The position numbers and the translations under genes were made by a program. Of a stretch of 64,000 bases of DNA, positions 1 to 64,000 are shown piece by piece. This DNA comes from Candidatus Levyibacteriota bacterium (GTDB lineage Bacteria > Patescibacteriota > Microgenomatia > Levybacterales > UBA12049): NCBI GenBank assembly GCA_016214555.1, contig JACROF010000003.1:930-64929 (forward strand). The letters are read 5' to 3'. Each line of letters starts with the position of its first letter. Positions within the stretch are counted from its first letter, which is position 1. A model generated the notes under the pieces. That model was given only the letters and a program-made list of their open reading frames with translations, had not been told where the DNA came from and made no database searches.

Positions 1-38
1 CCAGCATTCATCCTGAACCAGGATCAAATTCTCAAAAA
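1..38 (-). rRNA. rrs: 16S rRNA gene, extreme 5' end only; the gene runs off the window start
   Basis: The reverse complement of 1..33 is GAGAATTTGATCCTGGTTCAGGATGAATGCTGG. This matches the universal 16S 5' end (AGAGTTTGATCMTGGCTCAG-GATGAACGCTGG) with a few substitutions. Confidence 0.7.
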
Positions 39-222
39 AATACTTCGACTTTCGCCAAAGTACTCTGACGGTAATCGGATAAAAAAATCTGGTGTGTGCA
101 CCAGAAGGGGAAATCCAATTCCTAATTATTCCCTACCACTTTCCAGATGTCAAAGTACGAATTACGTCTTGTTAGTCCCGAAGGGACAAGTTAAGAGGTA
201 AATGAGGTAGTAGAGCTAGAGA

Positions 223-246
223 CAAAAAAAACTCGCCGAGGCGAGT
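223..246 (-). terminator. Rho-independent terminator downstream of udg
   Basis: Hairpin CTCGCC-GA-GGCGAG (232..245), preceded on the + strand by an A-run (T-run on the - strand). Confidence 0.55.
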
Positions 247-315
247 CCAATGAGATTGCTCAATTGTCTTCTCTCTACATACGTATTAGCTATTATAGCT
301 AGAATCCCACGATTG

Positions 316-900
316 TCAAGCTCCCAGAAGAGTTTTAACTCTCAGAAAATCTTCTTTAAGAAATGGCTTGAATTTATTGGGAAAACGAAGTGCTGCTGCG
401 GGGTGGTAGGTCAAGAAATATTTAATACCAGCTTGTCCTGAGCTTGCCGAAGGATCTTTTTCTTCAATGATATGACCCCTATCTTTGGTAACAAAAACTT
501 TTCTCTGCAAAACTCCTTCGGCTGCAACCCGACCAAGTAATACGACAAATTTTGGCTGAATAATCTCAAATTGCTTCATCAAATGCTCCCTGCCATGCGC
601 TATGTCATCACTTGTTGGTGTACCGCGATCTGGAAGGTATTTTACAGGGCTTGTGATGTAGACATCTTCTTGATCATCAAAACCAATTTCACGAATGAGA
701 CTTCGAAGCAGCTGTCCTGAACGGCCAATAAACGGACGTCCAGTTGCTGCTTCAGTCTTTCCAGGCGCCTCACCAATAAAAACAATATCTGCATCTGGAT
801 TCCCCTCACCTGGCACAGCCATACCACTTTTATTTTCTTTACAAACTTTACAACTCTCAATCTCTTTTGCAATTTCATCCATTGCCCTTTGTTTATTCAT
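316..900 (-). CDS. udg: Uracil-DNA glycosylase, family 4-like
   Basis: Carries GEGNPDADIVFIGEAPG and a C-terminal YHPAAAL motif, both typical of family-4 UDG. Confidence 0.8.
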   Translation of the reverse strand: MNKQRAMDEIAKEIESCKVCKENKSGMAVPGEGNPDADIVFIGEAPGKTEAATGRPFIGRSGQLLRSLIREIGFDDQEDVYITSPVKYLPDRGTPTSDDIAHGREHLMKQFEIIQPKFVVLLGRVAAEGVLQRKVFVTKDRGHIIEEKDPSASSGQAGIKYFLTYHPAAALRFPNKFKPFLKEDFLRVKTLLGA

Positions 901-996
901 TACTTTATTTTACATAATTGAGATCTTTTGGTATAGATTATTCTATTGACTCAATATATTTTGAAACGTACAATAAGATTGAAGTGCACAATGTAA

Positions 997-2079
997 ATGC
1001 CTATTTCTCCTGATATCCAAAGACCAGCACAAAGCCCTGAAGAACTTCGCGCAAAATTTGAACCAGAGGTCATCCTACGTACAGATAAAATAGAGATCAT
1101 TGCAGGAAAAGGAAATCCTAAATTAGCACAAAAAATTGCCTGGTTAGTCGGAAAAGATCTCAATGAACCAGTTACTATATTTGCAGATGGTGAAAAAAGA
1201 CTCAAAACTACTCAGGCAAACCTTAGGAAAAAAGGGGTTTTTATTATTCAGTCAATGCAGCCATCACCTGATGAACGCTTGATGGAGATGTATATCATGA
1301 TTGATGCGGTGCGTCGAGCATCAGCTGATGATATAGCAGGAGTTATTACCTACCCTGCATATATGCGTCAGGATCAAAAAGACCTCTCAAGGGTCCCTAT
1401 TAGTGCTACTGTCCCACCAAGAATTCTGCAGATGCTTGGTCTAAATAGAATGCTAAGCATGGAGCTTCATACTGGTGCACAGCAGGGTTTTTTTGATGGA
1501 CCCCATGACATTGTCGACTCGAGTTTTGTAACTGTGCCTGAAATATCATCGAGGCATCTTGCAAATCCGATAGTCGCTGCTGCAGATGTTGGCGGAACAA
1601 AACGTGCGAGGAATTTTTCTCGTCTGATGGGACTTGGGGATCGAGTGATACAAGGCGACAAGGAACGAGATACGGGAATAGAAAATGAGTCAAAGTCTCA
1701 TGGAGTTGAAGGTAATGTTAGAGGAAAAGACGTCATAATTGTTGAGGACATGATCGATACAGCAGGTACCCTTGTGGATGTGGCAAAAGCACTTAAGCAA
1801 CAAGGTGCCGAAAGTATTCGTGCTGTTGCGCCTTATGGAATTTTTTCAACCAAAATTGATCCAGAAACCTATCAACCTATTTCTGCAATTCAAAGAATTA
1901 TTGATTCAGATATTGATGAAATTATCACGACAAATGCGATACCTGCTCAACCAGGAGTTGTTGAAAGCGGAAAAGTGACATATGTAGATATTGCCCCCAT
2001 GCTTGCTGAGGCAATTCTTTGTATTCATACTGGAGAATCGATAAGCGAACGGTTGATTCTTCCAAAACCCCAGCATTAA
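997..2079 (+). CDS. prs: Ribose-phosphate pyrophosphokinase (PRPP synthetase)
   Basis: Prs-like motifs GNPKLAQKIA near the N-terminus and DMIDTAGTL (PRPP-binding). The exact start is uncertain. Confidence 0.8.
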   Translation: MPISPDIQRPAQSPEELRAKFEPEVILRTDKIEIIAGKGNPKLAQKIAWLVGKDLNEPVTIFADGEKRLKTTQANLRKKGVFIIQSMQPSPDERLMEMYIMIDAVRRASADDIAGVITYPAYMRQDQKDLSRVPISATVPPRILQMLGLNRMLSMELHTGAQQGFFDGPHDIVDSSFVTVPEISSRHLANPIVAAADVGGTKRARNFSRLMGLGDRVIQGDKERDTGIENESKSHGVEGNVRGKDVIIVEDMIDTAGTLVDVAKALKQQGAESIRAVAPYGIFSTKIDPETYQPISAIQRIIDSDIDEIITTNAIPAQPGVVESGKVTYVDIAPMLAEAILCIHTGESISERLILPKPQH

Positions 2080-2089
2080 GCACTATATA

Positions 2090-2623
2090 TTACTGGGATT
2101 TTTTCATTGCCTCAAATAAAACAATTGCCAGGCTGACCATCACATTCATAGACTTATTAACTCCCCACATAGGAATTTCTGCAATCTCATCACATGCCGC
2201 AAGTGTTTCTTGAGAAATCCCATGAGATTCATGACCTACAACCAATGCAAGAGGCAATGAATAATCAATCTGATCATATGGCCTACTTTTTTTGTCTAAT
2301 TCAACCGCCACTACTTGCAAGTCTTTAATCTCAAATCGCAAATCTTTAATCGCCTCAACTGCAGTCTCTGCGTACTCCCACTGGACCCATTCAGTAGTAT
2401 TAATTGAGGCTTTTTTGATCCTAGTATCAGGTGGAGTCTCTGTCCTACCACAAAGAATAACTTTCTTTGCAGCAACTGCATCAGCGAGTCGAAAAATCGC
2501 TCCCGTATTATACGTATCCAAAACATTATCTACTATAATATAGACTGGATTTTTCTTAATTTTTGAAACTTCTTTTGGATCAGCAATCGTAGTACGAAGC
2601 TCTGCAGCACCTAATTTAATCAT
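2090..2623 (-). CDS. SpoU/TrmH-family RNA 2'-O-methyltransferase
   Basis: YNTGAIFRLADAVAA and a C-terminal SpoU-type knot region (EIPMWGVNKSMNV). Confidence 0.65.
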   Translation of the reverse strand: MIKLGAAELRTTIADPKEVSKIKKNPVYIIVDNVLDTYNTGAIFRLADAVAAKKVILCGRTETPPDTRIKKASINTTEWVQWEYAETAVEAIKDLRFEIKDLQVVAVELDKKSRPYDQIDYSLPLALVVGHESHGISQETLAACDEIAEIPMWGVNKSMNVMVSLAIVLFEAMKKSQ

Positions 2624-2646
2624 AACATGAATTATACACTATCGGC

Positions 2647-3525
2647 CTATTGTGTGGAAGTAGAAGACTCTTTTAGCTGTTTGAGTTGTTCTTGGAGACT
2701 TTTAATCGTAACTTTTAGCTGCGCTAGCTCCTGTTCACGTTGTTTTCGAAGTTGCTCAACCTTGACAAGGTAGTCTTGTATTGCTTTTTGTCTTTGAGCA
2801 ATAAGTGCTTTTCTTTGCTGCTGCTGGGCAGAACGGGATGCTTCTTGTTGCTCTTTTTTCAACTTTACTTCTGCAGCTCGACTTGCGAGCTTTTGATAGG
2901 CTGCAAATCTCTTGTCAAGCTTTTCATTTGAACTAGTTACTCCCATCACTGCTTCGTCAAGTTCCTGATCCAAATTTGCAGCAAGCTCATGCTCTCGATC
3001 TCCCATTGGTAGTGCTTCCTCTGTAGCTAATTTTGCATCCCACAACACATCTGCTGCTGCAGTAAGTTTTTGCTCAAATACGGTATCTGGCATCTGAGAC
3101 CTAACCTGTAAAAGAATACTTCGATAATCAGCCAATCCTTGATGAATTGTCCTCGCAAGTTGTGTGACGTCTTTCCCTTGAGCAAAAGCGTCTTTCACTT
3201 CTTTTGCAGCTGCCATTGTCTCAATTTGCAATTCTGAAAGTGCTTGATCAATACCTGCTTGATTGTTACGAGAAGTTTCAACGCGAAGCTCTGCCAAACG
3301 TTCATAAGCAATCTGCATATGAAGTTTTGCTTTGTTTTCGGGAGTAAAAACAAATGATAACCTAGTTTTTTGATAAAGCTTATCAAGAAAATACAATGGG
3401 CTATCAGGAAGAATATAGCCTGGACCTGCTGTTACATCAGGAAAAGAAATTTTTTGTCCATCATCAGCAACTGCTACTGGAACAAAAAAAAGAAGAAGAG
3501 CAAAAAAGGGCAATATTCGCCTCAT
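2647..3525 (-). CDS. Secreted coiled-coil protein of unknown function
   Basis: N-terminal signal peptide (MRRILPFFALLLFFVPVAVA) and a long Q/E/K-rich coiled-coil C-terminus. Confidence 0.4.
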   Translation of the reverse strand: MRRILPFFALLLFFVPVAVADDGQKISFPDVTAGPGYILPDSPLYFLDKLYQKTRLSFVFTPENKAKLHMQIAYERLAELRVETSRNNQAGIDQALSELQIETMAAAKEVKDAFAQGKDVTQLARTIHQGLADYRSILLQVRSQMPDTVFEQKLTAAADVLWDAKLATEEALPMGDREHELAANLDQELDEAVMGVTSSNEKLDKRFAAYQKLASRAAEVKLKKEQQEASRSAQQQQRKALIAQRQKAIQDYLVKVEQLRKQREQELAQLKVTIKSLQEQLKQLKESSTSTQ

Positions 3526-3599
3526 ATGAACATATTGTGTACACCTTTGCAGTAATTTGTCAAGAACATGTATTATTTTGTTATACTATCTAGTACTTT

Positions 3600-4067
3600 A
3601 TGACAGCAACTGGCCATGCACTTTTAGGCGTCGCACTCGCAGCGGCTATCCCAAACCCTCTCATAGGAATACCTACAGCCATTATTTCACATGTTGCAGC
3701 TGATGCTTTTCCGCACTGGGATACTGGGACAAATCTTAAAAGAAATAATCCAAAATCCAAAAAAACAAAACTGCAATTTGTCATCCAATCATACATCGAT
3801 CTAGGAGTAAGTTTTGTTCTTCCCTATACTGTGATGCAGATTTTCTTCCCACACCTCAATATTTTGTATGGATATTCCATGATAATAGCAGCACAACTTT
3901 TTGATTGGCTTGCAGCACCTTATATTTTCCTTGATTGGAAATTTCCTCCATTTTCCTGGGTTTCTTCACTTCAGAAAATGTTTGATCACAGACTTGATAA
4001 ACCTTGGGGAATTATTGGACAAGTGGCTATTATTGCCTTCTTTCTCTATGTAGCAATACTTGTTTAA
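3600..4067 (+). CDS. Small integral membrane protein, unknown function
   Basis: Four hydrophobic segments; no recognisable motif. Confidence 0.35.
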   Translation: MTATGHALLGVALAAAIPNPLIGIPTAIISHVAADAFPHWDTGTNLKRNNPKSKKTKLQFVIQSYIDLGVSFVLPYTVMQIFFPHLNILYGYSMIIAAQLFDWLAAPYIFLDWKFPPFSWVSSLQKMFDHRLDKPWGIIGQVAIIAFFLYVAILV

Positions 4068-4072
4068 AACAA

Positions 4073-6142
4073 TTATTCTTCCTTTTTAATATCCTCTAAC
4101 TTCCAGCTAGCAAAAGTGCAGTTGGGATAGTTACTGCAGCCATAAAATTTTCTTCCTTTTCGAGTTTTCTTGATAATAATTTTTCCTGGATTTGATGGAA
4201 GATTGCCATCTTTTGGACAGGATAGCTTAGTTTCTTCAATAAGAGGTTTTGTAAATTTACACGTAGGAAAAGTACTGCATGACACAAATTTTCCAAATTT
4301 CCCTGTTCTGATTACAAGATCTGAACCACAATCAGGGCACTTCTCTCCTGTCTTTTCTGTCTCAATTTTTATCCGGTCAGCATCTTTTACATCAAGTAAT
4401 TTTTGAGAAAAAGGTTTATAGAATTCTTTCATCATATCTATCCATCTGGTATCTCCGCTCGCAATGCCATCCAACTTATCCTCCATTTGGGCTGTAAAAG
4501 GAATATCGTCAATTGATGAAAAATTTGTTACCAAAAAATCATTTACCGCAGCTCCAACAGGCGTTGCTTCAAATCTTTTCTCAACCCTTTCAACATATGA
4601 CCGATCGACAAGTGTTGAGATGATTGAAGCATAGGTCGATGGTCTCCCAATCCCTTTCTCCTCAAGAGTCGCGATAATTGAAGCGTCATTATACCGTGGA
4701 GGTGGAGGCGTCTCATGATGCTCTCCATAAACAGACTTAGCTACCAAGACTTCATTAACTTGAAACTTTGGTAGCTTATTATCCTGAAGTGCTTGAGGAT
4801 TAATTTTTAAAAATCCGTCAAAAATTAGCACAGAACCACTTGCTTTGAATGTATAGCTGTGTTTTTTACCTTTCGAATTTACGAAAACAGTCGTTGACTC
4901 AATAAGCGCATCGCTCATCTGAGAAGCCACTGCCCTTTTCCAAATTAATTCATAGAGTCTTGCGCAGTCTTTACCAAGAGATGACTCAATCGATGCAACA
5001 TATGAGCTTGTGAGTTCTTCAAACTTTGTGGGTCTTATTGCTTCATGAGCTTCCTGGGCTGATTTTTGCTTGGCAGTATAGACACGTGATTGAGGTGGAA
5101 TATACTTATCCCCATAAGCTTTTTTGACATAAGCTCTCATTTGATTGACAGCAACAGGTGAGAGTGTTGTCGAGTCTGTCCTGTGATAAGAGATAAATCC
5201 TTCCTCATACAACTTCTGCGCAAGACTCATGGTTCTTTTTCCTGAATAGCCATATCGTCGTGATGCGTCTTGCTGAAGCGTTGAGGTAGTAAAAGGCGCA
5301 TAAGGACTCCTCTTTGCCTGCTTTTGAGAAATATCTAACACAACGTAATTGCTGTTTTTTAAATCAGTGATGATATCCTCTGATTTTTCCTCCGTATCTA
5401 TTATTGTTTTGGAAGTTTTGTATGTTCCATCATAGAGCTCAAATGATTTTGACTGCTCAATTTTTTTCTCATCGATTTCAACTAGATCAAAAACTACTTC
5501 ACTCCCTTTTATCTTGTCTTTGGACAACTCTGCATGGATAGACCAATAACTCTCTTTGGAAAATTTTTCAATTTCCCGCTCTCGCTCAACAATCAGACGA
5601 AGCGCGACACTCTGAACTCTACCTGCCGATAATCCTCTTCGCACTTTTTGCCAGAGAAGTGGCGACAACTTATAACCAACAAGTCTATCCAAAACCCGTC
5701 TTGCAATTTGTGCATCTACCAAATGAGTATCAACATTTCTGGGGTGCTTAACTGCTTCTTTAATAGCGTCTTGTGTAATTTCATGAAAGACTATCCTTTG
5801 AAATTTTAAATTTTTAATTTTTAATTTTAAATTTGAGCTGAGAACATCTTTGATGTTTGAAGCTATTGCTTCTCCCTCACGATCAGGATCTGTTGCTAAA
5901 ATAATACTGTCTGCATTTTTTGCTGCTGATTTTAATTCGCTAATAAGTTTTTTCTTATCTGCAATTACTATCAAATCTGGCTTAAAGTCATGTTCGACAT
6001 CAACACCAAGTGTGCTCTTCGGAAGATCCATAATATGACCCATTGAATATTTGATCACGTAATCATCTCCCAAATATTTTGAGATAGTTCTTGCCTTGGT
6101 GGGTGATTCAACTATTACTAAATTTTTCATATAAAAAAGCAA
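4073..6142 (-). CDS. topA: DNA topoisomerase I
   Basis: N-terminal TOPRIM (VIVESPTKARTISKYLG), an active-site region, and C-terminal C4 zinc ribbons (CPDCGS, CSTFPTC, CSNYPNC). Confidence 0.9.
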   Translation of the reverse strand: MLFYMKNLVIVESPTKARTISKYLGDDYVIKYSMGHIMDLPKSTLGVDVEHDFKPDLIVIADKKKLISELKSAAKNADSIILATDPDREGEAIASNIKDVLSSNLKLKIKNLKFQRIVFHEITQDAIKEAVKHPRNVDTHLVDAQIARRVLDRLVGYKLSPLLWQKVRRGLSAGRVQSVALRLIVEREREIEKFSKESYWSIHAELSKDKIKGSEVVFDLVEIDEKKIEQSKSFELYDGTYKTSKTIIDTEEKSEDIITDLKNSNYVVLDISQKQAKRSPYAPFTTSTLQQDASRRYGYSGKRTMSLAQKLYEEGFISYHRTDSTTLSPVAVNQMRAYVKKAYGDKYIPPQSRVYTAKQKSAQEAHEAIRPTKFEELTSSYVASIESSLGKDCARLYELIWKRAVASQMSDALIESTTVFVNSKGKKHSYTFKASGSVLIFDGFLKINPQALQDNKLPKFQVNEVLVAKSVYGEHHETPPPPRYNDASIIATLEEKGIGRPSTYASIISTLVDRSYVERVEKRFEATPVGAAVNDFLVTNFSSIDDIPFTAQMEDKLDGIASGDTRWIDMMKEFYKPFSQKLLDVKDADRIKIETEKTGEKCPDCGSDLVIRTGKFGKFVSCSTFPTCKFTKPLIEETKLSCPKDGNLPSNPGKIIIKKTRKGRKFYGCSNYPNCTFASWKLEDIKKEE

Positions 6143-6241
6143 TAAGATTAATCAAAAAGATTTAGGCAGCAATACAATTTGGTTTGACTTATTGCTTGAA
6201 TATTGTAGTCACCATTATACAAGCACTGTCAAGTAGAGGTA

Positions 6242-7324
6242 TCAATAACCTAACAAATGGTACTTCCCTTGGTCCGATTTACGAAGAATTTTTTTGATCT
6301 CCATAACAGACAAAATGATATTCAACCTTGAAGGATCAAAAGAAATTCTTTTTACAAGCTCATCAAACGTTAACTCTTCATGAGCTAATAAAGTAATAAT
6401 AGTTTGCTCGTCCGGTACATCGCTTTTGAATAATGTATGTTTTATCATTGGTGATGCTTCACCTAAAGAACTCAAGATATCATCACCTGATGTGACAAGT
6501 ACAGCTCCCTTTTTAAGAAGCTTATTGGGTCCCTTTGAAAGACTGGATGTGATAGGACCAGGTATTGCAAAAACAGACCTTTTGTTAACAAAACAGTCCT
6601 CAGCAGTAATCAAAGCACCACTATCCTCTGCCCCTTCAGTGACAACTATTGCCTTTGATAGTCCAGCGATAATACGATTTCTTGATGGAAAAGAACCTTT
6701 AGTAGGCTGAGATCCCGGTGGGTATTCTGAAACAATCAAGCTGCCCTCTGACAAGATCCTTTCATAAATTTTTTCATTTTCTTTCGGAAAACAAAGATCT
6801 ACCCCGCATCCCAAAACAGCGATAGTTTTCCCTTTGTTCTCAAGCGCTGTCTGGTGAGCAATAGCGTCAACTCCCATCGCAAGACCAGAAATAATGCAAA
6901 AATTTGCCTCAACGAGCTCACGAGTCACCATTTCAGTCACCTGTCGACCATATGTCGTTATTTTTCTAGTTCCAACAACACCAAGAGTATTTTGTAACAA
7001 AAACAAATCAGGATTCCCTTTCCCAAAAAGCACAAAAGGTGGATTTGCACTCTGCCTTAGCAACTCAGGATAATCATTATCTGCTAATGTGACAAACCAT
7101 ATATTTTTTGCCTCAAGATTTTTAACGTAAGAATCAAGGGAGAAATTCTTTTTGAAAACAAAAAACTTTTGAGCTAGGGCAGGTTTTGCTATCGCTTCAA
7201 AACTACTCTCTGATGCATTCCAAGCATTTTCTGCTGAACCAAAAGCTTCCAGAAGCTGGCGAAATTTTTTAGGTCCAATTCCTGGAAAAAGTGAAAATCC
7301 TAACCAATATAATTTTTCTTGCAT
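6242..7324 (-). CDS. dprA: DNA processing protein DprA/Smf
   Basis: Rossmann-like DprA core (GLAMGVDAIAHQTAL, SEYPPGSQP) and a C-terminal winged helix. Confidence 0.8.
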   Translation of the reverse strand: MQEKLYWLGFSLFPGIGPKKFRQLLEAFGSAENAWNASESSFEAIAKPALAQKFFVFKKNFSLDSYVKNLEAKNIWFVTLADNDYPELLRQSANPPFVLFGKGNPDLFLLQNTLGVVGTRKITTYGRQVTEMVTRELVEANFCIISGLAMGVDAIAHQTALENKGKTIAVLGCGVDLCFPKENEKIYERILSEGSLIVSEYPPGSQPTKGSFPSRNRIIAGLSKAIVVTEGAEDSGALITAEDCFVNKRSVFAIPGPITSSLSKGPNKLLKKGAVLVTSGDDILSSLGEASPMIKHTLFKSDVPDEQTIITLLAHEELTFDELVKRISFDPSRLNIILSVMEIKKILRKSDQGKYHLLGY

Positions 7325-7371
7325 GAGAGAATAAATTCAGTATAGCAAGGACTAGAAGATAACAAAAAAAA

Positions 7372-9150
7372 TCAATGGAGATTGCCAAAATACGACTCGA
7401 GAATTTTCTTAGCAATTGGTCCTGCTTCACTTGAGCCCTCACCTGATGATTCGTTGAGAACAGTAATAATAATTTGTGGGTCATAGGCAGGAGCATACAG
7501 CGTGATCCACGCATGAGGAAGTGTCTCCTCGGTACCATGCTGAGCTGTTCCCGTTTTGCATGCTATCGATATATGACGATAATCACTCAATGCGGCAGAA
7601 TTACTTGCTTGAGGATCTGGTAATATATTTTTCCCATCGATTCTTAATTCTGAATTCTTAATTCTGAATTGGAACAATGGCCATGCTGTTCCTCCTGTGT
7701 CGCATGCCCCAATCATGCCAGAACGAATAAGAGAAATATCCTCTTTTGATAAAGGCACTTTAGCAATAACTTCTTCGCGAGCGTTCTTCAAAAGATGAGG
7801 CTTATACAATTTTCCTCCATTGGCAATAGCTTGAGTCCATGCGTTAACCTGGAGAGGAGATGTTAATAAATACCCTTGCCCAATACCATAGATATAGGTG
7901 TCCCCTAAATACCACTCCTCACCTACATTTTTTTGCTTCCATTTTTCATCAGGCAAAACACCCGATGCCTCACCGGGAAGGTCTATACCAAGCTTTTTCC
8001 CAACCCCCATATTTTTGGAAGTTTCTACAATAGTTGACAAGCCAATTTTTGCTGCTAATTCATAGAAAAAAATATCATTGGACCTGGCAAGCGCTTTCAC
8101 TACATCTACCTCACCTTCTGTTCTACCATATTGGCTAAAATACCAATTTGAGTAGGAATATGGTCCAATAGTAATTTTTCCTTTATCAGTAACCTTATAA
8201 GACCCATCAATTTTTTTACTTTCCAGCGCTCCTGCTGCCATCACAATTTTAAATGTAGAACCCGGTGGATAGGTTCCTGAAATTGCACGGTCTAAGAGTG
8301 GCTGATTTTCTCCTGTAAGTATTGCTGACACTGTTGGATATGCCGTATTAGTAGCTTTATATGACTGAGTCAGTGTGAAAAGATTTGGATCAAATGATGG
8401 CTTGGACATCAGTGCTAATACCTCACCATTTGGAGTCGTCACAACAACCGCCCCTTTATGAACATCTTTCATCGCATCGTAAGCTGATTGCTGTAATCTT
8501 GCATCAAGAGTAAGCAGGAGGTCGTGACCTGGAGTTGGATCTGTCTGACCAAGTATCCTTACTTCCTTTCCTGATGCGTCCACTTCAACAAGTCGCTTCC
8601 CATTTATTCCCTTAAGAAATGGTTCATACTGATACTCAATTCCTGTCTTACCTATAAAATCAGTAATATCATAATCTTGATAAAGCGGAGAGTTCAATTG
8701 CTCTTTATCTACCTGCCCAACATATCCTAAAACATGTGCCATTGCATCTTTAAAAGGATACTGCCTCAAAGAATCAACAAACAATGACTTATCGCCTTTT
8801 GCTATTTTTTCAAGCGCATCTTCTTGCGTTAAAAGTTTTGTTTTCTCTCCGATCGTCTGACGAAATCCTGGAATATTATAGATAAGCGGAATCCCGTTTC
8901 TGTCAAAAATAACGCCTCTTGGGGCATAAATTATTGATGTCCTAATACGATTTGAGTCAGAGAGACCTCGATAAAAATCACCTCTTATAATCTGCAAAAA
9001 AACAATTCTAAAAAAAAGAATACCGCCAAAAAGAGCAACAAAAAGAATAAGAATTTGCGATCTCATACCACGAGAAATATTTTCAGAAAAGGTATGACGT
9101 TTGATTTTTTCTGTCCTGATTGCGTCTGGAAATGCTATACCATGCTTCAT
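7372..9150 (-). CDS. mrdA: Penicillin-binding protein 2 (peptidoglycan transpeptidase)
   Basis: N-terminal TM segment and an STFK active-site motif. Sits immediately downstream of mreBCD. Confidence 0.8.
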   Translation of the reverse strand: MKHGIAFPDAIRTEKIKRHTFSENISRGMRSQILILFVALFGGILFFRIVFLQIIRGDFYRGLSDSNRIRTSIIYAPRGVIFDRNGIPLIYNIPGFRQTIGEKTKLLTQEDALEKIAKGDKSLFVDSLRQYPFKDAMAHVLGYVGQVDKEQLNSPLYQDYDITDFIGKTGIEYQYEPFLKGINGKRLVEVDASGKEVRILGQTDPTPGHDLLLTLDARLQQSAYDAMKDVHKGAVVVTTPNGEVLALMSKPSFDPNLFTLTQSYKATNTAYPTVSAILTGENQPLLDRAISGTYPPGSTFKIVMAAGALESKKIDGSYKVTDKGKITIGPYSYSNWYFSQYGRTEGEVDVVKALARSNDIFFYELAAKIGLSTIVETSKNMGVGKKLGIDLPGEASGVLPDEKWKQKNVGEEWYLGDTYIYGIGQGYLLTSPLQVNAWTQAIANGGKLYKPHLLKNAREEVIAKVPLSKEDISLIRSGMIGACDTGGTAWPLFQFRIKNSELRIDGKNILPDPQASNSAALSDYRHISIACKTGTAQHGTEETLPHAWITLYAPAYDPQIIITVLNESSGEGSSEAGPIAKKILESYFGNLH

Positions 9151-9569
9151 ATCAAATGTTTTGCTGTCTTTTGTCCCAAAATAACAGAAAAAAGAAGAAA
9201 GTTAGCTGATGCAACAATACTACTTATGATAATTTGCAAAAAAGGGTGAGGTGATGGATACACAAAAAAATATGCTGAAGAAAGAACCACTGATGCTCCC
9301 ACTATAAAAGGAAGAGATTTTGTTTCAAATTTTCTCTCATAAAGAAAAACAAGTAGTACACTGCAAATAAAAAAAAGGCTACTTTGCCCGATATGTCTCA
9401 CAAGAAATATATCGATAAGTAATCCAAATATAAATGACAAACCAAAAACAAAAGTGTCTTTGGTAAAAACAGTTACTAATAATAGGGCCATTAAAACAAT
9501 TGGCAGAGAAGTAAAAACAGCTTCAATATACAAAGCTATAATAAGCAAAAAAACAAGTGCTATTTTCAT
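9147..9569 (-). CDS. mreD: Probable rod shape-determining protein MreD
   Basis: Small polytopic membrane protein between mreC and mrdA, with a 4-nt overlap to mrdA. The call rests on position. Confidence 0.45.
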   Translation of the reverse strand: MKIALVFLLIIALYIEAVFTSLPIVLMALLLVTVFTKDTFVFGLSFIFGLLIDIFLVRHIGQSSLFFICSVLLVFLYERKFETKSLPFIVGASVVLSSAYFFVYPSPHPFLQIIISSIVASANFLLFSVILGQKTAKHLI

Positions 9570-9575
9570 AAATAA

Positions 9576-10361
9576 TTATCGATGGACAAATACAGTAGTG
9601 AGTCTTGGGATATCCACCAATCGAGAGAGTTTTGCTGTTTGGAAAAGTGAACTTGGTTTTTTTTCAATGGATATAATCTTTCCTATTTGTAAATCAGAAA
9701 TAACACCAACACCATCGATATCAACACTTCCTTTAGTCAATACAATATCGTTTTTCTTTAACTCATCTGAAAGAACCACGTTGTCAAGTAAAAATTCTCC
9801 ATTCCCTTGTCCTTTCACAACACCAAGCGCCTGAGTTTCAGACGTAATAGCTGTTACTGAAAATCTCTTATGAAAACTCAAGTCAACAAGTGATACATGT
9901 TCACGAACCTCACTGATCTGCCCGATGAGAACATTTTCATACACAACTGTCATTCCCTTTGCCAAACCATCGCTTGCTCCTTTATCAATAACAAATTGCT
10001 CTGGGAGTGAGTAGCCTGGAAGAAATGATTTCATCCCAACAACCTTTGCAGGAAGAAGCTTAGAGAATTCTAATTTCTCTGTAGCAAATTGGTCTCGAAG
10101 AGCGTTGATTTCTTTTTGCTGCTGTTTGCTTGCTATAAGCTGTGACTGAAGCGAGGCAATCTGCTGACGGAGCCTATCGATCTCTGAGCTTCCAGTTGTT
10201 ACTGCGTATGCAGTAAATGACACGCTCCTCACTATATTACTTGGACCCTCTAAAAAACCACTCACCATCCTACCCATTGCGGATCGAAAGAAAAGAAAAC
10301 TAAGTATTGAAAGAAAAAAGAAGAAAAGAAAACTGAGAAAAAAATTCCCGCGTCGTGGCAT
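9576..10361 (-). CDS. mreC: Rod shape-determining protein MreC
   Basis: N-terminal TM, a coiled coil, and a C-terminal beta-rich MreC domain. Lies downstream of mreB. Confidence 0.7.
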   Translation of the reverse strand: MPRRGNFFLSFLFFFFLSILSFLFFRSAMGRMVSGFLEGPSNIVRSVSFTAYAVTTGSSEIDRLRQQIASLQSQLIASKQQQKEINALRDQFATEKLEFSKLLPAKVVGMKSFLPGYSLPEQFVIDKGASDGLAKGMTVVYENVLIGQISEVREHVSLVDLSFHKRFSVTAITSETQALGVVKGQGNGEFLLDNVVLSDELKKNDIVLTKGSVDIDGVGVISDLQIGKIISIEKKPSSLFQTAKLSRLVDIPRLTTVFVHR

Positions 10362-10403
10362 GGGAACTATTGTAGCACGATAGAAGTCGAGGTCAAGTTT
10401 GGT

Positions 10404-11516
10404 CTACTTCAAACCTCCAATAATCTTAACTTTATGGAGTAGTGACTCATCCTCAAGCACTTTTCCCGTTCCTCTTGCAACACTTGTTAAAGGATCATCT
10501 GAAAGAATAACGGGCATTTTTGTCCTCTCAACAATTAGCTGATCTATTCCAAGCAAATTTGACCCGCCTCCTGTAACCAAAATTCCTCTCTCCAATATAT
10601 CGCCCAAAAGCTCAGGTGGTGTCTCTTCAATTGCATCTGCTATTCCTTCGACAATCCTTGAAAGTACTGGAGAAAGCGCTTCTCGGATTTCTGAAGCAGT
10701 TACCTTGATACTTCGAGGAAGACCTGTCTCTATATCTCTCCCTCTGACGATCGCAAGTTTTTCTCCTCTTTCTTCAGTAACCTCATCATCCTCTTCTTTG
10801 ATAATTTTCGATGCATTTTTTTTCTTTGAACCTTTTTGATAAGCACTCCCAATTTTTATCTTCACATCCTCTGCTGTCTTTTCACCAAGGAGTAACCCAT
10901 GCCTAAGCCTAACATAATGCAAAATTGCCAAATCCATATCATCACCAGCAAGCTTAAGAGATCTGCTTACTACAATTCCCCCAAGCGAAATGACAGCAAT
11001 CTCAGTTGTACCCCCGCCAATATCGACAACCATAATGCCGGTTGGTGAAGAAATAGAGATATTTTCACCGATAACTGCTGCCATTGGCTCTTCGATAAGA
11101 AATGCTTCTCGTGCGCCAGCGCTTAATGCTGCCTCCCAGACAGCACGTCTTTGCACTTCAGTAACTGATGACGGAATCCCAATGACCACTCGAGGCCTTG
11201 CTAAAAAAGTCTGAATCGGTCCTCCCATCTGATGAACCTGCTTAATATAGTGCTCAATCATTGCCTCAGTTGCATCAAAATCAGCAATGATTCCACCCTT
11301 CAAAGGTCTTACAGTAACGATAGTCTTAGGTGTTTTTCCAACCATTCTTTTTGCTTCACTTCCTATAGCAATCAATTGCTTTGATTTTTTATGAATAGCA
11401 ACCACTGAAGGCTCACGAATAACAATTCCCTTTCCTTTTACAAAAATGAGGGTATTAGCGGTACCAAGATCAATCCCAATATCATGGCTAAAATATGAAA
11501 AAAGTCTCCCAAGCAT
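10404..11516 (-). CDS. mreB: Rod shape-determining protein MreB (actin-like ATPase)
   Basis: IGIDLGTANTLIF, VVDIGGGTTEIAV and LVTGGGSNL. Also carries a roughly 20-aa K/E-rich insertion relative to canonical MreB. Confidence 0.9.
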   Translation of the reverse strand: MLGRLFSYFSHDIGIDLGTANTLIFVKGKGIVIREPSVVAIHKKSKQLIAIGSEAKRMVGKTPKTIVTVRPLKGGIIADFDATEAMIEHYIKQVHQMGGPIQTFLARPRVVIGIPSSVTEVQRRAVWEAALSAGAREAFLIEEPMAAVIGENISISSPTGIMVVDIGGGTTEIAVISLGGIVVSRSLKLAGDDMDLAILHYVRLRHGLLLGEKTAEDVKIKIGSAYQKGSKKKNASKIIKEEDDEVTEERGEKLAIVRGRDIETGLPRSIKVTASEIREALSPVLSRIVEGIADAIEETPPELLGDILERGILVTGGGSNLLGIDQLIVERTKMPVILSDDPLTSVARGTGKVLEDESLLHKVKIIGGLK

Positions 11517-11595
11517 TGCCTCTATTCTAGCAGGATCAAAAATCCTTTTCTATGGATCAAAAAACGATAATAACCCTTGAGGCATTTTTTTTTGT

Positions 11596-13845
11596 TTGTT
11601 ACAATCATCAGATATGAACGGTATGGTTGCCTTTTGTGATAGAGTTATTAGATATTCTTTTTACAGCCTCTTCTTCTTTGTCCCACTCTTTTTCACCAGT
11701 AATACCTCAGAGCTTTTTGAACTTAATAAAATGTGGCTTACTTGGGGACTCACTACCATTATAGCTGCATCATGGATAATCAAAATGATTGTTCAAAGAA
11801 AAATTTCCATCCAGAGAACTCCCCTCGACATCCCAATTCTTCTTTTCTTACTCTCACAAGCTATCTCAACTATTATCTCGCTTGATTCTCGCGTCTCATT
11901 TTGGGGATACTACTCAAGATTTAATGGCGGCCTCTTGTCTTTTATCAGCTATACCATTCTTTACTACGCTTTCGTCTCAAATGATATGGAAAAACATCTC
12001 AAAAAAGTCTTTTATGCAACACTCTCATCGCTACTTATTGTTGCATTATGGGGTCTTCCTTCACATTTTGGGTATGATCCGACGTGTCTTATATTTAGAG
12101 GGACTCTTGATACCTCATGTTGGACCGAGGGATTCAAGCCTACTGTTCGCATTTTCTCATCACTTGGACAGCCAGCTTGGATGACTGCATATCTTGCAGC
12201 ATTATTGCCAATAGTTGTTGGCATATGGGTTGGTATCTGTGAAAAAATAAACGGTCCTTTCTCTATCCAAAAACTTAAGAACTGGAAAGTACTATCTCTT
12301 CTTGTCTTCATCATTGTTTTGTATTTTGATCTTCTTTTTGCTAATACAAGAGGAGGTTTTCTTGCATTCTGGGCTGCAAATGGTATTTTTTGGTTAAGTC
12401 TTTTCTTCCTTAAAGTCTTTCCAGTCAAAAAACTTGTTACGTATCTTGTTGTTGTTAACTTTTTCTTTTTCTTTGCAAATTTTCTTATCGGAACCCCTGT
12501 TGGTCAACTCAACAAACTTACTATGAGAAGCTTTCAGTCTCCATCCAAACCAGCGACAACGCAATCACCCTCTACTCCCACACCAACACCAGTTGCACAA
12601 CCAGAAACGCCAATCCAAACAGGCATTACTGATTCTGCTGATATTCGTGTACTAGTCTGGAAAGGGGCTGTTGATATTTGGAAAAGCCAACCTCTTTTTG
12701 GCTCAGGAGCAGAAACATTTGCGTATGCATACTATCAACATCGTCCTGCTACACATAACATGACGTCAGAGTGGGACTATTTATACAACAAAGCCCACAA
12801 TGAATACCTCAACTACCTAGCAACAACAGGAGCTGTTGGGCTCTTGACTCACCTCTCAATACTTGGAGTATTTATCTATCTATGGATAAGATATCTCCTA
12901 AGCATGAGAGGCATTAAAGAAAAACACAACAATCTTTCAGACCTTCTTCTCGCATGTGCGCTACCTGCTGGATTTGTAAGTATTATTATCTCTAATTTCT
13001 TTGGATTTTCTGTTGTTATCATGAATATTTTTCTTTACTTTTTTCCACTATGGTTTTTTATGCTCACAAACAAAATCCGCTACGACAAAACTCTCTCCCT
13101 ATCATTTCAAGCTGTTGGAAAATATGTTTCGATAAATCCCTATCAGTGGACAGGAATTATAGGAATTTTCTTTATTGCAATCTGTCTTTTGTACCAACTT
13201 GTTATGTTTTGGCAGGCAGATGTAGCCTATGCACTAGGATACAATTATGACCGAGCACAAAGCTATCAAAATGCTTACACATATCTTGCTAAGGCAGTTC
13301 AGATGAGATCTGCAGAGCCAGTTTTTAAAGACGAATTTGCTCTTAATTTAGCAACGCTCGCAACAGCTTTTGTGCAAAACAATGATGCATCAACAGGTGC
13401 TCAGCTAGCTGAACAAGCAATAACACTCACCAAAGATGTAACTGAAAAACATCCTAATAACGTGGTTTTCTGGAAAACTAGAGTTCGGGTTTATTACCTT
13501 CTTGCTCAAGTTGATAACAAATACTATCAGGATGCTCTCAACTCAATACTTAGTGCTCAAAAATTAGCCCCAACAGATGCAAAAATCTCCTACAATGTTG
13601 GAGTTTTGTATGGCCAAAATGGCATATTTGACAAAGGCATTACAGAATTGACCCATACCATAACGCTTAAGCCAAATTATCGTGATGCGTATTTCGCAAG
13701 AGCTCTTTTTTATAAAGAACTAGCAGCAAGATCTGGAGGCGTTGACAAAACAAATTTTGAACAAAAAGCAAAAGACGATCTCAACTATATTATAAAAAAT
13801 ATTAACCCCAATGACGCTGATACGCTAAAGGCTTTATCAGGTTGA
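11596..13845 (+). CDS. O-antigen ligase (Wzy_C)-like polytopic membrane protein with C-terminal TPR repeats
   Basis: At least ten TM segments, a P/T-rich linker, and C-terminal TPR-like repeats (AYALGYNY, AYFARALFY). The start is uncertain. Confidence 0.55.
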   Translation: MLQSSDMNGMVAFCDRVIRYSFYSLFFFVPLFFTSNTSELFELNKMWLTWGLTTIIAASWIIKMIVQRKISIQRTPLDIPILLFLLSQAISTIISLDSRVSFWGYYSRFNGGLLSFISYTILYYAFVSNDMEKHLKKVFYATLSSLLIVALWGLPSHFGYDPTCLIFRGTLDTSCWTEGFKPTVRIFSSLGQPAWMTAYLAALLPIVVGIWVGICEKINGPFSIQKLKNWKVLSLLVFIIVLYFDLLFANTRGGFLAFWAANGIFWLSLFFLKVFPVKKLVTYLVVVNFFFFFANFLIGTPVGQLNKLTMRSFQSPSKPATTQSPSTPTPTPVAQPETPIQTGITDSADIRVLVWKGAVDIWKSQPLFGSGAETFAYAYYQHRPATHNMTSEWDYLYNKAHNEYLNYLATTGAVGLLTHLSILGVFIYLWIRYLLSMRGIKEKHNNLSDLLLACALPAGFVSIIISNFFGFSVVIMNIFLYFFPLWFFMLTNKIRYDKTLSLSFQAVGKYVSINPYQWTGIIGIFFIAICLLYQLVMFWQADVAYALGYNYDRAQSYQNAYTYLAKAVQMRSAEPVFKDEFALNLATLATAFVQNNDASTGAQLAEQAITLTKDVTEKHPNNVVFWKTRVRVYYLLAQVDNKYYQDALNSILSAQKLAPTDAKISYNVGVLYGQNGIFDKGITELTHTITLKPNYRDAYFARALFYKELAARSGGVDKTNFEQKAKDDLNYIIKNINPNDADTLKALSG

Positions 13846-13900
13846 ATCATAAGAGATTGTCAGTTTCACTTTTTTTCAGTATAATGCCAAACTTAATACT

Positions 13901-14476
13901 ATGTTGACAATCGTCCAAGCACCAAATCCTGTTCTTTCTTCCATTGCAAAAAAGGTTACAAGAGTAGATAAAAATATCTCCTCTTTGATAATTGAGATGG
14001 AAAAAGCACTCAGCAGCGCCAAAGATCCTGAAGGTGTTGGACTCGCTGCTCCTCAAATTGGAAAGTCTCTTCAAATCTTTATTATCAAAGAGTCAAAAAA
14101 TGATCCTCTTCTCACATGTATTAATCCCGTTCTCAGCATCCCCAAAGAACAGAAATTAAGTGATGATGTTGAGAAAAAAGTAAAAACAAAAAAAACTAAA
14201 GAAAACAAAGAAGTAAAATTGGAAGGCTGTCTCTCTCTTCAAGATGTATGGGGAATTGTTAAAAGATATCCTGAAGTTGATCTAACCTACATGGATGAAA
14301 ATGGAGTTGAACAAACCAAACATTTTGATGGATTTTTAGCTACAATTATTCAACACGAATATGACCATCTCCAGGGAATTCTTTTCCCAAGACGCGTTCT
14401 TGAGCAAAAAGGACAATTATATAAATCAGTGAAGAATAAAAAGGGAGAGACGGAATTTGAAGAATTAGTCGTCTAG
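13901..14476 (+). CDS. def: Peptide deformylase
   Basis: All three peptide deformylase motifs are present: GVGLAAPQIG, EGCLS and HEYDHLQG. Confidence 0.85.
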   Translation: MLTIVQAPNPVLSSIAKKVTRVDKNISSLIIEMEKALSSAKDPEGVGLAAPQIGKSLQIFIIKESKNDPLLTCINPVLSIPKEQKLSDDVEKKVKTKKTKENKEVKLEGCLSLQDVWGIVKRYPEVDLTYMDENGVEQTKHFDGFLATIIQHEYDHLQGILFPRRVLEQKGQLYKSVKNKKGETEFEELVV

Positions 14477-14642
14477 AGGATTTACCTGTGGCTCATTCTG
14501 TCCACTCTGAAATTCACCCATGGGAATAGCATCAATCTCTCTACGCGCACGCTCAATCATCTCATGTAATATTACATTCTGATCCGATGTAGATGGTTTT
14601 TCTTCAATTGGTTGTCCTGGTACTGATCTTCTTTGTTCCATA

Positions 14643-15671
14643 TTAGAAAGCTTGTAAACGAATGATACCCTGAAGTAAGGTATTTGGCAAGCTTTTATCA
14701 GTAAAAGTAGCAAATCGTTGAAGCTCAGCTTTTGGTGACGTTCCTTCTGGTGGTTCTCTAAAAGCACGAAGATAGCCAGGGGCAGTAGGAATCATTACCA
14801 ATCCCCTCCTCCAATCTCTTTCAGGGGAACAATAATCTATTACACCCCTCAGGCTATTAGGCAAGTTGCCCCACTGAACTTGTTTAGGTCTTCTGTCACG
14901 ATTAGCATGGACTGAAACATGCCTTCTGAGTTCTTTTCTATCATCGTCCTCAAATCCACCTTCATCTGCAAGTCTGCCTTTAACATCAAGGAGATACACT
15001 TGACCGTGCTTTGCTGCAACAAGATCCACACCCGATCGTACATCCCAATCAAGAACTTCCTGGGTCATACCAAAATCATTTGGCTCTTCGGCATAGTTAG
15101 GCAAAATAACGGTATAGCCATTCTCAGTTAATACTTTAGCAACTGCTAACTCACTTTTCACTCCTGACCAAAAATTATGAAGACTCGATGAATATGCAAC
15201 CTGACTTCTCTCAAATAAATCATGATGCATTTTTAATATTTTATACATATTGTCAGAAAATGCAGGATCTGCACCCTCAGTTGCTCCATAAAAAAGATTG
15301 TGTGCTAAATTGTGCTGAATTCTAGCACTTGCCTCTTTTCCTAACTCGCCAGGCTTTACTCGATCAGAAAAAGTATCGAAATCAAGTCGAAATGGCCCAC
15401 CTAATAAATCTCCGTATCGATCACATACATGCTCCGGAACTTTTCCTACTAGCAATCTTTTCATGTCCGAAACGAGACCATCATATACAGCATTAACTTT
15501 TCCCCAATAAAAATCAGGCTTTCTATACTCCATATCAATCATCTCTCGAACTGAAGGATCTGGGGAAGGAAGTGTACGAACAGGAATTCTTGATACAAGT
15601 TTATTTCCCGGAGGGGATCTGTGAATATGTGCATCAACTGGGATAAGATCTGACATATATCTACTATACAT
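14643..15671 (-). CDS. Mrr-like (PD-(D/E)xK) restriction endonuclease-domain protein
   Basis: The central region SELAVAKVLTENGYTVILP...SGVDLVAAKHGQVYLLDVKGR resembles the Mrr catalytic core (G-Y-V...DGGIDI-A-K...VQCK). GC is elevated (about 50%) and the gene lies antisense between def and fmt. Confidence 0.4.
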   Translation of the reverse strand: MYSRYMSDLIPVDAHIHRSPPGNKLVSRIPVRTLPSPDPSVREMIDMEYRKPDFYWGKVNAVYDGLVSDMKRLLVGKVPEHVCDRYGDLLGGPFRLDFDTFSDRVKPGELGKEASARIQHNLAHNLFYGATEGADPAFSDNMYKILKMHHDLFERSQVAYSSSLHNFWSGVKSELAVAKVLTENGYTVILPNYAEEPNDFGMTQEVLDWDVRSGVDLVAAKHGQVYLLDVKGRLADEGGFEDDDRKELRRHVSVHANRDRRPKQVQWGNLPNSLRGVIDYCSPERDWRRGLVMIPTAPGYLRAFREPPEGTSPKAELQRFATFTDKSLPNTLLQGIIRLQAF

Positions 15672-15692
15672 AAATGCCTACTGTGATACAAT

Positions 15693-16586
15693 TTGTCCAT
15701 AATGAACCTAAAAATTGTCTTTTTTGGTACTCCTACTTTTGTTATTCCTATTTTGGAAAACCTCAGCAAACATGTTGAAATCGTAGGAGTTATCACAACC
15801 CCTGATTCACCACAAGGAAGACATCACGTCCTCACGCCAACGCCTGTTAAACAATTTGCCACTACAACCTTTCCCCCTATTCCAATCCTTACTCCGGAAA
15901 AACTTGATAACGAAACAAAACAGATCCTTGAAGATATCAAACCCGATATCTTTGTGGTTGCAGCATACGGAAAAATTATCCCTCAAAGTATTCTTGATAT
16001 TCCAAAATATGGAAGTATCAATATCCATCCATCGCTCCTCCCAAAATATCGAGGCAGCTCACCTATTCAGACAATGTTACTTCATGGAGACAAAGAAAGT
16101 GGCGTCACCATCATGCTTATGGATGAAAAAATGGATCACGGCCCAATACTTAAGCAATGGACAGTGCCAGTTTCAAACGATCAGACATTTGAAAGTCTTC
16201 ACCAGAGTATGTTTAAGGATGCTGCTGACCAACTTCCTCAAGTCATACATGATTTTGTAGAAAAAAAACTTACTCCTATTCCTCAAAACGATAACGATGC
16301 AACTTACTGTGAGAAAACGACGAAAGAAAGTGGATATTTTGATAGTGCCAATCCTCCAATGCCGGATGTCTTAGATCGCATGATCAGAGCATTTTACCCT
16401 TGGCCCAGCGTATGGACGAGACTCACAATGCCAAACGGAAGTAAGCAAATTATTAAATTTTATCCTGAAAAACGAATACAAGTTGAGGGGAAAAAGATAG
16501 TGACAATCGAGGAATTTCTTAACGGATACCCAAAGCTTAGGCAGCAACTGGAGCAACTTCTCCCTGAGGGTCTACTTTCTCATTAG
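15693..16586 (+). CDS. fmt: Methionyl-tRNA formyltransferase
   Basis: IVFFGTP, VVAAYGKIIP and NIHPSLLPKYRG. Confidence 0.85.
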   Translation: MSIMNLKIVFFGTPTFVIPILENLSKHVEIVGVITTPDSPQGRHHVLTPTPVKQFATTTFPPIPILTPEKLDNETKQILEDIKPDIFVVAAYGKIIPQSILDIPKYGSINIHPSLLPKYRGSSPIQTMLLHGDKESGVTIMLMDEKMDHGPILKQWTVPVSNDQTFESLHQSMFKDAADQLPQVIHDFVEKKLTPIPQNDNDATYCEKTTKESGYFDSANPPMPDVLDRMIRAFYPWPSVWTRLTMPNGSKQIIKFYPEKRIQVEGKKIVTIEEFLNGYPKLRQQLEQLLPEGLLSH

Positions 16587-16794
16587 CTGCGGCCACAACT
16601 TTTTTGTACATACGAAGACACTTTGTGCAAAGTTTTACTCTTTGAGTAGCTCCATCAACTACAATTTTTGCACTATGAAGATTTGGCCTGAAAACACGAG
16701 GTGTTCGACGCTTTGAATGAGAAACATTGTGTCCATACTGGACTCCCTTGTGACAAATTGTACACTGCATTGCCATATTTATCTCCATGACCAT
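16537..16794 (-). CDS. rpmB: Ribosomal protein L28
   Basis: CTICHKGVQYGHNVSHSKRRTPRVFRPNLH matches the L28 core. The likely start is the internal Met (MQC), and the C-terminal extension overlaps the fmt 3' end. Confidence 0.65.
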   Translation of the reverse strand: MVMEINMAMQCTICHKGVQYGHNVSHSKRRTPRVFRPNLHSAKIVVDGATQRVKLCTKCLRMYKKVVAAANEKVDPQGEVAPVAA

Positions 16795-16955
16795 AAAACT
16801 TCTGGTCTTGAATTGCTAGTATACTAAAAATCAGCTACAATTACAATAACAATATCTAAAATCTGAGAACTCAAATCACAAATCTAAAACAAAAAATCCT
16901 AAAGTCAAACTCGGTGGTTTTGAGATTTCCCATTTAAGATGTAACATTTTTTATT

Positions 16956-17603
16956 ATGGATTCACTTTTTTCTCCCATTGGCATAGCTACTATTGGCATA
17001 CTTGTTTATTCAGCAATTCTTCATGAAATTGCTCACGGGTATGTAGCGGGTAAATTAGGTGACCCCACAGCAAGACTACTTGGGAGGCTGACTCTTGATC
17101 CACGTCCCCATATAGACCCTTTTTTAAGTCTTATTCTTCCCCTTTTGCTTTTTCTCTCAAATACTGGAATAATTTTTGGAGGAGCAAAGCCAGTCCCTGT
17201 TGATTCATTTAATCTCAAAGATGGGAGAAAAGATATCGCTCTCGTATCTCTGGCTGGCCCTGCAACCAATATTGCTCTCGTCATTGTTGCAACAATACTT
17301 TTTAAACTTCTTAATGGAAATTATCAAGGAAACCTAGGAATCCTTGTCATTTTCCTGGGTCTTATTATTAAAGTCAATCTTTCACTCGCCATTTTTAACC
17401 TCCTGCCAATTCCTCCTCTTGATGGATCAAAAATTTTTGCACTTATCCTTCCTGAAAAAATAGCTGATTCTTACCTATCACTTAGCTCAATTGGAACGTT
17501 GCTTCTTCTTGTCTTCCTCATGTTCCCAATTGGTGGATTTTCTCTTATGTCACTAGTGAGCGTTGTCTATACTTTTTGCCTTCATATGCTCGGCCTTGTA
17601 TAA
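16956..17603 (+). CDS. Site-2 protease (peptidase M50)-family membrane metalloprotease
   Basis: HEIAHG (HExxH) in the first TM segment; polytopic membrane protein. Confidence 0.6.
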   Translation: MDSLFSPIGIATIGILVYSAILHEIAHGYVAGKLGDPTARLLGRLTLDPRPHIDPFLSLILPLLLFLSNTGIIFGGAKPVPVDSFNLKDGRKDIALVSLAGPATNIALVIVATILFKLLNGNYQGNLGILVIFLGLIIKVNLSLAIFNLLPIPPLDGSKIFALILPEKIADSYLSLSSIGTLLLLVFLMFPIGGFSLMSLVSVVYTFCLHMLGLV

Positions 17604-18041
17604 AGTTTTACTCTAGATAAAAACAATCAAAAATACTTTAGACAGAGCTTGGACTGATCTAGTAATAAATACCGCGATTTTCACGAGTAACGACTATACA
17701 CCTTGACACCACTATGGGAGAAACCTATACTGATCCAGCTCTTTGATACTTGAGTTGGTTGCATTTAATTTTTTCTACAAACCATTTAATTGAGGTAGTC
17801 CGATGGACATCGGACAACAAGGCGGTTTTCTTTATTCTCAAAAGATAAAGATAGCCTCCCTAATTTACACTTCGAGAAAAATGAGCAACCGTTAGCTCGG
17901 TATTCAAGGAGCAGAATTTATCTCCCATATTTTACAAACATACCTTCATTGATCTTATAGGTTGCTTTTGTTATACTCTTCTTCGATTGACCCAAAGTCA
18001 GTCGTGTACCTTAACGTTTCATCGCTCGGGAGGAGAATATC

Positions 18042-18473
18042 ATGAAAGCAGCACTTGAAAAGTTTCAGAAGAACGGATCGAGTCTTCTTTTTGTAGAATT
18101 GCTCTATATCTTTGATTTCTTTCCCTTCGATCCCGAGAGACCATACAGGGCGATTTTTTATGATCAAAGCAGCAACAGTCTTGAGCGAATCACTGGAATT
18201 TCCCGTGAAGAACTTTCAGAGATCATCGTCAACGATGGCTTTTATGAATCACCCAATTCCCATTCACCCAATTTATGGATCAATCTCCGCGCTCCATTTA
18301 TCGTAGGAAGCGAGATGCGTGATCCCATAACTGAGAAGGTAGTAATCTCTTTCTTTCAGGGATTTGGCCACCGAAATGGACTTGTAATTGAACCAAGCGG
18401 CATCCCTGATCCACGTGAGTTTCACGCAAAAATTAGTCAGGCCAGGGATAAGTGGCAAGGAATTATTACGTGA
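18042..18473 (+). CDS. Hypothetical protein
   Basis: ORF with a GGAGAA RBS-like element upstream, followed by a terminator at 18493..18522. Confidence 0.4.
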   Translation: MKAALEKFQKNGSSLLFVELLYIFDFFPFDPERPYRAIFYDQSSNSLERITGISREELSEIIVNDGFYESPNSHSPNLWINLRAPFIVGSEMRDPITEKVVISFFQGFGHRNGLVIEPSGIPDPREFHAKISQARDKWQGIIT

Positions 18474-18492
18474 GTGATATGAACATTTTTTC

Positions 18493-18522
18493 GGGGGAGA
18501 AATCATTCTCCCCCATTTTTTT
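18493..18522 (+). terminator. Rho-independent terminator
   Basis: Stem GGGGGAGAA/TTCTCCCCC with an ATCA loop, followed by T7. Confidence 0.7.
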
Positions 18523-18534
18523 ACTCGTTAGCCC

Positions 18535-18564
18535 TTGCTCGTAGGATCGCTTCTCTGCTAAAAT
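18535..18564 (+). promoter_or_regulatory. Candidate sigma70 promoter for the tRNA cluster
   Basis: TTGCTC - 18 nt - TAAAAT, about 17 nt upstream of the first tRNA. Confidence 0.4.
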
Positions 18565-18614
18565 GAAGCTCTAAACTTTAGCCGACTTAGCTCAGTGGTA
18601 GAGCAGTTGTTTTG

Positions 18615-18718
18615 CCTGCCCGCCAGATGCCGAGATAGCTCAGTGGTAGAGCAGTTGTTTTGTAAACATCAGGTCCGGGGTTCAAATCCCCGTCTCGGCT
18701 CCAGACATGGCAGGCGGG
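18615..18718 (+). other. Intervening element inside tRNA-Thr: 14-nt and 15-nt GC-rich complementary arms flanking a complete tRNA
   Basis: CCTGCCCGCCAGAT and GACATGGCAGGCGGG form a roughly 11-bp helix with one mismatch, abutting anticodon-loop positions 35 and 36. Confidence 0.55.
18629..18703 (+). tRNA. tRNA-Thr(UGU), complete copy nested inside the split tRNA-Thr
   Basis: Acceptor GCCGAGA/TCTCGGC, D arm identical to the outer gene, anticodon loop UUUGUAA, T arm CGGGG/CCCCG, CCA encoded. Confidence 0.75.
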
Positions 18719-18760
18719 TAAACATCAGGTCGTCGGTTCAAATCCGACAGTCGGCTCCAG

Positions 18761-18847
18761 GCTGGGGTGGCAGAGTAGCAATTGCACGTGGCTGTAGACC
18801 ACGCGGTCGAAAGGCCTCCGGGGGTGCAAGTCCCTCCTCCAGCACCA
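18761..18847 (+). tRNA. tRNA-Tyr(GUA), type II with a long variable arm
   Basis: Acceptor GCTGGGG/CTCCAGC, anticodon stem CGTGG/CCACG with loop CUGUAGA, variable-arm stem GGTC/GGCC, CCA encoded. The T loop is the non-canonical TGCAAGT. Confidence 0.7.
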
Positions 18848-19035
18848 CGTCAGATTTTTGATATCTGCTTTCGTTCCGATTTAGTCGGGACTTCAGCTTT
18901 CTATCAAATCTTCCTTGTCAAATTTCAAACAAATTTGATGTGCTCAAAATCCAAAGGATTTTGAAGAGGAGAAACCGACGATAGGTTGAAATCCGAAAAA
19001 AGTTCGGATGAAAACAAGAAGTCGAGCTTCGACGA

Positions 19036-19107
19036 GCCCAAATGGCTCAGTGGTAGAGCGAGTTCTTGGTAAGAACTAGGTCGCGGGTCCGATTCCCGCT
19101 TTGGGCT
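19036..19107 (+). tRNA. tRNA-Thr(GGU)
   Basis: Acceptor GCCCAAA/TTTGGGC, anticodon stem AGTTC/GAACT with loop UUGGUAA, T arm GCGGG-TCCGATT-CCCGC. Confidence 0.8.
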
Positions 19108-19115
19108 CAGAGATC

Positions 19116-19144
19116 TTTTATTTCTGCTTCAAATCGTGTATACT
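19116..19144 (+). promoter_or_regulatory. Candidate extended -10 promoter for rpmG
   Basis: TGTATACT (TGnTATAcT) at 19137..19144, with an AGGAG RBS at 19152..19156. Confidence 0.35.
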
Positions 19145-19163
19145 ATCGCTCTAGGAGTTTTTT

Positions 19164-19340
19164 ATGCCAAAAAAAGGAGAACATCGCATCATTATTGGAC
19201 TCGTTTGTTCGGTTTGCAAAAACCGCAATTACGTCTCGCAAAAAAACAAGCTTGAGACTCCAGACAAGCTAAAACTTAACAAATTCTGCAAACACTGTCA
19301 AAAGGTAACAGAGCACAAAGAAAACGAGAAACTCAAATAA
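19164..19340 (+). CDS. rpmG: Ribosomal protein L33 (58 aa; below the ORF-track length cutoff)
   Basis: The translation [58 protein letters not shown] has the L33 zinc-ribbon pattern. Confidence 0.85.
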
Positions 19341-19457
19341 GTATTTAGTATCTTGTATAAAGAATCAAGCATACTATACTCTTATATTTCCACCTCAAAT
19401 CTCATCATTCATTCCTTTATACTTAATACTAAATACTGTATACTTTATACCTGAATT

Positions 19458-19529
19458 AGGGGTGTAGTGAAATGGCTATCACAGCAGTCTCCAAAACTGC
19501 TTTTCACAGTTCGAATCTGTGCGCCCCTG
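19458..19529 (+). tRNA. tRNA-Trp(CCA)
   Basis: Acceptor AGGGGTG/CGCCCCT, anticodon stem GCAGT/ACTGC with loop CUCCAAA, T arm CACAG-TTCGAAT-CTGTG. Sits in the conserved rpmG-trnW-secE position. Confidence 0.8.
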
Positions 19530-19580
19530 CTACATTCAGTTCACTTCTCCACAATTATATAAACAAATTGTGGTTCGTTC

Positions 19581-19904
19581 ATGAACGTGGCTAGCCACGT
19601 GAATAGAAGTAGAAGATGGATGTGGCCTGCCATCATGTTTTACTTCTACATCCTCAGAAGTTTAAAAAATCAAAAACTTTATCTTGGCTATTCCTCTGAC
19701 TTAAAAGAAAGAATAAAATCTCACAATAATGGCAAAAATAATGCCACTAAACCAAATATTCCCTATGAATTAATTTACTATTCTGCATTTAAAAGTGAAA
19801 AAGACGCTATTAATTGTGAGCAATATTTCAAAACCACTGCTGGGTGGAAACGAATTCATAAAATGCTTGAAAACACATTAAAAGATACTCAGTCTCTGAT
19901 ATAA
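19581..19904 (+). CDS. GIY-YIG nuclease-domain protein
   Basis: FYFYILRS...KLYLGYSSDLKERIKSHN matches the GIY-YIG core. The start is probably an internal Met. Confidence 0.65.
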   Translation: MNVASHVNRSRRWMWPAIMFYFYILRSLKNQKLYLGYSSDLKERIKSHNNGKNNATKPNIPYELIYYSAFKSEKDAINCEQYFKTTAGWKRIHKMLENTLKDTQSLI

Positions 19905-19911
19905 TTTCCTC

Positions 19912-20346
19912 ATGATTAAAATACCATATTACGAGACTTCTTATTTCTCCTTCTCCAACTTCTCATCCCACTCTATAAAAATAGATGGAGTTTTATATCC
20001 TACCGTTGAACATGCTTTTCATGCTGCGAAATTCGATAATGAAAAAATAAAGGAAGAAATCAAAAGCGCGGGCAGTCCGCTGAAGGCATTTGAGATTGGT
20101 AAGAAGTATAAACCACAAAGGAGAAGCAACTGGGATGAGACAAAAGTGTCTGTACTTCAAAAAATCATTGCTGAAAAAGTGAAACAACACGACGAAGTCA
20201 GAAAAGCATTACTCGCAACTGGTAATGAGGAGATCATAGAAGATAACCCACTTGATGATTTCTGGGGAAATGGTAAAGACGGAAACGGACAAAATCATAT
20301 GGGTAAAATCTTAATGAGGATCAGAAATGAACTACAATTTCAGTAA
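19912..20346 (+). CDS. NADAR (YbiA/DUF1768)-family protein
   Basis: FSNFS...YPTVEHAFHAAKF...EDNPLDDFWGNGKDGNGQNHMGKILMRIR matches the NADAR signature. Confidence 0.7.
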   Translation: MIKIPYYETSYFSFSNFSSHSIKIDGVLYPTVEHAFHAAKFDNEKIKEEIKSAGSPLKAFEIGKKYKPQRRSNWDETKVSVLQKIIAEKVKQHDEVRKALLATGNEEIIEDNPLDDFWGNGKDGNGQNHMGKILMRIRNELQFQ

Positions 20347-20429
20347 TTTTTGTAAATAATACGTTCCAACATATCCACATAGACCTATCTTCTTGTTGCA
20401 TATAAAAATATAAAATCTACAATATCACC

Positions 20430-20957
20430 ATGGTTATTTCTCCATATCAACAAACACTTACCCATAGCTGCTTGGCAGCTTGTTTTTTGATGCTTCAAGA
20501 AAAACAGTTTACAAAGTTTGATGAACAGGAACTGGCTCTTAAAGGGTCAAGCAGAAAATATCCTTTCTATGTTGTGGGTATTCCTGAAGAGTTTGTCAAA
20601 AAGTATGATGGCAACATTAAAATTTATGCAGATAATAATTTTTTTGCTACAACACTTCAAAAAGCATTTATAGGCAATAAAAAAATACATGTTACTCACA
20701 AAAAGATAGATATGGCTTTTATCACTGAATTACTTAATGAAAAACCACTTATTTGTCATATTGATAACCATGCATTAGGTGATTATTCTCATGTATCACA
20801 TTTCATAATTCTAGAGAAAGCAACAAAAGAATTTGTAACTATCATTGACCCCTGGAGTGGAAAGAAAAAGAAAATTAGCAAATCTACACTGACTGAGGCA
20901 ATATCTGATTTAAAAAATCATGTAAAAATGTGTCCCCTTCTATTCTCAGTTGAATAA
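20430..20957 (+). CDS. Peptidase C39-like cysteine protease domain protein (standalone)
   Basis: A Gln/Cys motif (QQTLTHSCLAACFLML), a His motif (SHFIIL) and an Asp motif (IIDPW), in C39 order. Confidence 0.65.
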   Translation: MVISPYQQTLTHSCLAACFLMLQEKQFTKFDEQELALKGSSRKYPFYVVGIPEEFVKKYDGNIKIYADNNFFATTLQKAFIGNKKIHVTHKKIDMAFITELLNEKPLICHIDNHALGDYSHVSHFIILEKATKEFVTIIDPWSGKKKKISKSTLTEAISDLKNHVKMCPLLFSVE

Positions 20958-21049
20958 TACACCCAACATAGTTGCTTAGCACGTAAAACAAAATTAAAAA
21001 GCGGACATTATTATTCCAACCATAACCACCCCAATGGTGCAAGAAAAAA

Positions 21050-21634
21050 TTAAAGCAGATTGCTATTTTTGAGCATGCGCTGCTGGATATCAATCCTATT
21101 AATCTCACGAGTAACAAAATTTTGACCCTGTGGTGAACCTTGACGAATCTGATCGATAACCCCTTCACTTGGCACAACTTTTCCCTCTATGTCGACATAC
21201 TCAGGATTCTGGCCAATACGTCGTATTGCCACCTCTCTTGCATGCTCTGGGTCATCTGTATAAAAACCCCATGCATTCGTTTTCAAGGTTCCTTTAAATT
21301 CCCTTGCGACTCTGTCTTTAAAAGATGTAGCCTCACCTACGTATCCTTCTCGTACTCTCATTATCTCACCCATGGTATAAAAATAATCCAGATCAGGATA
21401 ATACCCTACAACCTGATTTTGAAATGCTTCAGACTGGGGATCTATTCCATCCATCTGAATTCTTGCTGCTTCAAGTGCTAAATTAAGCGATTCCATATCC
21501 CATCCCTTTCCTGGCCCATGAATCGAGCTGTCTCTATAGCGAATAGGTGGTGGATTCTCGGGTGCAGGAGAATTGTAGTAGTTTATAACAAAAGCGCCAC
21601 TTTTTTTAAAAATAACCATAATCCAACCAAACAT
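21050..21634 (-). CDS. Hypothetical protein
   Basis: ORF only; no recognisable motif. Confidence 0.4.
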   Translation of the reverse strand: MFGWIMVIFKKSGAFVINYYNSPAPENPPPIRYRDSSIHGPGKGWDMESLNLALEAARIQMDGIDPQSEAFQNQVVGYYPDLDYFYTMGEIMRVREGYVGEATSFKDRVAREFKGTLKTNAWGFYTDDPEHAREVAIRRIGQNPEYVDIEGKVVPSEGVIDQIRQGSPQGQNFVTREINRIDIQQRMLKNSNLL

Positions 21635-21681
21635 TTGCGAAAATCTTACATTACTTATAGTTTTTCCTTTATAATAGTTTT

Positions 21682-22305
21682 ATGAGGAAATTGATCGGGG
21701 TTATTATTGTTACCTCTTTTGTTATTGGAGGAGCATTTCTTCTGATACAAAATAATACGACTCGCCAGCTTCCCAAATCTCTCTCTGAGTCAAACCAAGT
21801 CGCACCTTCCTCGTCTAGCTCAGAAATAATTGATAAACTCAAGGCTGGAGGAAGTAGTCTTTCAGATCCAAAAGGCGTTTTTAGCATTCTCTACCCAAAT
21901 GATTACAAAACAGATACCCAAAATAACGGACAATATATTCGTATTTACAAAACTGGTTCAACACAACGAGGACAAACCGAAATGTATGATGGAGTCATTA
22001 TTACCTTTGAAAGTATCACTCTTAACAGTCAGAAGCTGGAATCCTTTGTAGATGAACATATTAAAAGTAGTACAGTCGATGGCACCACCACGGTGAGCCA
22101 ACCAAAAAGAGCTACTGTGGTCAATGGTTATCCTGGCTTTAGCTATACTCTTCACGGACTTGGTGAATCCACATATATAGTCCTTCAGAAAGATACCCAA
22201 TCAGACTATGCAGTAAGCATATCCTATGCTGTGATGGACCCAGAAAAAGTTGGCTATCAACAAGAAGTCGATGCCACCTTCTCCACTATCCAGCTTCTCA
22301 AATAA
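21682..22305 (+). CDS. Hypothetical exported or membrane-anchored protein
   Basis: N-terminal TM or signal anchor followed by an S/T-rich linker. Confidence 0.4.
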   Translation: MRKLIGVIIVTSFVIGGAFLLIQNNTTRQLPKSLSESNQVAPSSSSSEIIDKLKAGGSSLSDPKGVFSILYPNDYKTDTQNNGQYIRIYKTGSTQRGQTEMYDGVIITFESITLNSQKLESFVDEHIKSSTVDGTTTVSQPKRATVVNGYPGFSYTLHGLGESTYIVLQKDTQSDYAVSISYAVMDPEKVGYQQEVDATFSTIQLLK

Positions 22306-22421
22306 ATACTATAGGTTGACTTCTGATTTCATTTATGGTAAAGTTCACCTAAGTCAATGGCCACACAAGGCTATTAGAACATTCACAGCTTAGTCGTTTT
22401 AAAAGTGAAAGGATACCGCAG

Positions 22422-22781
22422 ATGGGTCGTTATCTTGCTCTTTTGCCATTCGATTTCGATTGGGTGAAAACTGATTTTTCTCACTCGATATTAGAGTGCA
22501 CCCAGCGATCGGAGCTTTTCGAAGAGCTTGAAAAACTTCCGAGCATGCCTGTTCCAGAGCAATTTCATACCTATCTTGGCTACGATCCTGAGACTGAGAG
22601 GACTTGCTACGGCAACACCCAGACCACAAATGATGGCGAGCAGCTCATGTATGTTTTGGTCGAACAGCTCCTTCCATTTTCCACTCACGAGCTCGTGAGG
22701 GACAATTTTCTCAATAGGGCTGTTTGGGCGTATCTGAAAGAGCTTCCAAGGAAAACAAAAATAGCTCTTTACTTTCACTGA
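22422..22781 (+). CDS. Hypothetical protein
   Basis: ORF followed 20 nt later by a strong terminator. Confidence 0.4.
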   Translation: MGRYLALLPFDFDWVKTDFSHSILECTQRSELFEELEKLPSMPVPEQFHTYLGYDPETERTCYGNTQTTNDGEQLMYVLVEQLLPFSTHELVRDNFLNRAVWAYLKELPRKTKIALYFH

Positions 22782-22800
22782 TCCAACTTTACCACCCACA

Positions 22801-22824
22801 CCCCGGCCATTGGCCGGGGTTTTT
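22801..22824 (+). terminator. Rho-independent terminator
   Basis: CCCCGGCC-ATT-GGCCGGGG followed by T5. A near-identical 31-nt copy lies at 26105..26128. Confidence 0.75.
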
Positions 22825-22930
22825 CTTTGGGAAAAAACTCCAAATCTATCTCTATAGGACGTTTTTATGCTATACTTCCCCAACTGCAAACCGCAGGCAC
22901 ATTAACCTTGATAAAAAGAAAGGCACGGAT

Positions 22931-23743
22931 TTGGTCATACCAACAAATATCCCTATACCGACCCTCACGAAAAATGAGGTAGCAATACTATCTCATATAG
23001 TCACTACTCAAAGTCCATGCTATATAGGCAATATCTCAAAAGAGCTTGGCCTTGCTGAGTCAACGGTACGCTCCTCTCTTAGATCGCTCTGCACCAAAAA
23101 TTTGATCGTTCGCGACAAAATTGAAAAGACAAATGTCGGAGCGGCAAGACAGCTTTATATCCTTCGTGACCTTCAATTTGCTCGGCAAGTTCTAGGAGCA
23201 CGAGGAGGAGTACCTCAACCTACGCCGGTAGCACAAATTGAGAAAAAAGGACTACGAGTTATCTACGCTCGGGAAGATTTTGATCCGTCAACAATTGGAA
23301 GATCAATCTTTCTTGCCGGACCAACACCTCGCTCAAAGCGCGTACCATCCTGGAGAAAGAAAGCCCTCAACTTCCTCTCCCAGATGGTTGCAACGCCTTT
23401 GACAGTATTTGTTCCGGAAGATCATGATGGCACCTTCCACAAAGCGTTCTTCGATGATCAGGTCGAGTGGGAAGAGAAAGCTCTTACAGCAGCAACTGTC
23501 ATCGCATTCTGGATCCCACGAGATCTCAGAACTCTTCCTGGTTTTACCACCAACGATGAGTTTGGAGCATGGAAGAGGTCAGGGAAAGTAGTCCTTGGTG
23601 TACCACCTGAGACTCCAAAGACTCGCTACCAACTGTATTACGCCAGAAAACTTGGTATTCCTACAGCCAAGTCGCTTGAGAAAACACTGGCACTTGCGTG
23701 CATCAAGGTAAAAGAAATTAATTGCGACACCCCGGCTTCATAG
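22931..23743 (+). CDS. Winged-helix DNA-binding domain fused to a nucleoside 2-deoxyribosyltransferase (NDT/DNPH1)-like domain
   Basis: The ORF-track start (22724) lies upstream of the terminator at 22801, so the real start must be downstream; an in-frame TTG at 22931 is proposed. The wHTH is EVAILSHIVTT...ISKELGLAESTVRSSLRSL. The C-terminal part reads IFLAGP ... PGFTTNDEFGAW, which aligns with the NDT pattern I-Y-x-A-G-P/W...G-[ST]-x-x-E-x-G-[YA]. Confidence 0.45.
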   Translation: MVIPTNIPIPTLTKNEVAILSHIVTTQSPCYIGNISKELGLAESTVRSSLRSLCTKNLIVRDKIEKTNVGAARQLYILRDLQFARQVLGARGGVPQPTPVAQIEKKGLRVIYAREDFDPSTIGRSIFLAGPTPRSKRVPSWRKKALNFLSQMVATPLTVFVPEDHDGTFHKAFFDDQVEWEEKALTAATVIAFWIPRDLRTLPGFTTNDEFGAWKRSGKVVLGVPPETPKTRYQLYYARKLGIPTAKSLEKTLALACIKVKEINCDTPAS

Positions 23744-23754
23744 CCGGGGTTTTT
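23730..23754 (+). terminator. Rho-independent terminator
   Basis: CCCCGGC-TTCATA-GCCGGGG followed by T5. The stop codon sits in the loop. Confidence 0.7.
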
Positions 23755-23861
23755 CTTATAAGCGCACTATGGGATTGTTCTATCACAATCATTTCGCTAT
23801 AATACATACTGTTCTCAGGCAAATCACCTTGAGCTCATTTAGCACATTTAAAGGAGGAGAT

Positions 23862-24275
23862 ATGTATCTTAAAATAAAAGCGCTCATGTACGTTGTTGGG
23901 TATCCTTTGTTCTATCTGCTCACAAGAGGTCTTTTGCACATCAACAAGATTGAGACAGACCTACCTCACGACAGTATTGAGGTTGCTCTGAAAACATTTG
24001 TTTATTGGTCTATTCTCTTCGCGGTGATACCAGTTAGTTTCATGTTATTTCTTGGACTAATGGAAGCGCCTCCACCAATAGCTGTCATAGCTTTTATACC
24101 AGGCTTGATGCTGATTGGCCTTACCTATGCAGCAATGCCTACAACCGTTGGCATTGGTGGCCTAAGCTTTGCTTGTTTGTTGAGCCTCATTCTTGTGGTC
24201 ATAACACACCCATTCGAGCGATGCATGGTTGAAATCGAGTTCCCTAGCTCAGAAAGGTCTTTACACGAAAGATAA
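23862..24275 (+). CDS. Small polytopic membrane protein
   Basis: An AAAGGAGGAG RBS precedes the ATG at 23862 (the ORF track starts at 23769). Four hydrophobic helices. Confidence 0.45.
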   Translation: MYLKIKALMYVVGYPLFYLLTRGLLHINKIETDLPHDSIEVALKTFVYWSILFAVIPVSFMLFLGLMEAPPPIAVIAFIPGLMLIGLTYAAMPTTVGIGGLSFACLLSLILVVITHPFERCMVEIEFPSSERSLHER

Positions 24276-24290
24276 CTATATCCACTCATG

Positions 24291-24318
24291 CGGTGGCCAT
24301 CAGGCCACCGCTTTTTTT
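24291..24318 (+). terminator. Rho-independent terminator
   Basis: CGGTGGCC-ATCA-GGCCACCG followed by T7. Confidence 0.75.
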
Positions 24319-24750
24319 GTTGTGATCACATTAATACTCTCTTAACATGCTCGTCTCTACCTACAATGATAAATATTCCCTATTATCACTATAGGTTTAC
24401 TTTTTAAGACTTCTAGTGTATAATCCATACGCTTTACAGGTTAGTACAGAACAATTGCGTTTTGCTACTTTCTAACGTAAATAGTTCTTTAACAACTTGA
24501 GATTCAAATTTTAAGAATTTATCTTTATTTCTATCGATATGAAGCTAATTTCGGGTCGATGGCGCTTTGCTCATGGTATCGTGCGTAAAGTGCCGTCGAT
24601 CAGGAAGAATCAGCGCGATTCAATCCTGCATTGTAATGGCTTTGTTTGAAATGGAGAAAGGCCTGTAGACATATGCAAGGAGGTGCACAACCCTAACAAA
24701 CAGGTAAATTCTTTCGTCGCCAAACTTTACCCAAAAAAGGAGAAGAATCG

Positions 24751-26076
24751 ATGTCAGATCAGACAGGAGCCCTTCAGATTCCCGTTGTCGGAACCGGCAC
24801 TCTAGCAGTTCCACCGCAACCACAGGGATCAGCCAGCTCCGCCCTCATGCAGACGGGAAATACAGCAACAGAGCGAAAGCAGCTCATCTGCAAGGACATC
24901 CTCAGGGCATTAAGCCCCGAAAGATTCCAACAAGCCACGGTCGTTGCCCAAGCCGACTACCCCAATATGCTGGTAAACAGCCAGATCGGTATGGTATACG
25001 GCTCTGAAGCGATCGCCGCCATGAACGCACTCGTCAGTTCGATGCGCACCAGAGTCACTCCGGTAGAAATACCGCAGCTTGACAAGATGATGGCTGCGAT
25101 CAACGATGAGATGCGCAGCTTCCGCGGCCACTACGACACCAGCAAGGACCCCGAACTTCGCGAGAAATACGAAAAAGCGATGGGCGGGATCAAGAAGCTA
25201 TTCAACCGAGGCAAGACCTACATGGAAATGCTCCATGAAGATATGCAATCCTCGGTCGAAAGGCTCGATGGCATCAAGGCAGAGCTACTTGCTAAGCAAG
25301 CTCAGCTCATACGAAATGTCGGCCTCTACGACGAGCTGTATCTGGCAAACGAACAGGAAATCGTCAACGTCATCGAAGCCATCGCACGGATGGAGATGAT
25401 TTGCGATTTGGCAGCTGCAGAAGCAGCTGCAATCGTTGGCGACCCCAACGATCCCGTCAATCACGCCAAGTTCGAGCGGAAACGTTTCATTGCAATATTT
25501 GCCAACAACCTGACGCTCAGGCTCACCGAATTCAAAAACCGCCTATTCGCCGGCTATGCGATGTCACCACAGATCACTCAGTCTCGAGACATCGATACTG
25601 CGATGGCGATGAAACTTTATTCTGTCTGCGATACCACCATCCCTCTCATCGAGTCAACCATGCTTCGATGGCAGATGATGGTCCAGGCAGAACTCGCAGC
25701 CGAAGCCGCAAACGCAGTCGCAAGACTCACCAACGAGGTACTCGTCGCGAATTTCGAAGCCGGAGCGGATATCCTGCCTCGAGTCGCCCAGGCGATTCAA
25801 ACGCCGACGATAACCCCCGAGACCATTTTGGCACTCGGTACAAGTATCGAGAAGCAGACTCAAGGCATCATCGATGCCTACGCTGCCGGACGTGAGCGAC
25901 GCGCAGCAGTCGATGATGCGATCGTAACTACGTACCGTGTCATCCAAAATGCTACGGCCAAGGTGAGCGACGAAGTCGTTGATCAACTGCTTGCGCAAGC
26001 CAACGCACCGCTCCCAGCTGTCATCACTGCGAAGCTTCCCGAGCTTCCAGCAGGTATTGAATCTCAAGCTTCCTAG
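24751..26076 (+). CDS. TelA-like (toxic anion resistance / KlaB family) protein
   Basis: GC is about 55%, well above the window average. An N-terminal Q-x-G...LSS element and a central GLYDELYLANEQEI region resemble B. subtilis TelA (compare DMLDEMYEKNKDYY). Long helical architecture and a strong AAGGAG RBS. Confidence 0.45.
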   Translation: MSDQTGALQIPVVGTGTLAVPPQPQGSASSALMQTGNTATERKQLICKDILRALSPERFQQATVVAQADYPNMLVNSQIGMVYGSEAIAAMNALVSSMRTRVTPVEIPQLDKMMAAINDEMRSFRGHYDTSKDPELREKYEKAMGGIKKLFNRGKTYMEMLHEDMQSSVERLDGIKAELLAKQAQLIRNVGLYDELYLANEQEIVNVIEAIARMEMICDLAAAEAAAIVGDPNDPVNHAKFERKRFIAIFANNLTLRLTEFKNRLFAGYAMSPQITQSRDIDTAMAMKLYSVCDTTIPLIESTMLRWQMMVQAELAAEAANAVARLTNEVLVANFEAGADILPRVAQAIQTPTITPETILALGTSIEKQTQGIIDAYAAGRERRAAVDDAIVTTYRVIQNATAKVSDEVVDQLLAQANAPLPAVITAKLPELPAGIESQAS

Positions 26077-26104
26077 TTCCTAGCAGCGCCTAGGAGATTT
26101 CTAA

Positions 26105-26128
26105 CCCCGGCCAATGGCCGGGGTTTTT
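26105..26128 (+). terminator. Rho-independent terminator (duplicate of the one at 22801)
   Basis: CCCCGGCC-AAT-GGCCGGGG followed by T5. Confidence 0.75.
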
Positions 26129-26154
26129 CTTTGGAAAAACGTTATACTAGATAT

Positions 26155-26286
26155 ATGGGAAACAAGAAAAAAATTATCCCTTTTTTTGAAAAAAATGAAT
26201 TACGAATTATTGCAATAAGTCTGAGTATTTTATCTTTTGGTCTTGCCATCGCATGGATTGGATTCGCGCTCTTTTCCGCAAAATAA
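26155..26286 (+). CDS. Candidate 43-aa single-TM small protein
   Basis: Translates to MGNKKKIIPFFEKNELRIIAISLSILSFGLAIAWIGFALFSAK. Below the ORF-track cutoff and has a weak RBS. Confidence 0.25.
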   Translation: MGNKKKIIPFFEKNELRIIAISLSILSFGLAIAWIGFALFSAK

Positions 26287-26344
26287 TTTTTTAAATTTCT
26301 CTCTTGTTTTTTTGTAAAAAATTATTGATACTTATATCTATTCA

Positions 26345-27763
26345 ATGAAGTATATAGTTATTACTTTTTCCGGTCTTGGTCTCCCCATCGCCTACAAACT
26401 ACATCAGCAAGGATACGAAGTGCATGTTGGTATGGTCCAAAACATCAAGGATTATGTTTTGGAAGAAGAAATATCACGAGCAAAAGAAGGTGAAGAAGAC
26501 AGAAATAAAAGAATGCAACTTTTCCAAGGCATGCTTCCCATTGAGCCTGCAGATAAAGTTATTGAACGGATGAGATCAATCCCCAACCCTCAGGACTACT
26601 TTGTCTTTTTTGATGAAAACTGTCTTTATAGGTGGGTAGATAAAATTCGCGATCTTAACTTTCATGGTAATTTCCCAACAAAAGCAGATTTTTTATTTGA
26701 AGTTGATCGCAAAAGAGCCAAGCAATTTGTTCAGGAACACTACCCCAAACTTAACACCCCTGAGGTACACGAATTCACCAAAATCAAAGATGGTATAAAA
26801 TTTCTCAAAGAAAGCAAAGAACTTTGGGTACTCAAAGGACAAATTGATACCGCTCGAACTTTTGTCCCTGCAGTTGAAGACCCAGGACTTGCCAATACCC
26901 AACTTGCTGAAGTTTTGGCTAATTTTCCTTACAAATATGAGAGGCTGGGATTTATTCTTGAGAGATTTATTCCCGATATCATCGAGCTGACGCCTGAAAA
27001 ATTTTATTACGACGGTGAACCCATTGCTACATCTCTTCTCTTTGAAAACAAACCATTTGGCAGTGGCAATATCTCAGTCCAGACGGGTTGCGCTGAAGAC
27101 CTCTGCTTCCCAACTGATATGAATGACCGCATCAATAAGATTGCTTTCCCACCTATCATTGATGAAATGGCTAAAGAGCATAAAGGGTGGTTTATCTGGG
27201 ATGCCTCAATTCTCATTGGAAAAAGAGATGGAAAAATGTATTTTGGTGAGTTTTGCTCAAATCGGCCAGGTTATAGCAGTTTTTTCAATGAACTCGCACA
27301 ATGCAATAGCGTCAATGGATTTTTTGAAAGCCTTGTCAAAAAGAAAAATCCTTATACACTAGGGACCGTTGGCTGCTCCGTATCAATTTTTAATATGAAC
27401 CGAGATGAAGACACCGATGCAATCTCTTCAAATATTCTTATTAACTACAAGCCTGAAATCGAAAAAGATGTCTGGTTGTGGGACGTAAGACGAAACGAAC
27501 GAAATAATATCGTCACCATAGGTACAGATTGGAATTTAGCCGTCATTACTGGAGCAGGGAAATCAATTCCTCAGGCTGTTAACAGACTCTATAGAAATGT
27601 TGAGAATTTTGCTATTGTTGGATCATACCATCGACCAAAAGACGATTATTTGTCCATGGATTATCAATCATCAATTATCAATAGGATTAACTATGGCCTC
27701 GAGCGAGGCTTGTTTCACATACCATTTGATGTTAAAATCGGCGATATCGACGCAACGGTATGA
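26345..27763 (+). CDS. ATP-grasp superfamily ligase, PurD (glycinamide ribonucleotide synthetase)-like
   Basis: N-terminal pre-ATP-grasp region (MKYIVITFSGLGLPIAYKL), a central region LWVLKGQ...ERFIPDIIELTPE, and a C-terminal YFGEFCSNRPGYSS that aligns with PurD EFNxRFGDPE. Confidence 0.5.
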   Translation: MKYIVITFSGLGLPIAYKLHQQGYEVHVGMVQNIKDYVLEEEISRAKEGEEDRNKRMQLFQGMLPIEPADKVIERMRSIPNPQDYFVFFDENCLYRWVDKIRDLNFHGNFPTKADFLFEVDRKRAKQFVQEHYPKLNTPEVHEFTKIKDGIKFLKESKELWVLKGQIDTARTFVPAVEDPGLANTQLAEVLANFPYKYERLGFILERFIPDIIELTPEKFYYDGEPIATSLLFENKPFGSGNISVQTGCAEDLCFPTDMNDRINKIAFPPIIDEMAKEHKGWFIWDASILIGKRDGKMYFGEFCSNRPGYSSFFNELAQCNSVNGFFESLVKKKNPYTLGTVGCSVSIFNMNRDEDTDAISSNILINYKPEIEKDVWLWDVRRNERNNIVTIGTDWNLAVITGAGKSIPQAVNRLYRNVENFAIVGSYHRPKDDYLSMDYQSSIINRINYGLERGLFHIPFDVKIGDIDATV

Positions 27764-28236
27764 CAAAAAATCGACTTTTGGATTTAAAAAAACTCAAATT
27801 TGAGGTTCGTGACGTCATGCGATATGACGATGCAGGGGATTATTTTGCCAACACGATTGTAGCCTACGACTTCAAAGACGACGTGATCACCAACGCTATT
27901 TTTCTCCACGAATTTATTGAGTATATGCTCATCAAGTCATCGGGTATTGAGCCTGAGCTGATTGACAAACTCGACACTGTTCCCAATGCTGAAAAAGATT
28001 ATCCAAGAGAGTGGAAGCTCTATGAAAAATATCACGATATGGCAAATAGTGTAGAGAGACAATTTATCGAAAATCTTGGCCTCAACTGGGAAGAATATGA
28101 CAAAACAGTCAACACCGCTAAAATCAAAACCGCAGTTCGTCACCTCTCAGATGAGATGCATAAAAAACAAATGGATAAAAAAGATATTACCAAAGCAAAA
28201 AGAATTGTCCGCGCAATCTTTAGAAAAAGAAAATAA
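27760..28236 (+). CDS. Hypothetical protein, translationally coupled to the ATP-grasp gene
   Basis: ATGA start/stop overlap with the upstream gene. Confidence 0.45.
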   Translation: MTKNRLLDLKKLKFEVRDVMRYDDAGDYFANTIVAYDFKDDVITNAIFLHEFIEYMLIKSSGIEPELIDKLDTVPNAEKDYPREWKLYEKYHDMANSVERQFIENLGLNWEEYDKTVNTAKIKTAVRHLSDEMHKKQMDKKDITKAKRIVRAIFRKRK

Positions 28237-28345
28237 TATTCCCTTTCTATCTTATAGTTTTTGAGTTTCTCCTCGCCATTTGCTATAATCCACCTAACGT
28301 GAAAAGGCATGGCACGAGCCATATACCAACCTTTTCATTTGCACC

Positions 28346-28756
28346 TTGAAAGGGAAAGAAATGACTGAGACAGCAAAACGCGGTGACTACGAAGTTGTCG
28401 CCTGTGTTGGCCTTGAGGAAATTGATGATCTCCCCTTCCGGGAGGCTCATCTTATCTGCTTGATTGGCATGTGTAATGGAAGCTGGAATATTACCTATGC
28501 CCGGGATGGCTCATGCTGTATGCGCATAGCTGTCACGAACGATCCTGAACTTTTTACGTATAGCCTCATCAAGAGCGCTGCATTCCTTGCTCAACTTCGC
28601 ATCCACAGTGCGAAATACACAACAGGTGAAAATATCGAACAATCGATCATATCTAGACTCAAGGGGCTTAAAGCTCCTCCGATAGTCTTTGCCAGATATC
28701 TCTGGCAATCAACGACCATGATCATTCGCGGCGTTCGAAACCAAAAGAAAGGTTAG
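28346..28756 (+). CDS. Hypothetical Cys-rich protein
   Basis: ORF with elevated GC; Cys cluster CLIGMCNGSW...GSCCM. Confidence 0.35.
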   Translation: MKGKEMTETAKRGDYEVVACVGLEEIDDLPFREAHLICLIGMCNGSWNITYARDGSCCMRIAVTNDPELFTYSLIKSAAFLAQLRIHSAKYTTGENIEQSIISRLKGLKAPPIVFARYLWQSTTMIIRGVRNQKKG

Positions 28757-28760
28757 ACAA

Positions 28761-29321
28761 ATGGACATTGTAGACATGCTAAAGCACAGTGTGACCATGG
28801 CGTACTTCTCAGAAGTCGCTCCTTGGTTTGCGGCAATTGAAGTTGTCGCACTCGGATTTTTCATTACGATGGCGATCCGCTACAGCATTGAGCCTGAACA
28901 CAAGCTATATTTCCTACCCTACTCAACGTTTTGGGCAGGTATGACGCTTGGATTTGGACTTATTGCGTACTTTGTCTCAAGAGGAACGCAGGACTATCAT
29001 CCAACGCATCACTGGTATGACCAATTCTGGTTCATGCTACTCATCGGTGCCATAGGGATGTTTATTGCCTTGCAAAATTCCTACAACACACAAAGAAACA
29101 CTGGTCGGGATATCTGGACACATAGTGAGTGGTGGTTGTGGCTTGTTGTCGCACCCATACTCACGCCTGTCTTGGTCCGAGGAATTATCGTCCTAGCAAA
29201 GACTGATGGAGCTGCCTCCACTAACTTTGCAGGAGTCATAATCGGCCTGTCTATCTATGTACTGACTCTATCTGTTGATGCTTTGAGATCACCCTCTAAA
29301 GCTTCAACAAAAAAAGAGTAA
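28761..29321 (+). CDS. Polytopic membrane protein, unknown function
   Basis: Five hydrophobic helices; lies 5 nt downstream of the previous ORF. Confidence 0.4.
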   Translation: MDIVDMLKHSVTMAYFSEVAPWFAAIEVVALGFFITMAIRYSIEPEHKLYFLPYSTFWAGMTLGFGLIAYFVSRGTQDYHPTHHWYDQFWFMLLIGAIGMFIALQNSYNTQRNTGRDIWTHSEWWLWLVVAPILTPVLVRGIIVLAKTDGAASTNFAGVIIGLSIYVLTLSVDALRSPSKASTKKE

Positions 29322-29340
29322 CTTTCCTTTTCTCCAATTT

Positions 29341-29376
29341 GGCATTCCGGGCTCGTCTCGGAATGCCATTTTTTTT
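29341..29376 (+). terminator. Rho-independent terminator
   Basis: GGCATTCCG-(9 nt)-CGGAATGCC followed by T8. Confidence 0.7.
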
Positions 29377-30034
29377 ATCTCTTCAAAATTTTTTTAAATC
29401 CCTTGAAGTAATAAAAAACCAATCCCATACACCCTAAAGCAAATCCTAAAAGACCTCCTCCTATAACATCAGAAAACCAATGCTCGCCTAAATAGATTCT
29501 GGACACAAGCATAATAACAACAAATACACCAACCAAAATTGATAAAAATATTTTTGTATGTTTTGACCATCCACTATGCCAGATAATAAAAAGGAGAACT
29601 GTTGCTAAAAAAACGGCTCTCCCACTATGGCCTGATGGATAGGAGAACTCTGTCCTTACGTGAAATTGATCAAACTGCACAATTTTATGTGTTCGAAGCA
29701 TAAATTCAGGAGGTGGCGGATGATCAACAAAAAATTTTCCAAAAAGTTCAATTACATGAAATCCCACAAAACCACCAAAAAGCATAATCCCAGAAATAAT
29801 TTTTCGCCAATAAATGAGGGTGAAAATTACTATAACAAGCATCGGCTCAAAGCTCCCTATGTCACTAAAAAATGAGAAAACATCATCAACATTACGAGTG
29901 ATGTTATTTTGAAGCCTCACGGTCGTATCAAAATCAATTCGAGTCAAAAAATCTTTGTGGACTAGATAAGAAAAAAGGATAAAAAGAAGAAAAAAACCGA
30001 TACCAACAAGAAAAAATTTCAGTTCTTTTCGCAT
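29375..30034 (-). CDS. PAP2-family phosphatase (undecaprenyl-diphosphatase-like)
   Basis: PSGHS and SRIYLGEHWFSDV motifs in a membrane protein. Confidence 0.7.
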   Translation of the reverse strand: MRKELKFFLVGIGFFLLFILFSYLVHKDFLTRIDFDTTVRLQNNITRNVDDVFSFFSDIGSFEPMLVIVIFTLIYWRKIISGIMLFGGFVGFHVIELFGKFFVDHPPPPEFMLRTHKIVQFDQFHVRTEFSYPSGHSGRAVFLATVLLFIIWHSGWSKHTKIFLSILVGVFVVIMLVSRIYLGEHWFSDVIGGGLLGFALGCMGLVFYYFKGFKKILKR

Positions 30035-30056
30035 CTATCTATCATAGCAAAAAGAC

Positions 30057-30317
30057 TCAGGGCTGTCTGGATCTGATGTATCTATGCAAAACCTTTGCAC
30101 CACCAGCACCTACGACTGCTGCAGATGCACCAATAGCAATTGATTTCCTATTTCTTGAAACAAAATTTACTACTTCGACAGCATTGCCTCCGACTGCTGT
30201 GATTGATGGATGAGGATCTCCGCGGGGAATGATAATATCATAGGGACTATCAACGATTTGGGCATATTCATTCATTTTGCCGACCTCATACGGATCGCGA
30301 CTCTCTCGCCCTCTCAT
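30057..30317 (-). CDS. Small Gly/Ala-rich hypothetical protein
   Basis: ORF only; lies 4 nt downstream of galU. Confidence 0.3.
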   Translation of the reverse strand: MRGRESRDPYEVGKMNEYAQIVDSPYDIIIPRGDPHPSITAVGGNAVEVVNFVSRNRKSIAIGASAAVVGAGGAKVLHRYIRSRQP

Positions 30318-30320
30318 ATC

Positions 30321-31205
30321 CTAATCAAGATTAAGTGTTTTTAGAAATGCCTTAAAATCTCCATTAATATCCGGATGCTCAAGCGCTAATTCTACAGCTG
30401 TCTTCATATACTCAAGCTTATTTCCTGTGTCATAATACTTACCATTCTCAATCTCAACAGCATAGACAGGAACCCCTGAGTCTTGCAGCTTGTTAATAGC
30501 ATCAACAAGCCAAATTTCTCCACCTTTCCCAGGCTCAAGTGACCTGAGCGCTCCAAAAAGTTCAGGAGGGACGATGTATGCTCCATGAGTTGCGATATTA
30601 GAAGGCGCCTCATCAGGCTCTGGTTTCTCAACAATACTTTTAATTTTATAAACATTTCCCTCGACAGGATCCAAATCAGCGATCCCATATCTCTTAAGAT
30701 CTTCTTTTTTATCAATTCTGACTCCCGATATAACAATTCCCCCGTATTTTTCATAGACATCAATCATCTGGGAAAGCCTGGGAGGGTTTGCGTAAATAAA
30801 TTCATCTCCCCATAAGACAGCAAAAGCTTCATTTTCAATAATTGGCTCTGCAGCAAGAACAGGAGTACCATTACCATAAGGCCCCTTCTGCCGTACATAA
30901 ATAAAATTAGCAAGATCTGCTATTTTTTTTGTCTCTTCAAGAAGCTTTTGCTTATTTCCCTGCTCTAAATTCTTGATAAGGTCCTGATTTGGTACATCAA
31001 AATGATCCTCAATTGCTCTTTTGAGAGCCCCTGTAACAATTACGATATCCTCAATACCGGAAGCTACAGCTTCCTCTACAACATATTGAATAACAGGCTT
31101 ATCTACAATAGGAAGCATTTCCTTAGGAAGAGCTTTTGTCTGAGGAAGAAATCTGGTCCCAAAACCAGCTGCGGGGATAACGGCTTTTCGTATCCTTTTT
31201 GCCAT
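30321..31205 (-). CDS. galU: UTP-glucose-1-phosphate uridylyltransferase
   Basis: KAVIPAAGFGTRFLP...LPKEMLPIVDKPVIQY. Confidence 0.85.
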   Translation of the reverse strand: MAKRIRKAVIPAAGFGTRFLPQTKALPKEMLPIVDKPVIQYVVEEAVASGIEDIVIVTGALKRAIEDHFDVPNQDLIKNLEQGNKQKLLEETKKIADLANFIYVRQKGPYGNGTPVLAAEPIIENEAFAVLWGDEFIYANPPRLSQMIDVYEKYGGIVISGVRIDKKEDLKRYGIADLDPVEGNVYKIKSIVEKPEPDEAPSNIATHGAYIVPPELFGALRSLEPGKGGEIWLVDAINKLQDSGVPVYAVEIENGKYYDTGNKLEYMKTAVELALEHPDINGDFKAFLKTLNLD

Positions 31206-31368
31206 ATTCTATTTTGTCACAAAAGATAAAATTTTACCTGCCATGACAAAGTAAAATTAATTGTACGCGAGCTCTCTTTACATGTCAATGAGGATTTGGT
31301 ACAATTACTTGATCTCAAATCATATATCTCAAAGCTCGTCTTGACATTTGAGTTTTACGGTTTGAGTT

Positions 31369-31557
31369 TTGTTTATGACATCGCCAGTTTCTTTTCTTAC
31401 CCAAACATATGATGAGTTAAAAAAAGTCGTCTGGCCAACACGTCAGCAACTTATGAAATTAATGCTGATAGTTATGTTTGCAAGTCTTGTTGTAGGACTC
31501 TACATCGGTGGCATAGACTTTGTTCTTACTAAACTAACAGAATCGTTATTAAAATAA
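31369..31557 (+). CDS. secE: Preprotein translocase subunit SecE
   Basis: EL+KVVWPTRQ followed by a single TM segment. Confidence 0.8.
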   Translation: MFMTSPVSFLTQTYDELKKVVWPTRQQLMKLMLIVMFASLVVGLYIGGIDFVLTKLTESLLK

Positions 31558-31569
31558 CAATAGTAACTT

Positions 31570-32160
31570 ATGACACAAGCAACCGATTTACCAAACGGAC
31601 CATCTGAAGAAGAAATTAAAAAAGCATCATTATCTGAGGCTGCTAAATGGTACATTGTTCATACCTATGCTGGTCATGAAAATAAAGTAGCTCGCAATCT
31701 CAAACAACGTGTTGAGACGATGGGTTTTGAGACCCGCATCTTTGACATCATCGTTCCTACTCGCCAAACCATTAAAGTGCAAGGTGGAAAAAAAGAAGAA
31801 GTCAGTGAAAAAATCTTTCCAGGATATGTTCTTGTCAAAATGATTCTCGATGATGAATCATGGCTTCTTGTTAGAACAACGCAAGGAGTTACAGCATTTA
31901 TTGGTGCTGGCAATAAACCAACGCCAATTTCAGAGAAAGAAGTTGAGGCTATTCAACAGTTCATGACACAAGAAGAACCTCTGTACAAAACTTCATTCTC
32001 TCTTGGTGAAGCGGTCAAAATCGTTGATGGACCTTTCGCAGATTTTCTGGGTACTATTGACAGCATAGATGAGACTCGTGGTAAACTACGCGTCTTGGTA
32101 AGTATCTTCGGACGAGAAACGCCCGTTGAGCTTGATTTCCTGCAAGTACAAAAAATATAA
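31570..32160 (+). CDS. nusG: Transcription termination/antitermination factor NusG
   Basis: KWYIVHTYAGHENKV (NGN domain) and a C-terminal KOW domain (GEAVKIVDGPFADFLGTI). Confidence 0.85.
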   Translation: MTQATDLPNGPSEEEIKKASLSEAAKWYIVHTYAGHENKVARNLKQRVETMGFETRIFDIIVPTRQTIKVQGGKKEEVSEKIFPGYVLVKMILDDESWLLVRTTQGVTAFIGAGNKPTPISEKEVEAIQQFMTQEEPLYKTSFSLGEAVKIVDGPFADFLGTIDSIDETRGKLRVLVSIFGRETPVELDFLQVQKI

Positions 32161-32243
32161 GAAGGATGTAGAAGATAGTAAGTAGCTTTTAGTTACGTTT
32201 TAACTACACGCTATTGCCTACTTTACTACCTACTAAACAAAAT

Positions 32244-32666
32244 ATGGCTAAAAAAATTAAAACATTAATAAAGCTTAATATCCAAGCAGGTGCAGCGACT
32301 CCTGCACCACCTGTTGGACCAGCTCTTGGTCAACACGGACTTCCTATCATGGAATTTGTAAAGGCCTTCAATGACAAAACAGCAGATCAGAAAGGCAATC
32401 TTCTTCCTGTTGTTATTACTGTTTTTGAAGACCGAACCTTTACTTTTATTACCAAAAAGCCTCCTATGGCTGAAATGATCAAAAAGGCACTTGGACGAGG
32501 CGGGTCACAAAAGCCTGGAAAAGAAAAAGCAGGTTCTATCACCAAATCCCAAGCTGAGCAAATTGCTAAAGACAAAATGGAAGATCTTAATACCGATGAT
32601 CTTGACATGGCAACACGAATCGTCGCGGGTACAGCACGAAGTATGGGAGTGGAGGTTTCAAGCTAA
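32244..32666 (+). CDS. rplK: Ribosomal protein L11
   Basis: [38 protein letters not shown]. The start is trimmed to the canonical Met. Confidence 0.9.
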
Positions 32667-32718
32667 TTCAAAATTTAGAATTCTGAATTCTAGATTGTGA
32701 ATTATGAATTAATAACAT

Positions 32719-33543
32719 ATGGGAAAAATTAGAGTAAAAGCATTAGGAGACGAAGAGTTAGAGCTCAAACAGGCTGAGGAAGCTAAAGTTCGTAAGGAAG
32801 CTAAAAAGGCTGAAAAACAAACTGAAATTTCTACTGATCAAGTTATTGAAAAAGTTGAAGCAGCTTCAGTTGAAGAAACAAAACTTCAGAAAAAACAGAA
32901 AAAAGAAAAATTTGTTAAGACAAATAAAAAAATCCGTTCAAAAAGTTATATGACAAAAGTAGATCTCGTTGATAAAAATAAAAATTATTCTCTTTCAGAG
33001 GCTATTACTCTCTTGCCTCAGTTAAAAAGGGCGAAATTTGATGAGACAGTCGAGCTTCATATTACGACAGTTGAAACAGGCGTCTCAGGCAGCGTTAGCC
33101 TTCCCCATGGAACTGGAAAACAAATGAGAATTGCTATCGCAAATGGTGCTGATCAAAAAACTCTTGATGAACTTCTTGCAAAAATTGAGGCAGGAAATAT
33201 CGATTTTGATATCCTTATTGCTACCCCTGACAGTATGCCAAAATTGGCAAAAGCAGCACGAGTTCTTGGACCTCGAGGACTTATGCCAAATCCAAAAAAT
33301 GGCACTGTTACTCCAAAACCTGAAGAAGTTGCTAAAAAGTATGAAGGTGGACAAATTAATTTCAAAACAGAGTCTAAATTCCCTCTTCTTCACATCTCTG
33401 TGGGAAAAGTCTCTTTTGGTGAAGATAAAATTCGCGAGAATGTTAAAACAGTTCTTAATGCAATTGATAGTAAAAAAATTAGAAGCATCACTCTCAAATC
33501 AACCATGTCCCCAGCAATTCGTTTAGATATTGCCTCCTTATAA
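32719..33543 (+). CDS. rplA: Ribosomal protein L1 with a roughly 70-aa K/E-rich N-terminal extension
   Basis: The canonical L1 core begins near residue 78 (KVD...YSLSEAITLL...KFDETVEL). The upstream in-frame K/E-rich stretch has no stop codon. Confidence 0.8.
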   Translation: MGKIRVKALGDEELELKQAEEAKVRKEAKKAEKQTEISTDQVIEKVEAASVEETKLQKKQKKEKFVKTNKKIRSKSYMTKVDLVDKNKNYSLSEAITLLPQLKRAKFDETVELHITTVETGVSGSVSLPHGTGKQMRIAIANGADQKTLDELLAKIEAGNIDFDILIATPDSMPKLAKAARVLGPRGLMPNPKNGTVTPKPEEVAKKYEGGQINFKTESKFPLLHISVGKVSFGEDKIRENVKTVLNAIDSKKIRSITLKSTMSPAIRLDIASL

Positions 33544-33651
33544 GTCCTGTTTACCCCGCGAAGCTTTAGCGAAGTAGGGCAATTCACCTCGACCTCGCCT
33601 CACTCTAACGCTTAAATTGACGACGGAGTAAACCTACCCTAGAATAAAGTT

Positions 33652-35076
33652 ATGCCTGAAAATGCTGAAGTAAATCCCGTTGTTGAACCAAAAGCTGAAT
33701 TTGACGTAGGCTTCTTTACCATAAATTTTCTCTCTACAGACCCTCATGGCTTTGAGGTTCAGACAAGACACAGCCTTCCCCGCCGTGACAGAGATCCTGT
33801 GACAGGATTGCCTGCCACTCCTCTTGCACTCAACCAAGAACAAAGAGGAGACCTCCGACGAGGCATGGGAACAGAGGCATTCTTTGCTCTTCCTGGAGAT
33901 TTCCCTCATGAAAAAAGGCCAGATGTTAGAAGACTTTTTAGCCTTATAGATCAAACAGCAACGCTTAAGGAGCAAGCTGGAACAACTGAACAACTGCAAG
34001 AAAAATTAATGGAGATGAGAATGCTTCGTAAAGAACTAAGGCCGTTATTTAAAGAATATAATCTTCGAGATAGATTAGGTCTTAAAGTTGGGACTCGAAA
34101 TGTGCAGAAAGTTGGAATACGTAAAATTGAACGGGCTGGAAATAAGCTTCTTATTGATACAAGACCTATTAGTTATCCTGTCTATGCCGTGGCAAGTAGC
34201 CCCGACGACACTGAAGAATCTCTGGATTTAGGCGCTGTTACAGGCACAGCAGGTGTTCTTATTACAGCAGATAACAAAATGATTCTTCAATACAGAAGCA
34301 AAAAAAATAGTCCTTATGGTGATATGCCAGGGGCGAGTTTTGCTGGCATGCTTGATGCTCGTTTCAAAAGAATAAAACTAGAAAATGGCAAAGAACTCAA
34401 AACAGGTGTTCTTCAAGATGTAGATGATACATATATCAAAGAAAGTTCAGCTGAGGAACGATTTCAGGAAATTGCTATCGTTGGTGAAGACGTAACAGAT
34501 TTTAGGATTATCGGCGAAGCTCGTGATCATGTCCGTGAACATGACGAATTTCTTTTGTTGGCAAAAACATCTCTTACAGCGCGTGAGGTGGCAAAAAGAA
34601 CTGAAAACGCTCCCCGAAGTAGCAATGCACGGAAATTAAATGGCCAGGGAGACTTTCATTTTGAAGAAAATTTTCTTGTGATAGATGCCACACCTGAGGC
34701 TATTGAGACCCTTGTAACGCAAGTCAAATGTCCTCGCCCACCTACCCATGATGCAGCTTTTATAGCTGCAGGCTATAACATGATGCTTGAAAGAACACAG
34801 GAAGAAGGCGGTGGGCTGAAAGCAGCTAATGAGTGGCTTGAAAGGATGCAAGAGGCAACTCGTCAAAACTACGAGGATATGAATAAAATAGTCAAGGAGT
34901 TCTATGAACAACATCCTGAAAAGCTTGAAGATAATAAGCCTGGCAAACCCAAACGAAATCCTAATGCATATGAACCCTACTACTTTCCAACCGAACAAGG
35001 GCTACCAGATCTCATGAATGAACTTTATAGAACTGGACTTATGACCAGACCCGAGACAGATTCCTCCCCAAGCTAG
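33652..35076 (+). CDS. Hypothetical protein (474 aa) inserted between rplA and rplJ
   Basis: Long ORF at about 47% GC with no recognisable motif. Confidence 0.5.
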   Translation: MPENAEVNPVVEPKAEFDVGFFTINFLSTDPHGFEVQTRHSLPRRDRDPVTGLPATPLALNQEQRGDLRRGMGTEAFFALPGDFPHEKRPDVRRLFSLIDQTATLKEQAGTTEQLQEKLMEMRMLRKELRPLFKEYNLRDRLGLKVGTRNVQKVGIRKIERAGNKLLIDTRPISYPVYAVASSPDDTEESLDLGAVTGTAGVLITADNKMILQYRSKKNSPYGDMPGASFAGMLDARFKRIKLENGKELKTGVLQDVDDTYIKESSAEERFQEIAIVGEDVTDFRIIGEARDHVREHDEFLLLAKTSLTAREVAKRTENAPRSSNARKLNGQGDFHFEENFLVIDATPEAIETLVTQVKCPRPPTHDAAFIAAGYNMMLERTQEEGGGLKAANEWLERMQEATRQNYEDMNKIVKEFYEQHPEKLEDNKPGKPKRNPNAYEPYYFPTEQGLPDLMNELYRTGLMTRPETDSSPS

Positions 35077-35142
35077 CCTTGACTCTCACGAGTAATCGTA
35101 CTATACTCACCCACAAGAATAAGCTGCCGAACTGGCAGCTTT

Positions 35143-36684
35143 TTGCATATTATGTCATCAAAAATAGAACTCGCCTCGTCTCCTCACCTTCCGCCTGAGA
35201 TGCAATCAGGGCAAAGTTATGACGGAAATATTATTCCTCGTAGATTTTTACCGCTTGATCCCAATGGTATGACTGGTCGAGATTTACAAATATATGCACA
35301 AGGATTCAAGGCTGGAGATGGTCAAAGACCCTCACCTACTCTTGGAGAGAACGACATACCACTCTCCACACACACAAGGCGTCAATTTGGATATGAAGCA
35401 GCGCTTGGACTGACATTACTTGCTGGAGCTGGAGGTTTATTAGCAAGATCGCTCTATGATACTCTCACAAATGTCAGCGCTCCTGATTTTGCTCAAAAAC
35501 TATTGGATAAAAAAGCTGACACAACTGCCCTAAATGGTGAGACAGTCTATCATGATATCCTTCCGGGAATGGTTGGGACTCACGGCTTCTCAGTACTATT
35601 TAATCCTCTTGAGCTTTCCGCATTCTCAGACAGAGCAGGAAAAAATTATAACTGCGTTATCTCGACAACAACCCTTGGTGAGGATGGTAGGGAAAAAGTT
35701 GAACCCTGCATCGTCTACAACAACGGAAATTCTCTTAAAATCCCTTACAGTTTTCAGATCTCTCTTGAGGGACAACAACGCGCATCATACATACCAATCG
35801 ACTGGTATCCAATCGACGAGACATCTTCAACTGTTGTCACTTTTCATACCGCACAAGCTGGTCAACAGCCTGATGAGGAACACGCAAGAAGATACACTTT
35901 TATGCCAGACGACTACACAAAAATCGAATGGCCCACATCAAATACAGTTGTCTCAATCATAAAAGAAAACCATGCCAGAATGCCGCAGGAATTAGAAAGT
36001 TCACTGCAAAATTTTTTCTCAAGAGTTGGAGCAGACTACACCCCACAAATATATCTACGCGGTAATGAATGGTCAAAAAATGGAAAACTCTATACACTAA
36101 CTGATAATAGTTCACGCCTTGTGCTTGGAGAATCATTGGGATACCTAGATGAAAAAGAGAGATACTATCATCTCAATGCAGCATGGGGAGAAGTTATCTT
36201 TGACAAAATGCTTGCATCATTCCCCAACACTTCCACCAGTGTTATTATAAGCACTTTTATAAAAACACACCGCGACGTATTAAGAATGAAAGATGAATAT
36301 GAGACTAATGAAATAGGAAGTCACGGAGCAGCAACGTATACTGAAGCACAGAATCCATATTTTAAGCTTTTTTTAGATCTTGATAAAATATTTAAACCTC
36401 AACGAAATAAAAATGGTGATCGCTACTATTTTACTGATCCAAGAGAAGAGTTTGGGAGAATACTTGCCATAATGATGAATAATCCAAGCGAACTTATTTT
36501 TCTTAAAGATCAATCTTCTCGTGAGCCTGCAGAATGCATAAAAAAACTCTGTGGGGCAATAAGGGCTGCTATTAACGAAGAACTGGTCGCTAACAAAGAA
36601 GACTCACTTGAGATTCTTAACAATCTGTTTCCTGATGCAAGCTCATCTTCAACATTTCTCCAATGGTTTTTCCAAACACAATAA
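35143..36684 (+). CDS. Hypothetical protein (513 aa) inserted between rplA and rplJ
   Basis: Long ORF with no recognisable motif. Confidence 0.5.
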   Translation: MHIMSSKIELASSPHLPPEMQSGQSYDGNIIPRRFLPLDPNGMTGRDLQIYAQGFKAGDGQRPSPTLGENDIPLSTHTRRQFGYEAALGLTLLAGAGGLLARSLYDTLTNVSAPDFAQKLLDKKADTTALNGETVYHDILPGMVGTHGFSVLFNPLELSAFSDRAGKNYNCVISTTTLGEDGREKVEPCIVYNNGNSLKIPYSFQISLEGQQRASYIPIDWYPIDETSSTVVTFHTAQAGQQPDEEHARRYTFMPDDYTKIEWPTSNTVVSIIKENHARMPQELESSLQNFFSRVGADYTPQIYLRGNEWSKNGKLYTLTDNSSRLVLGESLGYLDEKERYYHLNAAWGEVIFDKMLASFPNTSTSVIISTFIKTHRDVLRMKDEYETNEIGSHGAATYTEAQNPYFKLFLDLDKIFKPQRNKNGDRYYFTDPREEFGRILAIMMNNPSELIFLKDQSSREPAECIKKLCGAIRAAINEELVANKEDSLEILNNLFPDASSSSTFLQWFFQTQ

Positions 36685-36880
36685 TCATTCATGAGTTGAT
36701 CTTTTCTATCTATTCTGCTATGATACATAAGTCCAAAGACAGCAGGCCCAAAAGCATATAGCCTATGGCTAATAGCAAATGGTTAAACATTCCTGCCGAG
36801 GGCTTCACTAGGATTTAGTAATTAGGTAATAGCGCTTAGTTCAAAAACTACTCCCTACACACTACTACCTACATCCTTTA

Positions 36881-36902
36881 AAAGCACCTCGAGTGCTTTT
36901 TT
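36881..36902 (+). terminator. Hairpin plus T-run 12 nt upstream of rplJ; terminator for the inserted ORFs and/or an rplJL leader attenuator
   Basis: Stem AAAGCAC/GTGCTTT with a CTCGA loop, followed by T6. Confidence 0.5.
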
Positions 36903-36914
36903 ATTAGGAAATAT

Positions 36915-37478
36915 ATGGCTAACAAAACAGCATCAATGAAATACCAGCCAAAGCCTCACCAAGGCAAGGCTCGAAAAGAACAGCTTGTAGCAGAACTTTC
37001 AGAAAAGGTTCAAAAATCACAGGCTTTTGTTTTCGTAAATTACCAAGGCCTTACTCATCTTCAATTAGAGGCTATCAAAAAGACATCAAAAAAATTAGAT
37101 GCAGATTTTGTTGCTGTCAAAAATACCCTTATGCTTCGAGCTCTCTCTGAATACAACCTTTCAGATGAAGACAAGAAAAATTTTGAACAACCAACAGCTA
37201 CTCTTTTTATCTATGGAGATATCGTTGAGCCACTCAAAAACCTCGCAAAAACTGCAAAAGAACTTGATTTGCCAAAAATTAAATTTGGCATTATTGAAAA
37301 AAATCCTATTACAGCAGAGCAGGTTCTCAAATTGGCAACGCTTCCACCACTTCCTCAACTTCGAGCACAACTTTTGGGCATGATGATGTCTCCTATTCAA
37401 GGTCTACATCGTGCACTTTCATGGAATATGCAAACACTTGTTATGACACTTAATGCAATCGCTCAAAAAAAAGCTTAA
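36915..37478 (+). CDS. rplJ: Ribosomal protein L10
   Basis: Typical L10 sequence and its position upstream of rplL. Confidence 0.85.
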   Translation: MANKTASMKYQPKPHQGKARKEQLVAELSEKVQKSQAFVFVNYQGLTHLQLEAIKKTSKKLDADFVAVKNTLMLRALSEYNLSDEDKKNFEQPTATLFIYGDIVEPLKNLAKTAKELDLPKIKFGIIEKNPITAEQVLKLATLPPLPQLRAQLLGMMMSPIQGLHRALSWNMQTLVMTLNAIAQKKA

Positions 37479-37496
37479 AGGGGGTGAACAGATTTT

Positions 37497-37892
37497 ATGG
37501 CAAAACTAACAAATGATGAATTAATGAAAGCAATTGAAGAGATGTCTGTTCTCGAACTTTCTGAGCTTGTTAAAGCTCTTGAAGAAAAATTCGGAGTTTC
37601 TGCAGCAGCTATGGCTGTAGCAGCAGCTCCAGCATCAGGCGCAGCAGCAAGTGCTGATGCAGCCCCAGCTGAAGAACAAACAGTCTTCAATGTTATTTTG
37701 GCTAGCGCTGGCGCTAACAAGATCGCTGTTATTAAGGCTATTCGAGAACTCGTTCCAACACTTGGTCTTAAGGAAGCAAAAGATCTTGCTGACACAGCAC
37801 CAAAAGAAGTTATGACACAAGTCAACAAAAAAACTGCTGATGAGGCAAAAGAAAAACTCACCGCAGCAGGAGCAACTGTTGAATTGAAGTAA
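37497..37892 (+). CDS. rplL: Ribosomal protein L7/L12
   Basis: N-terminal dimerisation helix, an Ala-rich hinge, and a C-terminal domain ending [17 protein letters not shown]. Confidence 0.9.
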
Positions 37893-37894
37893 CA

Positions 37895-37946
37895 AAAAAC
37901 CTCGTCCTCTCTAAAAATAATTTATTTTGCGGCCGAGGTTTTTTTG
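37895..37946 (+). terminator. Terminator-like hairpin after rplL
   Basis: AAAAACCTCG ... CGAGGTTTTTTT enclosing a long loop. Confidence 0.45.
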
Positions 37947-38769
37947 TGGTCATAACGTATACCTTAGGCTGATTTAATAATCTAATCATTTATCCAATAT
38001 TTCTTATTTTAATAAAAAAGATGATCATAAGATTTTAGGCAAGCTCAAAAGACTTGTAAAGAATTGATACTCTAAAAAGACATAAAACTCTCCCAAAAAG
38101 GAAAATACTACACCAATAAGAGGCCACATTGCATAAGAGTCGCTTCGAAAACGCGAAATATAGCCCAATTCCCTCTTTTGAAACAGTGTTTTGACAATTA
38201 TTTTGATTCTGATGTCATATGATGTAGTCATTTTTCGACTTTTTGAACGATTCAAAACATATATACAATTTTTTCACGTCGGATAATATTCTTGTAAGAA
38301 TAAGACCGCGACTTGATCGAACAATTCCCGAATGAGTATAAATATTGTTCTATAGAATAGAACTCATGAAAATTCCAAAAATCCAAAAAAATGATTTTTG
38401 TACCAGCTGCCAAAAAATCCCAATACTTTCATAAAGTTTTGGAAAATTAAGACAAAAATTTCAAAAAAAGAAAAGTTTTCCTGTGGATATCCCCAAATAA
38501 CTCTCTTACTCCAAGCTCCTCCCCTATAGCCTTATAATGGGAGACTATAGGTAAAACAAGAGTTAATAAAATGGCTATAGTAAATTACTGTAGGACTATT
38601 GTCCAATTTCTCCCTTCCAATATAGGATAAGACCCTTTAGATACCTTCTAGGTCATCCTACGCCCTTAAAATATTATTTTGAGGCTAAGAGCTTTTAGTA
38701 TTAATGTTTCTAAAGATATCTTGACCAATAAAAAATTGTGATATATACTACATGTAATACGCGCAATTT

Positions 38770-38796
38770 AGCAGCTCCAAAGAGCTGCTTTTTTTG
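38770..38796 (+). terminator. Orphan rho-independent terminator
   Basis: AGCAGCTC-CAAA-GAGCTGCT followed by T7. A TTGACC-17-TATACT promoter lies at 38720..38748. Confidence 0.55.
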
Positions 38797-39016
38797 TATG
38801 AAAAGCCTTAACTACTCTGATAAAACACATAAAATAAAAATATGAAGATACAAAACGTAACATCCATAAGAAGTGTCAGGTATTTTCGATATAAAGATGT
38901 ACCAAAACTTTTTCTTATTAACCTTTGTGAAAGACCAATAGCAACTCTAAATCTAATAATTTTTCTCATTTGGGTACTTTTGTCAATTATAACCAGCTAA
39001 ACCACCAAACTCCCCC

Positions 39017-39077
39017 TTGACACTAATGTTCTAGTTTGTTACTTTAGTGATAGGTAATTATTACAATGATTACCTAT
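39017..39077 (+). promoter_or_regulatory. Promoter (TTGACA-17-TACTTT) plus a 9-bp-arm inverted repeat operator upstream of the excisionase-type HTH gene
   Basis: ATAGGTAAT-N10-ATTACCTAT at 39050..39077, 18 nt before the ATG. Confidence 0.45.
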
Positions 39078-39094
39078 GAGTTACTCTCCAGGCT

Positions 39095-39310
39095 ATGGCT
39101 GATCAAAAGATATCAATCAACGACCTACCAGATCTACTTACTGTACGAGAAGTTGCAGAAGTTTTACGCGTCTCTCCTCTTACCATCAAACGCTGGGGGA
39201 AAAGGGGTAAATTACCAGCAATTCGTATCAACAGCAGGGGGGACAGGCGCTACAAAAAAGAAGCAGTTTTTTACCTCCTAGGTATTCAGGAAAAAAGTGG
39301 GACTATCTAA
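39095..39310 (+). CDS. Excisionase/MerR-superfamily helix-turn-helix DNA-binding protein
   Basis: LLTVREVAEVLRVSPLTIKRWGKRGKLPAIRI matches the excisionase-family HTH pattern. Confidence 0.6.
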   Translation: MADQKISINDLPDLLTVREVAEVLRVSPLTIKRWGKRGKLPAIRINSRGDRRYKKEAVFYLLGIQEKSGTI

Positions 39311-39385
39311 ATAGATAGAAAGCTAAACCTCATTATTCCTCCATTTTTACTATATCAGACATATTACTAAGATGATCACTTTGCC

Positions 39386-39413
39386 ATAAAAAAAGCCCCG
39401 GCAAAGCCGGGGC
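39386..39413 (-). terminator. Rho-independent terminator for paralog 1
   Basis: GCCCCGGC-AAA-GCCGGGGC with a T-run on the minus strand. Confidence 0.7.
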
Positions 39414-39417
39414 AAAA

Positions 39418-40086
39418 TTACCACATAGAGAAAACCCAACAACCAGGACCAGAAAGCCCTTGTATGTCTTTCACAGACAAAAAGTAGGCAGAGACTGCCT
39501 CTTCTATCCTGCGATAACCCTGCACCTCCTCGATGGTAACATCCTCAGGAGCGCAATAGGTGATGTCAATTGAGTGAACATTGCCATCCTGAAACTCCAG
39601 AGAGCTTCTCAGATCAGTAATAATTTCCTCAGTGAGAGCTGAGGCCCTTTCTTCTGGAAAATAGACCTCAAAGAGCGACTCTGCAAAGACCCTAAAATCC
39701 TCCTCAAGCTGCTCAAGACCGCAGTCGAGAAGACCCACTGCCGGTGCAAAGCACAGCTCCAAATACCCTTCAGAGTTACCCTGCAACATTTCATTGGTGA
39801 TCACGATCAAGTCGCCTGGAAAGACGAGCTGACCATATTGACCGTTGCCAAAACTCAGTGGCTCTTTACCATCAAGCTTTGCCCAAGCAAGGCAGGCAAC
39901 AGACATAGGATTTTCAACAAGAAATTCAAGGGAATTCCCTACATAAAGATCGTGTCCATCGCAAAACGGACAAGACAAAGCCTGGATCTCTTTTCCGCTC
40001 TTTTCAAAACAAAAGACAGAACGACGATCAGCGCTAAGCATCTCAGGTCCTTTTCTACTAAACCAATGCGGGCAATGCTGCCGCAT
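39418..40086 (-). CDS. Paralog 1 of a four-gene family of unknown function, with an N-terminal Cys pair region
   Basis: Shares PGDLIVIT, ITY and a C-terminal GPGCWVFSMW with paralogs 3 and 4. TAGGAGT RBS. Confidence 0.55.
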   Translation of the reverse strand: MRQHCPHWFSRKGPEMLSADRRSVFCFEKSGKEIQALSCPFCDGHDLYVGNSLEFLVENPMSVACLAWAKLDGKEPLSFGNGQYGQLVFPGDLIVITNEMLQGNSEGYLELCFAPAVGLLDCGLEQLEEDFRVFAESLFEVYFPEERASALTEEIITDLRSSLEFQDGNVHSIDITYCAPEDVTIEEVQGYRRIEEAVSAYFLSVKDIQGLSGPGCWVFSMW

Positions 40087-40169
40087 ACTCCTATCAATGC
40101 TAGTTGACAGAGAGCTTTCTAGGCATAAGATTGCCTACAAAGCCCGCTACCATATGTAGCTATAGAAAT

Positions 40170-40197
40170 AGAGCCTAAAGATCACTCTTTAGGCTCT
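40170..40197 (-). terminator. Terminator for paralog 2 (perfect 11-bp stem)
   Basis: AGAGCCTAAAG-atcact-CTTTAGGCTCT. Confidence 0.6.
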
Positions 40198-40208
40198 AAA
40201 GAGAAATA

Positions 40209-40922
40209 CTAACAAACTAATTGAGTCGAATAGAACATCTTGATGATCATATCCTCATCATTGGTAGTCGAGACAAAGCCAGGAATGTTCCTGATGGCAG
40301 AATGCCCACCTGGCCCAACTAAATAGGCAATACCAATGACAACGTCAAACAACCTCTCCTCTTCAGGTTGTTTTTCTAACAAATCAATCATGGTTTTAGG
40401 ATGCATGTAAAAAATACTATATTGAACTTCCTCACCATCATGCAGTCGACATGCATCCTCAATAAGCTGAGGATTCATGTCGCCCAAAAGCGAAAGGCCA
40501 ATTTCATCCTGATTGTCAGCATGACTAAAGAAAAAAGTGAGAGTTCCTGAAAGACCTTCAGAAAATGAAAGGGAGGTAGCTTTGAGCAGCTCAGGATCAA
40601 ATCCTATTACCTCGCCTACTGACAGAATCACCTCAAGATTATCATTAATCAACACCGGACTCTCATCGTGCTCCACTCTCAACGTAACTGGGAAATTGAA
40701 AGGATTCTCAAATATAAATAGTGGAATATCATGCACGACAAAAAAAGGAGCACTTACCAAAGGTGACTTGAATATCTGGTATTCGCTTCCATCATTATCA
40801 TATGACCTCACTGTATAGAGATCCTCACTCGATGGGCTTGTTCCAAGGTGTGGGCTGCTATGAACTAAAATACGTGGAACAGCAAGGAGCGGAGATACTT
40901 GAGATGGAATCCAGTTAAACAT
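40209..40922 (-). CDS. Paralog 2 (divergent) of the same family
   Basis: Shares TFFF and YSIFY...LL blocks with the others. Has its own TTGAGG-18-TATAAT promoter and a GGAGG RBS. Confidence 0.5.
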   Translation of the reverse strand: MFNWIPSQVSPLLAVPRILVHSSPHLGTSPSSEDLYTVRSYDNDGSEYQIFKSPLVSAPFFVVHDIPLFIFENPFNFPVTLRVEHDESPVLINDNLEVILSVGEVIGFDPELLKATSLSFSEGLSGTLTFFFSHADNQDEIGLSLLGDMNPQLIEDACRLHDGEEVQYSIFYMHPKTMIDLLEKQPEEERLFDVVIGIAYLVGPGGHSAIRNIPGFVSTTNDEDMIIKMFYSTQLVC

Positions 40923-41030
40923 AACATCGGCCTCCTTCTTGGTAGACTCTATGCCTCAACTCTTGTTAATGTGCCAAACTGGTTTTTATTATAACAAAAA
41001 GCTGTTTGACACCTCAACTATAGGATCGGT

Positions 41031-41060
41031 AAAAGAAAACCCGACCCTAAAAGGGCCGGG
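41031..41060 (-). terminator. Terminator for paralog 3
   Basis: CCCGACCC-TAAAA-GGGCCGGG hairpin with a T-run on the minus strand. Confidence 0.6.
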
Positions 41061-41066
41061 TAGTAA

Positions 41067-41651
41067 TTACAGCTCATGAAGTTCTGAAATGAGCGGGGCG
41101 ATTGCAGCTGCAAAATCATTGCGAAGCTTGGCTAGATACAACTCGTTAAGATATGTAATCGTCACATCAACTGAGTCGTATATCCCTTCGTGGAAATGAG
41201 CTGCAATGAACACTTTCGCACCCGCAGCCGGATCATCAACTGTGCCTGTCAGAGCAAAACACTGCTCGATATGCCTCTCTGCCACCTCAAGGGCACTTTC
41301 GAAATCTTCCCTGTTGATCCGAGGTCGGAATGAAAAAGTCACATCCCCGTGGTAGTATCCTCGTTGACCAGACTCTGGAACAAGCTGCTCGCTTAGCACT
41401 CCTACAATCGCATGTGGAGCGATATCTTCATATTTTTCAACTTCGGTTCCATTATGAAGAACCACTACATCTGTTTGATGCTTCTTGATAGGATTTGGCA
41501 ATGCAAGAGTAGGCGTCTGGCCAGGTGGTACAATGACAACTAGTCTCGAACCGACTTCTACGTCTGGAATAACGAGAACATCCCTACTCTCCCCATCCAC
41601 TTCAGCAATAATGCCTAACGTATCAAAAACATCTCCATCGACACTGATCAT
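41067..41651 (-). CDS. Paralog 3
   Basis: Aligns with paralog 4 across its length (VDGESRDVLVIPD, LHNG, VTFSFRPRINREDFESALEVA, VDVTITYL). AGGAG RBS. Confidence 0.6.
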   Translation of the reverse strand: MISVDGDVFDTLGIIAEVDGESRDVLVIPDVEVGSRLVVIVPPGQTPTLALPNPIKKHQTDVVVLHNGTEVEKYEDIAPHAIVGVLSEQLVPESGQRGYYHGDVTFSFRPRINREDFESALEVAERHIEQCFALTGTVDDPAAGAKVFIAAHFHEGIYDSVDVTITYLNELYLAKLRNDFAAAIAPLISELHEL

Positions 41652-41675
41652 GAACTTCTCCTCTTTTGATCTTTA

Positions 41676-41696
41676 TCAGATCGGACATCGATCTGA
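41676..41696 (-). promoter_or_regulatory. Palindromic operator-like element in the paralog-3 5' region
   Basis: TCAGATCG-GACAT-CGATCTGA, between a TTTATAAG (-10-like) element and the RBS. Confidence 0.45.
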
Positions 41697-41740
41697 CACC
41701 TTCTTATAAATGAGCCTGATGATGATAGCATATTTTTAAC

Positions 41741-41781
41741 AAAAAACCAAAAAAAATCCCGACCCCATGGTGGGATCGGGA
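41741..41781 (-). terminator. Terminator for paralog 4
   Basis: TCCCGACCCCA-TGG-TGGGATCGGGA with a T-run on the minus strand. Shares a 25-nt block with 42546..42570. Confidence 0.65.
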
Positions 41782-41788
41782 CGCAAAA

Positions 41789-42439
41789 TTACCAAACAAA
41801 CATGGAAGCGGGACCAGTAAAGCTAAAAGGCGGATCGCCTGGTAGCTTGAGTTTTTCTTTGAGAAGCTTTACATACTCTTCGTATGTGAGATATGTTACC
41901 TCGATGCTTATGCCATAGACCTCAACTTCACAAATACGCTTGATTTCCTGTTTTAGATCTATGAGGTGTAAGACACCAAGGGTCTCGTAATATGACTCAA
42001 GAGCAGCCTCAAGAATCGTATGCTGACGAGAAAGTGCTGCTTCGTTGACATGAGGCTTAAACGTGAAAAGAATCTTCCCTGAGTAGGGATTTTTACTCTC
42101 GCCACTTGATCGCTTGTCTTTCATAAGCATCCCAGGAGTAATCACAACTATATCTCCCGGGGTGACACTCTCTCTCTCAAAAATCACAATGCCATTATGT
42201 CTTACCTCAACACTACAAGTCTTGAGCGTTGGATTGAAAAGCTCAATTTCTGGAACCTCTTGATCTCCTACAATAATTGCAGGCATCTGACTCGGAGGCT
42301 TGTCTGGATCAAGACAAAGAATTGCTACTTCCTCACCCCCAACCGTCGCACCTATGGTGATGAGCCGCTGACAGAGAGCCAGAAATGGCAATCCATTTGC
42401 CTTAAGATATTCACCCTGTTCATAAGGAGACATCAACAT
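41789..42439 (-). CDS. Paralog 4
   Basis: The start is trimmed to the ATG at 42437..42439, which has a GGAGG RBS; the ORF-track start (42451) is a TTG. Carries the family motifs PGDIVVITPGML and a C-terminal GPASMFVW. Confidence 0.6.
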   Translation of the reverse strand: MLMSPYEQGEYLKANGLPFLALCQRLITIGATVGGEEVAILCLDPDKPPSQMPAIIVGDQEVPEIELFNPTLKTCSVEVRHNGIVIFERESVTPGDIVVITPGMLMKDKRSSGESKNPYSGKILFTFKPHVNEAALSRQHTILEAALESYYETLGVLHLIDLKQEIKRICEVEVYGISIEVTYLTYEEYVKLLKEKLKLPGDPPFSFTGPASMFVW

Positions 42440-42463
42440 GATTTCCTCCAATACGCTGCTATA

Positions 42464-42484
42464 TCAGATCGACAATCGACCTGA
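42464..42484 (-). promoter_or_regulatory. Second copy of the palindromic operator-like element
   Basis: TCAGATCGA-CAA-TCGACCTGA, preceded (minus-strand sense) by GCTCATTTACAATG (-10-like). Confidence 0.45.
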
Positions 42485-42550
42485 ATCATTGTAAATGAGC
42501 TTGGAAAGTATAACATAATATTACTATAAGTTAAAGTTTAGATAAAAAAC

Positions 42551-42605
42551 CAAAAAAAATCCCGACCCCCTTTCGAGGGCCGGGTGCGTCCCGATATATC
42601 GGGAC
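42551..42605 (-). terminator. Tandem hairpin terminator
   Basis: A 10-bp stem with a GAAA tetraloop (CCCGGCCCTC-GAAA-GGGGGTCGGG on the minus strand) followed by T8, plus the perfect palindrome GTCCCGATA|TATCGGGAC. Confidence 0.7.
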
Positions 42606-42616
42606 AGAAATGCAAG

Positions 42617-42838
42617 TTAGTCGTCGTCGCCGAAATCATCGCCATCATGGCGATCCGGCTGCCAAGCCCCAGAGCGCGGCTTGTTGCGATACAACCAAGC
42701 GTTTCTGCAGACTTCAAGCTGAAGAGAGTCACCGCGTTGACGAAGCTGCCTGAGGGCATCTTCGTGCGCGCTCCTTGACATCCGAATGTAATCATCCTCT
42801 GTGAGAGAATGACCACTGTTGAACGAATGCAAGTCCAT
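42617..42838 (-). CDS. Small protein with an acidic C-terminal tail; GC-rich (about 60%)
   Basis: ATG with an AAGGGGGAAG RBS and a strong terminator. No recognisable family. Confidence 0.4.
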   Translation of the reverse strand: MDLHSFNSGHSLTEDDYIRMSRSAHEDALRQLRQRGDSLQLEVCRNAWLYRNKPRSGAWQPDRHDGDDFGDDD

Positions 42839-42872
42839 ACTTCCCCCTTTTTGGGCTAGATCGACACGGAGA

Positions 42873-43070
42873 CTACGGCTTCATCGCCGCCTCAGCGGCA
42901 CGCTGGTAGTTTGGAAACCAGATCGTACCGGCGTAGCTTTCCAAAGCCGTTTTGATCAGGCTCGGATTGCTCCGGAAAGTCTCAACAAGAGAGGCGAATG
43001 CCTCGCTTGGTTTCATTCGCCTGGTCCTTCTTCCAGACGTGCGACATGAAAAACCTTTATCGATCCTCAT
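42873..43070 (-). CDS. Possible small ORF in the GC-rich segment
   Basis: ORF only. Overlapping ORFs on both strands make the coding assignment here unreliable. Confidence 0.2.
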   Translation of the reverse strand: MRIDKGFSCRTSGRRTRRMKPSEAFASLVETFRSNPSLIKTALESYAGTIWFPNYQRAAEAAMKP

Positions 43071-43118
43071 ATCCCCTCCTGCTTTTTACTTGCACCGTTG
43101 CAAGCCTGCAAAAAGAAG

Positions 43119-43148
43119 AGCCAGGGAGCGCAGAAGCGCTCCCTGGCT
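43119..43148 (-). terminator. Perfect 13-bp hairpin
   Basis: AGCCAGGGAGCGC-AGAA-GCGCTCCCTGGCT with a T-rich tract on the minus strand. Confidence 0.4.
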
Positions 43149-43863
43149 GTAACCGCTACTTGCGGCCGGAAGACTGCGACGTCTGAGACTGCGGCGAACT
43201 ACCGCTCGCTGCCGCATTTGCTGCGGCAAGCATTCGCCCTTCGGCGATTCGATCGAGCCTGATCTGTCCGCGTCCGATTGGACGCAGGCCAAACGGCGAC
43301 TGATCCCGAACGGAATGATAGCTCTGTCCAGACATATGTCCTCCTCGTCACGCTGCAGTGGACTCCCAGTGGAGACCACGCCCTCAAGACTACTGTGCTA
43401 GCCACGAAGTTTGTTGCTCCGTGAGCCTACCCAAAATAGCCTCATTACTCCCTGAAAAGAATATGTCTGCGTTTGGGTCATTAAAAACCCAGTCGCGAAA
43501 TGAATCGCGCATCACAGACTCCGCCTCATCCGGCGGTGGCAATCCTCTTATCGTGACAATATTGTCTAAAAAAAGAATGTTTTGCCCTCCTTTCTGGACA
43601 AAGAGAAAGCGTTGGTGTCGTTGGTCAGCAGGTGAACAATAGACCTTTCGGACTTATTGATGCAAAAAATTATGCTGAGCTGACCAACGACCACAAAACC
43701 TGAACCATCAGGACTTATGGTCGCTGATCAGACAAACCAACAGACGACTAATTTGTAAAAGAACTCTTATGAATTCCTTATTTCATAACTCTCTAAAGAG
43801 AGCTTTGAAATAAGGGCGGTCCGACGAATCGGACACGCCCAAGAATAGAGCTGAAGCCTTGTA

Positions 43864-44358
43864 TCAGCAATGAATCACAACGACACTCTCAGTGGTGAGT
43901 AGCCTGATAGGCTCCCGAAGCTGATGAGCTGCCGTGGTAACGATGAACGTCACCTGACGAACATGCTTTGTTACCCGAATCTCAGGCAAAACACGCTCGT
44001 TTTCCAAAAGCAAGACGTCTTCAGTGACCGTCACGGTGAACACCGCGACCTCATGGTTGCTCTCGACTCGAATCGGAATTCCGTTGAACACCCTGGGTTC
44101 TCGCGGTCGAGCATAGCCCGTATCAGGAATGATACCAGAGCCGTGCTTGTCAATTACGACGAAGACCGATTGGTCTCGAACATTCCAAACGCCAATCGCG
44201 TGCAGCTGATCCCTAGGGACCGTGACTAGATAGATTTCCTCGTTAGCATTGTTTGGATCATCGATGGGAATCATCGCTCTCGGCGATCCTTCGCCTTGAG
44301 CAAAAAAGATTCCAATCGAGACTCCGTTATCAGAACGATTACTAAACCCGGAGGACAT
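43864..44358 (-). CDS. Hypothetical protein in the GC-rich segment
   Basis: ORF followed on the minus strand by a roughly 10-bp hairpin at about 43811..43838. Confidence 0.35.
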   Translation of the reverse strand: MSSGFSNRSDNGVSIGIFFAQGEGSPRAMIPIDDPNNANEEIYLVTVPRDQLHAIGVWNVRDQSVFVVIDKHGSGIIPDTGYARPREPRVFNGIPIRVESNHEVAVFTVTVTEDVLLLENERVLPEIRVTKHVRQVTFIVTTAAHQLREPIRLLTTESVVVIHC

Positions 44359-44604
44359 ACCAGTGCTCCCTTCGTTGCTACAAACAAGGTGGCTAACGCC
44401 CTTTTGGACAGATCAAAAGGCCATTAGCCATATATTCAGAACTATTAATGTGCAATTACAGCACAAGCTGTAAATAGGTCGTAAGTATAGCATATTTTAT
44501 ATCTAAAATCAACTATAGGATGTTTGCCGAGAGGCATTTGAGCTCACTTCCAAAGGGAAATGAAGTCCAAATGACCTCCCGGCTTGCCTCATTTGAGGCT
44601 GCTA

Positions 44605-45459
44605 CTAAAAGGTAGCATGAGAAAAAAATGCGCCATCAGCGCCATCAAGATTGTTGTGAGCGTGAGTTCGTCGCAACTTTAACACTTTGCCTACATAGGC
44701 GATTTGTTGCCGCACGAGCAAAAAGGTATGTAGGTCCTTACAAGAACTCAGACCTTTCTGTGCAGCCGCACTGAAGACCCTAAGATCTGCGGTGGTGCGA
44801 CCTCTCAAGCAAAGCTTTTCCTGATCGCTCAGCTCAGGAAGACGCCCTCCCTTCAGGTGGTAAAGGAAAGCCTGTGCTCCAAGACTTGAGGCATACACGA
44901 TCGTATTCGATCGTTGAGGCTGATCCACCACACCATCAGCAATCAACTCGCCAATGAGGTCGTTGGTTGTGAGGCCAAGGTACGAACGCGCATTGGCCTC
45001 AGAGCCCAAGATAGCACAAAGTCGGGAATTCCGACCTTCAATACCTTCCAGGCTCTCGCTCTGGAGAAGACGAACTATCTCCCCCGGATACGAAATGAGG
45101 TTGCAAAAACCAAGACTATAGCTACCAAGGTCTCCAAGGGAGACCTGAGAGCATCGATCCGGGCTGCAAAGAGCAAAACGATGTGTTCCCTTTTGAGGAA
45201 CGTATGTCGGCGAACATGGTGCACTTGCCGACGATTGCTTCCCCAACGCTGCGCTATTTTGGAAGCACAAAGCTGCGCCCCCAGATTTTTTCACGTCAAC
45301 TATGACAACCGGACTTCGACGAGGATTTGACACCTCCCATACCGAAAGCCCGTTGAGTGTTTCATGGTGTTTTGCCTCCCCTGATGCGAACCGAATGTCT
45401 ACTCCGGGTACCAAACAGTTCATTTTTCCACCTTTCAGGACGGATAAGCCTCCCGTCAA
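44605..45459 (-). CDS. Hypothetical protein in the GC-rich segment
   Basis: 284-aa ORF at about 55% GC with no recognisable motif. Confidence 0.35.
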   Translation of the reverse strand: MTGGLSVLKGGKMNCLVPGVDIRFASGEAKHHETLNGLSVWEVSNPRRSPVVIVDVKKSGGAALCFQNSAALGKQSSASAPCSPTYVPQKGTHRFALCSPDRCSQVSLGDLGSYSLGFCNLISYPGEIVRLLQSESLEGIEGRNSRLCAILGSEANARSYLGLTTNDLIGELIADGVVDQPQRSNTIVYASSLGAQAFLYHLKGGRLPELSDQEKLCLRGRTTADLRVFSAAAQKGLSSCKDLHTFLLVRQQIAYVGKVLKLRRTHAHNNLDGADGAFFSHATF

Positions 45460-45671
45460 ACAGTCTAGCTCAGAAATTTCTTTTTCTGAAAACTCCTTTC
45501 TCTATAAAAGTGAGCTGACTGTCGACTCGCTCTCTACAAAATAAAGAGGGAGCCAACAACCAGATACACAAAACTGTTCTCAAGGCATTCTTTTTGTATT
45601 AATGTGCTAAAGGATAGTGATTGTAAAACAAAAATCAAGCCTACGTCAACAGATGCCTTGTGTGAGACACA

Positions 45672-46553
45672 CTAAACAGTCCTGTGATATTCGGCTTGAT
45701 GATCTTTAATAATGCTATCAACATCGGGATTGTTCATATGAGTTTTGATAAATGCCAATGTCTCTTTCGGATTTTGAGTGTTCACAAAAACATTAGTTCC
45801 TACTTCAAATCCACCTAACGTCTTTTGACGAGGAATGATCCTTAGATACCAATCTCCTCCCGGATAAATATAAAAATTATAAGGAAAATCGCTATTGTAA
45901 CGAAGGTTAAAAATAGTAATAAGTGATGAGAGGACACCTGCAGCATCTGAAAGCTCGTCATCCGTGACCTCTCCAAATAATCTACCCGACTTTTTAGGAG
46001 CGATCCACACTTCATCTGGCCATACCGAATCAGATGGACAAAAAACGCTAAAATGCTGTGACTGATAACCGGTCGGCATATCATGTACCACTGTTTGAAG
46101 TCGAGGAATATCTAAATAAACCTTTTCAGGAATCACTGCAATTTGCGTATGAGAATGAGGAATACTCTCTCCTGCTTTTTCTCCGTGATTGTGAAAAATA
46201 TATACCTGACCTGCGTGACTATGCTCATTATAGCGATGGCGATATGTCTGGAGTATTCGCTGTGTATGCTCAACGGGAAAAGCGTCAAAGGACACATGGT
46301 GATCTGGAGTATCAATCACTAATTCATGAATTGGCGCAAAAGGAAATTTATTGGGAACAACGCGTACTTCCCATGCATCATCTCCAGTCTTCCCTCCAAT
46401 CCGATAGAGTTCTGTTTCATTACTTTCCCTACCAGGACAAAAAGGACACGCAGGCTCAGTTCCGTTGGCGACATCGGGTCTTTTTGCTCTTCTAGGGGCT
46501 GAGATCACCCATTTTTTAGATTGCTGATTTTTTAGAAATTGAAACTCGTCCAT
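45672..46553 (-). CDS. galT: Galactose-1-phosphate uridylyltransferase (HIT superfamily)
   Basis: CPFCPG zinc motif and the HxH active site IPHSHTQI. Confidence 0.75.
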   Translation of the reverse strand: MDEFQFLKNQQSKKWVISAPRRAKRPDVANGTEPACPFCPGRESNETELYRIGGKTGDDAWEVRVVPNKFPFAPIHELVIDTPDHHVSFDAFPVEHTQRILQTYRHRYNEHSHAGQVYIFHNHGEKAGESIPHSHTQIAVIPEKVYLDIPRLQTVVHDMPTGYQSQHFSVFCPSDSVWPDEVWIAPKKSGRLFGEVTDDELSDAAGVLSSLITIFNLRYNSDFPYNFYIYPGGDWYLRIIPRQKTLGGFEVGTNVFVNTQNPKETLAFIKTHMNNPDVDSIIKDHQAEYHRTV

Positions 46554-46637
46554 ATTCTTAGTATCAGATAAATTTATGTAAAGTGCAATAAAAAAGACTA
46601 GTAAAAGCTAGTCTTTTTTTAGCCTTAATTATGAAGT

Positions 46638-46937
46638 TTATTTTTTCTTATAAAGTCTATCCAGTCTTAAAAGACGAACTCCAAAATAAACAACCAAAGC
46701 AATAACAAGAAAATCAATCGTGGTGCTAATAAAACTCCCCCACATAATTTTTGATGAGCCAAGCTTGATATATGCATCGTCAAGATTTCCTGCAAAACCC
46801 AAAACAACGCCCAAAAGAGGATTAATAATATCAGTAACTAATGATGCTACTACCTTTGAAACTGCACCTCCTAAGATAAATCCAACCGCCAAGCCAATAA
46901 CGCCTTGTTCGCGTATAAATTCAATAAATCCTTTCAT
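46638..46937 (-). CDS. mscL: Large-conductance mechanosensitive channel
   Basis: MKGFIEFIREQGVIGLAVGFILGGA is the MscL N-terminal signature. Confidence 0.8.
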   Translation of the reverse strand: MKGFIEFIREQGVIGLAVGFILGGAVSKVVASLVTDIINPLLGVVLGFAGNLDDAYIKLGSSKIMWGSFISTTIDFLVIALVVYFGVRLLRLDRLYKKK

Positions 46938-46966
46938 ATGACACCTCCTTCCTATTACAGTATATC

Positions 46967-47953
46967 TTAATTCCGTTTTTGAAGCTCAAGGTGAACAGTA
47001 GACGAAATATCTCTAATAACACTAGATAATTCTGTAAAATCTTTCCCTCGCGTCATGATACAAAGAAGATACGGATTATTTGGTATATAAACGATACCAC
47101 AGTCATGAAGCTGCTTGATTGATGCTGAGATTTCGCGTTCTCCCATCTTATGGGCAACAACAACATCTTTCCCAACCCCTGCAACAATACCACTTTTAAA
47201 ATCCGAGTTGCTTAATAACTTCAAAGCCTTTTCGGAATACTCCTGATTAAGATAGGATGCATTAAAAAGCACCCTAAAAAGACCCGAATAATCCTTAACT
47301 GTCATAAAATCCACGAGAGCGCTATTCTCCGTTGGCGTTACTATACCAAGATCAATGGTGACCTTGTTTATTAATTCTTCTGAGATATTTTCTGACAACA
47401 ACACCAAGGCTTGATTGTCTGAATATACGATCATTCGCTCAAGAAGCTCCTCAACGGTATAGCTTTTCCCCTCTTCAAGAGCCATTTTGGGGACAATATC
47501 CTGAGGAATAACATACTTCTTACCTGAAATTGTTATTTTTTGTTTTAAAATTTCTGGCGTTATTTCAGCTTGCTTGTAATATGCCATAAGAACAGGAAGC
47601 TTCAGAAGACTAGCTGGAGAAAAATCCATTTTTTCATTGATACCAAACCACGGTCCATTATTTAAATCTCTATAGTAGATAGCTACATCAACGACTTTCC
47701 CTTGATTTTTTAGTTTTGCAATCAAATTTTGTAATTTATCATCAAGAATATTCAAGCCCCTACCCGTAAATTGCGCAATATTACACTCAAGAAGCGGATT
47801 GATGAACGAAAAACCTTTTCCAAGTCTTGATTCATAAGTAACGCTATGATCAATTGTCTCTTTTATGTCCTGCAAAAAGAGATACTTTCCACAAAATACA
47901 CCTCCCGCAAATAAAAGAACTCCCAAAAGGACTGATAGCAAAATCTTTCTCAT
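46967..47953 (-). CDS. Class A beta-lactamase-like / PBP-type serine hydrolase
   Basis: Signal or TM anchor, then an SxxK motif (SPASLLK), an SDN motif (YSDN) and a K[MT]G-like HKMGE. Confidence 0.5.
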   Translation of the reverse strand: MRKILLSVLLGVLLFAGGVFCGKYLFLQDIKETIDHSVTYESRLGKGFSFINPLLECNIAQFTGRGLNILDDKLQNLIAKLKNQGKVVDVAIYYRDLNNGPWFGINEKMDFSPASLLKLPVLMAYYKQAEITPEILKQKITISGKKYVIPQDIVPKMALEEGKSYTVEELLERMIVYSDNQALVLLSENISEELINKVTIDLGIVTPTENSALVDFMTVKDYSGLFRVLFNASYLNQEYSEKALKLLSNSDFKSGIVAGVGKDVVVAHKMGEREISASIKQLHDCGIVYIPNNPYLLCIMTRGKDFTELSSVIRDISSTVHLELQKRN

Positions 47954-47962
47954 AAAATCATT

Positions 47963-48604
47963 TTACTTTGGATGAGAGCTGTCGTATTCTGTTCCAAGAA
48001 TAATAAGTATTTTTGCCTCAGATGGCGCAGTTTCTTCCTTTGGAAGACTTACTACTTTCCCTCCAACAAAAGTAGCTATCTTTTCTGCAATCGCCTTCTG
48101 CTTGCTATCAATCACAATGACAACCGATGCTTCATAATCGCCCTCGGCATTATCTTTTTGCACGACACTCACTTGATCAAATTTCTTCTCAATGTCAGTC
48201 TCGCCTCGTGCTGCAAGACCCTTTATCTTTGTACCATTGTAGATTGCTAAAGAAACCTTTTCTGCAGTAGTTGGAGTTGTCTCTTGAGGCGTTGGGGACG
48301 ATGATCGTGAAGATGATTTTGAAGCAGCGATTTCAGGACTCTTTGGAGCTTTGATAACCGCACTGTCTGACTTTTTAACGGCGGCCTCAGGTTTGGCTAA
48401 CAACATTTGAGCATGTTTGTATTGTTGAAAAAAGAAAATTGTAGCCAGTAATACTACTGTAACAAAAAGAAAACTACCAACGAGTATGATTGGCCTTGAT
48501 AGCACCGCTTGACCTGTCTGAAGATATTTTTTTGCACTCTCACTTCCGATCCGATTGTTACCCATGTGTCCGCATATCATACGAAAGGTCATGATGAGTG
48601 TCAA
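47963..48604 (-). CDS. LytR_C (LytR/CpsA/Psr C-terminal) domain membrane protein
   Basis: TM anchor, S/T/P linker, and a C-terminal LAIYNGTKIKGLAARG...VIVI segment. Confidence 0.45.
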   Translation of the reverse strand: MTLIMTFRMICGHMGNNRIGSESAKKYLQTGQAVLSRPIILVGSFLFVTVVLLATIFFFQQYKHAQMLLAKPEAAVKKSDSAVIKAPKSPEIAASKSSSRSSSPTPQETTPTTAEKVSLAIYNGTKIKGLAARGETDIEKKFDQVSVVQKDNAEGDYEASVVIVIDSKQKAIAEKIATFVGGKVVSLPKEETAPSEAKILIILGTEYDSSHPK

Positions 48605-48680
48605 GATAATGGCGATTGAGACCTAAGAAACATTTTGACAAGACATAAAAAACACTCTACCATAATTTGAGAGGATCACT

Positions 48681-49481
48681 ATGCGAAAATATGATGCGTT
48701 CTTTTTTTATTATACCCTTCTCCTTGTCCTAATGCTTTTTGCTGAAGCATTTTTGACGTCGCTTTCTCCCCACTTTGTACTATTACCCTTTGTTCTTCTT
48801 CCTCTTCTCATTTTCTTATGGCTCAACTTAAAAAGGGCTTATGTCAAACAAGAGGTAATAAAGCATGAAAAAATAGATCAAACTGAACCTCTTCCAACAG
48901 ACCGCCCTCATCTCTCAACAAAAACAAAAAGAGGAAGTAAAAATACCATTCTTATTACAACCTCAGCACTAGGCATGCTTACTATCTATGCTGCTCTTGC
49001 ATATCGAGCATTCACACAACCTAGCCTTTCACAACTTCTTGATGAGCAAATTGCAATAACCAAAGAGATTACAGCTGTTAAGGACGAGGTGTCATCGCTT
49101 TATGACATACAAAAAACAAATTCTCTATCAAATGACAATCTCGAACAACTAAAAGAAGAAATAGCAAAATATCAAAAATCAAAACTTTCAGATAAAGAAA
49201 TTTTGTCTATCTTAGGAGCGACAACACAATCAATTTCTTCAAATAGTGCAAATGAAAATACATTATCAAAACAGTCTAAACAGACTTATGTGATGATAAA
49301 AAGTAATCAAGGATCAACGCTTGATGTATATGCTGAGAAGTACTCATCCTCCAAAGTCGTTGGACAAATGAAACAAGGCATTACTTACTCAAGTCCCAAC
49401 CAAGACGGGAACTACTACATGATTGAACTATCTGCCGATGTAAAAGGCTGGGTAAACAGTCAATACCTTAAGGAACTTTAA
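48681..49481 (+). CDS. Membrane protein with a C-terminal SH3b-like domain
   Basis: Two TM segments, a coiled coil, and a C-terminal YSSPNQDGNYYMIELSADVKGWVNSQY. Confidence 0.35.
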   Translation: MRKYDAFFFYYTLLLVLMLFAEAFLTSLSPHFVLLPFVLLPLLIFLWLNLKRAYVKQEVIKHEKIDQTEPLPTDRPHLSTKTKRGSKNTILITTSALGMLTIYAALAYRAFTQPSLSQLLDEQIAITKEITAVKDEVSSLYDIQKTNSLSNDNLEQLKEEIAKYQKSKLSDKEILSILGATTQSISSNSANENTLSKQSKQTYVMIKSNQGSTLDVYAEKYSSSKVVGQMKQGITYSSPNQDGNYYMIELSADVKGWVNSQYLKEL

Positions 49482-49484
49482 TCT

Positions 49485-49844
49485 ATGAAAATACTTAACA
49501 AACTTCTTTTTGGGTACTGTTTTATCTTTGCTCTTTTTCTTTTCCTCAGCGGACTCCTTTCTAGCAAAAGTCCTCCACAGCTTTTGATGCAAGCAATTAC
49601 CCTTCCTCTTGTTGGCTATTTTGTTGTGGAACTAATCTCAGCAATAACCCACAGAGGCACAAAAAAAGACCACGACACTCACTCACGCAAAGCAAGAATA
49701 ATCTCATTTGTGATCATTTGTATTATCCTTGGCACGCTTGCAACGTACAGTATCCTTCGTATCATTTCACAGCCACAAAAACAACCTATGATAGATAAAA
49801 ATGCCAATAAAATTATCCTAGAAAAATCAATAGAAAAAAAATAA
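49485..49844 (+). CDS. Small membrane protein
   Basis: Three hydrophobic segments. Confidence 0.3.
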   Translation: MKILNKLLFGYCFIFALFLFLSGLLSSKSPPQLLMQAITLPLVGYFVVELISAITHRGTKKDHDTHSRKARIISFVIICIILGTLATYSILRIISQPQKQPMIDKNANKIILEKSIEKK

Positions 49845-49849
49845 CTTGC

Positions 49850-50563
49850 ATGAAAAAATTGTTCATTTACTATAATTTCATCCTCGTCAGTATCATTACG
49901 ATCCTTGGGTTTCTCCAGGCGCAATCATCTGCTGAGATAATTAGCGCAATTCTATTCTTTCCGTTCTTCATTTATTTCTTTCGTCTTGTTCTCCCCCAAC
50001 AAAGAAAAGCAGTACCCCTTGTTACTCATACGAAAATTGATGCTATACCGCTTCATATCGAAATCAAAAAAATATTTGATGAGACTGAAGAAACGATATC
50101 AGTTGACATAGAACCAATTGGTGAGGGAGATGAAAATACTGAGGCTGAAGCAGATTCAGAGACAGATAACATCCTCAATAGGCTTGATATCGACAGAAGA
50201 ATGTTTCTCAAGCTTATCGGCTCTGCAGGTATTACTGTCTTTCTTTTCTCCCTCTTTACAAAAAGAGCTCAGGGAGCGTTCTTTGGAAGCGTACCTGGAC
50301 CAGGAACAGTTGCTATCAAAGACACCACGGGTGCAAAAATTGATCCCGCAATTAAGCAACCAACAGATGGCTATACCCTAGCCCAGCTTGATGATTCAAG
50401 CTCAACAGCGTACTATGGCTACCTCAACAAAGATAGCGCATGGTATATCCTCAAGGAGGATAGTAGTGGAAATTACCGTTATGTCAAAGGCTCAAGTAGT
50501 TTTTCAACTAACTGGACAAATAGAGCATCGCTTACTTACGATTATTTTGACGCCGTATTCTAA
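49850..50563 (+). CDS. Membrane-anchored hypothetical protein
   Basis: Two TM segments and an acidic linker. Confidence 0.3.
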   Translation: MKKLFIYYNFILVSIITILGFLQAQSSAEIISAILFFPFFIYFFRLVLPQQRKAVPLVTHTKIDAIPLHIEIKKIFDETEETISVDIEPIGEGDENTEAEADSETDNILNRLDIDRRMFLKLIGSAGITVFLFSLFTKRAQGAFFGSVPGPGTVAIKDTTGAKIDPAIKQPTDGYTLAQLDDSSSTAYYGYLNKDSAWYILKEDSSGNYRYVKGSSSFSTNWTNRASLTYDYFDAVF

Positions 50564-50605
50564 ACTGATTGAAAAATCACCACAGATGGTATTATAATAC
50601 GGATT

Positions 50606-51079
50606 ATGAAGAAAGAATATTTTCTTGTACTTGCTATCGGGCTCTTCATCCTTTCATATGTTCTTGATGCGCTCGTCAATCCCCTCTCATTTAACCTTCC
50701 AACACCCTATCATTATTTTGCACAGGATATTCTGACTACCTATGCATTCACAACAACAACCATCCTCATGAGGACAATAGGCGTAGTCATCTGTGTCTTG
50801 CTTGTCTTCTCATCAATTGGCATTCACCCCTTTGCCAAAAGTGGATCACTCTTTATCATTTCAGGACTTGTTCAGCTCTATGCCCTCCAAGACGTTGTAA
50901 CAGGCAGCAACACTATTCCAGTTGAGTGGTCGGTATCCCTGACTCTTTCTGGGATGATTTTACTTCTACCAACAATTTTTTACGTCATAAAAGGGATTAC
51001 TTATGGACCACCCGAGGAGTCATATATCGTACGTGAGGAAGATCAAAAAAGATATATAGATGATCTAAAGAAAAGTTGA
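50606..51079 (+). CDS. Polytopic membrane protein
   Basis: Four TM segments. Confidence 0.3.
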   Translation: MKKEYFLVLAIGLFILSYVLDALVNPLSFNLPTPYHYFAQDILTTYAFTTTTILMRTIGVVICVLLVFSSIGIHPFAKSGSLFIISGLVQLYALQDVVTGSNTIPVEWSVSLTLSGMILLLPTIFYVIKGITYGPPEESYIVREEDQKRYIDDLKKS

Positions 51080-51454
51080 GGATTTACCAACAATTACTCT
51101 CCATACTACCCTCTGACAAAGCGTCATAATGGCACCAACTACAAAGATCCAAAATGATAGATCAATCGTAAATCCTGTCATAAATGAAAATCGTGATACT
51201 GCTAGTAACCCAAAGCAATTAATGATAAAAAACGCCAGCAATGAAGCAGCTTTACCAAAGCGTATTTTTCTTGCAATCGTAAAATCCCACCATACCCATA
51301 CACAAAAAGTCAACCAAAATCCTGCATAGATTGCAGACTCTATAAGCCTGAGCCTGTCATTTCCAAGATTGATATCAGGAAGAAAAAAACTTAGAAGATA
51401 CAGGAGAAGCGAATTAACGATCCAATATCCGAGGTACAAAAGATGATTATACAT
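51065..51454 (-). CDS. Polytopic membrane protein
   Basis: Four TM segments. Confidence 0.3.
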   Translation of the reverse strand: MYNHLLYLGYWIVNSLLLYLLSFFLPDINLGNDRLRLIESAIYAGFWLTFCVWVWWDFTIARKIRFGKAASLLAFFIINCFGLLAVSRFSFMTGFTIDLSFWIFVVGAIMTLCQRVVWRVIVGKSSTFL

Positions 51455-51505
51455 GGTAATTTTTTATAACACAGCGACAAATGACTAGTCAATCTCAACG
51501 ATGAT

Positions 51506-51958
51506 CTAAAACGCAGCTTTTATTTTCATCAATAATTGTTCAAGGGAAAGCTTGCTATTAACACCTGTGACAGGATTTGCAGAAAGAAATCCTGAAAAAA
51601 AGTTCAGCTGAGCCTCATGATAGACGGTAAGCCTACATTGATCCCCCATCTCCTCTATACGAAAGCCAAAAATTGATACAAAAGACTTTGTCTTGTCCTG
51701 GAGGGCAAAATGATTTGGCGCTATCTTCTGGACTACTTCAAGAAGAGCTTCTTCTTTTCCTAGAAATGTTTTTTTTATTATTTTATAGATTGTACCTACC
51801 TCGCCTGTTCCTGATACTTTTTCAATATGTGATACATCACTCCAGTATGGATAATAATCCATGTCAGTTATAAATCCATATGCTTGAAGTGCTGATTTAT
51901 TCAAAACCATGCTTGCTGAAACAATCTTTTTGGACATATATTCAGTATAGAAAGCCAC
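51506..51958 (-). CDS. SRPBCC (polyketide cyclase/START-like) fold protein
   Basis: 150 aa with a pattern consistent with a beta-grip/helix fold. Weak call. Confidence 0.3.
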   Translation of the reverse strand: MAFYTEYMSKKIVSASMVLNKSALQAYGFITDMDYYPYWSDVSHIEKVSGTGEVGTIYKIIKKTFLGKEEALLEVVQKIAPNHFALQDKTKSFVSIFGFRIEEMGDQCRLTVYHEAQLNFFSGFLSANPVTGVNSKLSLEQLLMKIKAAF

Positions 51959-52021
51959 CTTTTATTCTGCAAGTGTCATTTCTAAATTGACACCTTCCAC
52001 ATCTTGTGCTAACTTCTAATA

Positions 52022-52642
52022 ATGGATGACGATGGTAAACTTCCAAAAAACACCTACCTCCATGTCATGAACTTAGGAATAGAAAAAAGACTAGTGTTCA
52101 TGGACAAAAAAGACCTTGACCGTTTTATTGATCTTCTTAACTACTACCAATTTGAAAATCCTCCAGCTCGGTTTTCTTTTCGAAAACGACCCGGATATGA
52201 AAGAGATATAAACACTGTACCTCTAGTAAAAATACTTTCTTTTCTCATGATGCCTGACCACTTTCACCTCATCCTTGAACAAGGAAAGCCAGAGGGTGTA
52301 AGTCGATTCATGGCGCTAGTTACAAATAGTTATACGAAATATTTTAATAGCAGACATAAACGATCAGGACCTCTTTTCAAAGGTATTTTTAAAAGAGCAG
52401 AAATCCAAACTCTCCCTGAACTTTTGGATGTAGCGTCCTTTATCCACCTAGAACCTCTTAAAAAAGGCCTTGTAGATGATCTCAAACGCTTTCCATTTTC
52501 TTCATTTCATGAATATGCAGAGATACACCAAGGGTTTTGCGCAAAGGATGCCATTATGAAAAATTTTGCCGACCCCAATGCATATCAAAACTATCTTCTT
52601 CAAGAACACAACCTCGTAAATAAAAATCTTTTTCTTGAATAA
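52022..52642 (+). CDS. IS200/IS605-type Y1 (HUH) transposase-like protein (REP-associated tyrosine transposase-like)
   Basis: HUH motif MPDHFHLIL. The expected catalytic Tyr region reads FKGIF rather than containing Y. Confidence 0.5.
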   Translation: MDDDGKLPKNTYLHVMNLGIEKRLVFMDKKDLDRFIDLLNYYQFENPPARFSFRKRPGYERDINTVPLVKILSFLMMPDHFHLILEQGKPEGVSRFMALVTNSYTKYFNSRHKRSGPLFKGIFKRAEIQTLPELLDVASFIHLEPLKKGLVDDLKRFPFSSFHEYAEIHQGFCAKDAIMKNFADPNAYQNYLLQEHNLVNKNLFLE

Positions 52643-52645
52643 TGT

Positions 52646-53440
52646 ATGACAGATAATAACTACCAAAAAGCAGCTAAGTTGATCGATCTTGCAAATCAAC
52701 AAAACACAAGCGGACACTTAGCGAAAGCTCTTGCAAATTATCTAAAAGCTGCTCATTTTACTCCAAAAAATCCTAAAATTTATAGTTCAGTTGCAGTAGT
52801 ATTAACAAAACTTGAGAAATGGGATGAAGCTATTTTGGCTTATAAAAAGGCGCTCAAAATTGATCCTACATACTCTGACGCAGCATACGATCTGGCACTT
52901 TTGTTTCAGAGCTTGGATAGACTTGAGGAGTCAGCCATCTATTTTAGTAAAGTCACAAGGCTCTATCCCTCACATACTGATGCATATATAGGCCTTGCAC
53001 AGACATCATCGTCTATGGGAAAAATTGATAAAGCCATTAGGGCATATGAAAAAGTCCTCCTTCTTCACCCAACAAATAGCGAAATTAGACAAGAAGTTGC
53101 TTCACTTTGCGCAAGAAATGGTGACTTTAAAAAAGCAGGAATATTTTATCAATCAGCTCTAATTCTTACCCCTAAAGATCCTCATATCCTTGGGAATTTA
53201 GCTCTTGTCTATAAAAAAAGCGGTAGTCTCACGCTAGCAGAAAAAACTCTGAAAAAAGCTATTAAGTCAAATCCAACTCTGCCCCATCTTTACTATGCTT
53301 TAGCAGTCGTTTATCGTGAGCAAGGAAAATTTGAAAAAGCCGTTGTTGCATTAAAAAAGGCATACAAACTTGATCCTGACCTAAAGAATGATTATGAACA
53401 ACTACTTAGACCTCCTCAAAATAAAACTCTAAAAAATTAA
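52646..53440 (+). CDS. TPR-repeat protein
   Basis: Seven to eight tandem 34-aa repeats with the A-x-x-x-Y/A-L-G pattern. Confidence 0.65.
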   Translation: MTDNNYQKAAKLIDLANQQNTSGHLAKALANYLKAAHFTPKNPKIYSSVAVVLTKLEKWDEAILAYKKALKIDPTYSDAAYDLALLFQSLDRLEESAIYFSKVTRLYPSHTDAYIGLAQTSSSMGKIDKAIRAYEKVLLLHPTNSEIRQEVASLCARNGDFKKAGIFYQSALILTPKDPHILGNLALVYKKSGSLTLAEKTLKKAIKSNPTLPHLYYALAVVYREQGKFEKAVVALKKAYKLDPDLKNDYEQLLRPPQNKTLKN

Positions 53441-53462
53441 CCAGTTAAGGCTGCAGAGGAAA

Positions 53463-54467
53463 CTACTCTTGTGAGCCGATGATGATTCTAGCTGATGCGG
53501 AGCCATCAACTAAATCCCCAGACTTCGTTGGTTTGTTAACAACATCTTTAATGTCTTCCAGCACTAGCTCTGTCTCCTCATTTGTCTTGCTATCGATGAT
53601 TAAAATTTCTGTCTCCTCATAATCTTTAGTGTCAGCATTACCAGTCTTTATAACGCTATACCCTTTTTTAGTAAGCTCCTGAGCCAAGTTTGCTGCTTTA
53701 CCTGGAGTTGATGTACCATTAAGCACTTCAAATGTCCAGTCATCCCTATCCAGCGTCAAATCAACTTTAGGAGTAGGTGTCGCCTCCACAACAACTTTCT
53801 TTTCTTTCGATTTGTCTTGTGATGCTTGTTGCAAAAGATAAATACCAAAAGCCATAGTGATGATCACAACCACAAGGCTAATAATAGCTCCAAGGATAAA
53901 AAGTTTTTTATTTGACTTTTCAAGAGGCGGCTCTTCCTCCACTTCTTCCTGCGACTGCTCTTCAACTTTTAAAGGAGCATCGGGAGCAACAGTTGGTACA
54001 GTTGGTGAAACAGTTGCATCGCTACTCTCAGCTGCTTTGATTGCTGGCGTCTCAGGACTAATAACTGTAGATGTTGCAGCTGGTTCTTCAGCGCTTGCTT
54101 CACCACTTGTCTCAGTACCCGCTGACGCAGATGGCTCTACAGGGCTAGGAGGTACTTGATTTACTATATCTGTAGCTGGCTTGAGTAACCCTAAGTTATC
54201 AGCTAGCACCTCAACCTTGACCTCCTTCGGTTCATTTGCAATCGCAGTAGGCGCAGGGGCACCTTGAGCCGCCTGCGAGACACCCTGAGGGTCTTTAGTC
54301 AAGACTTCTTGTGTGTTTTCCTGAGCTTGCTCAACAACAGGAGACGGGATATTTTCTGAAGACACTAAAGCTTTCGCTACTTTCTTAACTACTTTTTTCT
54401 GCGGCTTTTTTTCTTGAGAAACCTTCTTTGGTGTTTTGGTATTTTTTTTGGAGGCAGGCTTTTTCAT
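53463..54467 (-). CDS. Lys-rich membrane protein with a C-terminal LytR_C-like domain
   Basis: K-rich N-terminus, one TM segment, and a C-terminal FEVLNGTSTPGKAANLAQELTKKGYSV...ILIID. Confidence 0.4.
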   Translation of the reverse strand: MKKPASKKNTKTPKKVSQEKKPQKKVVKKVAKALVSSENIPSPVVEQAQENTQEVLTKDPQGVSQAAQGAPAPTAIANEPKEVKVEVLADNLGLLKPATDIVNQVPPSPVEPSASAGTETSGEASAEEPAATSTVISPETPAIKAAESSDATVSPTVPTVAPDAPLKVEEQSQEEVEEEPPLEKSNKKLFILGAIISLVVVIITMAFGIYLLQQASQDKSKEKKVVVEATPTPKVDLTLDRDDWTFEVLNGTSTPGKAANLAQELTKKGYSVIKTGNADTKDYEETEILIIDSKTNEETELVLEDIKDVVNKPTKSGDLVDGSASARIIIGSQE

Positions 54468-54478
54468 GTGAAGACAGC

Positions 54479-54874
54479 CTAAGCTGTAGGAACTTCGTTG
54501 CGAGTATATCCTGCTAAAATTTCCTTTACCATATTTGCGACTTCTTTGGGCTCGTGTTCGCTTTTGATGATATATTTAACCGCCCCTTTAGCCATCGCTG
54601 CTTCAGCGTCCTGTTGACCTGCCAGGTTGGTAAGCATAATAACAGGGATTGTTTTGGTTTCTGGATCTAATTTGAGCTTTTCAAGAACTTGAAGCCCATT
54701 CATTTTGGGCATCATGATATCAAGGAGCATGATGGTTGGCTTGGTACTTTTAGCCTTCTCAAATCCCTCAACACCATCTGAGGCCATCTCCACTTCATAT
54801 TTTTCAAATGTGAAGATTTTGTGATACATCCGAGACATGAGCGGATCATCCTCAACTATGAGTATCTTTGCCAT
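54479..54874 (-). CDS. Single-domain response regulator (CheY-like receiver)
   Basis: ILIVEDD...LLDIMMPKMNGL...IMLT contains the receiver Asp and Lys residues. Confidence 0.85.
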   Translation of the reverse strand: MAKILIVEDDPLMSRMYHKIFTFEKYEVEMASDGVEGFEKAKSTKPTIMLLDIMMPKMNGLQVLEKLKLDPETKTIPVIMLTNLAGQQDAEAAMAKGAVKYIIKSEHEPKEVANMVKEILAGYTRNEVPTA

Positions 54875-54936
54875 AAATTCAGTATATTCCTATTTAAACA
54901 CTTGTCAAGCAGATCCAAAAATGCTTGATATTGTAC

Positions 54937-57675
54937 TTATTTTGCCTTCCTCAAGCCTGTTGCAATATCAATTTTGGAGGAAGCCTGATCAGGGGTTGAG
55001 ATAGTTTGCTGCTCCTTTGTCGCAATCGGTAAAGTAAAACTGAATGTGGTTCCCTTACCTTCAACTGAGTCCTCAATCTTTATTTCCCCCCCCATACCTT
55101 CAACTATCAGCTTGGAGATATACAACCCAAGACCTGTTCCTTTGGTCGTATCACGCGTCAAAATGCTCGTGTTTGCCTGCTGGAATTTGTGGAATAGGAG
55201 AGCTTGATTTGCCTTTGAAATTCCCCGTCCAGTATCTGAAACAAAAACTTTGACGAAATCCCCAATTATTTGGGTAGTAATAGTGATTCCTCCTTTTTCA
55301 GTAAATTTTAACCCATTGCCGATAAGGTTGATTAAGACTTGCTTTGTTTTACCAATATCAGCAAAAACCTGCGGAAGTGTGATTTTAGTATCGGGATGAT
55401 ACTCAATCGAAAGCATCTTACGAGAACCTGTGACCTGGTATTCTTTGATAACATCCTGGATAAGCTGAGGTATCGCTATCGGCACTTTTTTAAACTCCAT
55501 CCTGCCTTGTTCTAGCCGTGAAGTATCCAAAAAATCATTGACAATTTGGATAAGTCTCTCGCTTGATTCATGAATATCTCCAATCATATCTTTTAACTCG
55601 GGATCCTTAATCCTATCGCCATAAAACTGCTCAATCATCGAACTATTGCCTTTTATAGCAGTAAGAGGCGTTCGAAGCTCGTGTGATGCAATAGAGAAAA
55701 ATTCATCTCTAGATCTCTCGGTGATTTTTGCCTCAGTAATATCCTCAACGAGAACAACACAACCAATTGCTTGATTATCTTCAATAATAGGAGTCAAAAT
55801 AATCTTTAAAAAACGGTTCTGAAATGGCAATTCTCTCACCAGCAAAATTTGCCCTTTTGTGACTGAACGAGCGATAAGACCCCTGAGATCAATTGCTCCT
55901 TTTAACTCATCCTCAATATGGGTAAGAGTACAATTTTTAACAGTAGCAAGTGGCGAGGTATTTGAATTACAAAAAATATTTCTTGCTGCTTGATTGATAA
56001 CCAAAATATTGTTGAGCTTGTCAGTCATGATAAATCCAACAGTAAGTGAAGATATAGAAGCAGAAAGCTTTATCTTCTCTTCGTTTAGCTCTGCAGTTCG
56101 CTGGATAACTTTTTTCTCAACACTCTCTTTTTCGAGCTTTAACTGCTCCTCAAGTTCTCTTGCATCCTCTAGGACATTGGCAAGAGCTTTTTTTGAATCT
56201 TCCAAATCCTTTGTTTTAGCCTTAAGATCTTTAAATGAAGATTCCACCAATTTTTCAGCATCAATATTTCGTTCGTTTCCGACAAAAAATAATATATCCC
56301 CGTTATCATCAAGAATAGGATTTATCCCAAGCTCTACACTGTATTCATTTCCATCCTTTCTTTTATTGACGAGCTTTCCTTTAAATGGTTGCTTCTTATC
56401 CTTAATTGTTTCCCACATAGTCGCATAAAATTCTTTTGGCATAGTCCCTCCCCAAAGCCGTGGCGTGTTACCAATCATTTCTTCCTTGGCGTATCCGGTC
56501 ATTTGTTCAGCTCCTTTATTTGCAAAGAGTATCCTGCCTTCTTTATCGGTAATAACAATATGGTCTGAAGAATTTTCGATGGCTAATTTAAATTTAACTA
56601 AATCACCTTCGGCCTTAACTTTCTCATCAAGCATTTGGTTTATGCTCAGGGACAAATTGGTAAACTCATCATTTCCTTCCACTTTTAATCGTTGAGTCTG
56701 ATTATTAGAACTAATAATCTTATCTAGCCCATCACTAAGAATAGTAATTTTTGAAAGTACATACTTATTGATGAGAAAAAGAACAAAAATAATACTGACA
56801 ATAAATACAGCGACAATAATAAATACATAGTTAACTATCGCGGTAAAACCTCGATTATATATTTCCCTTTGACCAATATTTTCAAGGAGGTATATTGGTT
56901 TGTTATTAACATCATAAATAAGGGTGTAGCCAGCAATTTTGTCCTCAGATAAAGTTGAAGCATAATATTTGTCACCACCATTCAAATTCTTTTTTGCTAT
57001 TGTTAAATCAGAAGATAATTTCTTTGAATCATAATCAATGATCTCAACAAGATTATTGCTATTCACTCTCCTAAGATACTCACTAATCTGCTTGTCATAA
57101 AATCTAATAAAAACAAGCGTACCTGCAATTGGTCCTTTGCCGTCACTTTGTAAAATAGGACGAGAAGCATAAAAAACGAGCTTTGATCCGTCTTTAATAA
57201 CCCCTGAATTTTTTCCACTCAATCCCGAATGGGTTGTAATCGGTTTTGTCTGCAAGATAATCCTTCGAAGAGTATCTGATGTTTTCTGACTCTCAAGTGT
57301 ACTAAAGTCTATCTGCTTCTCATACAAAAGAGCTCCTTTTGAGTCTATAAAAAACATAGCGTTCACTCCTAAATTATGGAGTGACTCATTTTTAAGATTA
57401 CTATCGATATAGTCTTTATTTTTATCCTGGACAAATTGGTACGTGTCATCCCAAATAGCCCAATCAGCTAATTTAGTATCTAAATTAAATAATTGCTGAT
57501 CAAAGACAACCTTGGTCCGCTCAACACTTTTTACCGCTTCTTTATTTTCTAACTCAAGAAAACTTGCCAAAATAACCTGTCGAGAAAAAAAAGCGATAAC
57601 CAATAATAGCCCAATGGAAAATACAACTAGTGCTATAAGCACTTTCATCCTAAGAGTACTGCGAAGTTTTTTCAT
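54937..57675 (-). CDS. Sensor histidine kinase (extracytoplasmic sensor, HAMP-like linker, PAS, HisKA, HATPase_c)
   Basis: H-box SIASHELRTPLTAI, N-box NLIGNGLKFT, and G-boxes DTGRGI and GTGLGLYISK. Confidence 0.85.
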   Translation of the reverse strand: MKKLRSTLRMKVLIALVVFSIGLLLVIAFFSRQVILASFLELENKEAVKSVERTKVVFDQQLFNLDTKLADWAIWDDTYQFVQDKNKDYIDSNLKNESLHNLGVNAMFFIDSKGALLYEKQIDFSTLESQKTSDTLRRIILQTKPITTHSGLSGKNSGVIKDGSKLVFYASRPILQSDGKGPIAGTLVFIRFYDKQISEYLRRVNSNNLVEIIDYDSKKLSSDLTIAKKNLNGGDKYYASTLSEDKIAGYTLIYDVNNKPIYLLENIGQREIYNRGFTAIVNYVFIIVAVFIVSIIFVLFLINKYVLSKITILSDGLDKIISSNNQTQRLKVEGNDEFTNLSLSINQMLDEKVKAEGDLVKFKLAIENSSDHIVITDKEGRILFANKGAEQMTGYAKEEMIGNTPRLWGGTMPKEFYATMWETIKDKKQPFKGKLVNKRKDGNEYSVELGINPILDDNGDILFFVGNERNIDAEKLVESSFKDLKAKTKDLEDSKKALANVLEDARELEEQLKLEKESVEKKVIQRTAELNEEKIKLSASISSLTVGFIMTDKLNNILVINQAARNIFCNSNTSPLATVKNCTLTHIEDELKGAIDLRGLIARSVTKGQILLVRELPFQNRFLKIILTPIIEDNQAIGCVVLVEDITEAKITERSRDEFFSIASHELRTPLTAIKGNSSMIEQFYGDRIKDPELKDMIGDIHESSERLIQIVNDFLDTSRLEQGRMEFKKVPIAIPQLIQDVIKEYQVTGSRKMLSIEYHPDTKITLPQVFADIGKTKQVLINLIGNGLKFTEKGGITITTQIIGDFVKVFVSDTGRGISKANQALLFHKFQQANTSILTRDTTKGTGLGLYISKLIVEGMGGEIKIEDSVEGKGTTFSFTLPIATKEQQTISTPDQASSKIDIATGLRKAK

Positions 57676-58961
57676 GATTTTTTCTTTAGGGTTGCTATCT
57701 GTTTTTTTAGCTCTACCATTTTAAGCTCCCTCCCAACGAGTAATTTATTGATCCTCTCAGTCTCCTCAAGCTGTTTTACCTGAAGTACCTGCGCATCCTC
57801 AAGCTGTTTTGTTCTCTCGGTCACTTTCTGCTCCAAGCTCTCTTGATAGTCCTTCAATTTTGTCATCATTTCATTAAATGACGTACCAAGCATCCCTATT
57901 TCATCACGTGATGTCACATCAATTCTCTTGCTAAAGTCTCCTTTTGATAGAGCTTGCGCACTATTTGTTAAATTTATAACAGGTTTTATAAATACTTTCT
58001 GAAGCACAAACAAAACAGCAATTGCAGCCATAAAAACAACAGGAATAACTATCAGCACCATGTTCAAAGCATTCTGTGTAGCATCAGCAAAAGCTATCGC
58101 AACCGGAGTCTCTATGATAAGACCCCACCCATTTCCTTTATTGATCAAAAAACCTTTTTGAGGAACAAATGATATAAGCTGATCTTTATCTTTGTTCTTA
58201 TCAATACCTTTTCGTACTTCCGAACCACTTACTCCTGAAAGCGCTTTTTTAACTGAGGGATGAGAAATAAAACTATTACTCAATATCTCACTGGCGTTTT
58301 CTGATTCATTGTCTCCAATCTCTTGACCATTTTTATTAAATAATTCGACCGTATTGTCATGGGTACTCTGAAGAATTTCAAGAATAACCGGCCACGAAAG
58401 ATAACCAATTGCCATGCCAATAACGGGTTGTTTGACGTCTTCTTCATTCCTGATGGGGGAAGCAAAAATCATAGTAGGTTTCTTCGTTCTACTATCTATC
58501 AAAACATCAGAGTACCGAACCTCTCCATTGAATACATCATCAAAATTAATGTGCTTTATCAATTCTTCTTTGATATTTTGTCCTATAAAACGTCCCGATG
58601 CTGATAGCACAATCTCACCTTCTTTATTAACTAAATTAAGAGCATCCCAGGGACCAGTAACTGATGAGAGTTCACGAAGTTTGGTCGTGCTTTCTGCTTT
58701 TTCACTCAGTATTGTCAGATCTTTTCCTGCTAAAAAACCTTCAAATTCTTCATCTTCAGAAATAGCGATAATATTATTCATTCGCTCATACAATAGACGA
58801 TCAATTTTGTCCATTGTCTGCCTAGCAACCTCAACCTGCTCTGTTGAAATCGCTTCTTTAAGAGATGAGAGCGTCAACATATAAATAATTGAGGCAAAAA
58901 TGACAGCGACAATTATTGCCAGGGAGAAAATAATAACAGCAACTTTATGCAGGAGCTTCAT
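57672..58961 (-). CDS. Membrane sensor protein with HAMP domain and no kinase output
   Basis: TM, periplasmic domain, TM, HAMP (LSKGDFSKRIDVTSRDEIGMLGTSFNEMM) and a coiled coil. Shares a 4-nt overlap with the kinase gene. Confidence 0.55.
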   Translation of the reverse strand: MKLLHKVAVIIFSLAIIVAVIFASIIYMLTLSSLKEAISTEQVEVARQTMDKIDRLLYERMNNIIAISEDEEFEGFLAGKDLTILSEKAESTTKLRELSSVTGPWDALNLVNKEGEIVLSASGRFIGQNIKEELIKHINFDDVFNGEVRYSDVLIDSRTKKPTMIFASPIRNEEDVKQPVIGMAIGYLSWPVILEILQSTHDNTVELFNKNGQEIGDNESENASEILSNSFISHPSVKKALSGVSGSEVRKGIDKNKDKDQLISFVPQKGFLINKGNGWGLIIETPVAIAFADATQNALNMVLIVIPVVFMAAIAVLFVLQKVFIKPVINLTNSAQALSKGDFSKRIDVTSRDEIGMLGTSFNEMMTKLKDYQESLEQKVTERTKQLEDAQVLQVKQLEETERINKLLVGRELKMVELKKQIATLKKKS

Positions 58962-58969
58962 ACTGGTGA

Positions 58970-59983
58970 CTACTTAATAAATTGGCTTGTGTATGCTTTA
59001 ACAACATCAAATTCATCGCTAACTAATTTTGAGCTTTTAGCAAGATCAGCAATCTGACTCCAAATAATAAAGCTCATATCGCCAATTGCCTGCCCACCAG
59101 ACGGCCTAATAAGAGGTGCGCTTTGTTCAAGGATATGCTTTTGTCTATCGGGATCAGCGTAGTCAGAATTTTGATACTTTTCAACAATGCGTAGAGCCTC
59201 TTCAGGGTCATCAAGCGCCTGCTCCCAACCAGAAATCGTCGCCTGGACAAAAGCTTTAACCATCTCAGGATTTTTACTTATCAGACTATCTGTTGTGACA
59301 ATGGTATCTCCATATCCAGAGATACCAAAACGCTCAGGCAGAAGGAGATTAATATCTACTCCCTTCTCTTTCATTATGTATGGCTGATCGGTTCGATACA
59401 GATCAATAAGATCAACGCGCTTCTTAAGCAGATCATCGGCTTCATCCATCTGGTAATCAACATCCTTAATTCTGACATCTGAGCTTGTTAATTTGTAGCT
59501 TTGCATCAACGACCTGTATTTGACTTTTGCCTCTTGATTTCCCCCTTTTGCTCCTATTGTCTTTCCTTTAAAATCAGCTGGTGATGTAATATGGGATGAC
59601 TTTAGGCTAGCAAAGGCCAATGGGGATGTTTGATAAATAGCAGCGATTGCTTTGATTTGATCTCCCTGATCAACGGCTGTGATAACCTCCAGTGGCGTAA
59701 CTAACGTAAAATCTGACTGACCTTCCTTTAGCTCCTCAAGACTTTTTAAATTTTCCTCATACTCCTTTAGCTCAACATCAAGCCCAGCTTTTTCATAAAG
59801 CCCTTTCTCCTTTGCCACATAAAATCCTGCAAATTGAGCCTGATGCAACCAGGCCAGTCTAACAGTAACTTTCTGAAGCGGCTTACGATTGAGTGAAAAA
59901 TTAAAGCTGTTCGTCTGATAGATCAGAAACCCCAACCCTAACAGGAGTAAAAATGAACAAATAATAACTGCGTATTTAAGCAT
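58970..59983 (-). CDS. NMT1/THI5 (SsuA/TauA)-like periplasmic substrate-binding protein
   Basis: Signal anchor and LAWLHQAQFAGFYVAKEKGLYEKAGLDVEL. Confidence 0.55.
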   Translation of the reverse strand: MLKYAVIICSFLLLLGLGFLIYQTNSFNFSLNRKPLQKVTVRLAWLHQAQFAGFYVAKEKGLYEKAGLDVELKEYEENLKSLEELKEGQSDFTLVTPLEVITAVDQGDQIKAIAAIYQTSPLAFASLKSSHITSPADFKGKTIGAKGGNQEAKVKYRSLMQSYKLTSSDVRIKDVDYQMDEADDLLKKRVDLIDLYRTDQPYIMKEKGVDINLLLPERFGISGYGDTIVTTDSLISKNPEMVKAFVQATISGWEQALDDPEEALRIVEKYQNSDYADPDRQKHILEQSAPLIRPSGGQAIGDMSFIIWSQIADLAKSSKLVSDEFDVVKAYTSQFIK

Positions 59984-60054
59984 CGTATATCCATGATCAC
60001 ACTAATTTATATAAAAGTAAAGCGGCTCACTTGGGGAGATATGAAGCTAGTTTC

Positions 60055-60882
60055 CTACTTCTTGCTTTTCGATTCGACTGCAAGCTTGCCAGCTATAGCG
60101 TGCTGGGCATCCTTAACGATAAGTCCAAAGGAAAGAAGGCCATAAGCAAAAAATAAATAAGCTGTAATCCACAAAATATCTATTCCTTCATAATATGGCC
60201 ACAACTGTTCTCCATACTGCACATAAAAAAATGTAAAGAAAATATCAGCGACAAGCTGTACAATCATGCCTATAAAAATGGCAAGCCAAGGCAAGAACAT
60301 CTTTCCCCCCCTATACTCAACTGCCATCATTAAAACCACAATAAGTGTCATTAACAATATAAGATCCCAAACTCCGTATGCAACCGAAACAAAATTAACA
60401 AACCAGGAAGCCGTTGGGTCAATAGCAAGATAAAATCCAAAGTAAAAAATTACTACCCCTATAACAAATCCAATAGCTAAAAGTGCCAATTTATAAGGAG
60501 TTCTAAATGAAACCTTTCTTTGGACAATTTCATGAAGCAGACCAGCTAAAATGAAAAAGTAACCCGTAAGAATAAACAGATCTGCTAAAGAAGGGTACTC
60601 ATCAATGCCTAATACAAATGTATTTATGCTATATGTTGTAGAGCCAATCATCCATAGAAAAAATCCTATTATTAAAATTAAGACTGTTTTTCCTGTTATA
60701 TTACCCAGGCCATATTTGATCACCGTAAAAATTCCGCTTACGATTATCGTAATTTCACCAAGAATAAACAATGCGCTTCGCAACAAATCGTGAGACTGCC
60801 AACCATTTTGGAATGAATAAATATAGACACTTATCACCCACATGCATATAAGTCCAACAATAAATAGTGTTCTGTTTTTCAT
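60055..60882 (-). CDS. Eight-TM membrane protein, unknown function
   Basis: Hydrophobicity pattern only. No EAA motif, so not an obvious ABC permease. Confidence 0.35.
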   Translation of the reverse strand: MKNRTLFIVGLICMWVISVYIYSFQNGWQSHDLLRSALFILGEITIIVSGIFTVIKYGLGNITGKTVLILIIGFFLWMIGSTTYSINTFVLGIDEYPSLADLFILTGYFFILAGLLHEIVQRKVSFRTPYKLALLAIGFVIGVVIFYFGFYLAIDPTASWFVNFVSVAYGVWDLILLMTLIVVLMMAVEYRGGKMFLPWLAIFIGMIVQLVADIFFTFFYVQYGEQLWPYYEGIDILWITAYLFFAYGLLSFGLIVKDAQHAIAGKLAVESKSKK

Positions 60883-60885
60883 ATG

Positions 60886-61101
60886 CTAGTTTTTAACTCC
60901 CTCTATTTTTTCAGTGAGTTTTGTCATGCGTTTTCTTGCCTGCTGTTTTCCAACGACTTCTGTGAGGAGTTCTTCAAGTGATACCTTAATTACCTCAGAT
61001 GGTTTGTCTTTATAAAATTCGCTGTACATTGTAGCGGTTTTTTTTCCAAGAGTATCAGCGATTTCCTCCACTGCTAGCTGCCGAAAGTGTGCTATATCCA
61101 T
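60886..61101 (-). CDS. Small hypothetical protein
   Basis: ORF coupled 3 nt upstream of the membrane protein. Confidence 0.3.
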   Translation of the reverse strand: MDIAHFRQLAVEEIADTLGKKTATMYSEFYKDKPSEVIKVSLEELLTEVVGKQQARKRMTKLTEKIEGVKN

Positions 61102-61287
61102 ACTTTAATTAAGTAAAATTAATTCTTAAATGTCAACAGAGAATGAATAGTTTAATAAATTGACCTAATTAACCTAATTCCTAATTTACCTAATCAAATC
61201 TCAATCAACCAAAATCTAAATTGTTAACGATTTATTGCTTGGTCATTTTTTAGGTTAATTAGAATAATTAGAAATTAGAAATTTCAA

Positions 61288-62883
61288 TTACTCCAGCTGT
61301 CTTGCAATATATTTTGAGACCAGGAGGGCTGGAACTATTGAGAAGACGAGAAGAAATGCAGCGATAATAAAAGTAAGCTCAATTGATTTTGCTGCAGCCG
61401 CAAGTACGCCAACCTGCCTGCTTCCTACAAAAAGCATACCAACGGGGTTATCATCGATATCTTTAAGAGGAAAATAAGAGGCAAAGTATGAAACATTGGC
61501 AAAAGAGACACCCGTACTTAACGCCTCACCTTTGTCCAAGACGGTAGCTTTCACCGATTTATTTTCCTCAGCAATACCCGTTAGCCTCGTCTTTCCATCA
61601 GCCGCAAGGAGTGTAGTTGCAGAAATATGATTACCTCCATACATCGATGCTTCAAGTCCTGTTGTCTTTTTCATATTGTCTACAAATGCATCATCCACAC
61701 TGACACCTGTCATCACAGCACCAATTACCCCACCATCACTTTTAATAGGCGCTGCGCCCCTGATACTGATCTGAGGAGAAATTACTCCATCTTTTGAGAT
61801 AATTGAAGCAGCCAATTCTCCAAGTAACGCTTTTTTAATCAACGAGTCATCTGACAATGAGTCTTTGCTATGCTCTTTATCCTCTCCTCGAACCAATACT
61901 TGCCCGTTGGCATCAGTTATGACCAAAAAACTTTCTTTTTTTGCCAACAAATAGCTCTCACTTATCTCAAAAAGCTGACTGAGAGAACGATCATTTACTA
62001 GTTGAATAACCTGCTCATTTTGGGCAAATGCCTGGGCGTCAGAGGTAACTTCTCCTTTTTTACTCTCGACTACCAACCCCAAAACTTTAACGTCTGAGGT
62101 GAGATGAGAAAGAGTATCATTTTCAAGTTGCTTAACCAGAAGCGCTGTAAAAGAAACAGTCGTGAGTAAAAATATAACTAGAATACAGGATGAAAAAAGA
62201 ATAAAAAGCTGAGATTGAAAACGTTTTAAGAGATATCCAAATGCCCATTTTCCAAGAACAATTGTTACTGCTAAAAGGACAAGATGCTGGACTACCCACA
62301 CAATACCAAAAGGAGCAACGAGATTAAAAAGCGCTGCGTTACTGGTATTTTGAAAAAGAGTCGTTGCTGAGAGCAACTCAGAAATAGATAATATAAAAAA
62401 AGAAAGGGAAACTGGCTTAATGTGATCCTCAAGACCAACTGTCGAACGCCTAAGATACAAAAATCCTGTCACCACAGCCAAAATGGGGAAAAAAAGCTGA
62501 ACAGAAAATACGCCTGAAAAAAGCGTTAATGGCAACACAACCGAATCTGTTTTTTTAGTTCTCGTGTGTGGCTTTGGCAACAACGGCTCGATAACAAGAC
62601 TAATAATTAAGAAAAAATAGCCTAGAATTCTCACAAAGCCTAAAAGAGTTAGGCTCAATTTTTCACTCAAAATAGGTGAGGTTAAAATCGTGGACTCAAT
62701 ATGAATTGCTGAAATAACAAAAGAGATAGCCAAAAATAAAAATCCTAGCCATCTGGCGACTTCTTTTAGCCTCCTTCTCTCTGACCAGGCGTCAAAATAG
62801 AGCCAAAAAACAGCAAAAAATATCAAAGCTGCTGCTAGGTTGATAGCAAAATGAAAATTTTCTAAAAAAAATTGTAACCACAT
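61288..62883 (-). CDS. Polytopic membrane protein with a C-terminal extracytoplasmic Cache-like sensor domain
   Basis: About eight N-terminal TM segments, a roughly 250-aa soluble region, and a C-terminal TM segment. Confidence 0.4.
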   Translation of the reverse strand: MWLQFFLENFHFAINLAAALIFFAVFWLYFDAWSERRRLKEVARWLGFLFLAISFVISAIHIESTILTSPILSEKLSLTLLGFVRILGYFFLIISLVIEPLLPKPHTRTKKTDSVVLPLTLFSGVFSVQLFFPILAVVTGFLYLRRSTVGLEDHIKPVSLSFFILSISELLSATTLFQNTSNAALFNLVAPFGIVWVVQHLVLLAVTIVLGKWAFGYLLKRFQSQLFILFSSCILVIFLLTTVSFTALLVKQLENDTLSHLTSDVKVLGLVVESKKGEVTSDAQAFAQNEQVIQLVNDRSLSQLFEISESYLLAKKESFLVITDANGQVLVRGEDKEHSKDSLSDDSLIKKALLGELAASIISKDGVISPQISIRGAAPIKSDGGVIGAVMTGVSVDDAFVDNMKKTTGLEASMYGGNHISATTLLAADGKTRLTGIAEENKSVKATVLDKGEALSTGVSFANVSYFASYFPLKDIDDNPVGMLFVGSRQVGVLAAAAKSIELTFIIAAFLLVFSIVPALLVSKYIARQLE

Positions 62884-63087
62884 AAAATTAACTCAAAATT
62901 AAAAAGTCAAATGTCAAAAGTTAAAGTAAAAAGTCAAAAGCTCTTTGCCTTCAGCTTTATAACCCCAGCTCCTAACATTTTACTTATCTGCACTACCTCA
63001 TCTAATAAAAAATTTATCTTATCAGCGAATTTTGAATTTTGAATTGTAATTTTGCATTTTGATTTTTGCCTTTTGACTTTTAAGCGC

Positions 63088-63984
63088 TCAGAAATTACTT
63101 GTAATTTCCTGTGCGCTAAGTATTCCCTTCTTAATTCCAGTAATTATCCCCTTTCTATCTAAGAATACATGTGTCGGTAGCGATTGTAAATTGAGTGGTG
63201 TGACGAGTGTCCCGTCAGGATCTGCATACATGGGGAGGCTATATCCTCCACGTTTTTTGTAAAGTGCTATCTTTGAAGCGCTTTCTTGGGGAAAAATCGT
63301 AACGACTTTCAGTCCTGAATCCGAGAGCTTTTCCAGTATTTTTATTTGTTCAGATGAAGCCGGATGCCATGTATTGATAAACGCTACAAGATATGGTTTG
63401 CCACGAAAATCTAAAGTTTTGACCACTTTTGTCCCCTCAAATAGGTCTGCCTCAGGGATTTCTTTCCCCAAAAGGCTTTTCTGATTCTCTGATAAAGATC
63501 CATTCACACCTAATGCTGTTTTGATTTCTCCTGTTGTAATCTCAAAATCGGGTATCGGAAGACTGATGCCAAAAAAAGTAAATGTTCTTGCTTTTTCAAG
63601 CACAATATCACCATTTATTGGAGAACTTTTATTTAGCTTAAAAATATCGCTTCGAAATGTCCTAAATCCTCCCTTACGGACTTCCAGATAATAAGACCCA
63701 GATGGCAAAAATAGCATATAATCCCCATCAGCAGTCGTTTTTTGAGGATTGGATTGACTGTACGCTTTGCCATCCCACAACACAAATTGCTTACCAACAG
63801 GATCATAATAAAAGACAGAAACCTCTGCATCTTTGATCAGTTGTGAACCAAACTTGACTCGCCCAGTGTCAAGAACAGTTACCTCTCCTATGACTCTTTT
63901 GGTCGTATTTGAAGCTCCGTCTAGTGAGTTGGCAGTAAGCGAATAATTCCCAGCCTCCTCAAAAGACAAAACCCCACTCCACAA
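63088..63984 (-). CDS. TlpA/redoxin-like protein lacking the CxxC motif, with an N-terminal Ig-like (CarboxypepD_reg-like) domain; truncated at the window end
   Basis: YLVAFINTWHPAS sits where TlpA carries WCxPC. The ORF runs into the window edge. Confidence 0.4.
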   Translation of the reverse strand: MWSGVLSFEEAGNYSLTANSLDGASNTTKRVIGEVTVLDTGRVKFGSQLIKDAEVSVFYYDPVGKQFVLWDGKAYSQSNPQKTTADGDYMLFLPSGSYYLEVRKGGFRTFRSDIFKLNKSSPINGDIVLEKARTFTFFGISLPIPDFEITTGEIKTALGVNGSLSENQKSLLGKEIPEADLFEGTKVVKTLDFRGKPYLVAFINTWHPASSEQIKILEKLSDSGLKVVTIFPQESASKIALYKKRGGYSLPMYADPDGTLVTPLNLQSLPTHVFLDRKGIITGIKKGILSAQEITSNF

Positions 63985-64000
63985 ACCACTATCCGCATTT

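What the first reader, a model, noticed from the sequence alone, without database searches (positions are those of the whole stretch)
24751..28236. Higher-GC cassette: TelA-like protein followed by a PurD-like ATP-grasp ligase with a translationally coupled unknown partner
The TelA-like gene has about 55% GC and a perfect AAGGAG RBS, and it ends in the duplicated terminator. The next gene has PurD-type motifs (LWVLKGQ, YFGEFCSNRPGYSS) and is coupled to a 158-aa ORF by an ATGA overlap. TelA/Ter-family stress proteins are established as genomically associated with biosynthetic modules that include an ATP-grasp amidoligase, predicted to make nucleoside-like metabolites. The TelA assignment itself rests on short motif resemblance and is tentative.
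Basis: partly seen in the sequence, partly recalled or inferred. Interest (0 to 1): 0.55.

Follow-up and report, generated by a model that had tools for sequence, protein, structure and literature searches.

The report
Foreign TelA beside unrelated PurD-like ligase pair
The stretch holds two unrelated things: a horizontally acquired TelA stress gene, and next to it a native, highly conserved but unannotated enzyme pair (a PurD-derived ATP-dependent ligase plus a small metalloprotease-like protein) whose relatives in phages and other bacteria sit among cell-wall genes, so the proposed TelA-linked metabolite pathway is not supported.

Summary
The sequence features are real. TelA is confirmed: 24751-26076, Pfam PF05816 at 60.6 bits against a cut-off of 30, 54% GC, an AAGGAG ribosome-binding site, and a duplicated terminator. 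The 472-aa protein has a PurD-like ATP-grasp fold. The 158-aa ORF overlaps it by ATGA.

The three genes are not one cassette. Only TelA is compositionally foreign (GC3 0.61 versus a window mean of 0.34). It lies in a 3.3-kb segment bounded by 36-nt direct repeats that ends before the ligase. None of 66 other loci carrying the ligase has a TelA.

The ligase is not PurD. It scores 14 bits against TIGR00877 (cut-off 288) and fails the GDPE, GGREHA and B-loop motifs, yet keeps every ATP, Mg and acyl-phosphate residue. It belongs to a family with no curated model, about 65% identical across phyla.

The 158-aa partner abuts the ligase in 18 of 50 non-redundant loci, on either strand. It has an invariant HExxE motif and weak but consistent fold matches to zincin metallopeptidases.

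On viral contigs the operon is aspartate racemase, ligase, then a partner-like protein, near peptidoglycan hydrolases. In one bacterial contig tandem ligase paralogs sit between MurA-MurC-MurE and a penicillin-binding protein.

Best reading: a cell-wall-related amino-acid ligase (D-Asp-type in phages) with an amidase-like partner. The Ter-module reading is not supported.

The parts
22800..22835 (+). Copy 1 of a 36-nt hairpin-plus-T-tract (terminator-like) element. It is the left boundary of the 3.3-kb GC-richer segment.
   Evidence: Direct repeat D1 and inverted repeat I1, 94% identical to 26104-26139. It follows the stop codon of ORF 22422-22781.
22961..23743 (+). Winged-HTH plus nucleoside 2-deoxyribosyltransferase-like (PF15891) gene. 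The mechanical ORF starts at 22724 but runs through the terminator copy, so the true start is later and uncertain.
   Evidence: Pfam Nuc_deoxyri_tr2 at 58.3 bits (cut-off 30), and HTH hits to Lrs14/Sta1/Csa3-like models. GC3 0.41.
23769..24275 (+). 168-aa hydrophobic ORF with no family assignment, followed by an intrinsic terminator at 24290-24311.
24737..24742 (+). AAGGAG ribosome-binding site of TelA.
   Evidence: Read directly from the sequence.
24751..26076 (+). TelA-family protein (441 aa), standalone and horizontally acquired.
   Evidence: PF05816 at 60.6 bits, E 1.7e-16, covering profile positions 17-316 of 332. PHROG 5890. GC 0.54, GC3 0.61, z = 3.4. About 25% identical to standalone TelA genes of Streptococcus phages and satellites.
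26103..26139 (+). TelA terminator, which is copy 2 of the 36-nt element and the right boundary of the foreign segment.
26345..27763 (+). PurD-derived ATP-grasp carboxylate-amine ligase (472 aa) from a family with no curated model. Catalytic residues: R122, K164, E214, E234, K236, D286, E302, N306, R307.
   Evidence: No Pfam, PHROG or PADLOC hit; TIGR00877 at 14 bits. AF2 model pLDDT 78.5; Foldseek top 15 hits are all PurD. Deep profile versus PurD gives E 1.2e-21. Invariant columns. GC3 0.36. Syntenic with L003.
27760..28236 (+). 158-aa partner protein with a zincin-like fold and an invariant H50-E51-x-x-E54 motif, plus invariant D69, D72, H92, N96, E99 and H134. It is translationally coupled to the ligase by an ATGA overlap.
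   Evidence: 93 homologs. It abuts the ligase in 26 loci, or 18 of 50 non-redundant groups. AF2 pLDDT 85.8. Weak but consistent IrrE, SprT and minigluzincin matches. Invariant residues.
28761..29321 (+). 186-aa membrane protein that recurs downstream of the ligase in close relatives. This may be synteny only.
   Evidence: A cluster shared with L028, L029 (two copies) and L048. Weak DUF3180 hit.
29375..30034 (-). PAP2-family phosphatase, a conserved syntenic neighbour found in 8 non-redundant groups. It is followed by a GalU-type NTP-transferase and then secE-nusG-rplK-rplA.

Best explanation
The region holds two independent units. Unit 1 (about 22800-26139) is a 3.3-kb horizontally acquired segment bounded by 36-nt direct repeats of a terminator hairpin. 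It carries an HTH/deoxyribosyltransferase-like gene, a small membrane ORF and a standalone TelA with its own ribosome-binding site and terminator. TelA presumably acts by itself as a membrane-associated stress or phage-exclusion protein, as standalone TelA genes on phages are thought to (inferred). Unit 2 (26345-28236) is a native two-gene module. The 472-aa protein descends from PurD and keeps the full ATP-grasp chemistry: ATP and Mg binding, activation of a carboxylate as an acyl-phosphate held by R307, then attack by an amine. It has replaced all of PurD's glycine- and phosphoribosylamine-specific elements, so it joins different substrates. From the contexts of its relatives, I infer that it ligates an amino acid (D-aspartate in the phage operons) to an amine on a cell-wall (peptidoglycan) precursor or peptide. 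I further infer that the 158-aa zincin-like partner, with its invariant HExxE, H and E residues, binds a metal and hydrolyses or edits an amide bond in the same pathway, either trimming the acceptor or reversing the ligation. Shown: the fold, the catalytic residues, the loss of PurD specificity motifs, the conserved pairing, the racemase and Mur-cluster contexts, and the independence from TelA. Inferred: the substrates, the cell-wall target, and the partner's catalytic role.
For: Independence of the two units. TelA has GC3 0.61 versus 0.36 and 0.40 for the ligase and partner. Terminators lie on both sides of TelA. 36-nt direct repeats sit at 22800 and 26104. TelA occurs in 0 of 66 other ligase loci. 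The ligase is syntenic with PAP2, GalU, secE and nusG in L003, which has no TelA. Ligase identity. Foldseek's top 15 hits are all PurD, at probability 1.0 and TM 0.55-0.65. A deep profile matches PurD at E 1.2e-21. R122, K164, E214, E234, D286, E302, R307 and R447 are invariant across 43 sequences at 23-67% identity; they map onto PurD's ATP and glycine-carboxylate residues (PMC8880213). GDPE, GGREHA and the B-loop are replaced (PMC2978367, PMC3261824). Inteins are inserted exactly at GEF|C in four homologs, marking a catalytic motif. Pairing. The partner abuts the ligase in 18 of 50 non-redundant groups, either overlapping by 4 nt or tail-to-tail at 0-13 nt. A viral partner-like protein overlaps the ligase stop codon and shares the HExxE, DxxD, H and E residues. 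Cell-wall and D-amino-acid link. An aspartate-racemase-type gene lies directly upstream in 5 viral groups (Pfam E about 1e-25; 1JFL E 1.3e-15; CNxAH and GCTE motifs). An Amidase_2 endolysin, an SLT protein, a glucosaminidase, a polysaccharide deacetylase and a faint M23 protein lie nearby on phage-like contigs. In L069, tandem ligase paralogs sit between MurA-MurC-MurE and an ATP-grasp_3, a LysA-like PLP enzyme and a PBP. The racD-aslA precedent is described in PMC4155827. Partner fold. The top named hits in both PDB and BFVD are IrrE, SprT, minigluzincin and other metallopeptidases.
Against: No substrate was tested. The window itself has no racemase or Mur gene next to the ligase. The Mur-cluster context rests on a single locus. 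Phage genomes always carry lysins, so proximity to them is weak evidence. 32 of 50 non-redundant loci lack the partner, so the ligase can work alone. No partner fold match is individually significant (best E 0.03), and the motif is HExxE rather than the canonical HExxH. Homology between the viral and bacterial partners is only weakly supported (hhalign E 0.0014, probability 18%). HAD-like fusions and PurD ancestry fit a phosphorylated small-molecule substrate at least as well as a cell-wall precursor. Conservation of about 65% across phyla is unusual for cell-wall decorating enzymes.
Confidence: 0.5

Rival explanations
1. TelA, the ATP-grasp ligase and its partner form one acquired Ter-type stress cassette, in which the ligase helps to make a nucleoside-like signalling metabolite that acts with TelA.
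For: TelA is genuine. The literature links Ter systems to a biosynthetic module that can include an ATP-grasp enzyme (PMC11994780, PMC7824862). The genes are adjacent and on the same strand. A nucleotide-related NDT-like gene lies upstream of TelA.
Against: TelA is in 0 of 66 other ligase loci. Composition is discordant. A terminator and direct-repeat boundary lie between the genes. The ligase is syntenic in relatives that lack TelA. No PRTase, HAD or TerB/C/D gene was found among the 30 window ORFs scanned, although PRTase and HAD are described as always present in the module (PMC11994780).
Confidence: 0.05
2. The ligase makes a small phosphorylated, nucleoside-like amide metabolite. It would join an amino acid to a phosphosugar-amine related to phosphoribosylamine, and the product would then be dephosphorylated by a HAD phosphatase. 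The partner would process or degrade the product. TelA and the cell wall are not involved.
For: The protein descends directly from PurD and keeps the PurD-specific C-domain motif YRxD. A domain of about 115-130 aa with HAD-like motifs (D-x-[DNH]-G-[TV], ITG, FKA, [FY]-[ED]-[DN]) is fused at either end of the ligase in 13 representatives and in viral L015. A racemase would supply an unusual D-amino acid.
Against: PurD's PRA and phosphate-site residues (Arg13, Glu14) and its general base Asp295 are not conserved (PMC2978367). Profile searches do not confirm the HAD assignment: only 1 of 13 members gives a weak hit at E 0.004. No PRTase or amidotransferase that could supply a phosphoribosylamine-like amine is seen nearby. 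The L069 Mur cluster and the phage lysin contexts point elsewhere.
Confidence: 0.2
3. The pair is a protein- or peptide-tagging system, as in RimK-type ATP-grasp ligases. The ligase would add amino acids to a protein carboxylate or amine, and the zincin-like partner would remove or process the tag.
For: Very high sequence conservation (about 65% across phyla) suits a conserved macromolecular substrate. A ligase paired with a peptidase-like protein fits this logic. In the window the module lies between a tRNA cluster and secE-nusG-rplK-rplA.
Against: The translation-gene neighbourhood is local synteny only and is absent in Aquicella, the Anaerolineae and phages. The fold is specifically PurD-like, ranking ahead of peptide and protein ligases. 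The racemase linkage argues for a free D-amino acid and a non-ribosomal target.
Confidence: 0.15
4. The 472-aa protein is simply a divergent but functional PurD (GAR synthetase) for purine synthesis.
For: The fold and distant sequence homology to PurD. Some pipelines name relatives 'phosphoribosylamine-glycine ligase'.
Against: TIGR00877 scores 14 bits against a cut-off of 288, and there are no GARS_N, GARS_A or GARS_C Pfam hits. PROSITE PS00184 R-[LF]-G-D-P-E fails, since the protein reads R-P-G-Y-S-S. GGREHA and the B-loop GLAAGK are absent (PMC3261824, PMC2978367). No pur genes are nearby. Tandem paralogs sit in a Mur cluster and family members sit in phage operons.
Confidence: 0.02

Closest known systems
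PurD / glycinamide ribonucleotide synthetase (EC 6.3.4.13; TIGR00877; Pfam GARS_N/A/C)
   Same: Same four-domain ATP-grasp architecture, including the PurD-type C domain. It is the best structural match (TM about 0.6) and the only sequence-level PDB match. The ATP, Mg and acyl-phosphate residues are kept (K164, E214, K236, E302, N306, R307), as is the C-domain YRxD motif.
   Different: Only 14-17% identical. It fails the equivalog model, the PROSITE GDPE signature, the GGREHA N-terminal motif and the GLAAGK B-loop. It has an extra C-terminal segment with an invariant R447. There is no purine-pathway context. Instead it pairs with a small zincin-like protein, a racemase, or Mur genes.
AslA/Aslfm D-aspartate ligase with RacD aspartate racemase (peptidoglycan D-Asp cross-bridge of Lactococcus and Enterococcus)
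   Same: An ATP-grasp carboxylate-amine ligase encoded in an operon with an aspartate racemase, in a cell-wall context. This is the arrangement seen in the viral relatives of this family.
   Different: Whether the two ligases belong to the same ATP-grasp family was not tested, because no reference sequence was available here. The window has no adjacent racemase. The AslA system is not described with a zincin-like partner. The hosts here are CPR bacteria, Gammaproteobacteria, Anaerolineae and phages rather than lactic acid bacteria.
Ter stress-response system with its biosynthetic module (PRTase, HAD, and optionally ATP-grasp and a TIM-barrel enzyme; Anantharaman, Iyer and Aravind 2012)
   Same: It contains a TelA-family protein. 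An ATP-grasp ligase lies next door. Distant ligase homologs carry a HAD-like fusion.
   Different: No PRTase, HAD or TerB/C/D genes were found among the ORFs scanned. The TelA-ligase adjacency is unique to this genome. The two genes differ in composition and are separated by a terminator. Standalone TelA genes are known on phages.
Minimal zincin metallopeptidases (IrrE/ImmA, SprT/Wss1, minigluzincins such as proabylysin and projannalysin)
   Same: The partner has the same layout, a small three-stranded sheet followed by an 'active-site' helix carrying H-E-x-x-[ligand], with further conserved His and Glu residues downstream. These proteins are the consistent top structural matches.
   Different: The motif is HExxE, not HExxH. 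No match is statistically significant. No family model hits it. It is paired with an ATP-grasp ligase rather than a repressor or DNA-protein crosslink substrate.

Membership tests
TelA (Pfam PF05816, toxic anion resistance protein) | Whole-protein score above the Pfam gathering threshold, with near full-length coverage of the domain | tested here: met
   60.6 bits against a cut-off of 30, E 1.7e-16, profile positions 17-316 of 332. PHROG 5890 'tellurite resistance' at 5.4e-11.
TelA (Pfam PF05816, toxic anion resistance protein) | Confers tellurite, toxic-anion or phage resistance | not testable with these tools
   This needs a phenotype assay.
Ter-associated biosynthetic module | A PRTase and a HAD phosphatase are always present in the module (PMC11994780, citing Anantharaman 2012) | tested here: not met
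   No PRTase or HAD was found among the 30 window ORFs scanned between about 11.6 and 48 kb. The rest of the genome is not available.
Ter-associated biosynthetic module | Conserved genomic linkage of the ATP-grasp gene with Ter/TelA genes across genomes | tested here: not met
   TelA occurs in 0 of 66 other loci carrying the ligase, and 50 non-redundant groups were examined.
Ter-associated biosynthetic module | TerD, TerB or TerC partners nearby | tested here: not met
   None was found among the ORFs scanned.
PurD / GAR synthetase | Score above the TIGR00877 equivalog cut-off, and Pfam GARS_N, GARS_A and GARS_C domains | tested here: not met
   14.1 bits against a cut-off of 288. No GARS Pfam hit.
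PurD / GAR synthetase | PROSITE PS00184 signature R-[LF]-G-D-P-E-x-[EQIM], including the conserved Asp that acts as general base and binds glycine | tested here: not met
   The window protein reads R-P-G-Y-S-S-F-F. Across 43 family members the D position is Y/W/F/I and the E position is S/A/G/C (PMC3261824, PMC2978367, PMC8880213).
PurD / GAR synthetase | N-terminal PRA and phosphate site (Arg13, Glu14) and the conserved B-loop GLAAGK | tested here: not met
   The corresponding columns read G-L-G-L-P-I-A and x-x-D-x-A-x-T, with no conserved Arg (PMC2978367).
PurD / GAR synthetase | Four-domain PurD fold | tested here: met
   Foldseek's top 15 hits are all PurD, E 4e-18 to 2e-14. Profile versus PurD gives E 1.2e-21.
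ATP-grasp carboxylate-amine ligase superfamily | ATP-grasp fold with a conserved ATP-binding Lys, hinge Glu, Mg-binding acidic and Asn residues, and a catalytic Arg | tested here: met
   K164, E214, D286, E302 and R307 are invariant, and N306 is present in 29 of 43 members. The fold is supported.
D-aspartate ligase system (AslA/Aslfm plus RacD) | ATP-grasp ligase encoded in an operon with an aspartate racemase | tested here: inconclusive
   Met in 5 viral non-redundant groups, with overlapping genes and a racemase closest to aspartate racemases. Not met in the window or in the bacterial loci.
D-aspartate ligase system (AslA/Aslfm plus RacD) | Sequence membership in the AslA family, and D-Asp ligation to the stem-peptide Lys | not tested
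   No AslA reference sequence or model was available in the tools, and the activity needs biochemistry.
Zincin-like metallopeptidases (for the 158-aa partner) | HExxH zinc-binding and catalytic motif on the active-site helix | tested here: not met
   The invariant motif is H50-E51-F-I-E54, that is HExxE, in 20 of 20 bacterial and 5 of 5 viral sequences.
Zincin-like metallopeptidases (for the 158-aa partner) | Zincin fold, a mixed sheet followed by an active-site helix and a ligand helix | tested here: inconclusive
   The AF2 model (pLDDT 85.8) has three strands and a helical bundle. The top named hits are IrrE, SprT, minigluzincins and metallopeptidases, but the best E-value is 0.03-0.4.
HAD phosphatase superfamily (domain fused to distant ligase homologs, not present in the window protein) | Four HAD motifs and a match to a HAD profile | tested here: inconclusive
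   The motif pattern is present, with D9, T28 and K73 invariant or nearly so. Only 1 of 13 members gives a weak HAD-IIIB hit at E 0.004, and there is no PDB match.

The most novel reading that the evidence does not exclude
The ligase and its partner may define an undescribed PurD-derived enzyme system, spread between phages, CPR bacteria, Coxiellaceae-type Gammaproteobacteria and Anaerolineae. It would add a D-amino acid (D-Asp-type) to peptidoglycan precursors by a route separate from the Mur ligases, Ddl and AslA, with a dedicated HExxE zincin-like editing subunit. Phages would use it to remodel the host wall.
Probability: 0.3. Interest if true: 0.7.

Novelty: new variant of a known kind. 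Interest (0 to 1): 0.5.

Why it matters
The practical point is a warning: adjacency plus a plausible literature association (TelA with ATP-grasp enzymes) does not make an operon. Here composition, terminators, direct repeats and 66 comparison loci all separate the two.

The more interesting result is the ligase pair. A 470-residue enzyme that is about 65% identical between Patescibacteria and Gammaproteobacteria has no Pfam, NCBIfam, PHROG or PDB representative. It is labelled 'hypothetical' or mislabelled as PurD, which could falsely suggest purine synthesis in CPR genomes that lack the pathway. It carries inteins in its catalytic motif and travels with a small metalloprotease-like partner.

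If the cell-wall role holds, it would be a new enzyme class for building or modifying peptidoglycan peptides in little-studied bacteria and their phages. It would also be an example of a purine-pathway enzyme recruited to envelope chemistry.

Tried and rejected
- **Nearby proteins as ligase paralogs.** I tested whether the Pfam-less proteins of about 468 aa near the ligase in L008 and L012 are paralogs. They are not.
- **Fusions to the partner or racemase.** I tested whether the N- and C-terminal extensions of distant homologs are fusions to the partner or the racemase. They are not. Most are instead a separate HAD-like domain.
- **Defence role.** PADLOC gave no hits for TelA, the ligase or the partner.
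- **Regulatory RNA upstream of TelA.** Rfam found only the four tRNAs in the window.
- **Cultured phages and plasmids.** No sequenced phage (INPHARED) carries the ligase, and no plasmid (PLSDB) carries TelA. The ligase itself was not searched against plasmids.
- **TelA donor lineage.** The protein search returned only the window's own record, but it was saturated at 8,000 word-sharing candidates, so this does not prove TelA is an orphan. Metagenome and viral scans for TelA, and a metagenome scan for the upstream NDT-like gene, found no close relatives. The nearest annotated TelA genes are about 25% identical, on Streptococcus phages and satellites. The donor is unresolved.
- **Confirming the HAD assignment.** Profile searches were inconclusive.
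- **Counting cell-wall neighbours.** Single-sequence phmmer queries were too insensitive to count divergent cell-wall genes across all loci.

Full report
**Source and layout.** The 472-aa, 158-aa and 441-aa proteins each match, at 100% identity, records from a Candidatus Levybacteria (Patescibacteria/CPR) MAG, on a 131-kb contig. The window has about 38% GC. It carries a tRNA cluster at 18629-19530 and the secE-nusG-rplK-rplA block at 31369-33543. The three ORFs of the finding are present at the stated coordinates.

**Checking the observation.**
- TelA (24751-26076) has 54% GC.
- An AAGGAG sequence lies at 24737-24742, 8 nt upstream of the ATG.
- A strong hairpin terminator lies at 26103-26125.
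- The 'duplicated terminator' is real. The 36-nt element at 26104-26139 recurs at 22800-22835 (94% identity), with a partial copy at 23740-23757.
- The ligase stop and the partner start overlap as ATGA at 27760-27763.
- The phrase 'higher-GC cassette' fits TelA only. TelA has GC3 0.61 (z = 3.4 against 56 window ORFs, mean 0.335), while the ligase has 0.36 and the partner 0.40.

**TelA.** Pfam PF05816 matches at 60.6 bits (cut-off 30; E 1.7e-16) over nearly the whole domain. PHROG 5890 'tellurite resistance' agrees, so the tentative TelA call is confirmed.

TelA is bracketed by terminators at 24290-24311 and 26103-26125. It lies inside a 3.3-kb segment bounded by the 36-nt direct repeats. That segment also holds a winged-HTH/Nuc_deoxyri_tr2 gene and a 168-aa membrane ORF, both somewhat GC-enriched.

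I could not identify a donor lineage. The large protein search returned only the record itself, but it was saturated at 8,000 word-sharing candidates. Metagenome, viral and plasmid scans found no close relatives. The nearest annotated relatives, at about 25% identity, are standalone TelA genes on Streptococcus phages and satellites. Standalone TelA genes on phages are documented (PMC7824862).

**Is TelA linked to the ligase?** I gathered 67 loci carrying the ligase, the window included. These fall into 50 groups after collapsing ligases at least 95% identical. They come from protein look-ups, GTDB representative genomes and IMG/VR.
- A phmmer search with the window's TelA found it only in the window.
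- In L003, a Patescibacterium with a 73%-identical ligase, the gene sits at the same chromosomal position, upstream of PAP2, a GalU-type NTP-transferase, secE, nusG, L11 and L1. It has no TelA.
- None of these, and no TerB/C/D gene, appeared among the 30 window ORFs I scanned.

The Ter-module interpretation is therefore not supported. The adjacency looks like an accident of insertion.

**The ligase.** It has no Pfam, PHROG or PADLOC hit, and scores only 14 bits against TIGR00877 purD (cut-off 288). Even so, the family is large and very conserved. There are 456 close hits at 63-78% identity and 332 representatives at 50% clustering, reaching down to about 25% identity.

An AlphaFold model (pLDDT 78.5, pTM 0.80) matches PurD structures as the top 15 Foldseek hits (E 4e-18 to 2e-14, TM 0.55-0.65, 14-17% identity). 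L-amino-acid ligases, biotin carboxylases, PurK, PurT and PylC follow. A 43-sequence profile reaches PurD by sequence (E 1.2e-21) across the ATP-grasp and C-terminal domains.

Residues invariant across the family are R122, K164, E214, E234, D286, E302, R307 and R447. K236, G309, R430 and D434 are nearly invariant.

Through the alignment, these residues map onto PurD as follows:

| PurD residue | Role in PurD | This family |
|---|---|---|
| Lys103 | ATP binding | R122 |
| Lys143 | ATP binding | K164 |
| Asp212 | glycine binding | E234 |
| Lys214 | ATP binding | K236 |
| Arg287 | binds the glycine carboxylate and the acyl-phosphate | R307 |

The PurD roles are taken from PMC8880213 and PMC2978367.

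By contrast, the elements that make PurD specific are all replaced:
- the PROSITE signature R-[LF]-G-D-P-E (PMC3261824) reads R-P-G-Y-S-S here;
- the Arg13/Glu14 site for phosphoribosylamine and phosphate is not conserved (PMC2978367);
- the GLAAGK B-loop is not conserved (PMC2978367).

So the enzyme is almost certainly an active carboxylate-amine ligase, but with substrates other than glycine and phosphoribosylamine.

Four distant homologs carry a LAGLIDADG intein inserted exactly between Phe303 and Cys304 of GEF|CSNR. The conserved Cys acts as the +1 splice residue. This fits a critical catalytic motif.

**The partner.** The 158-aa ORF belongs to a family of 93 proteins. In 26 of the 67 loci (18 of 50 groups) it lies immediately after the ligase. 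It is either co-directional (seven loci with the same 4-nt overlap, others with gaps up to 108 nt) or inverted tail-to-tail, with stop codons mostly 0-13 nt apart. Adjacency that survives an inversion argues for a functional link rather than mere co-transcription.

The family has an invariant polar set: R21, D24, D27, H50-E51-x-x-E54, D69, D72, H92, N96, E99 and H134. Its model (pLDDT 85.8) is a three-stranded sheet followed by helices.

No structural match is significant. However, the best named hits in two libraries are consistently small zincin metallopeptidases: IrrE/PprI, proabylysin and projannalysin, SprT-like, 'metalloprotease' and PolyVal metallopeptidase. I read it as a zincin-like metal-binding protein with a variant HExxE motif, at moderate to low confidence.

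**Context in relatives.** Eleven IMG/VR contigs carry ligases 31-41% identical to the window's.
- In five non-redundant viral groups the ligase is preceded, with overlapping codons, by a PF01177 racemase (E about 1e-25).
- That racemase's best PDB matches are all aspartate racemases (1JFL, E 1.3e-15). Glutamate racemases score about 1e-5. It keeps the two catalytic-Cys motifs, ACN[ST]AH and GCTE.
- In four viral groups the ligase is followed, again with a 4-nt overlap in some, by a protein of 137-144 aa carrying HELIE…DxFD…GH…E.
- Profile-profile comparison with the bacterial partner is weak (E 0.0014, probability 18%) but aligns exactly the invariant residues. Each family's HMM ranks the other family as its best non-self hits among 2,803 ORFs.
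- Other phage-like contigs place the ligase next to an Amidase_2 endolysin (overlapping its stop codon), an SLT-domain protein, a glucosaminidase-domain protein, a polysaccharide deacetylase, a Zeta-toxin-like kinase and a faint M23-peptidase protein.

The most telling context is the bacterial contig L069. It has two tandem paralogs of the ligase (46% and 51% identical to the window protein; hhalign E 4e-122). On one side lie GlmS, a HAD hydrolase, a GlmU-like enzyme, MurA, MurC and MurE. On the other lie an ATP-grasp_3 enzyme, a LysA-like PLP enzyme and a PBP transpeptidase. MurA, MurC and MurE all score above their NCBIfam cut-offs.

The operon of aspartate racemase plus ATP-grasp ligase parallels racD-aslA, which makes the D-Asp cross-bridge of lactic acid bacteria (PMC4155827). 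In the CPR loci the recurrent neighbours (PAP2, GalU-type transferase, a histidine kinase, PolA) are explained by local synteny.

**A competing hint.** Thirteen distant representatives and viral L015 fuse the ligase to a domain of about 115-130 aa, at either terminus. Its conserved D-x-[DNH]-G-[TV], I-T-G, F-K-A and [FY]-[ED]-[DN] motifs look HAD-like. Profile searches do not confirm this. If it is real, it would suggest a phosphorylated substrate or product, in keeping with PurD ancestry.

**Evolution.** Going by the record titles, the family occurs in Levyibacteriota/Microgenomates, uncultured Gammaproteobacteria including Coxiellaceae and Aquicella, Anaerolineales, a Fimbriimonadaceae MAG, and viral contigs.

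A rough midpoint-rooted NJ tree puts the viral sequences deepest. Partner-bearing ligases are scattered through the bacterial crown and also form its deepest clade. This suggests an ancestral ligase-partner pair with repeated partner loss. Identity of about 65% across phyla, the patchy distribution and the inteins all point to horizontal spread.

**Verdict.** The component annotations are correct, but the unifying interpretation is not.
- High confidence (about 0.85-0.9): a foreign standalone TelA island sits beside a native, conserved ligase-partner module from an uncurated PurD-derived family.
- Moderate confidence (about 0.45): the ligase has a cell-wall, D-amino-acid role.
- Low to moderate confidence: the partner is a catalytic amidase.

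I found no prior description of this module in the searchable literature, but two key surveys could not be read.

Noticed in passing
window 26156-26287 (+): A 43-aa hydrophobic ORF (MGNKKKIIPFFEKNELRIIAISLSILSFGLAIAWIGFALFSAK) lies in the AT-rich spacer between the TelA terminator and the ligase. It could be a small membrane protein or a chance ORF.
   Followed up: no
window 22724-23743 (+): An unusual fusion of a winged HTH (Lrs14/Sta1/Csa3-like) with a nucleoside 2-deoxyribosyltransferase-like domain (PF15891). The mechanical ORF runs through the terminator copy at 22800-22835, so its real start is later. It shares the repeat-bounded segment with TelA and could form a small nucleotide-sensing stress island with it. 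No close relatives were found in the metagenome contigs.
   Followed up: partly
window 18629-31369: Four tRNA genes (Thr, Tyr, Thr, Trp) are followed by about 11.8 kb of accessory genes before secE-nusG-rplK-rplA. The accessory genes include a NADAR gene, a C39-like peptidase, unknown ORFs, the TelA segment, the ligase pair, PAP2 and GalU. The layout suggests a variable insertion hotspot.
   Followed up: partly
window 42000-45500 (-): This is a second GC-rich patch (0.48-0.50). ORFs 43864-44358 (GC3 0.54, z = 2.6) and 44605-45459 (GC3 0.47) have no Pfam hit. It may be another foreign insertion.
   Followed up: no
P0266, P0284, P0302, P0303 (distant ligase homologs): LAGLIDADG-type inteins are inserted exactly at GEF|C of the ligase's Mg-binding motif, ending in the unusual ...FFSSN before the +1 Cys. 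I did not find inteins in an ATP-grasp or PurD-like enzyme mentioned in the papers I searched.
   Followed up: yes
L069 6588-9395: Tandem paralogs of the ligase (58% identical to each other) lie between MurA-MurC-MurE and an ATP-grasp_3, a LysA-like enzyme and a PBP. No MurD, MurF or Ddl is visible in the 17-kb stretch.
   Followed up: partly
L033 and L057: One MAG (isolate SRP200132_co1_33, titled 'uncultured Gammaproteobacteria') carries two divergent ligase-partner pairs (67% and 55% identical to the window ligase), both convergent. Several MAGs titled 'uncultured Gammaproteobacteria' have CPR-like gene content, so their labels may be unreliable.
   Followed up: no
window 28761-29321 (+); L028, L029, L048: A 186-aa multi-pass membrane protein (weak DUF3180 hit) recurs just downstream of the ligase or partner in close relatives, and is duplicated in L029. 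I cannot tell functional linkage from shared ancestry.
   Followed up: partly
L015 7650-9365; representatives P0229, P0244 and others: A domain of about 115-130 aa with HAD-like motifs is fused to the ligase at the N-terminus (11 representatives plus viral L015) or at the C-terminus (2 representatives). Other C-terminal extensions of 175-308 aa have no detectable family.
   Followed up: partly
L070 14918-16832; L071 8080-8406: Phage-like contigs that carry the ligase also encode GroEL- and GroES-type chaperonins.
   Followed up: no
window 19912-20346 and 20430-20957 (+): A NADAR-domain protein (PF08719, 119 bits) is followed by a weak C39-like peptidase. A Peptidase_C39_2 protein also occurs on the phage-like contig L070, upstream of its ligase.
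   Followed up: no

Follow-up and report, generated by a model that had tools for sequence, protein, structure and literature searches.

The stretch of DNA analysed here (the window, 64,000 nucleotides of a Candidatus Levyibacteriota genome) contains a cluster of transcription and ribosomal protein genes in which two large open reading frames lie between the genes for ribosomal proteins L1 and L10. What are these two genes, how did they come to occupy this position, and do they disturb the regulation of the L10 and L12 genes that follow them? On the plus strand the gene order is secE, nusG, rplK (L11), rplA (L1), ORF474, ORF513, rplJ (L10) and rplL. The interval between rplA and rplJ is termed the slot, and the genes in and around it are the following:

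32719..33543, plus strand: rplA, ribosomal protein L1 (Pfam Ribosomal_L1, E = 8.9e-35, residues 103-265), the left conserved flank of the slot
33652..35076, plus strand: ORF474, 474 amino acids, a predicted NUDT22-like two-domain Nudix hydrolase in a form that lacks a HAD domain
35152 (ATG) or 35143 (TTG)..36684, plus strand: ORF513, 510 amino acids from the ATG or 513 from the TTG, an orphan
36915..37478, plus strand: rplJ (Pfam Ribosomal_L10, E = 3.6e-21), right conserved flank of the slot
37497..37892, plus strand: rplL (Pfam Ribosomal_L12 and L12_N), also part of the right conserved flank

The slot is probably the border between two units of transcription and regulation, rplKA and rplJL, rather than the interior of an operon, and this border would have become a hypervariable site for accessory genes in this Candidatus Levybacteria clade (Patescibacteria/CPR). 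Its semi-conserved resident would be a NUDT22-like Nudix gene that has its own promoter and descends from a fusion with a HAD-IIB sugar phosphatase gene. Elsewhere in the slot, genes would be replaced through recombination between the strongly conserved ribosomal protein genes on either side, with ORF513 filling the variable part in the studied genome. The rplJL unit would retain an extended -10 promoter and a leader with an attenuator of the B. subtilis type, which would insulate L10(L12)4 autoregulation from the inserted genes.

Both reading frames, which an earlier note on this DNA had pointed out, are real and lie at 33652-35076 and 35152-36684. Their GC content is 42.3% (ORF474) and 40.1–40.2% (ORF513), not the approximately 47% given in that note. 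Both follow the coding pattern GC1 > GC2 > GC3, with GC3 of 0.29–0.30 and synonymous-codon scores inside the native range of the window (for ORF513, GC3 is 0.30 and the score 0.114). If stops are estimated at about 6% of random codons at 40% GC, the chance of some 510 open codons is approximately 1e-14, and the lengths of these frames are therefore not products of chance. Neither protein has a significant match in Pfam, NCBIfam, PHROGs or PADLOC. The earlier description of both as unknown genes without recognisable domains thus holds for sequence searches and fits ORF513 completely, but it does not hold for the fold of ORF474, which in the model is clearly that of a NUDT22-like Nudix protein. 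The GC content rises locally to 0.46 over 33500-33999. A truly atypical gene, available for comparison within the window, lies at 24751-26076 and has a GC3 of 0.61.

The question of regulation turns on the 230 nt between ORF513 and rplJ. The hairpin and T-run reported before rplJ are present at 36880-36902, with the T-run ending 12 nt before the ATG, but they are not the only signals there, as the spacer also contains a promoter and a full-length match to the L10 leader:

36696..36724, plus strand: putative rplJL promoter, -35 TTGATC, 17 nt, extended -10 TG-c-TATGAT (promoter scan, TG flagged)
36715..36911, plus strand: L10 leader of the RF00557 type (Rfam scan, 36.1 bits, E = 0.0037, full-length model)
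36880..36902, plus strand: hairpin AAAAGCAC-CUCGA-GUGCUUUU followed by UU, which forms the 3′ stem in the alignment to RF00557

An AGGAAA motif resembling a Shine-Dalgarno sequence follows at 36906-36911, shortly before the rplJ ATG at 36915. The inserted genes end before the conserved rplJL promoter, and the suggestion that the insertion sits in or competes with the L10 leader is not supported. The promoter motif (TTGAC..TGCTATGATA / TGCTATCATA) is conserved in the related loci L001, L002, L003, L009, L029 and L031, with L002 keeping only the -10 element and no TTGAC-type -35. The RF00557 match is placed upstream of rplJ in nine of nine loci, comprising the window and eight relatives, and the homologous leaders of these relatives score 29.6–44.8 bits. 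Against the RF00557 gathering score of 44 bits, the window's own leader falls below, L031 scores 41, and L029, at 44.8, reaches it.

Within the leader, a putative L10(L12)4-binding stem (AAGACAGCAGG...CCTGCCGAGG, approximately 36736-36801; AAGACAG...CCGAGG) contains two base pairs with compensatory changes among six sequences. In the minimum-energy fold, GAGGGCUUC (GAGG) pairs with the 5′ half of the terminator, which would be an alternative antiterminator pairing. The hairpin and a run of six to seven U are kept, with changes in the stem, in L001, L002, L003, L009, L011, L029 and L031. Together, the conserved hairpin and this fold point to terminator and antiterminator alternatives in the leader, with the hairpin at 36880-36902 as its intrinsic terminator, acting by a presumed attenuation mechanism.

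In B. subtilis, rplJL is transcribed from an extended -10 promoter of its own and preceded by an attenuating leader (PMC4538822). The leader in the window resembles that one in its own extended -10 promoter, in a length of approximately 185–200 nt, and in the order of its elements, with an L10-binding stem first, a mutually exclusive antiterminator-like pairing next and an intrinsic terminator immediately ahead of rplJ. It differs from the Rfam type in its score of 36.1 bits versus 44, in a 29-nt expansion of the binding-stem loop and in a 53-nt insertion before the terminator, and both binding and attenuation are predicted here. Because promoter and leader are conserved in every relative examined, rplJL appears still to be an autonomous, autoregulated unit in which L10(L12)4 autoregulation would be intact. 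Their conservation downstream of the inserted genes further suggests that the insertion lies at a transcription-unit boundary, as in B. subtilis. CPR/Patescibacteria would thus share the autoregulatory L10 leader, with its attenuation-type architecture, that Firmicutes are known to have, and the leader would stay intact even with foreign genes lodged alongside.

Upstream of rplJL, signals are also found around the two inserted genes:

33617..33645, plus strand: candidate sigma-70-like promoter of ORF474 (TTGACG, 17 nt, TAGAAT; promoter scan)
35079..35107, plus strand: putative promoter-like site upstream of ORF513 (TTGACT, 17 nt, TATACT), from a consensus scan only
35121..35146, plus strand: hairpin AAGCTGCC-GAACT-GGCAGCTT followed by TTTTT

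The -10 element of ORF474 ends 6 nt upstream of the ATG, so its mRNA would be leaderless or nearly so. A similar -35/-10 pair, read by eye, ends 6–9 nt upstream of the start codon in all six of the Nudix-gene junctions examined, and the remainder of the spacers between rplA and the Nudix gene is unconserved among them. The segment 35077-35160 folds with -19 kcal/mol (z = -2.5), and its hairpin at 35121-35146 probably serves ORF474 as an intrinsic terminator, perhaps a leaky one, or would alternatively be the 5′ stem-loop of an ORF513 transcript. The promoters, leaderless starts and terminators proposed at this locus derive from consensus matches or covariation.

ORF474 could be placed by its structure. 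Its AlphaFold2 model (pLDDT 88.6, pTM 0.88) has the alpha/beta/alpha Nudix fold, and its best six Foldseek matches in the PDB are all human NUDT22, a UDP-glucose/UDP-galactose hydrolase (PDB 5LOR, 5LOU, 5LF9; E = 2e-10 to 6e-9, probability 1.0). The target-normalised TM scores to these entries are 0.61–0.66, with approximately 380 aligned columns across both NUDT22 domains. Almost all of the 50 listed matches are Nudix-fold proteins, and the neighbours after NUDT22 include NUDT12, NudC and RppH. By modelled fold, therefore, ORF474 is a NUDT22-like Nudix hydrolase, and the model also shows an insertion of three helices at residues 62-141 and further helices extending the C-terminus (364-460). 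It differs from NUDT22 in having a sequence identity of only 14–15%, in being some 170 residues longer and bacterial, in having relatives with a fused HAD-IIB phosphatase, and in that its activity is a prediction.

Sequence profiles miss this family. Pfam PF00293 (NUDIX) matches neither ORF474 nor any of the 28 family members found as its homologs, and a profile search against PDB sequences matched only the HAD domain and no NUDT22 or other Nudix sequence. The canonical Nudix box GX5EX7REUXEEXGU is absent from ORF474, which has the degenerate EERFQEIAI where distant relatives have KEAGEELGV; in its clade, Gln replaces the first Glu of the EE pair and Ala replaces Gly. In ORF474 the G-rich loop and the helix lie far apart, with a long insertion between them. 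Across the 28 sequences E269, E273, E339 and a PPTH motif are invariant, and of the box residues only E269 and E273 are. The missing canonical box does not exclude a NUDT22-like function, because NUDT22 itself has no conventional Nudix box (PMC5688067), although with so degenerate a box ORF474 could be inactive or perform other chemistry.

In several relatives (P0002-4, P0019-21, P0025 and L011) a HAD-IIB, Cof-type sugar phosphatase is fused to the Nudix module. ORF474 stops before this module and contains none of its motifs (DxDG motif I and the rest), so that it is a HAD-less form of an ancestral Nudix-HAD fusion; in L001 a remnant of HAD motif I persists in non-coding DNA. Fold similarity at 14–15% identity, together with the domain fusion, suggests that the substrate is most likely a nucleotide-sugar such as UDP-glucose, split into NMP and sugar-1-phosphate, and in the fused relatives the phosphatase would dephosphorylate the sugar phosphate that the Nudix domain releases. 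These organisms are generally thought to be limited in nucleotide biosynthesis. This rare bacterial family, often with a fused sugar phosphatase, would offer a candidate enzyme, open to assay, for the turnover of nucleotide-sugars or the salvage of pyrimidines.

The slot was compared in about a dozen related genomes, mostly short contigs that provide about eleven distinct loci. The position of rplA is the same in L001-L004, L009, L011 and L028-L031, and the interval between rplA and rplJ has at least 7 different gene contents among these roughly eleven loci. Every ORF474 homolog with at least 54% identity and a readable context immediately precedes rplJ, and wherever enough sequence is available ahead of the homolog, it is seen to lie in the rplA-rplJ interval. 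ORF474 is thus widespread in the lineage in the same slot and has a metabolic identity recognisable from its NUDT22-like fold, whereas ORF513 is unique to the studied genome. The earlier note had held that a widespread insertion of recognisable housekeeping function would speak against its reading, and this applies to ORF474, at the level of fold, and not to ORF513.

The variable part of the slot has sharp borders. L029 and L031 share 87–92% DNA identity up to a point 20 nt short of the slot ORF, and this identity resumes 9 nt past its end; between these boundaries there is no similarity, the two slot proteins (655 and 576 amino acids, respectively) being unrelated. The L029 slot ORF is also an orphan, the other slot occupants have no Pfam domain, and intact orphan ORFs just as long stand in this position in other genomes. 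When the identities of the Nudix and HAD modules are compared, the modules prove to be mosaic between genomes. This mosaicism and the unrelated cassettes between nearly identical flanks form a pattern that suggests that recombination rather than vertical divergence drives the turnover of the slot. The orphan slot ORFs may instead reflect extreme divergence of one ancestral gene rather than cassette replacement.

The interpretation of the slot as a border must be weighed against a single ribosomal protein operon, in which both genes would be co-transcribed with rplKA and rplJL and would perturb L10/L12 autoregulation, the leader being displaced or reduced. All of the genes are on the same strand, the gap between rplA and the Nudix gene is just 38–40 nt in relatives, and a scan of the plus strand found no terminator-like site after rplA or after ORF513, so transcription may run on from rplKA into ORF474, and from ORF513 into the L10 leader, which would partly couple the units. 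Such a transcript, however, would still carry the leader and stay under L10 control. A full promoter, L10 leader and attenuator are conserved between the slot and rplJ whatever fills it, and ORF474 has its own conserved promoter and a terminator-like hairpin behind it, making the single operon unlikely. Recent horizontal insertion of both ORFs by a mobile element or genomic islet is very unlikely. It would agree with the orphan status of ORF513, the differences in the slot between genomes and the GC of 0.46 at 33500-33999, but GC3 and codon usage are native in both ORFs, unlike in the gene at 24751-26076, and ORF474 has long been resident in the slot throughout the clade. Within 33544-36914 no integrase, transposase, tRNA or repeats flanking ORF474 and ORF513 were found, nor any match to phage or defence families (PHROGs, PADLOC), and with these hallmarks absent and the composition native, a classification as a mobile element or genomic island is not supported.

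Could the position of ORF474 instead reflect a role in translation? In this alternative the enzyme would act on RNA or the translation apparatus, for example by removing UDP-glucose-type or NAD-type 5′ caps. Its structural neighbours NUDT12, NudC and RppH are RNA decapping or deNADding enzymes, its place between the ribosomal protein operons is conserved, and NUDT22 has been proposed, as a hypothesis only, to be a UDP-glucose-RNA decapping enzyme (PMC11253889). Yet synteny within one clade can be plain common descent, distant family members are found in unrelated, non-translational gene contexts, and the recurrent HAD-IIB fusion points to small-molecule sugar-phosphate chemistry, so that this role is distinctly unlikely. 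Equally concerned with function is the possibility that ORF513 is a decaying remnant or a spurious long frame. ORF513 has no homolog anywhere searched, no confident structure and no Shine-Dalgarno sequence, but most genes in the window also lack the latter, a 510-codon frame at 40% GC is vastly improbable by chance, its base and synonymous codon usage fits native genes, and equally long intact orphans occupy the slot in other genomes. Nor is it a degraded HAD domain, a candidate rejected because hhalign against the HAD profile gave a probability of 0.1% and tblastn found no HAD remnant at 35077-36914. A non-functional ORF513 is therefore highly improbable, and ORF513 is taken to be a real, compositionally native protein gene at a border between two transcription units.

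ORF513 is a strict orphan, unique to the studied genome. It matches itself alone among 5.8 billion (5.8e9) clustered proteins and in an exhaustive phmmer (HMMER) scan of 1.84e9 representatives; scans of metagenome and viral contigs found no match besides itself, and there is none among PDB sequences. Its AlphaFold2 single-sequence model (pLDDT 33) is unusable. The earlier statement that no signal peptide is present is true of ORF513, yet residues 83-101 (from the ATG) form a weakly hydrophobic segment (Kyte-Doolittle 1.47, below the usual transmembrane thresholds), and a membrane anchor is possible. A strain-specific membrane-anchored or surface protein is our best guess, and a tentative one.

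This guess can be carried further, to a reading that is rather doubtful, in which the rplKA|rplJL boundary is a dedicated diversity locus. The highly expressed, conserved ribosomal genes would provide the arms for recombination and perhaps also growth-coupled read-through, and every lineage would place there a large membrane-anchored orphan of its own (ORF513, the 655-residue protein of L029, the 576-residue protein of L031). With such orphans these putative episymbionts could attach to hosts in a strain-specific manner or evade phages, and UDP-sugars produced by the neighbouring GalU would be recycled by the conserved NUDT22-like Nudix(-HAD) enzyme.

Hotspots of horizontal gene transfer between core genes, without mobile-element hallmarks, have been described (Oliveira et al. 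2017, PMC5635113), and the slot shares with them conserved core-gene borders, rapid turnover, the lack of a recognisable mobile element and signs that favour recombination, namely mosaic modules and sharp replacement borders. It differs in that it belongs to a small CPR genome and falls within the secE-nusG-rplKAJL cluster, and in a cargo of mostly orphan ORFs with native codon usage instead of recognisable accessory functions, as seen in a sample of about a dozen metagenomic loci rather than a formal pan-genome analysis.

In M. tuberculosis, rplK-rplA (which we take to be Rv0640-Rv0641) and rplJ-rplL (Rv0651-Rv0652) are presumably about nine unrelated genes apart, including mmaA1-4; a literature search for this arrangement found nothing. 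If this is right, the boundary is interrupted in other phyla too, there with unrelated cargo (mycolic-acid methyltransferases). In Levybacteria, a highly conserved bacterial gene neighbourhood would host a fast-turnover slot for orphan genes in small, streamlined genomes, and with primers in the conserved rplA and rplJ it would be a compact, PCR-addressable locus for strain-level accessory diversity in these uncultured organisms. One of these conserved flanks has a feature of its own: the rplA product carries an N-terminal extension of approximately 85–100 amino acids that is rich in Lys and Glu.

In this Levybacterial stretch, the genes from secE to rplL are encoded on the plus strand, and the two open reading frames that the earlier note placed between rplA and rplJ, here termed ORF474 and ORF513, are real:

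31369-31557, plus strand, secE
31570-32160, plus strand, nusG
32214-32666, plus strand, rplK (L11)
32719-33543, plus strand, rplA (L1)
33652-35076, plus strand, ORF474 (474 aa)
35143 (TTG start) to 36684, plus strand, ORF513 (513 aa; 510 aa with the ATG start, 35152, of the deposited annotation)
36915-37478, plus strand, rplJ (L10)
37497-37892, plus strand, rplL (L7/L12)

The database copies of the two inserted genes are HZC02_01640 and HZC02_01645. Their GC contents are 42.3% (ORF474) and 40.1% (ORF513) rather than the 47% or so first estimated, and in both GC3 (0.29-0.30) and synonymous-codon score they resemble the native genes of the window. By contrast, a TelA-like (toxic anion resistance) gene at 24751-26076 (plus strand) has a GC content of 54%, a GC3 of 0.61 and a negative codon-usage score, and is probably foreign in origin. 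Two adjacent ORFs at 43864-45459 (minus strand; 164 and 284 aa, GC about 51%) also have atypical codon usage and contain no Pfam domain. No integrase, tRNA or flanking repeat is found at the rplA-rplJ interval; candidate flanking repeats or att sites proved to be short chance matches, and a phage or defence-system origin of the inserted genes found no support in database searches.

Comparison with related loci (designated by L numbers) indicates that this interval, termed the slot, holds different cargo in different relatives. The left flank is conserved (a divergent GalU-like gene, secE, nusG, rplK and rplA), as is the right flank (the L10 leader, rplJ and rplL). Between these flanks, the following contents were observed:

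L001 and L002: Nudix gene alone
L024 and L025: Nudix gene directly upstream of rplJ (contigs end before rplA)
L003/L004: S8 peptidase and Nudix
L009, and L026 (cut within the HAD domain): Nudix-HAD fusion and a reverse-strand 239-aa ORF
L011: Nudix-HAD fusion and ORFs of 379 and 184 aa with N-terminal hydrophobic segments
Window: Nudix (ORF474) and ORF513
L028/L029: a single 655-aa ORF
L030/L031: a single 576-aa ORF

The DNA of L029 and L031 is 87-92% identical until 20 nt before the ATG of the slot ORF and again from 9 nt past its stop codon. Between these replacement boundaries the DNA shares nothing, and the 655-aa and 576-aa ORFs (L029:4832-6826 and L031:4745-6522) are unrelated by BLASTP. 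The slot genes have the native GC3 of each host. None of the occupants other than the Nudix and peptidase genes contains a Pfam domain, and a homolog search found the L029 slot protein to be a strict orphan too. In several occupants a single hydrophobic segment precedes a domain of 320-420 aa, a weak hint that they may be surface proteins. Hotspots that lie between core genes, lack mobile elements and diversify by homologous recombination in their flanks are a known category (PMC5635113). The slot is consistent with this category, here at the boundary between the rplKA and rplJL transcription units of a CPR lineage. Literature searches returned nothing on a possible M. tuberculosis precedent, in which unrelated genes would separate rplK-rplA from rplJ-rplL, or on Levybacteria synteny.

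In the conserved spacer 3′ of rplA in L029 (4626-4850) and L031 (4538-4795), a promoter-like pair (TTGACA / TATTCT) occurs together with a hairpin, GCCTTTG...CAAAGGC, that runs into T6. A structured RNA in this 225-nt region was considered and rejected (no excess folding energy, z = 0.06; no Rfam match), and the region probably contains just the rplKA terminator. The L011 contig (CAYRJZ010000004.1) encodes GalU, secE, nusG, L11, L1, L10 and L12 in the same order as the window and at 63-89% identity, and the label of its MAG, “uncultured Gammaproteobacteria bacterium”, is probably wrong.

The region upstream of rplJ is richer than the lone hairpin and T-run originally described. The ORF513-rplJ spacer is 230 nt long and contains a promoter and a full-length match to the Rfam L10 leader family RF00557 at 36715-36911 (36.1 bits, E = 0.0037 in a permissive scan, below the gathering score of 44). 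The hairpin plus T-run (36880-36902) corresponds to the terminator stem at the 3′ end of this model. Eight related loci also have an RF00557 match immediately 5′ of rplJ (29.6-44.8 bits), and the L029 leader attains the gathering score. Alignments reveal three elements kept upstream of rplJ. The promoter, which was also flagged by a promoter scan, consists of a TTGAC-type -35 and an extended -10, TG-n-TATGAT or TG-n-TATCAT (36696-36724 in the window). The L10-binding element, AAGACAG...CCGAGG, shows two compensatory base-pair changes in its stem among six sequences. The terminator hairpin and its U6-7 run immediately precede the start codon, and substitutions in the hairpin stem keep pairing. 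When the window leader is folded to minimum energy, the conserved GAGG pairs with the 5′ half of the terminator stem, an antiterminator-like alternative.

This arrangement is like that of B. subtilis rplJL. There, experiments showed a sigma-A promoter dedicated to rplJL, with an extended -10, and a 213-nt leader that can fold into anti-antiterminator, antiterminator or terminator structures; L10(L12)4 promotes termination (PMC4538822). By its sequence, the window leader would likewise bind L10(L12)4 and attenuate transcription. The inserted genes lie upstream of this regulatory leader, not within it, and with promoter and leader intact, rplJL is probably still autonomous. The proposal that the insertion interferes with L10 regulation finds no support: the slot lies where two operons meet, and rplJL retains its promoter and a predicted autoregulatory attenuator.

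Homologs of ORF474 that are at least 54% identical and have readable context (the set of L001, L002, L003/L004, L009 and L025) all lie directly upstream of rplJ, and between rplA and rplJ where the upstream sequence suffices. Two homologs of about 40% identity (L011 and L024) likewise occupy the position upstream of rplJ, and the remaining distant homologs are found in unrelated contexts. At 6/6 rplA-side junctions, read by eye, a sigma-70-like -35/-10 pair stops 6-9 nt short of the ATG, and the spacers are otherwise unconserved. This suggests that ORF474-type genes may produce a leaderless transcript from a dedicated promoter. The L024 homolog (76-1021) is split over two reading frames, through either a frameshift (pseudogene) or an error (contig coverage is about 2), and its neighboring rplJ is the closest to that of the window (L10 84% identical).

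Neither inserted protein has a significant match in Pfam, NCBIfam, PHROGs or PADLOC, so the earlier description of them as lacking recognizable domains holds for these databases; ORF474 is nonetheless recognizable by fold. A homolog search with it gave 28 matches, comprising its own database copy and 27 homologs that come mostly from Patescibacteria metagenomes. The family is rare: across 185,579 species, each represented by one genome, a scan recovered only 14 loci. Supplied with the family alignment, AlphaFold2 produced a confident model (pLDDT 88.6, pTM 0.88), for which the top six Foldseek matches in the PDB are human NUDT22 (E = 2e-10 to 6e-9, probability 1.0), aligned over about 380 columns with a TM to target of 0.61-0.66. 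These are followed by NUDT17, NUDT12 and many further Nudix enzymes. ORF474 is thus predicted to be a lineage-conserved NUDT22-like Nudix hydrolase, a relationship that went undetected by Pfam and PDB-sequence profile searches. The Nudix box is near-canonical in distant family members (KEAGEELGV) and reads EERFQEIAI in the ORF474 clade, with E269 and E273 unchanged in all family members. NUDT22, too, is atypical in having no conventional Nudix box (PMC5688067), and it converts UDP-glucose to UMP and glucose-1-phosphate (PMC10101856). Weak, below-threshold Pfam matches of the family's helical insertion to MREG and Phage_Mu_Gam were judged to be spurious coiled-coil hits.

Many family members, including the L011 protein and the close homologs P0002-P0004, carry a C-terminal HAD-IIB / Cof-type sugar-phosphatase domain. 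Such a fusion fits a two-step conversion of NDP-sugar to sugar-phosphate and then to free sugar. ORF474 has no HAD domain, and tblastn found no remnant downstream of it. In L001, the non-coding DNA that runs from the Nudix gene to the rplJ promoter (L001:9357-9643) retains a HAD motif-I remnant (HMYLFDVDGPIVEP...; HMYLFDVDGPIVEPNTETVTHPK matches a HAD-domain profile, E = 1e-5), which is evidence that the domain was deleted there. This indicates that the fusion is ancestral, with repeated loss of HAD. In the L011 protein (5950-8289, 779 aa), the HAD domain is 71% identical to those of P0002/P0004 and the Nudix part only 44%, while P0003 shows the reverse pattern (Nudix part 68-71%, HAD 34-36%). 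This discordance implies recombination at the level of modules.

Upstream of secE, and divergent from it, is a GalU-like UTP-glucose-1-phosphate uridylyltransferase gene (30321-31205, minus strand; TIGR01099 score 309 bits, slightly short of the cutoff). It is found there both in the window and in all related loci that extend far enough. UDP-glucose, the NUDT22 substrate, is the GalU product, and the GalU-like gene is about 2.4 kb from the NUDT22-like gene.

Its length, codon-position GC and codon usage mark ORF513 as a genuine coding sequence. It matches itself alone in a word-indexed search of 5.8 billion proteins, in an exhaustive phmmer comparison with 1.84 billion cluster representatives, and in scans of metagenome and viral contigs, and it has no match among PDB sequences. 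Its single-sequence AlphaFold2 model has a pLDDT of 33. Descent from a diverged or split-off HAD domain was rejected, as BLASTP against the long homologs, tblastn and hhalign (probability 0.1%) were all empty, and kinship to other slot occupants, window ORFs or ORFs of the related loci was rejected on equally empty phmmer --max and BLASTP searches. ORF513 is a genome-specific orphan in a fast-turnover slot. Residues 83-101 (AALGLTLLAGAGGLLARSL) are moderately hydrophobic (Kyte-Doolittle 1.47), with arginines just before them, and could form a membrane anchor, at values below the usual thresholds. Two features precede the gene:

35079-35107, promoter-like site upstream of ORF513 (promoter scan)
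35121-35146, hairpin plus T-run upstream of ORF513 (z = -2.5)

The hairpin is most simply read as terminating ORF474 transcription.

Nudix enzymes, L10 leaders and recombination hotspots are all known kinds. What is new is the location of the slot at the rplKA/rplJL boundary, its orphan-rich cargo in a streamlined genome, and a Nudix family that escapes sequence profiles.

Other features of the ribosomal-protein region were also observed. The N-terminus of rplA (32719-33020) encodes a Lys/Glu-rich extension of about 85-100 aa, and the Pfam L1 domain begins at residue 103. This extension is conserved in relatives and is longer in L029 (3675-4625) and L031 (3596-4537), which encode proteins of 313-316 aa. 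The rpoB and rpoC genes are absent directly after rplL (37893-39310), where an AT-rich stretch (38000-39000, about 30% GC) contains a strong terminator-like hairpin (38770-38789). It is followed by a small HTH_17/MerR-type gene (39095-39310), and a similar HTH gene is found downstream of rplL in L001. Finally, four clustered tRNA genes (Thr-TGT, Tyr-GTA, Thr-GGT and Trp-CCA; 18629-19530) are located some 12 kb before the secE-nusG-rplKA block, on its upstream side.

Follow-up and report, generated by a model that had tools for sequence, protein, structure and literature searches.

Tandem paralogs of a rare gene family in a chromosomal slot of Candidatus Levybacteria

Described systems and the setting of the array

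Morons, reportedly described by Hendrix and colleagues, are self-contained promoter–gene–terminator units of deviant composition found in lambdoid prophages, and they benefit the host, for example by superinfection exclusion or anti-defence. The four minus-strand genes analysed here, p1 to p4, resemble them as accessory genes that have their own ribosome-binding site (RBS) and intrinsic terminator, mostly their own promoter-like site, and a nucleotide composition different from that of their neighbours. However, they are not located in a prophage but are flanked by core genes (rplJ/rplL, HTH_17 and galT-like), they have no phage relatives, and they occupy a fixed slot with synonymous divergence like that of the flanks.

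Toxin genes of the Rhs, CDI or LXG type can be followed by arrays of orphan immunity genes. Such arrays, like p1–p4, consist of tandem, small, divergent and fast-evolving cytoplasmic paralogs, whereas the p array is not linked to any toxin or secretion gene, its genes each end in a terminator of their own, its dN/dS is about 0.3, and the family occurs at a single chromosomal position in a single small clade. Integrons comprise an IntI integrase beside promoterless cassettes with attC sites between them; an integron cassette array was rejected, since neither an integrase nor attC was found and the hairpins between the genes are terminators with T-runs that precede promoter-like sites. Diversity-generating retroelements contain a template/variable repeat pair and a nearby reverse transcriptase; the p genes were rejected as their targets because no such repeats were found, and no reverse-transcriptase domain in the neighbours.

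CPR bacteria (Patescibacteria) have tiny genomes, in which roughly half of the genes are without known function, and an episymbiotic lifestyle. The p family is similar to other ORFan expansions of this group in that it is hypothetical, has a narrow distribution within one clade and is located in a hot spot with varying inserts. The difference is that the stepwise increase in copy number can be followed here along with the slot and the unit structure, and the locus represents a traceable case of gene gain in a tiny CPR genome: one slot with foreign-looking self-contained units, which increase from one to four copies.

In the window (the whole 64,000-nucleotide stretch that was analysed), the array is part of an island of about 6.3 kb (39311-45671) with about ten ORFan genes, which separates the convergent HTH_17 and galT/HIT-like genes in a slot adjoining rplJ-rplL (Table 1). 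The GC content of the island is 0.46, compared to 0.39 for the rest, and the GC3 of its genes (0.37-0.60 here and 0.55-0.70 in the related locus L089) differs from that of host genes (0.21-0.35), the value of 0.37-0.60 comparing with 0.22-0.32 in the neighbouring genes. The galT and HTH_17 genes are directly adjacent in at least 15 other genomes, which is the usual arrangement among relatives, and no family member was present at any of 80 species-representative HTH_17 loci. Unrelated inserts are present in the same slot at L008, L009, L035 and L036, and the slot is occupied in genomes whose galT proteins share only 68-70% identity. Every member of the family is located between galT and HTH_17 in a small Candidatus Levybacteria subclade, with four copies in the window, three in L003, two each in L005 and L089, and one each in L006 and L090. 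The extra copy of the window is p4, which is missing from the syntenic locus L003.

Table 1. Coordinates of genes and candidate regulatory features of the island and its boundaries
Feature	Position	Strand	Remarks
HTH_17/MerR-type gene, right-hand slot boundary	39095..39310	plus	Conserved Microgenomates core gene
Intrinsic terminator 3' of p1	39395..39413	minus	8 GC pairs and T-run
p1 CDS	39418..40041	minus	207 aa from ATG 40041; ORF open to ATG 40086 (222 aa); pI 4.1
p1 leader/upstream block	40042..40160	minus	Contains three hairpins; conservation in L003, L002 and L004 includes some compensatory changes
Terminator 3' of p2	40169..40198	minus	13-bp stem
p2 CDS	40209..40922	minus	237 aa; pI 4.4
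Promoter-like site of p2	40988..41017	minus	TTGAGG-18-TGnTATAAT; scan; inside block 40964-41024
Terminator 3' of p3	41039..41061	minus	Hairpin and T-run
p3 CDS	41067..41651	minus	194 aa; pI 4.6
p3 5'UTR hairpin/palindrome	41671..41696	minus	CAGATCG..CGATCTG; repeated 5' of p4
Promoter-like site of p3	41722..41750	minus	TTGGTT-17-TGcTATCAT; read by hand; overlaps T-run of p4 terminator
Terminator 3' of p4	41756..41782	minus	3' half and T-run (41741-41766) match 42544-42569, 26 nt identical
p4 CDS	41789..42439	minus	216 aa from ATG 42439; 214 aa from ATG 42433 in public records
p4 5'UTR hairpin	42459..42484	minus	81% identical to p3 copy
Promoter-like site of p4	42507..42534	minus	TTAACT-16-TGtTATACT; scan
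Terminator upstream of p4	42561..42584	minus	Closes preceding small-gene unit; hairpin scan
Two small island genes	42617..43070	minus	73 aa (42617-42838) and 65 aa (42873-43070); both with L003 orthologues
Strong terminator 3' of 59-aa gene	43119..43148	minus	13 pairs, 10 GC
59-aa small CDS	43156..43335	minus	79% identical to L003; below 60-aa ORF cut-off
Conserved reading frame of ~87 codons	43390..43653	minus	46% identical to L003; no obvious start codon
x164, island ORFan	43864..44358	minus	164 aa; promoter-like TGnTATACT at 44512-44484; outside p family
x272, island ORFan	44605..45423	minus	272 aa, 9 Cys, basic; promoter-like site 45649-45620; outside p family
galT/HIT-like gene, left-hand slot boundary	45672..46553	minus	Adjoins HTH_17, convergent, in many related genomes

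The four genes and their relationship

The four ORFs are present where the preliminary description had placed them, but the TTG at 42451 that it took as the start of p4 (220 aa) is unlikely: RBS spacing favours ATG 42439 as the most likely start, while public records use ATG 42433. For p1, ATG 40041 is the most likely start; the upstream codon ATG 40086 reads ATA at orthologous loci, and the stretch there aligns to the structured leader of the orthologues. Of the N-terminal Cys cluster said to have been added in p1, the CPFC part is real, while the 'CxxW' part is probably untranslated in view of this start. The motif C-x12-CPxC-x2-H is kept across the p1 orthologues and CxxC..H occurs in distant members, but neither is found in p2–p4. 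Because CPxC(x2)H is conserved in both the p1 orthologues and the distant members, CPFC is ancestral rather than added, with p1 as the only one of the four paralogs to retain the motif. In zinc-ribbon/knuckle proteins, four metal ligands are positioned by CPxCG-type knuckles.

In an all-vs-all test of the four proteins, the pair p3/p4, earlier named as the closest, was the sole clearly similar one (BLASTP E 3e-9, shuffle z 15.9, highly significant). The similarity was marginal for p1-p2 (p 0.003) and p1-p4 (p 0.01), and not significant for p2-p3, p2-p4 and p1-p3. Since only p3 and p4 are clearly similar pairwise, the homology of all four is established via bridging relatives that occur in single or double copy. 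HMMs built separately from the orthologues of p3 and p4, of p2, and of p1 each match P0009/P0013 (E 1e-5 to 1e-7), and an HMM of the distant members ranks all eight p1–p4-type proteins above about 3000 background ORFs. The AlphaFold models of p4 (pLDDT 74) and p1 (pLDDT 77) have a common architecture. The original reading as a tandem array of four divergent paralogs is borne out by the significant p3-p4 similarity and the profile bridging, and at the level of sequence profiles p1–p4 are confirmed as distantly related copies of one family.

Consistent with its description as not recognisable, the family had no match in Pfam, NCBIfam, PHROGs, PADLOC or PDB sequences, and no known family, housekeeping or other, was matched. 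In the first four of these collections p1–p4 and the other island ORFans gave chance-level matches at most (p3/p4 had two weak PHROG matches, both to PHROGs of unknown function), and no PDB entry reached an E value below 0.65 in a sequence profile search. In a set of 1.84 billion representatives, 13 matches were obtained at E<=1e-3, three of which were spurious repeat proteins; of the word-indexed protein searches, one added the member P0004 and another P0014, P0016 and P0017, while a third, limited to 8000 candidates and so missing members already known, added none. When JGI metagenome contigs and IMG/VR were scanned with the subfamily alignments, the only contig recovered was one known before, and IMG/VR gave no relative. 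Judging from this census, which depends on the assemblies available for a lineage with poor sampling, the family appears to be extremely rare, with about a dozen members.

The proteins of the p family are acidic (pI 4.1-5.0) and soluble, and signal peptides, lipoboxes and membrane segments are absent (maximum Kyte-Doolittle 19-residue window <= 1.53). They are predicted to consist of an N-terminal Ig-like (MSP/PapD-like) beta-sandwich and an alpha/beta C-terminal part. The best structural matches of the sandwich in both models, p4 and p1, are MSP, PapD-like and SPD-2 domains, and the second L005 paralog has a weak PapD_C match. The MSP/PapD-like fold, a seven-stranded s-type Ig sandwich found in VAP MSP, CEP192 SPD-2 and pilus chaperones, is typically a protein- or peptide-binding module. 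However, the Foldseek matches score low (E 1e-3 to 0.1, TM <= 0.45, 6-14% identity) and involve no sequence relationship to the p family, and those domain families have neither the extra C-terminal alpha/beta part nor a CPxC..H knuckle. The Ig-like sandwich is a generic fold.

Expression signals and rate of change

As claimed in the preliminary description, each of the four genes has its own RBS, with a Shine-Dalgarno sequence 5' of the start, and its own GC-hairpin terminator. The further claim of an own promoter per gene holds for p2, p3 and p4, for which promoter-like sites were found, but no consensus promoter was found upstream of p1. Terminator-like sites number 26 in the region, compared to 8.1 +/- 2.9 in shuffles. 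The p3 and p4 units have a common terminator–promoter junction and 5'UTR hairpin; the 25-nt identity of terminator blocks noted earlier is real but extends over 26 nt, and its second coordinate was off by 2. The regulatory blocks are better conserved than the p-family coding sequence, the RBS, promoters and terminators being conserved between loci, and the block around the promoter-like site of p2 (40964-41024) is 87% identical to L003. These signals support the arrangement of p1–p4 as separate transcription units.

The fast divergence of the p genes shows in protein identities between loci far below those of the neighbours: 37-49% for the family against 84-99% for the neighbours between the window and L003, and 62-69% against 93-100% between L005 and L089. 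The family changes 5-10 times faster than the flanking genes. Synonymous sites are saturated between the window and L003, so that this comparison cannot decide on allelic replacement. In the cleanest pair, L005 and L089, the family dS (0.60-0.84) is like that of the flanks (0.37-1.26), whereas dN is 0.19-0.24 in the family and 0.02-0.07 in the flanks, giving a family omega of 0.28-0.32; in a 96%-identical pair dN/dS is 0.23-0.37. Allelic replacement as the source of the divergence was rejected on the basis of the similar family and flank dS values, which point to long vertical residence in the slot. Purifying selection on the family is relaxed 3-7-fold relative to the neighbours. The earlier reading as a diversifying locus is not supported: since dN/dS (about 0.3) is well below 1, the pattern is one of relaxed purifying selection, with no diversifying selection demonstrated, although an omega of about 0.3 is equally compatible with plain relaxed constraint and with an arms race.

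Origin and possible roles

The explanation we favour, to which we give an even chance, is that p1–p4 represent one lineage-restricted accessory family that grew by unit duplication and encodes intracellular binding modules. An ancestor would have gained the family, in one or two copies, from a donor of higher GC, as suggested by composition; neither a donor nor an integrase nor attachment repeats were found that would point to a foreign origin. Growth to three or four copies may have proceeded by duplication of whole promoter–gene–terminator units, with the p4 unit as the extra one. By analogy to MSP/PapD-like domains, the N-terminal sandwich may act as an intracellular protein-binding module, perhaps once stabilised by the putatively metal-binding CPxC..H knuckle that is gone from p2–p4, and the partner recognised could differ from paralog to paralog. 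The most likely use would be in conflict or interaction, such as binding or blocking of phage or host factors. If the proteins do bind such factors, the locus would offer access to the conflict biology of uncultured episymbionts; the present result is a well-documented clade-specific family that is functionally blank. It is quite unlikely that the whole 6.3-kb island, with about ten separately transcribed ORFans, is an undescribed CPR-specific conflict system in which acidic binders, each tuned to its own target, block phage or host-cell factors and new specificities arise by unit duplication at a safe-harbour slot.

A remnant prophage or mobile element with moron-like cargo genes would account for the RBS and terminator of each gene, the promoter-like sites of most, the GC and GC3 unlike those of the host, and the viral, albeit uncharacterised, proteins that are the best BFVD fold matches (E 5e-5). 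The adjoining HTH_17 gene looks like an excisionase, matching HTH_17/MerR families, generic HTH/excisionase PHROGs and PADLOC mad1, but was rejected as an element-borne one because it is a core Microgenomates gene present beside rplL in hundreds of genomes. Moreover, the genes called within +/-10 kb include no integrase, reverse transcriptase or phage gene, structural or other, PHROG matches were not meaningful, no viral relative was recovered from IMG/VR, and blastn of the island against 50,697 phage records gave no DNA match. The search for attachment-site repeats flanking the island yielded only 20-27-nt matches at 78-80%, which is the chance level in AT-rich DNA, and the longest direct repeat in 37800-46700, of 33 nt, is located in regulatory DNA. 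Together with the long vertical residence indicated by dS, this makes a mobile remnant unlikely. An orphan immunity array, in which each paralog neutralises a different polymorphic toxin from competitors, fits the tandem arrangement of small, acidic, cytoplasmic and divergent paralogs and their fast change relative to the flanks. However, no toxin, effector or secretion domain was identified within +/-10 kb in the window and five related loci, and toxin domains of the Rhs, CdiA, LXG and WXG types were absent from the island proteins of the window and from the gene tables of L001, L003, L005, L006 and L089, although a toxin of a wholly novel kind may be present. The immunity or host-interaction role proposed at the outset is unsupported because of this lack of a nearby toxin gene. 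In addition, neither p1–p4 nor the remaining island proteins match a Pfam, NCBIfam or PADLOC family, including known immunity proteins, dN/dS is about 0.3, and the slot is fixed and vertically inherited rather than a toxin-linked cassette region, all of which renders an immunity array very unlikely.

Export to the cell surface for contact with the host cell would suit the episymbiotic lifestyle of the lineage and the Ig-like fold, which is common among adhesion proteins. It could proceed by a non-classical route, possibly via the conserved C-terminal tails, which end in Trp in p1, p4 and P0004 and in hydrophobic-x-Cys in p2, P0008 and x164. These tails are, however, predicted to be disordered (p4 and p1 models), no secretion genes adjoin the array, and given the absence of signal peptides, lipoboxes and membrane segments from the family proteins we consider export highly improbable. 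The notion of decaying ORFs without function, whose grouping as a family would be a composition artefact, draws on the mostly insignificant pairwise similarities and the lack of any known domain. It has already been largely refuted, and its likelihood is close to nil: several diverged genomes carry intact orthologues (omega 0.1-0.37), the expression signals (RBS, promoters, terminators) are conserved, the profile bridging is clean against background ORFs, and the structure predictions are confident and concordant.

Searches with Rfam recognised four tRNAs in the whole window and nothing credible in 37800-45800. The GC-rich, seemingly 'ORF-less' stretch 43071-43863 of the island was considered as a candidate large non-coding RNA, which was rejected because conserved small coding frames are present there.

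A protein family encoded by four tandem genes

The four minus-strand genes p1-p4 (numbered from the lowest coordinate; 39418-42451) were present as earlier described, and the tandem family that they form is real, confined to one clade and closely circumscribed. It lies in an accessory island, the stretch between an HTH_17 gene and a galT/HIT-like gene. Their products are the NCBI 'hypothetical proteins' HZC02_01670 to 01685, encoded on a 131-kb contig of a metagenome-assembled Candidatus Levybacteria genome (CPR/Microgenomates); one Logan assembly holds the same contig.

In all-vs-all alignments p3 and p4, already described as the closest pair, were the only one convincing by direct comparison (BLASTP E 3e-9, 27% identity over 128 residues, z 15.9 vs shuffles). 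Similarity was marginal for p1-p2 (p 0.003) and p1-p4 (p 0.01), and at chance level for the other three pairs. The colinear motif blocks said to be shared were seen in the alignments, and profile-profile comparison of small subfamilies gave E-values of 5e-4 to 0.02 over the same colinear segment. The decisive evidence for a single family is provided by distant relatives, obtained by searching 1.84 billion representatives exhaustively with HMMER. Separate HMMs of p3, p4 and their homologue P0007, of p2 and P0008, and of p1, P0004 and P0006 each match the distant members P0009/P0013 (E 1e-5 to 1e-7). Conversely, the eight proteins of the p1-p4 types are all recovered by the distant-group HMM (E 1.6e-6 to 3.9e-3) ahead of every one of ~3000 background ORFs (best background E 0.69).

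The family is rare. The search returned 13 matches at E<=1e-3, of which five were the query sequences and five genuine further members, while three were regarded as spurious, being repeat proteins of the Calx-beta array type and the like; P0014, P0016 and P0017 were added by a later protein search. It was rightly called not recognisable, with no match in Pfam, NCBIfam, PHROG, PADLOC or PDB sequences.

AlphaFold models of p4 (pLDDT 74) and p1 (pLDDT 77) agree in architecture: a predicted ~90-residue beta-sandwich is followed by one strand, two long helices, a strand, a helix and a disordered tail. Foldseek found no PDB match below E 1e-3, the best being the CEP192 SPD-2 domain, MSP domains and PapD-like chaperones; the best viral-library matches were uncharacterised giant-virus proteins (TM ~0.35). 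The sandwich may be an Ig-like module; such modules commonly serve to bind other proteins. All are acidic proteins, with a pI of 4.1-5.0 and a net charge of -9 to -23, and hydrophobic segments are lacking. A C-terminal Trp is found in p1 (39418), p4 (41789) and P0004, and hydrophobic-x-Cys ends in p2 (40209), P0008, the 164-aa island ORFan (43864) and its orthologue in the syntenic locus L003. These tails are predicted to be disordered, and the ends may reflect a C-terminal signal or degron that the proteins have in common.

Start codons and transcription signals

A Shine-Dalgarno sequence precedes every start codon of p1-p4, and a GC-rich hairpin with a T-run lies 3' of each gene (Table), both as reported. 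Translation probably starts at ATG 42439 in p4 and, judging from aligned loci, at ATG 40041 in p1. In place of the upstream p1 ATG the related loci L002 and L003 have ATA, and this part of p1 aligns with their leader; thus, of the N-terminal cluster CxxW...CPFC ascribed to p1, 'CxxW' is probably outside the protein. CPFC belongs to a wider motif, C-x12-CPxC-x2-H, common to p1 orthologues. Since distant members share it in the form CxxC..H, the motif is an ancestral feature that p2-p4 have lost, rather than an addition in p1 as proposed.

The claim that each gene has its own promoter holds in part: extended -10 promoter-like sites (TGnTATAAT/TATACT/TATCAT) occur upstream of p2, p3 and p4, and none was recognised upstream of p1. 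The 120 nt upstream of p1 (40042-40160) contain three hairpins that recur in three orthologous loci, where some of the changes are compensatory (fold z -2.4 to -3.3 vs shuffles). Read on the opposite strand, this conserved block gives a promoter-like sequence close to consensus, TTGACA-16-TAAGAT (40104-40131), directed antisense towards p2. In the region around p1-p4, terminator-like sites outnumber those in shuffles threefold. The reported identity between terminator blocks is real, with a length of 26 rather than 25 nt (41741-41766 = 42544-42569).

Promoter and leader blocks show 82-87% DNA identity, above that of the coding sequence. The p3 and p4 units have a common terminator-promoter junction and 5'UTR hairpin with matching spacing (803 and 788 nt), which points to a putative duplication of the whole unit. 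The junction is also kept in L003, so its identity is accounted for by function and not by recent gene conversion.

Coordinates of features in the window and in related loci
Feature	Sequence	Coordinates	Strand	Identity to L003
Terminator hairpin with T-run, after p1	window	39413-39395	-	
Terminator hairpin with T-run, after p2	window	40198-40169	-	
Terminator hairpin with T-run, after p3	window	41061-41039	-	
Terminator hairpin with T-run, after p4	window	41782-41756	-	
Additional terminator-like hairpin, upstream of p4	window	42584-42561	-	
59-aa gene	window	43156-43335	-	79%
87-codon frame, no obvious start codon	window	43390-43653	-	46%
Terminator-like hairpin	window	38770-38789	+	
Conserved counterpart of p1 leader block	L003	5615-5734		
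Conserved counterpart of p1 leader block	L004	95-212		
Unrelated slot insert	L008	1469-3102		
Unrelated slot insert	L009	8216-10935		
Unrelated slot insert	L035	8207-10985		
Unrelated slot insert	L036	8210-9770		

The galT-HTH_17 slot and evolution of the island

All family members occupy one and the same genomic slot. In many related genomes rplJ-rplL-HTH_17 is directly followed by a convergent galT/HIT-like gene, while in the window the distance is 6.3 kb. The search of related genomes revealed variable copy number: from galT to HTH_17, L003 carries p3-, p2- and p1-type genes and lacks p4, L005 and L089 carry two distant paralogs, and L006 and L090 one paralog and a DUF218 gene. In other species the slot holds unrelated inserts or is empty, and no family member was found at 80 species-representative loci (0/80). 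Unrelated inserts of other Levybacteria-like genomes span 1.5-2.8 kb; that of L008 encodes a protein related to the 65-aa island protein of the window, and GC enrichment is also seen in the L008 and L009 inserts.

Every island gene has the same direction as galT. Besides p1-p4, the island contains two ORFans, of 272 aa and 164 aa, as well as several conserved genes of small size; two conserved small frames sit in a GC-rich stretch that at first seemed ORF-less, and the 59-aa gene encodes the best-conserved island protein.

Between the window and L003 identity is 84-99% for flanking proteins vs 37-51% for island proteins. Synonymous sites are saturated in this comparison, the cleaner pair being L005 and L089. 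There, family genes (dS 0.60-0.84) and flanking genes (dS 0.37-1.26) have diverged alike at synonymous sites, and therefore the family genes were inherited together with their flanks. Family dN is 0.19-0.24 vs 0.02-0.07 and omega 0.28-0.32 vs 0.04-0.14, and a 96%-identical pair gave pN/pS of 0.37 and 0.23; the family genes are thus real, constrained and several times faster-evolving than their neighbours. The preliminary description of a diversifying array is correct as to fast divergence, but neither omega nor pN/pS of the compared pairs gives a gene-wide signal of positive selection.

GC content is 0.46 in the island and 0.39 elsewhere, and GC3 is 0.37-0.60 in the window and 0.55-0.70 in L089, compared with 0.21-0.35 in host genes. 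These values would fit acquisition of the island from a higher-GC donor followed by partial amelioration; a donor of the island genes was not found.

The array had been likened to immunity-protein loci, which would call for a cognate toxin; however, no toxin or secretion gene lies near the loci in the window, L003, L005 or L089. The same neighbourhoods contain no integrase, as an integron would, no reverse transcriptase, which together with the lack of template/variable repeats at p1-p4 speaks against a DGR, and no phage genes. The HTH_17/MerR-type gene (71 aa) at the slot edge looks like an excisionase, but is a core Microgenomates gene with at least 381 relatives (the best 80 at 78-96% identity). 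Phage morons are resembled in unit anatomy and deviant composition; a prophage is unlikely, and no phage or IMG/VR relatives of the family were found. The immunity-array, integron, DGR and prophage explanations all fall short in at least one defining feature. On present evidence, p1-p4 form a new family but no novel type of system, being an instance of the familiar lineage-specific expansion of fast-evolving paralogs.

Conserved and variable stretches beside the island

Between the rplL terminator and HTH_17 lies an ORF-less, AT-rich stretch of ~900 nt (37894-38798, GC 0.30-0.33) with 72% identity to L003 (24 gaps) and no Rfam match. Since translated matches occur in each of the six frames, the stretch is conserved yet non-coding, a candidate unknown RNA or decayed gene; conservation extends to L008 for 38278-38551 and to L005 for 38482-38558. 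Upstream of HTH_17, 39004-39094 (90% identity to L003, 76-86% across many Microgenomates) includes an inverted repeat, ATAGGTAAT-(10 nt)-ATTACCTAT; this repeat is a possible operator for autoregulation of the core gene HTH_17.

Inserted between rplA and rplJ are genes for two large proteins, of 474 aa and 513 aa (33652-36684); neither has a significant Pfam match, the former giving a sub-threshold MREG hit (E 0.002). L003 has other genes at this position, encoding a 284-aa protein and a methyltransferase, and therefore the ribosomal-protein cluster of these genomes harbours more than one variable slot.
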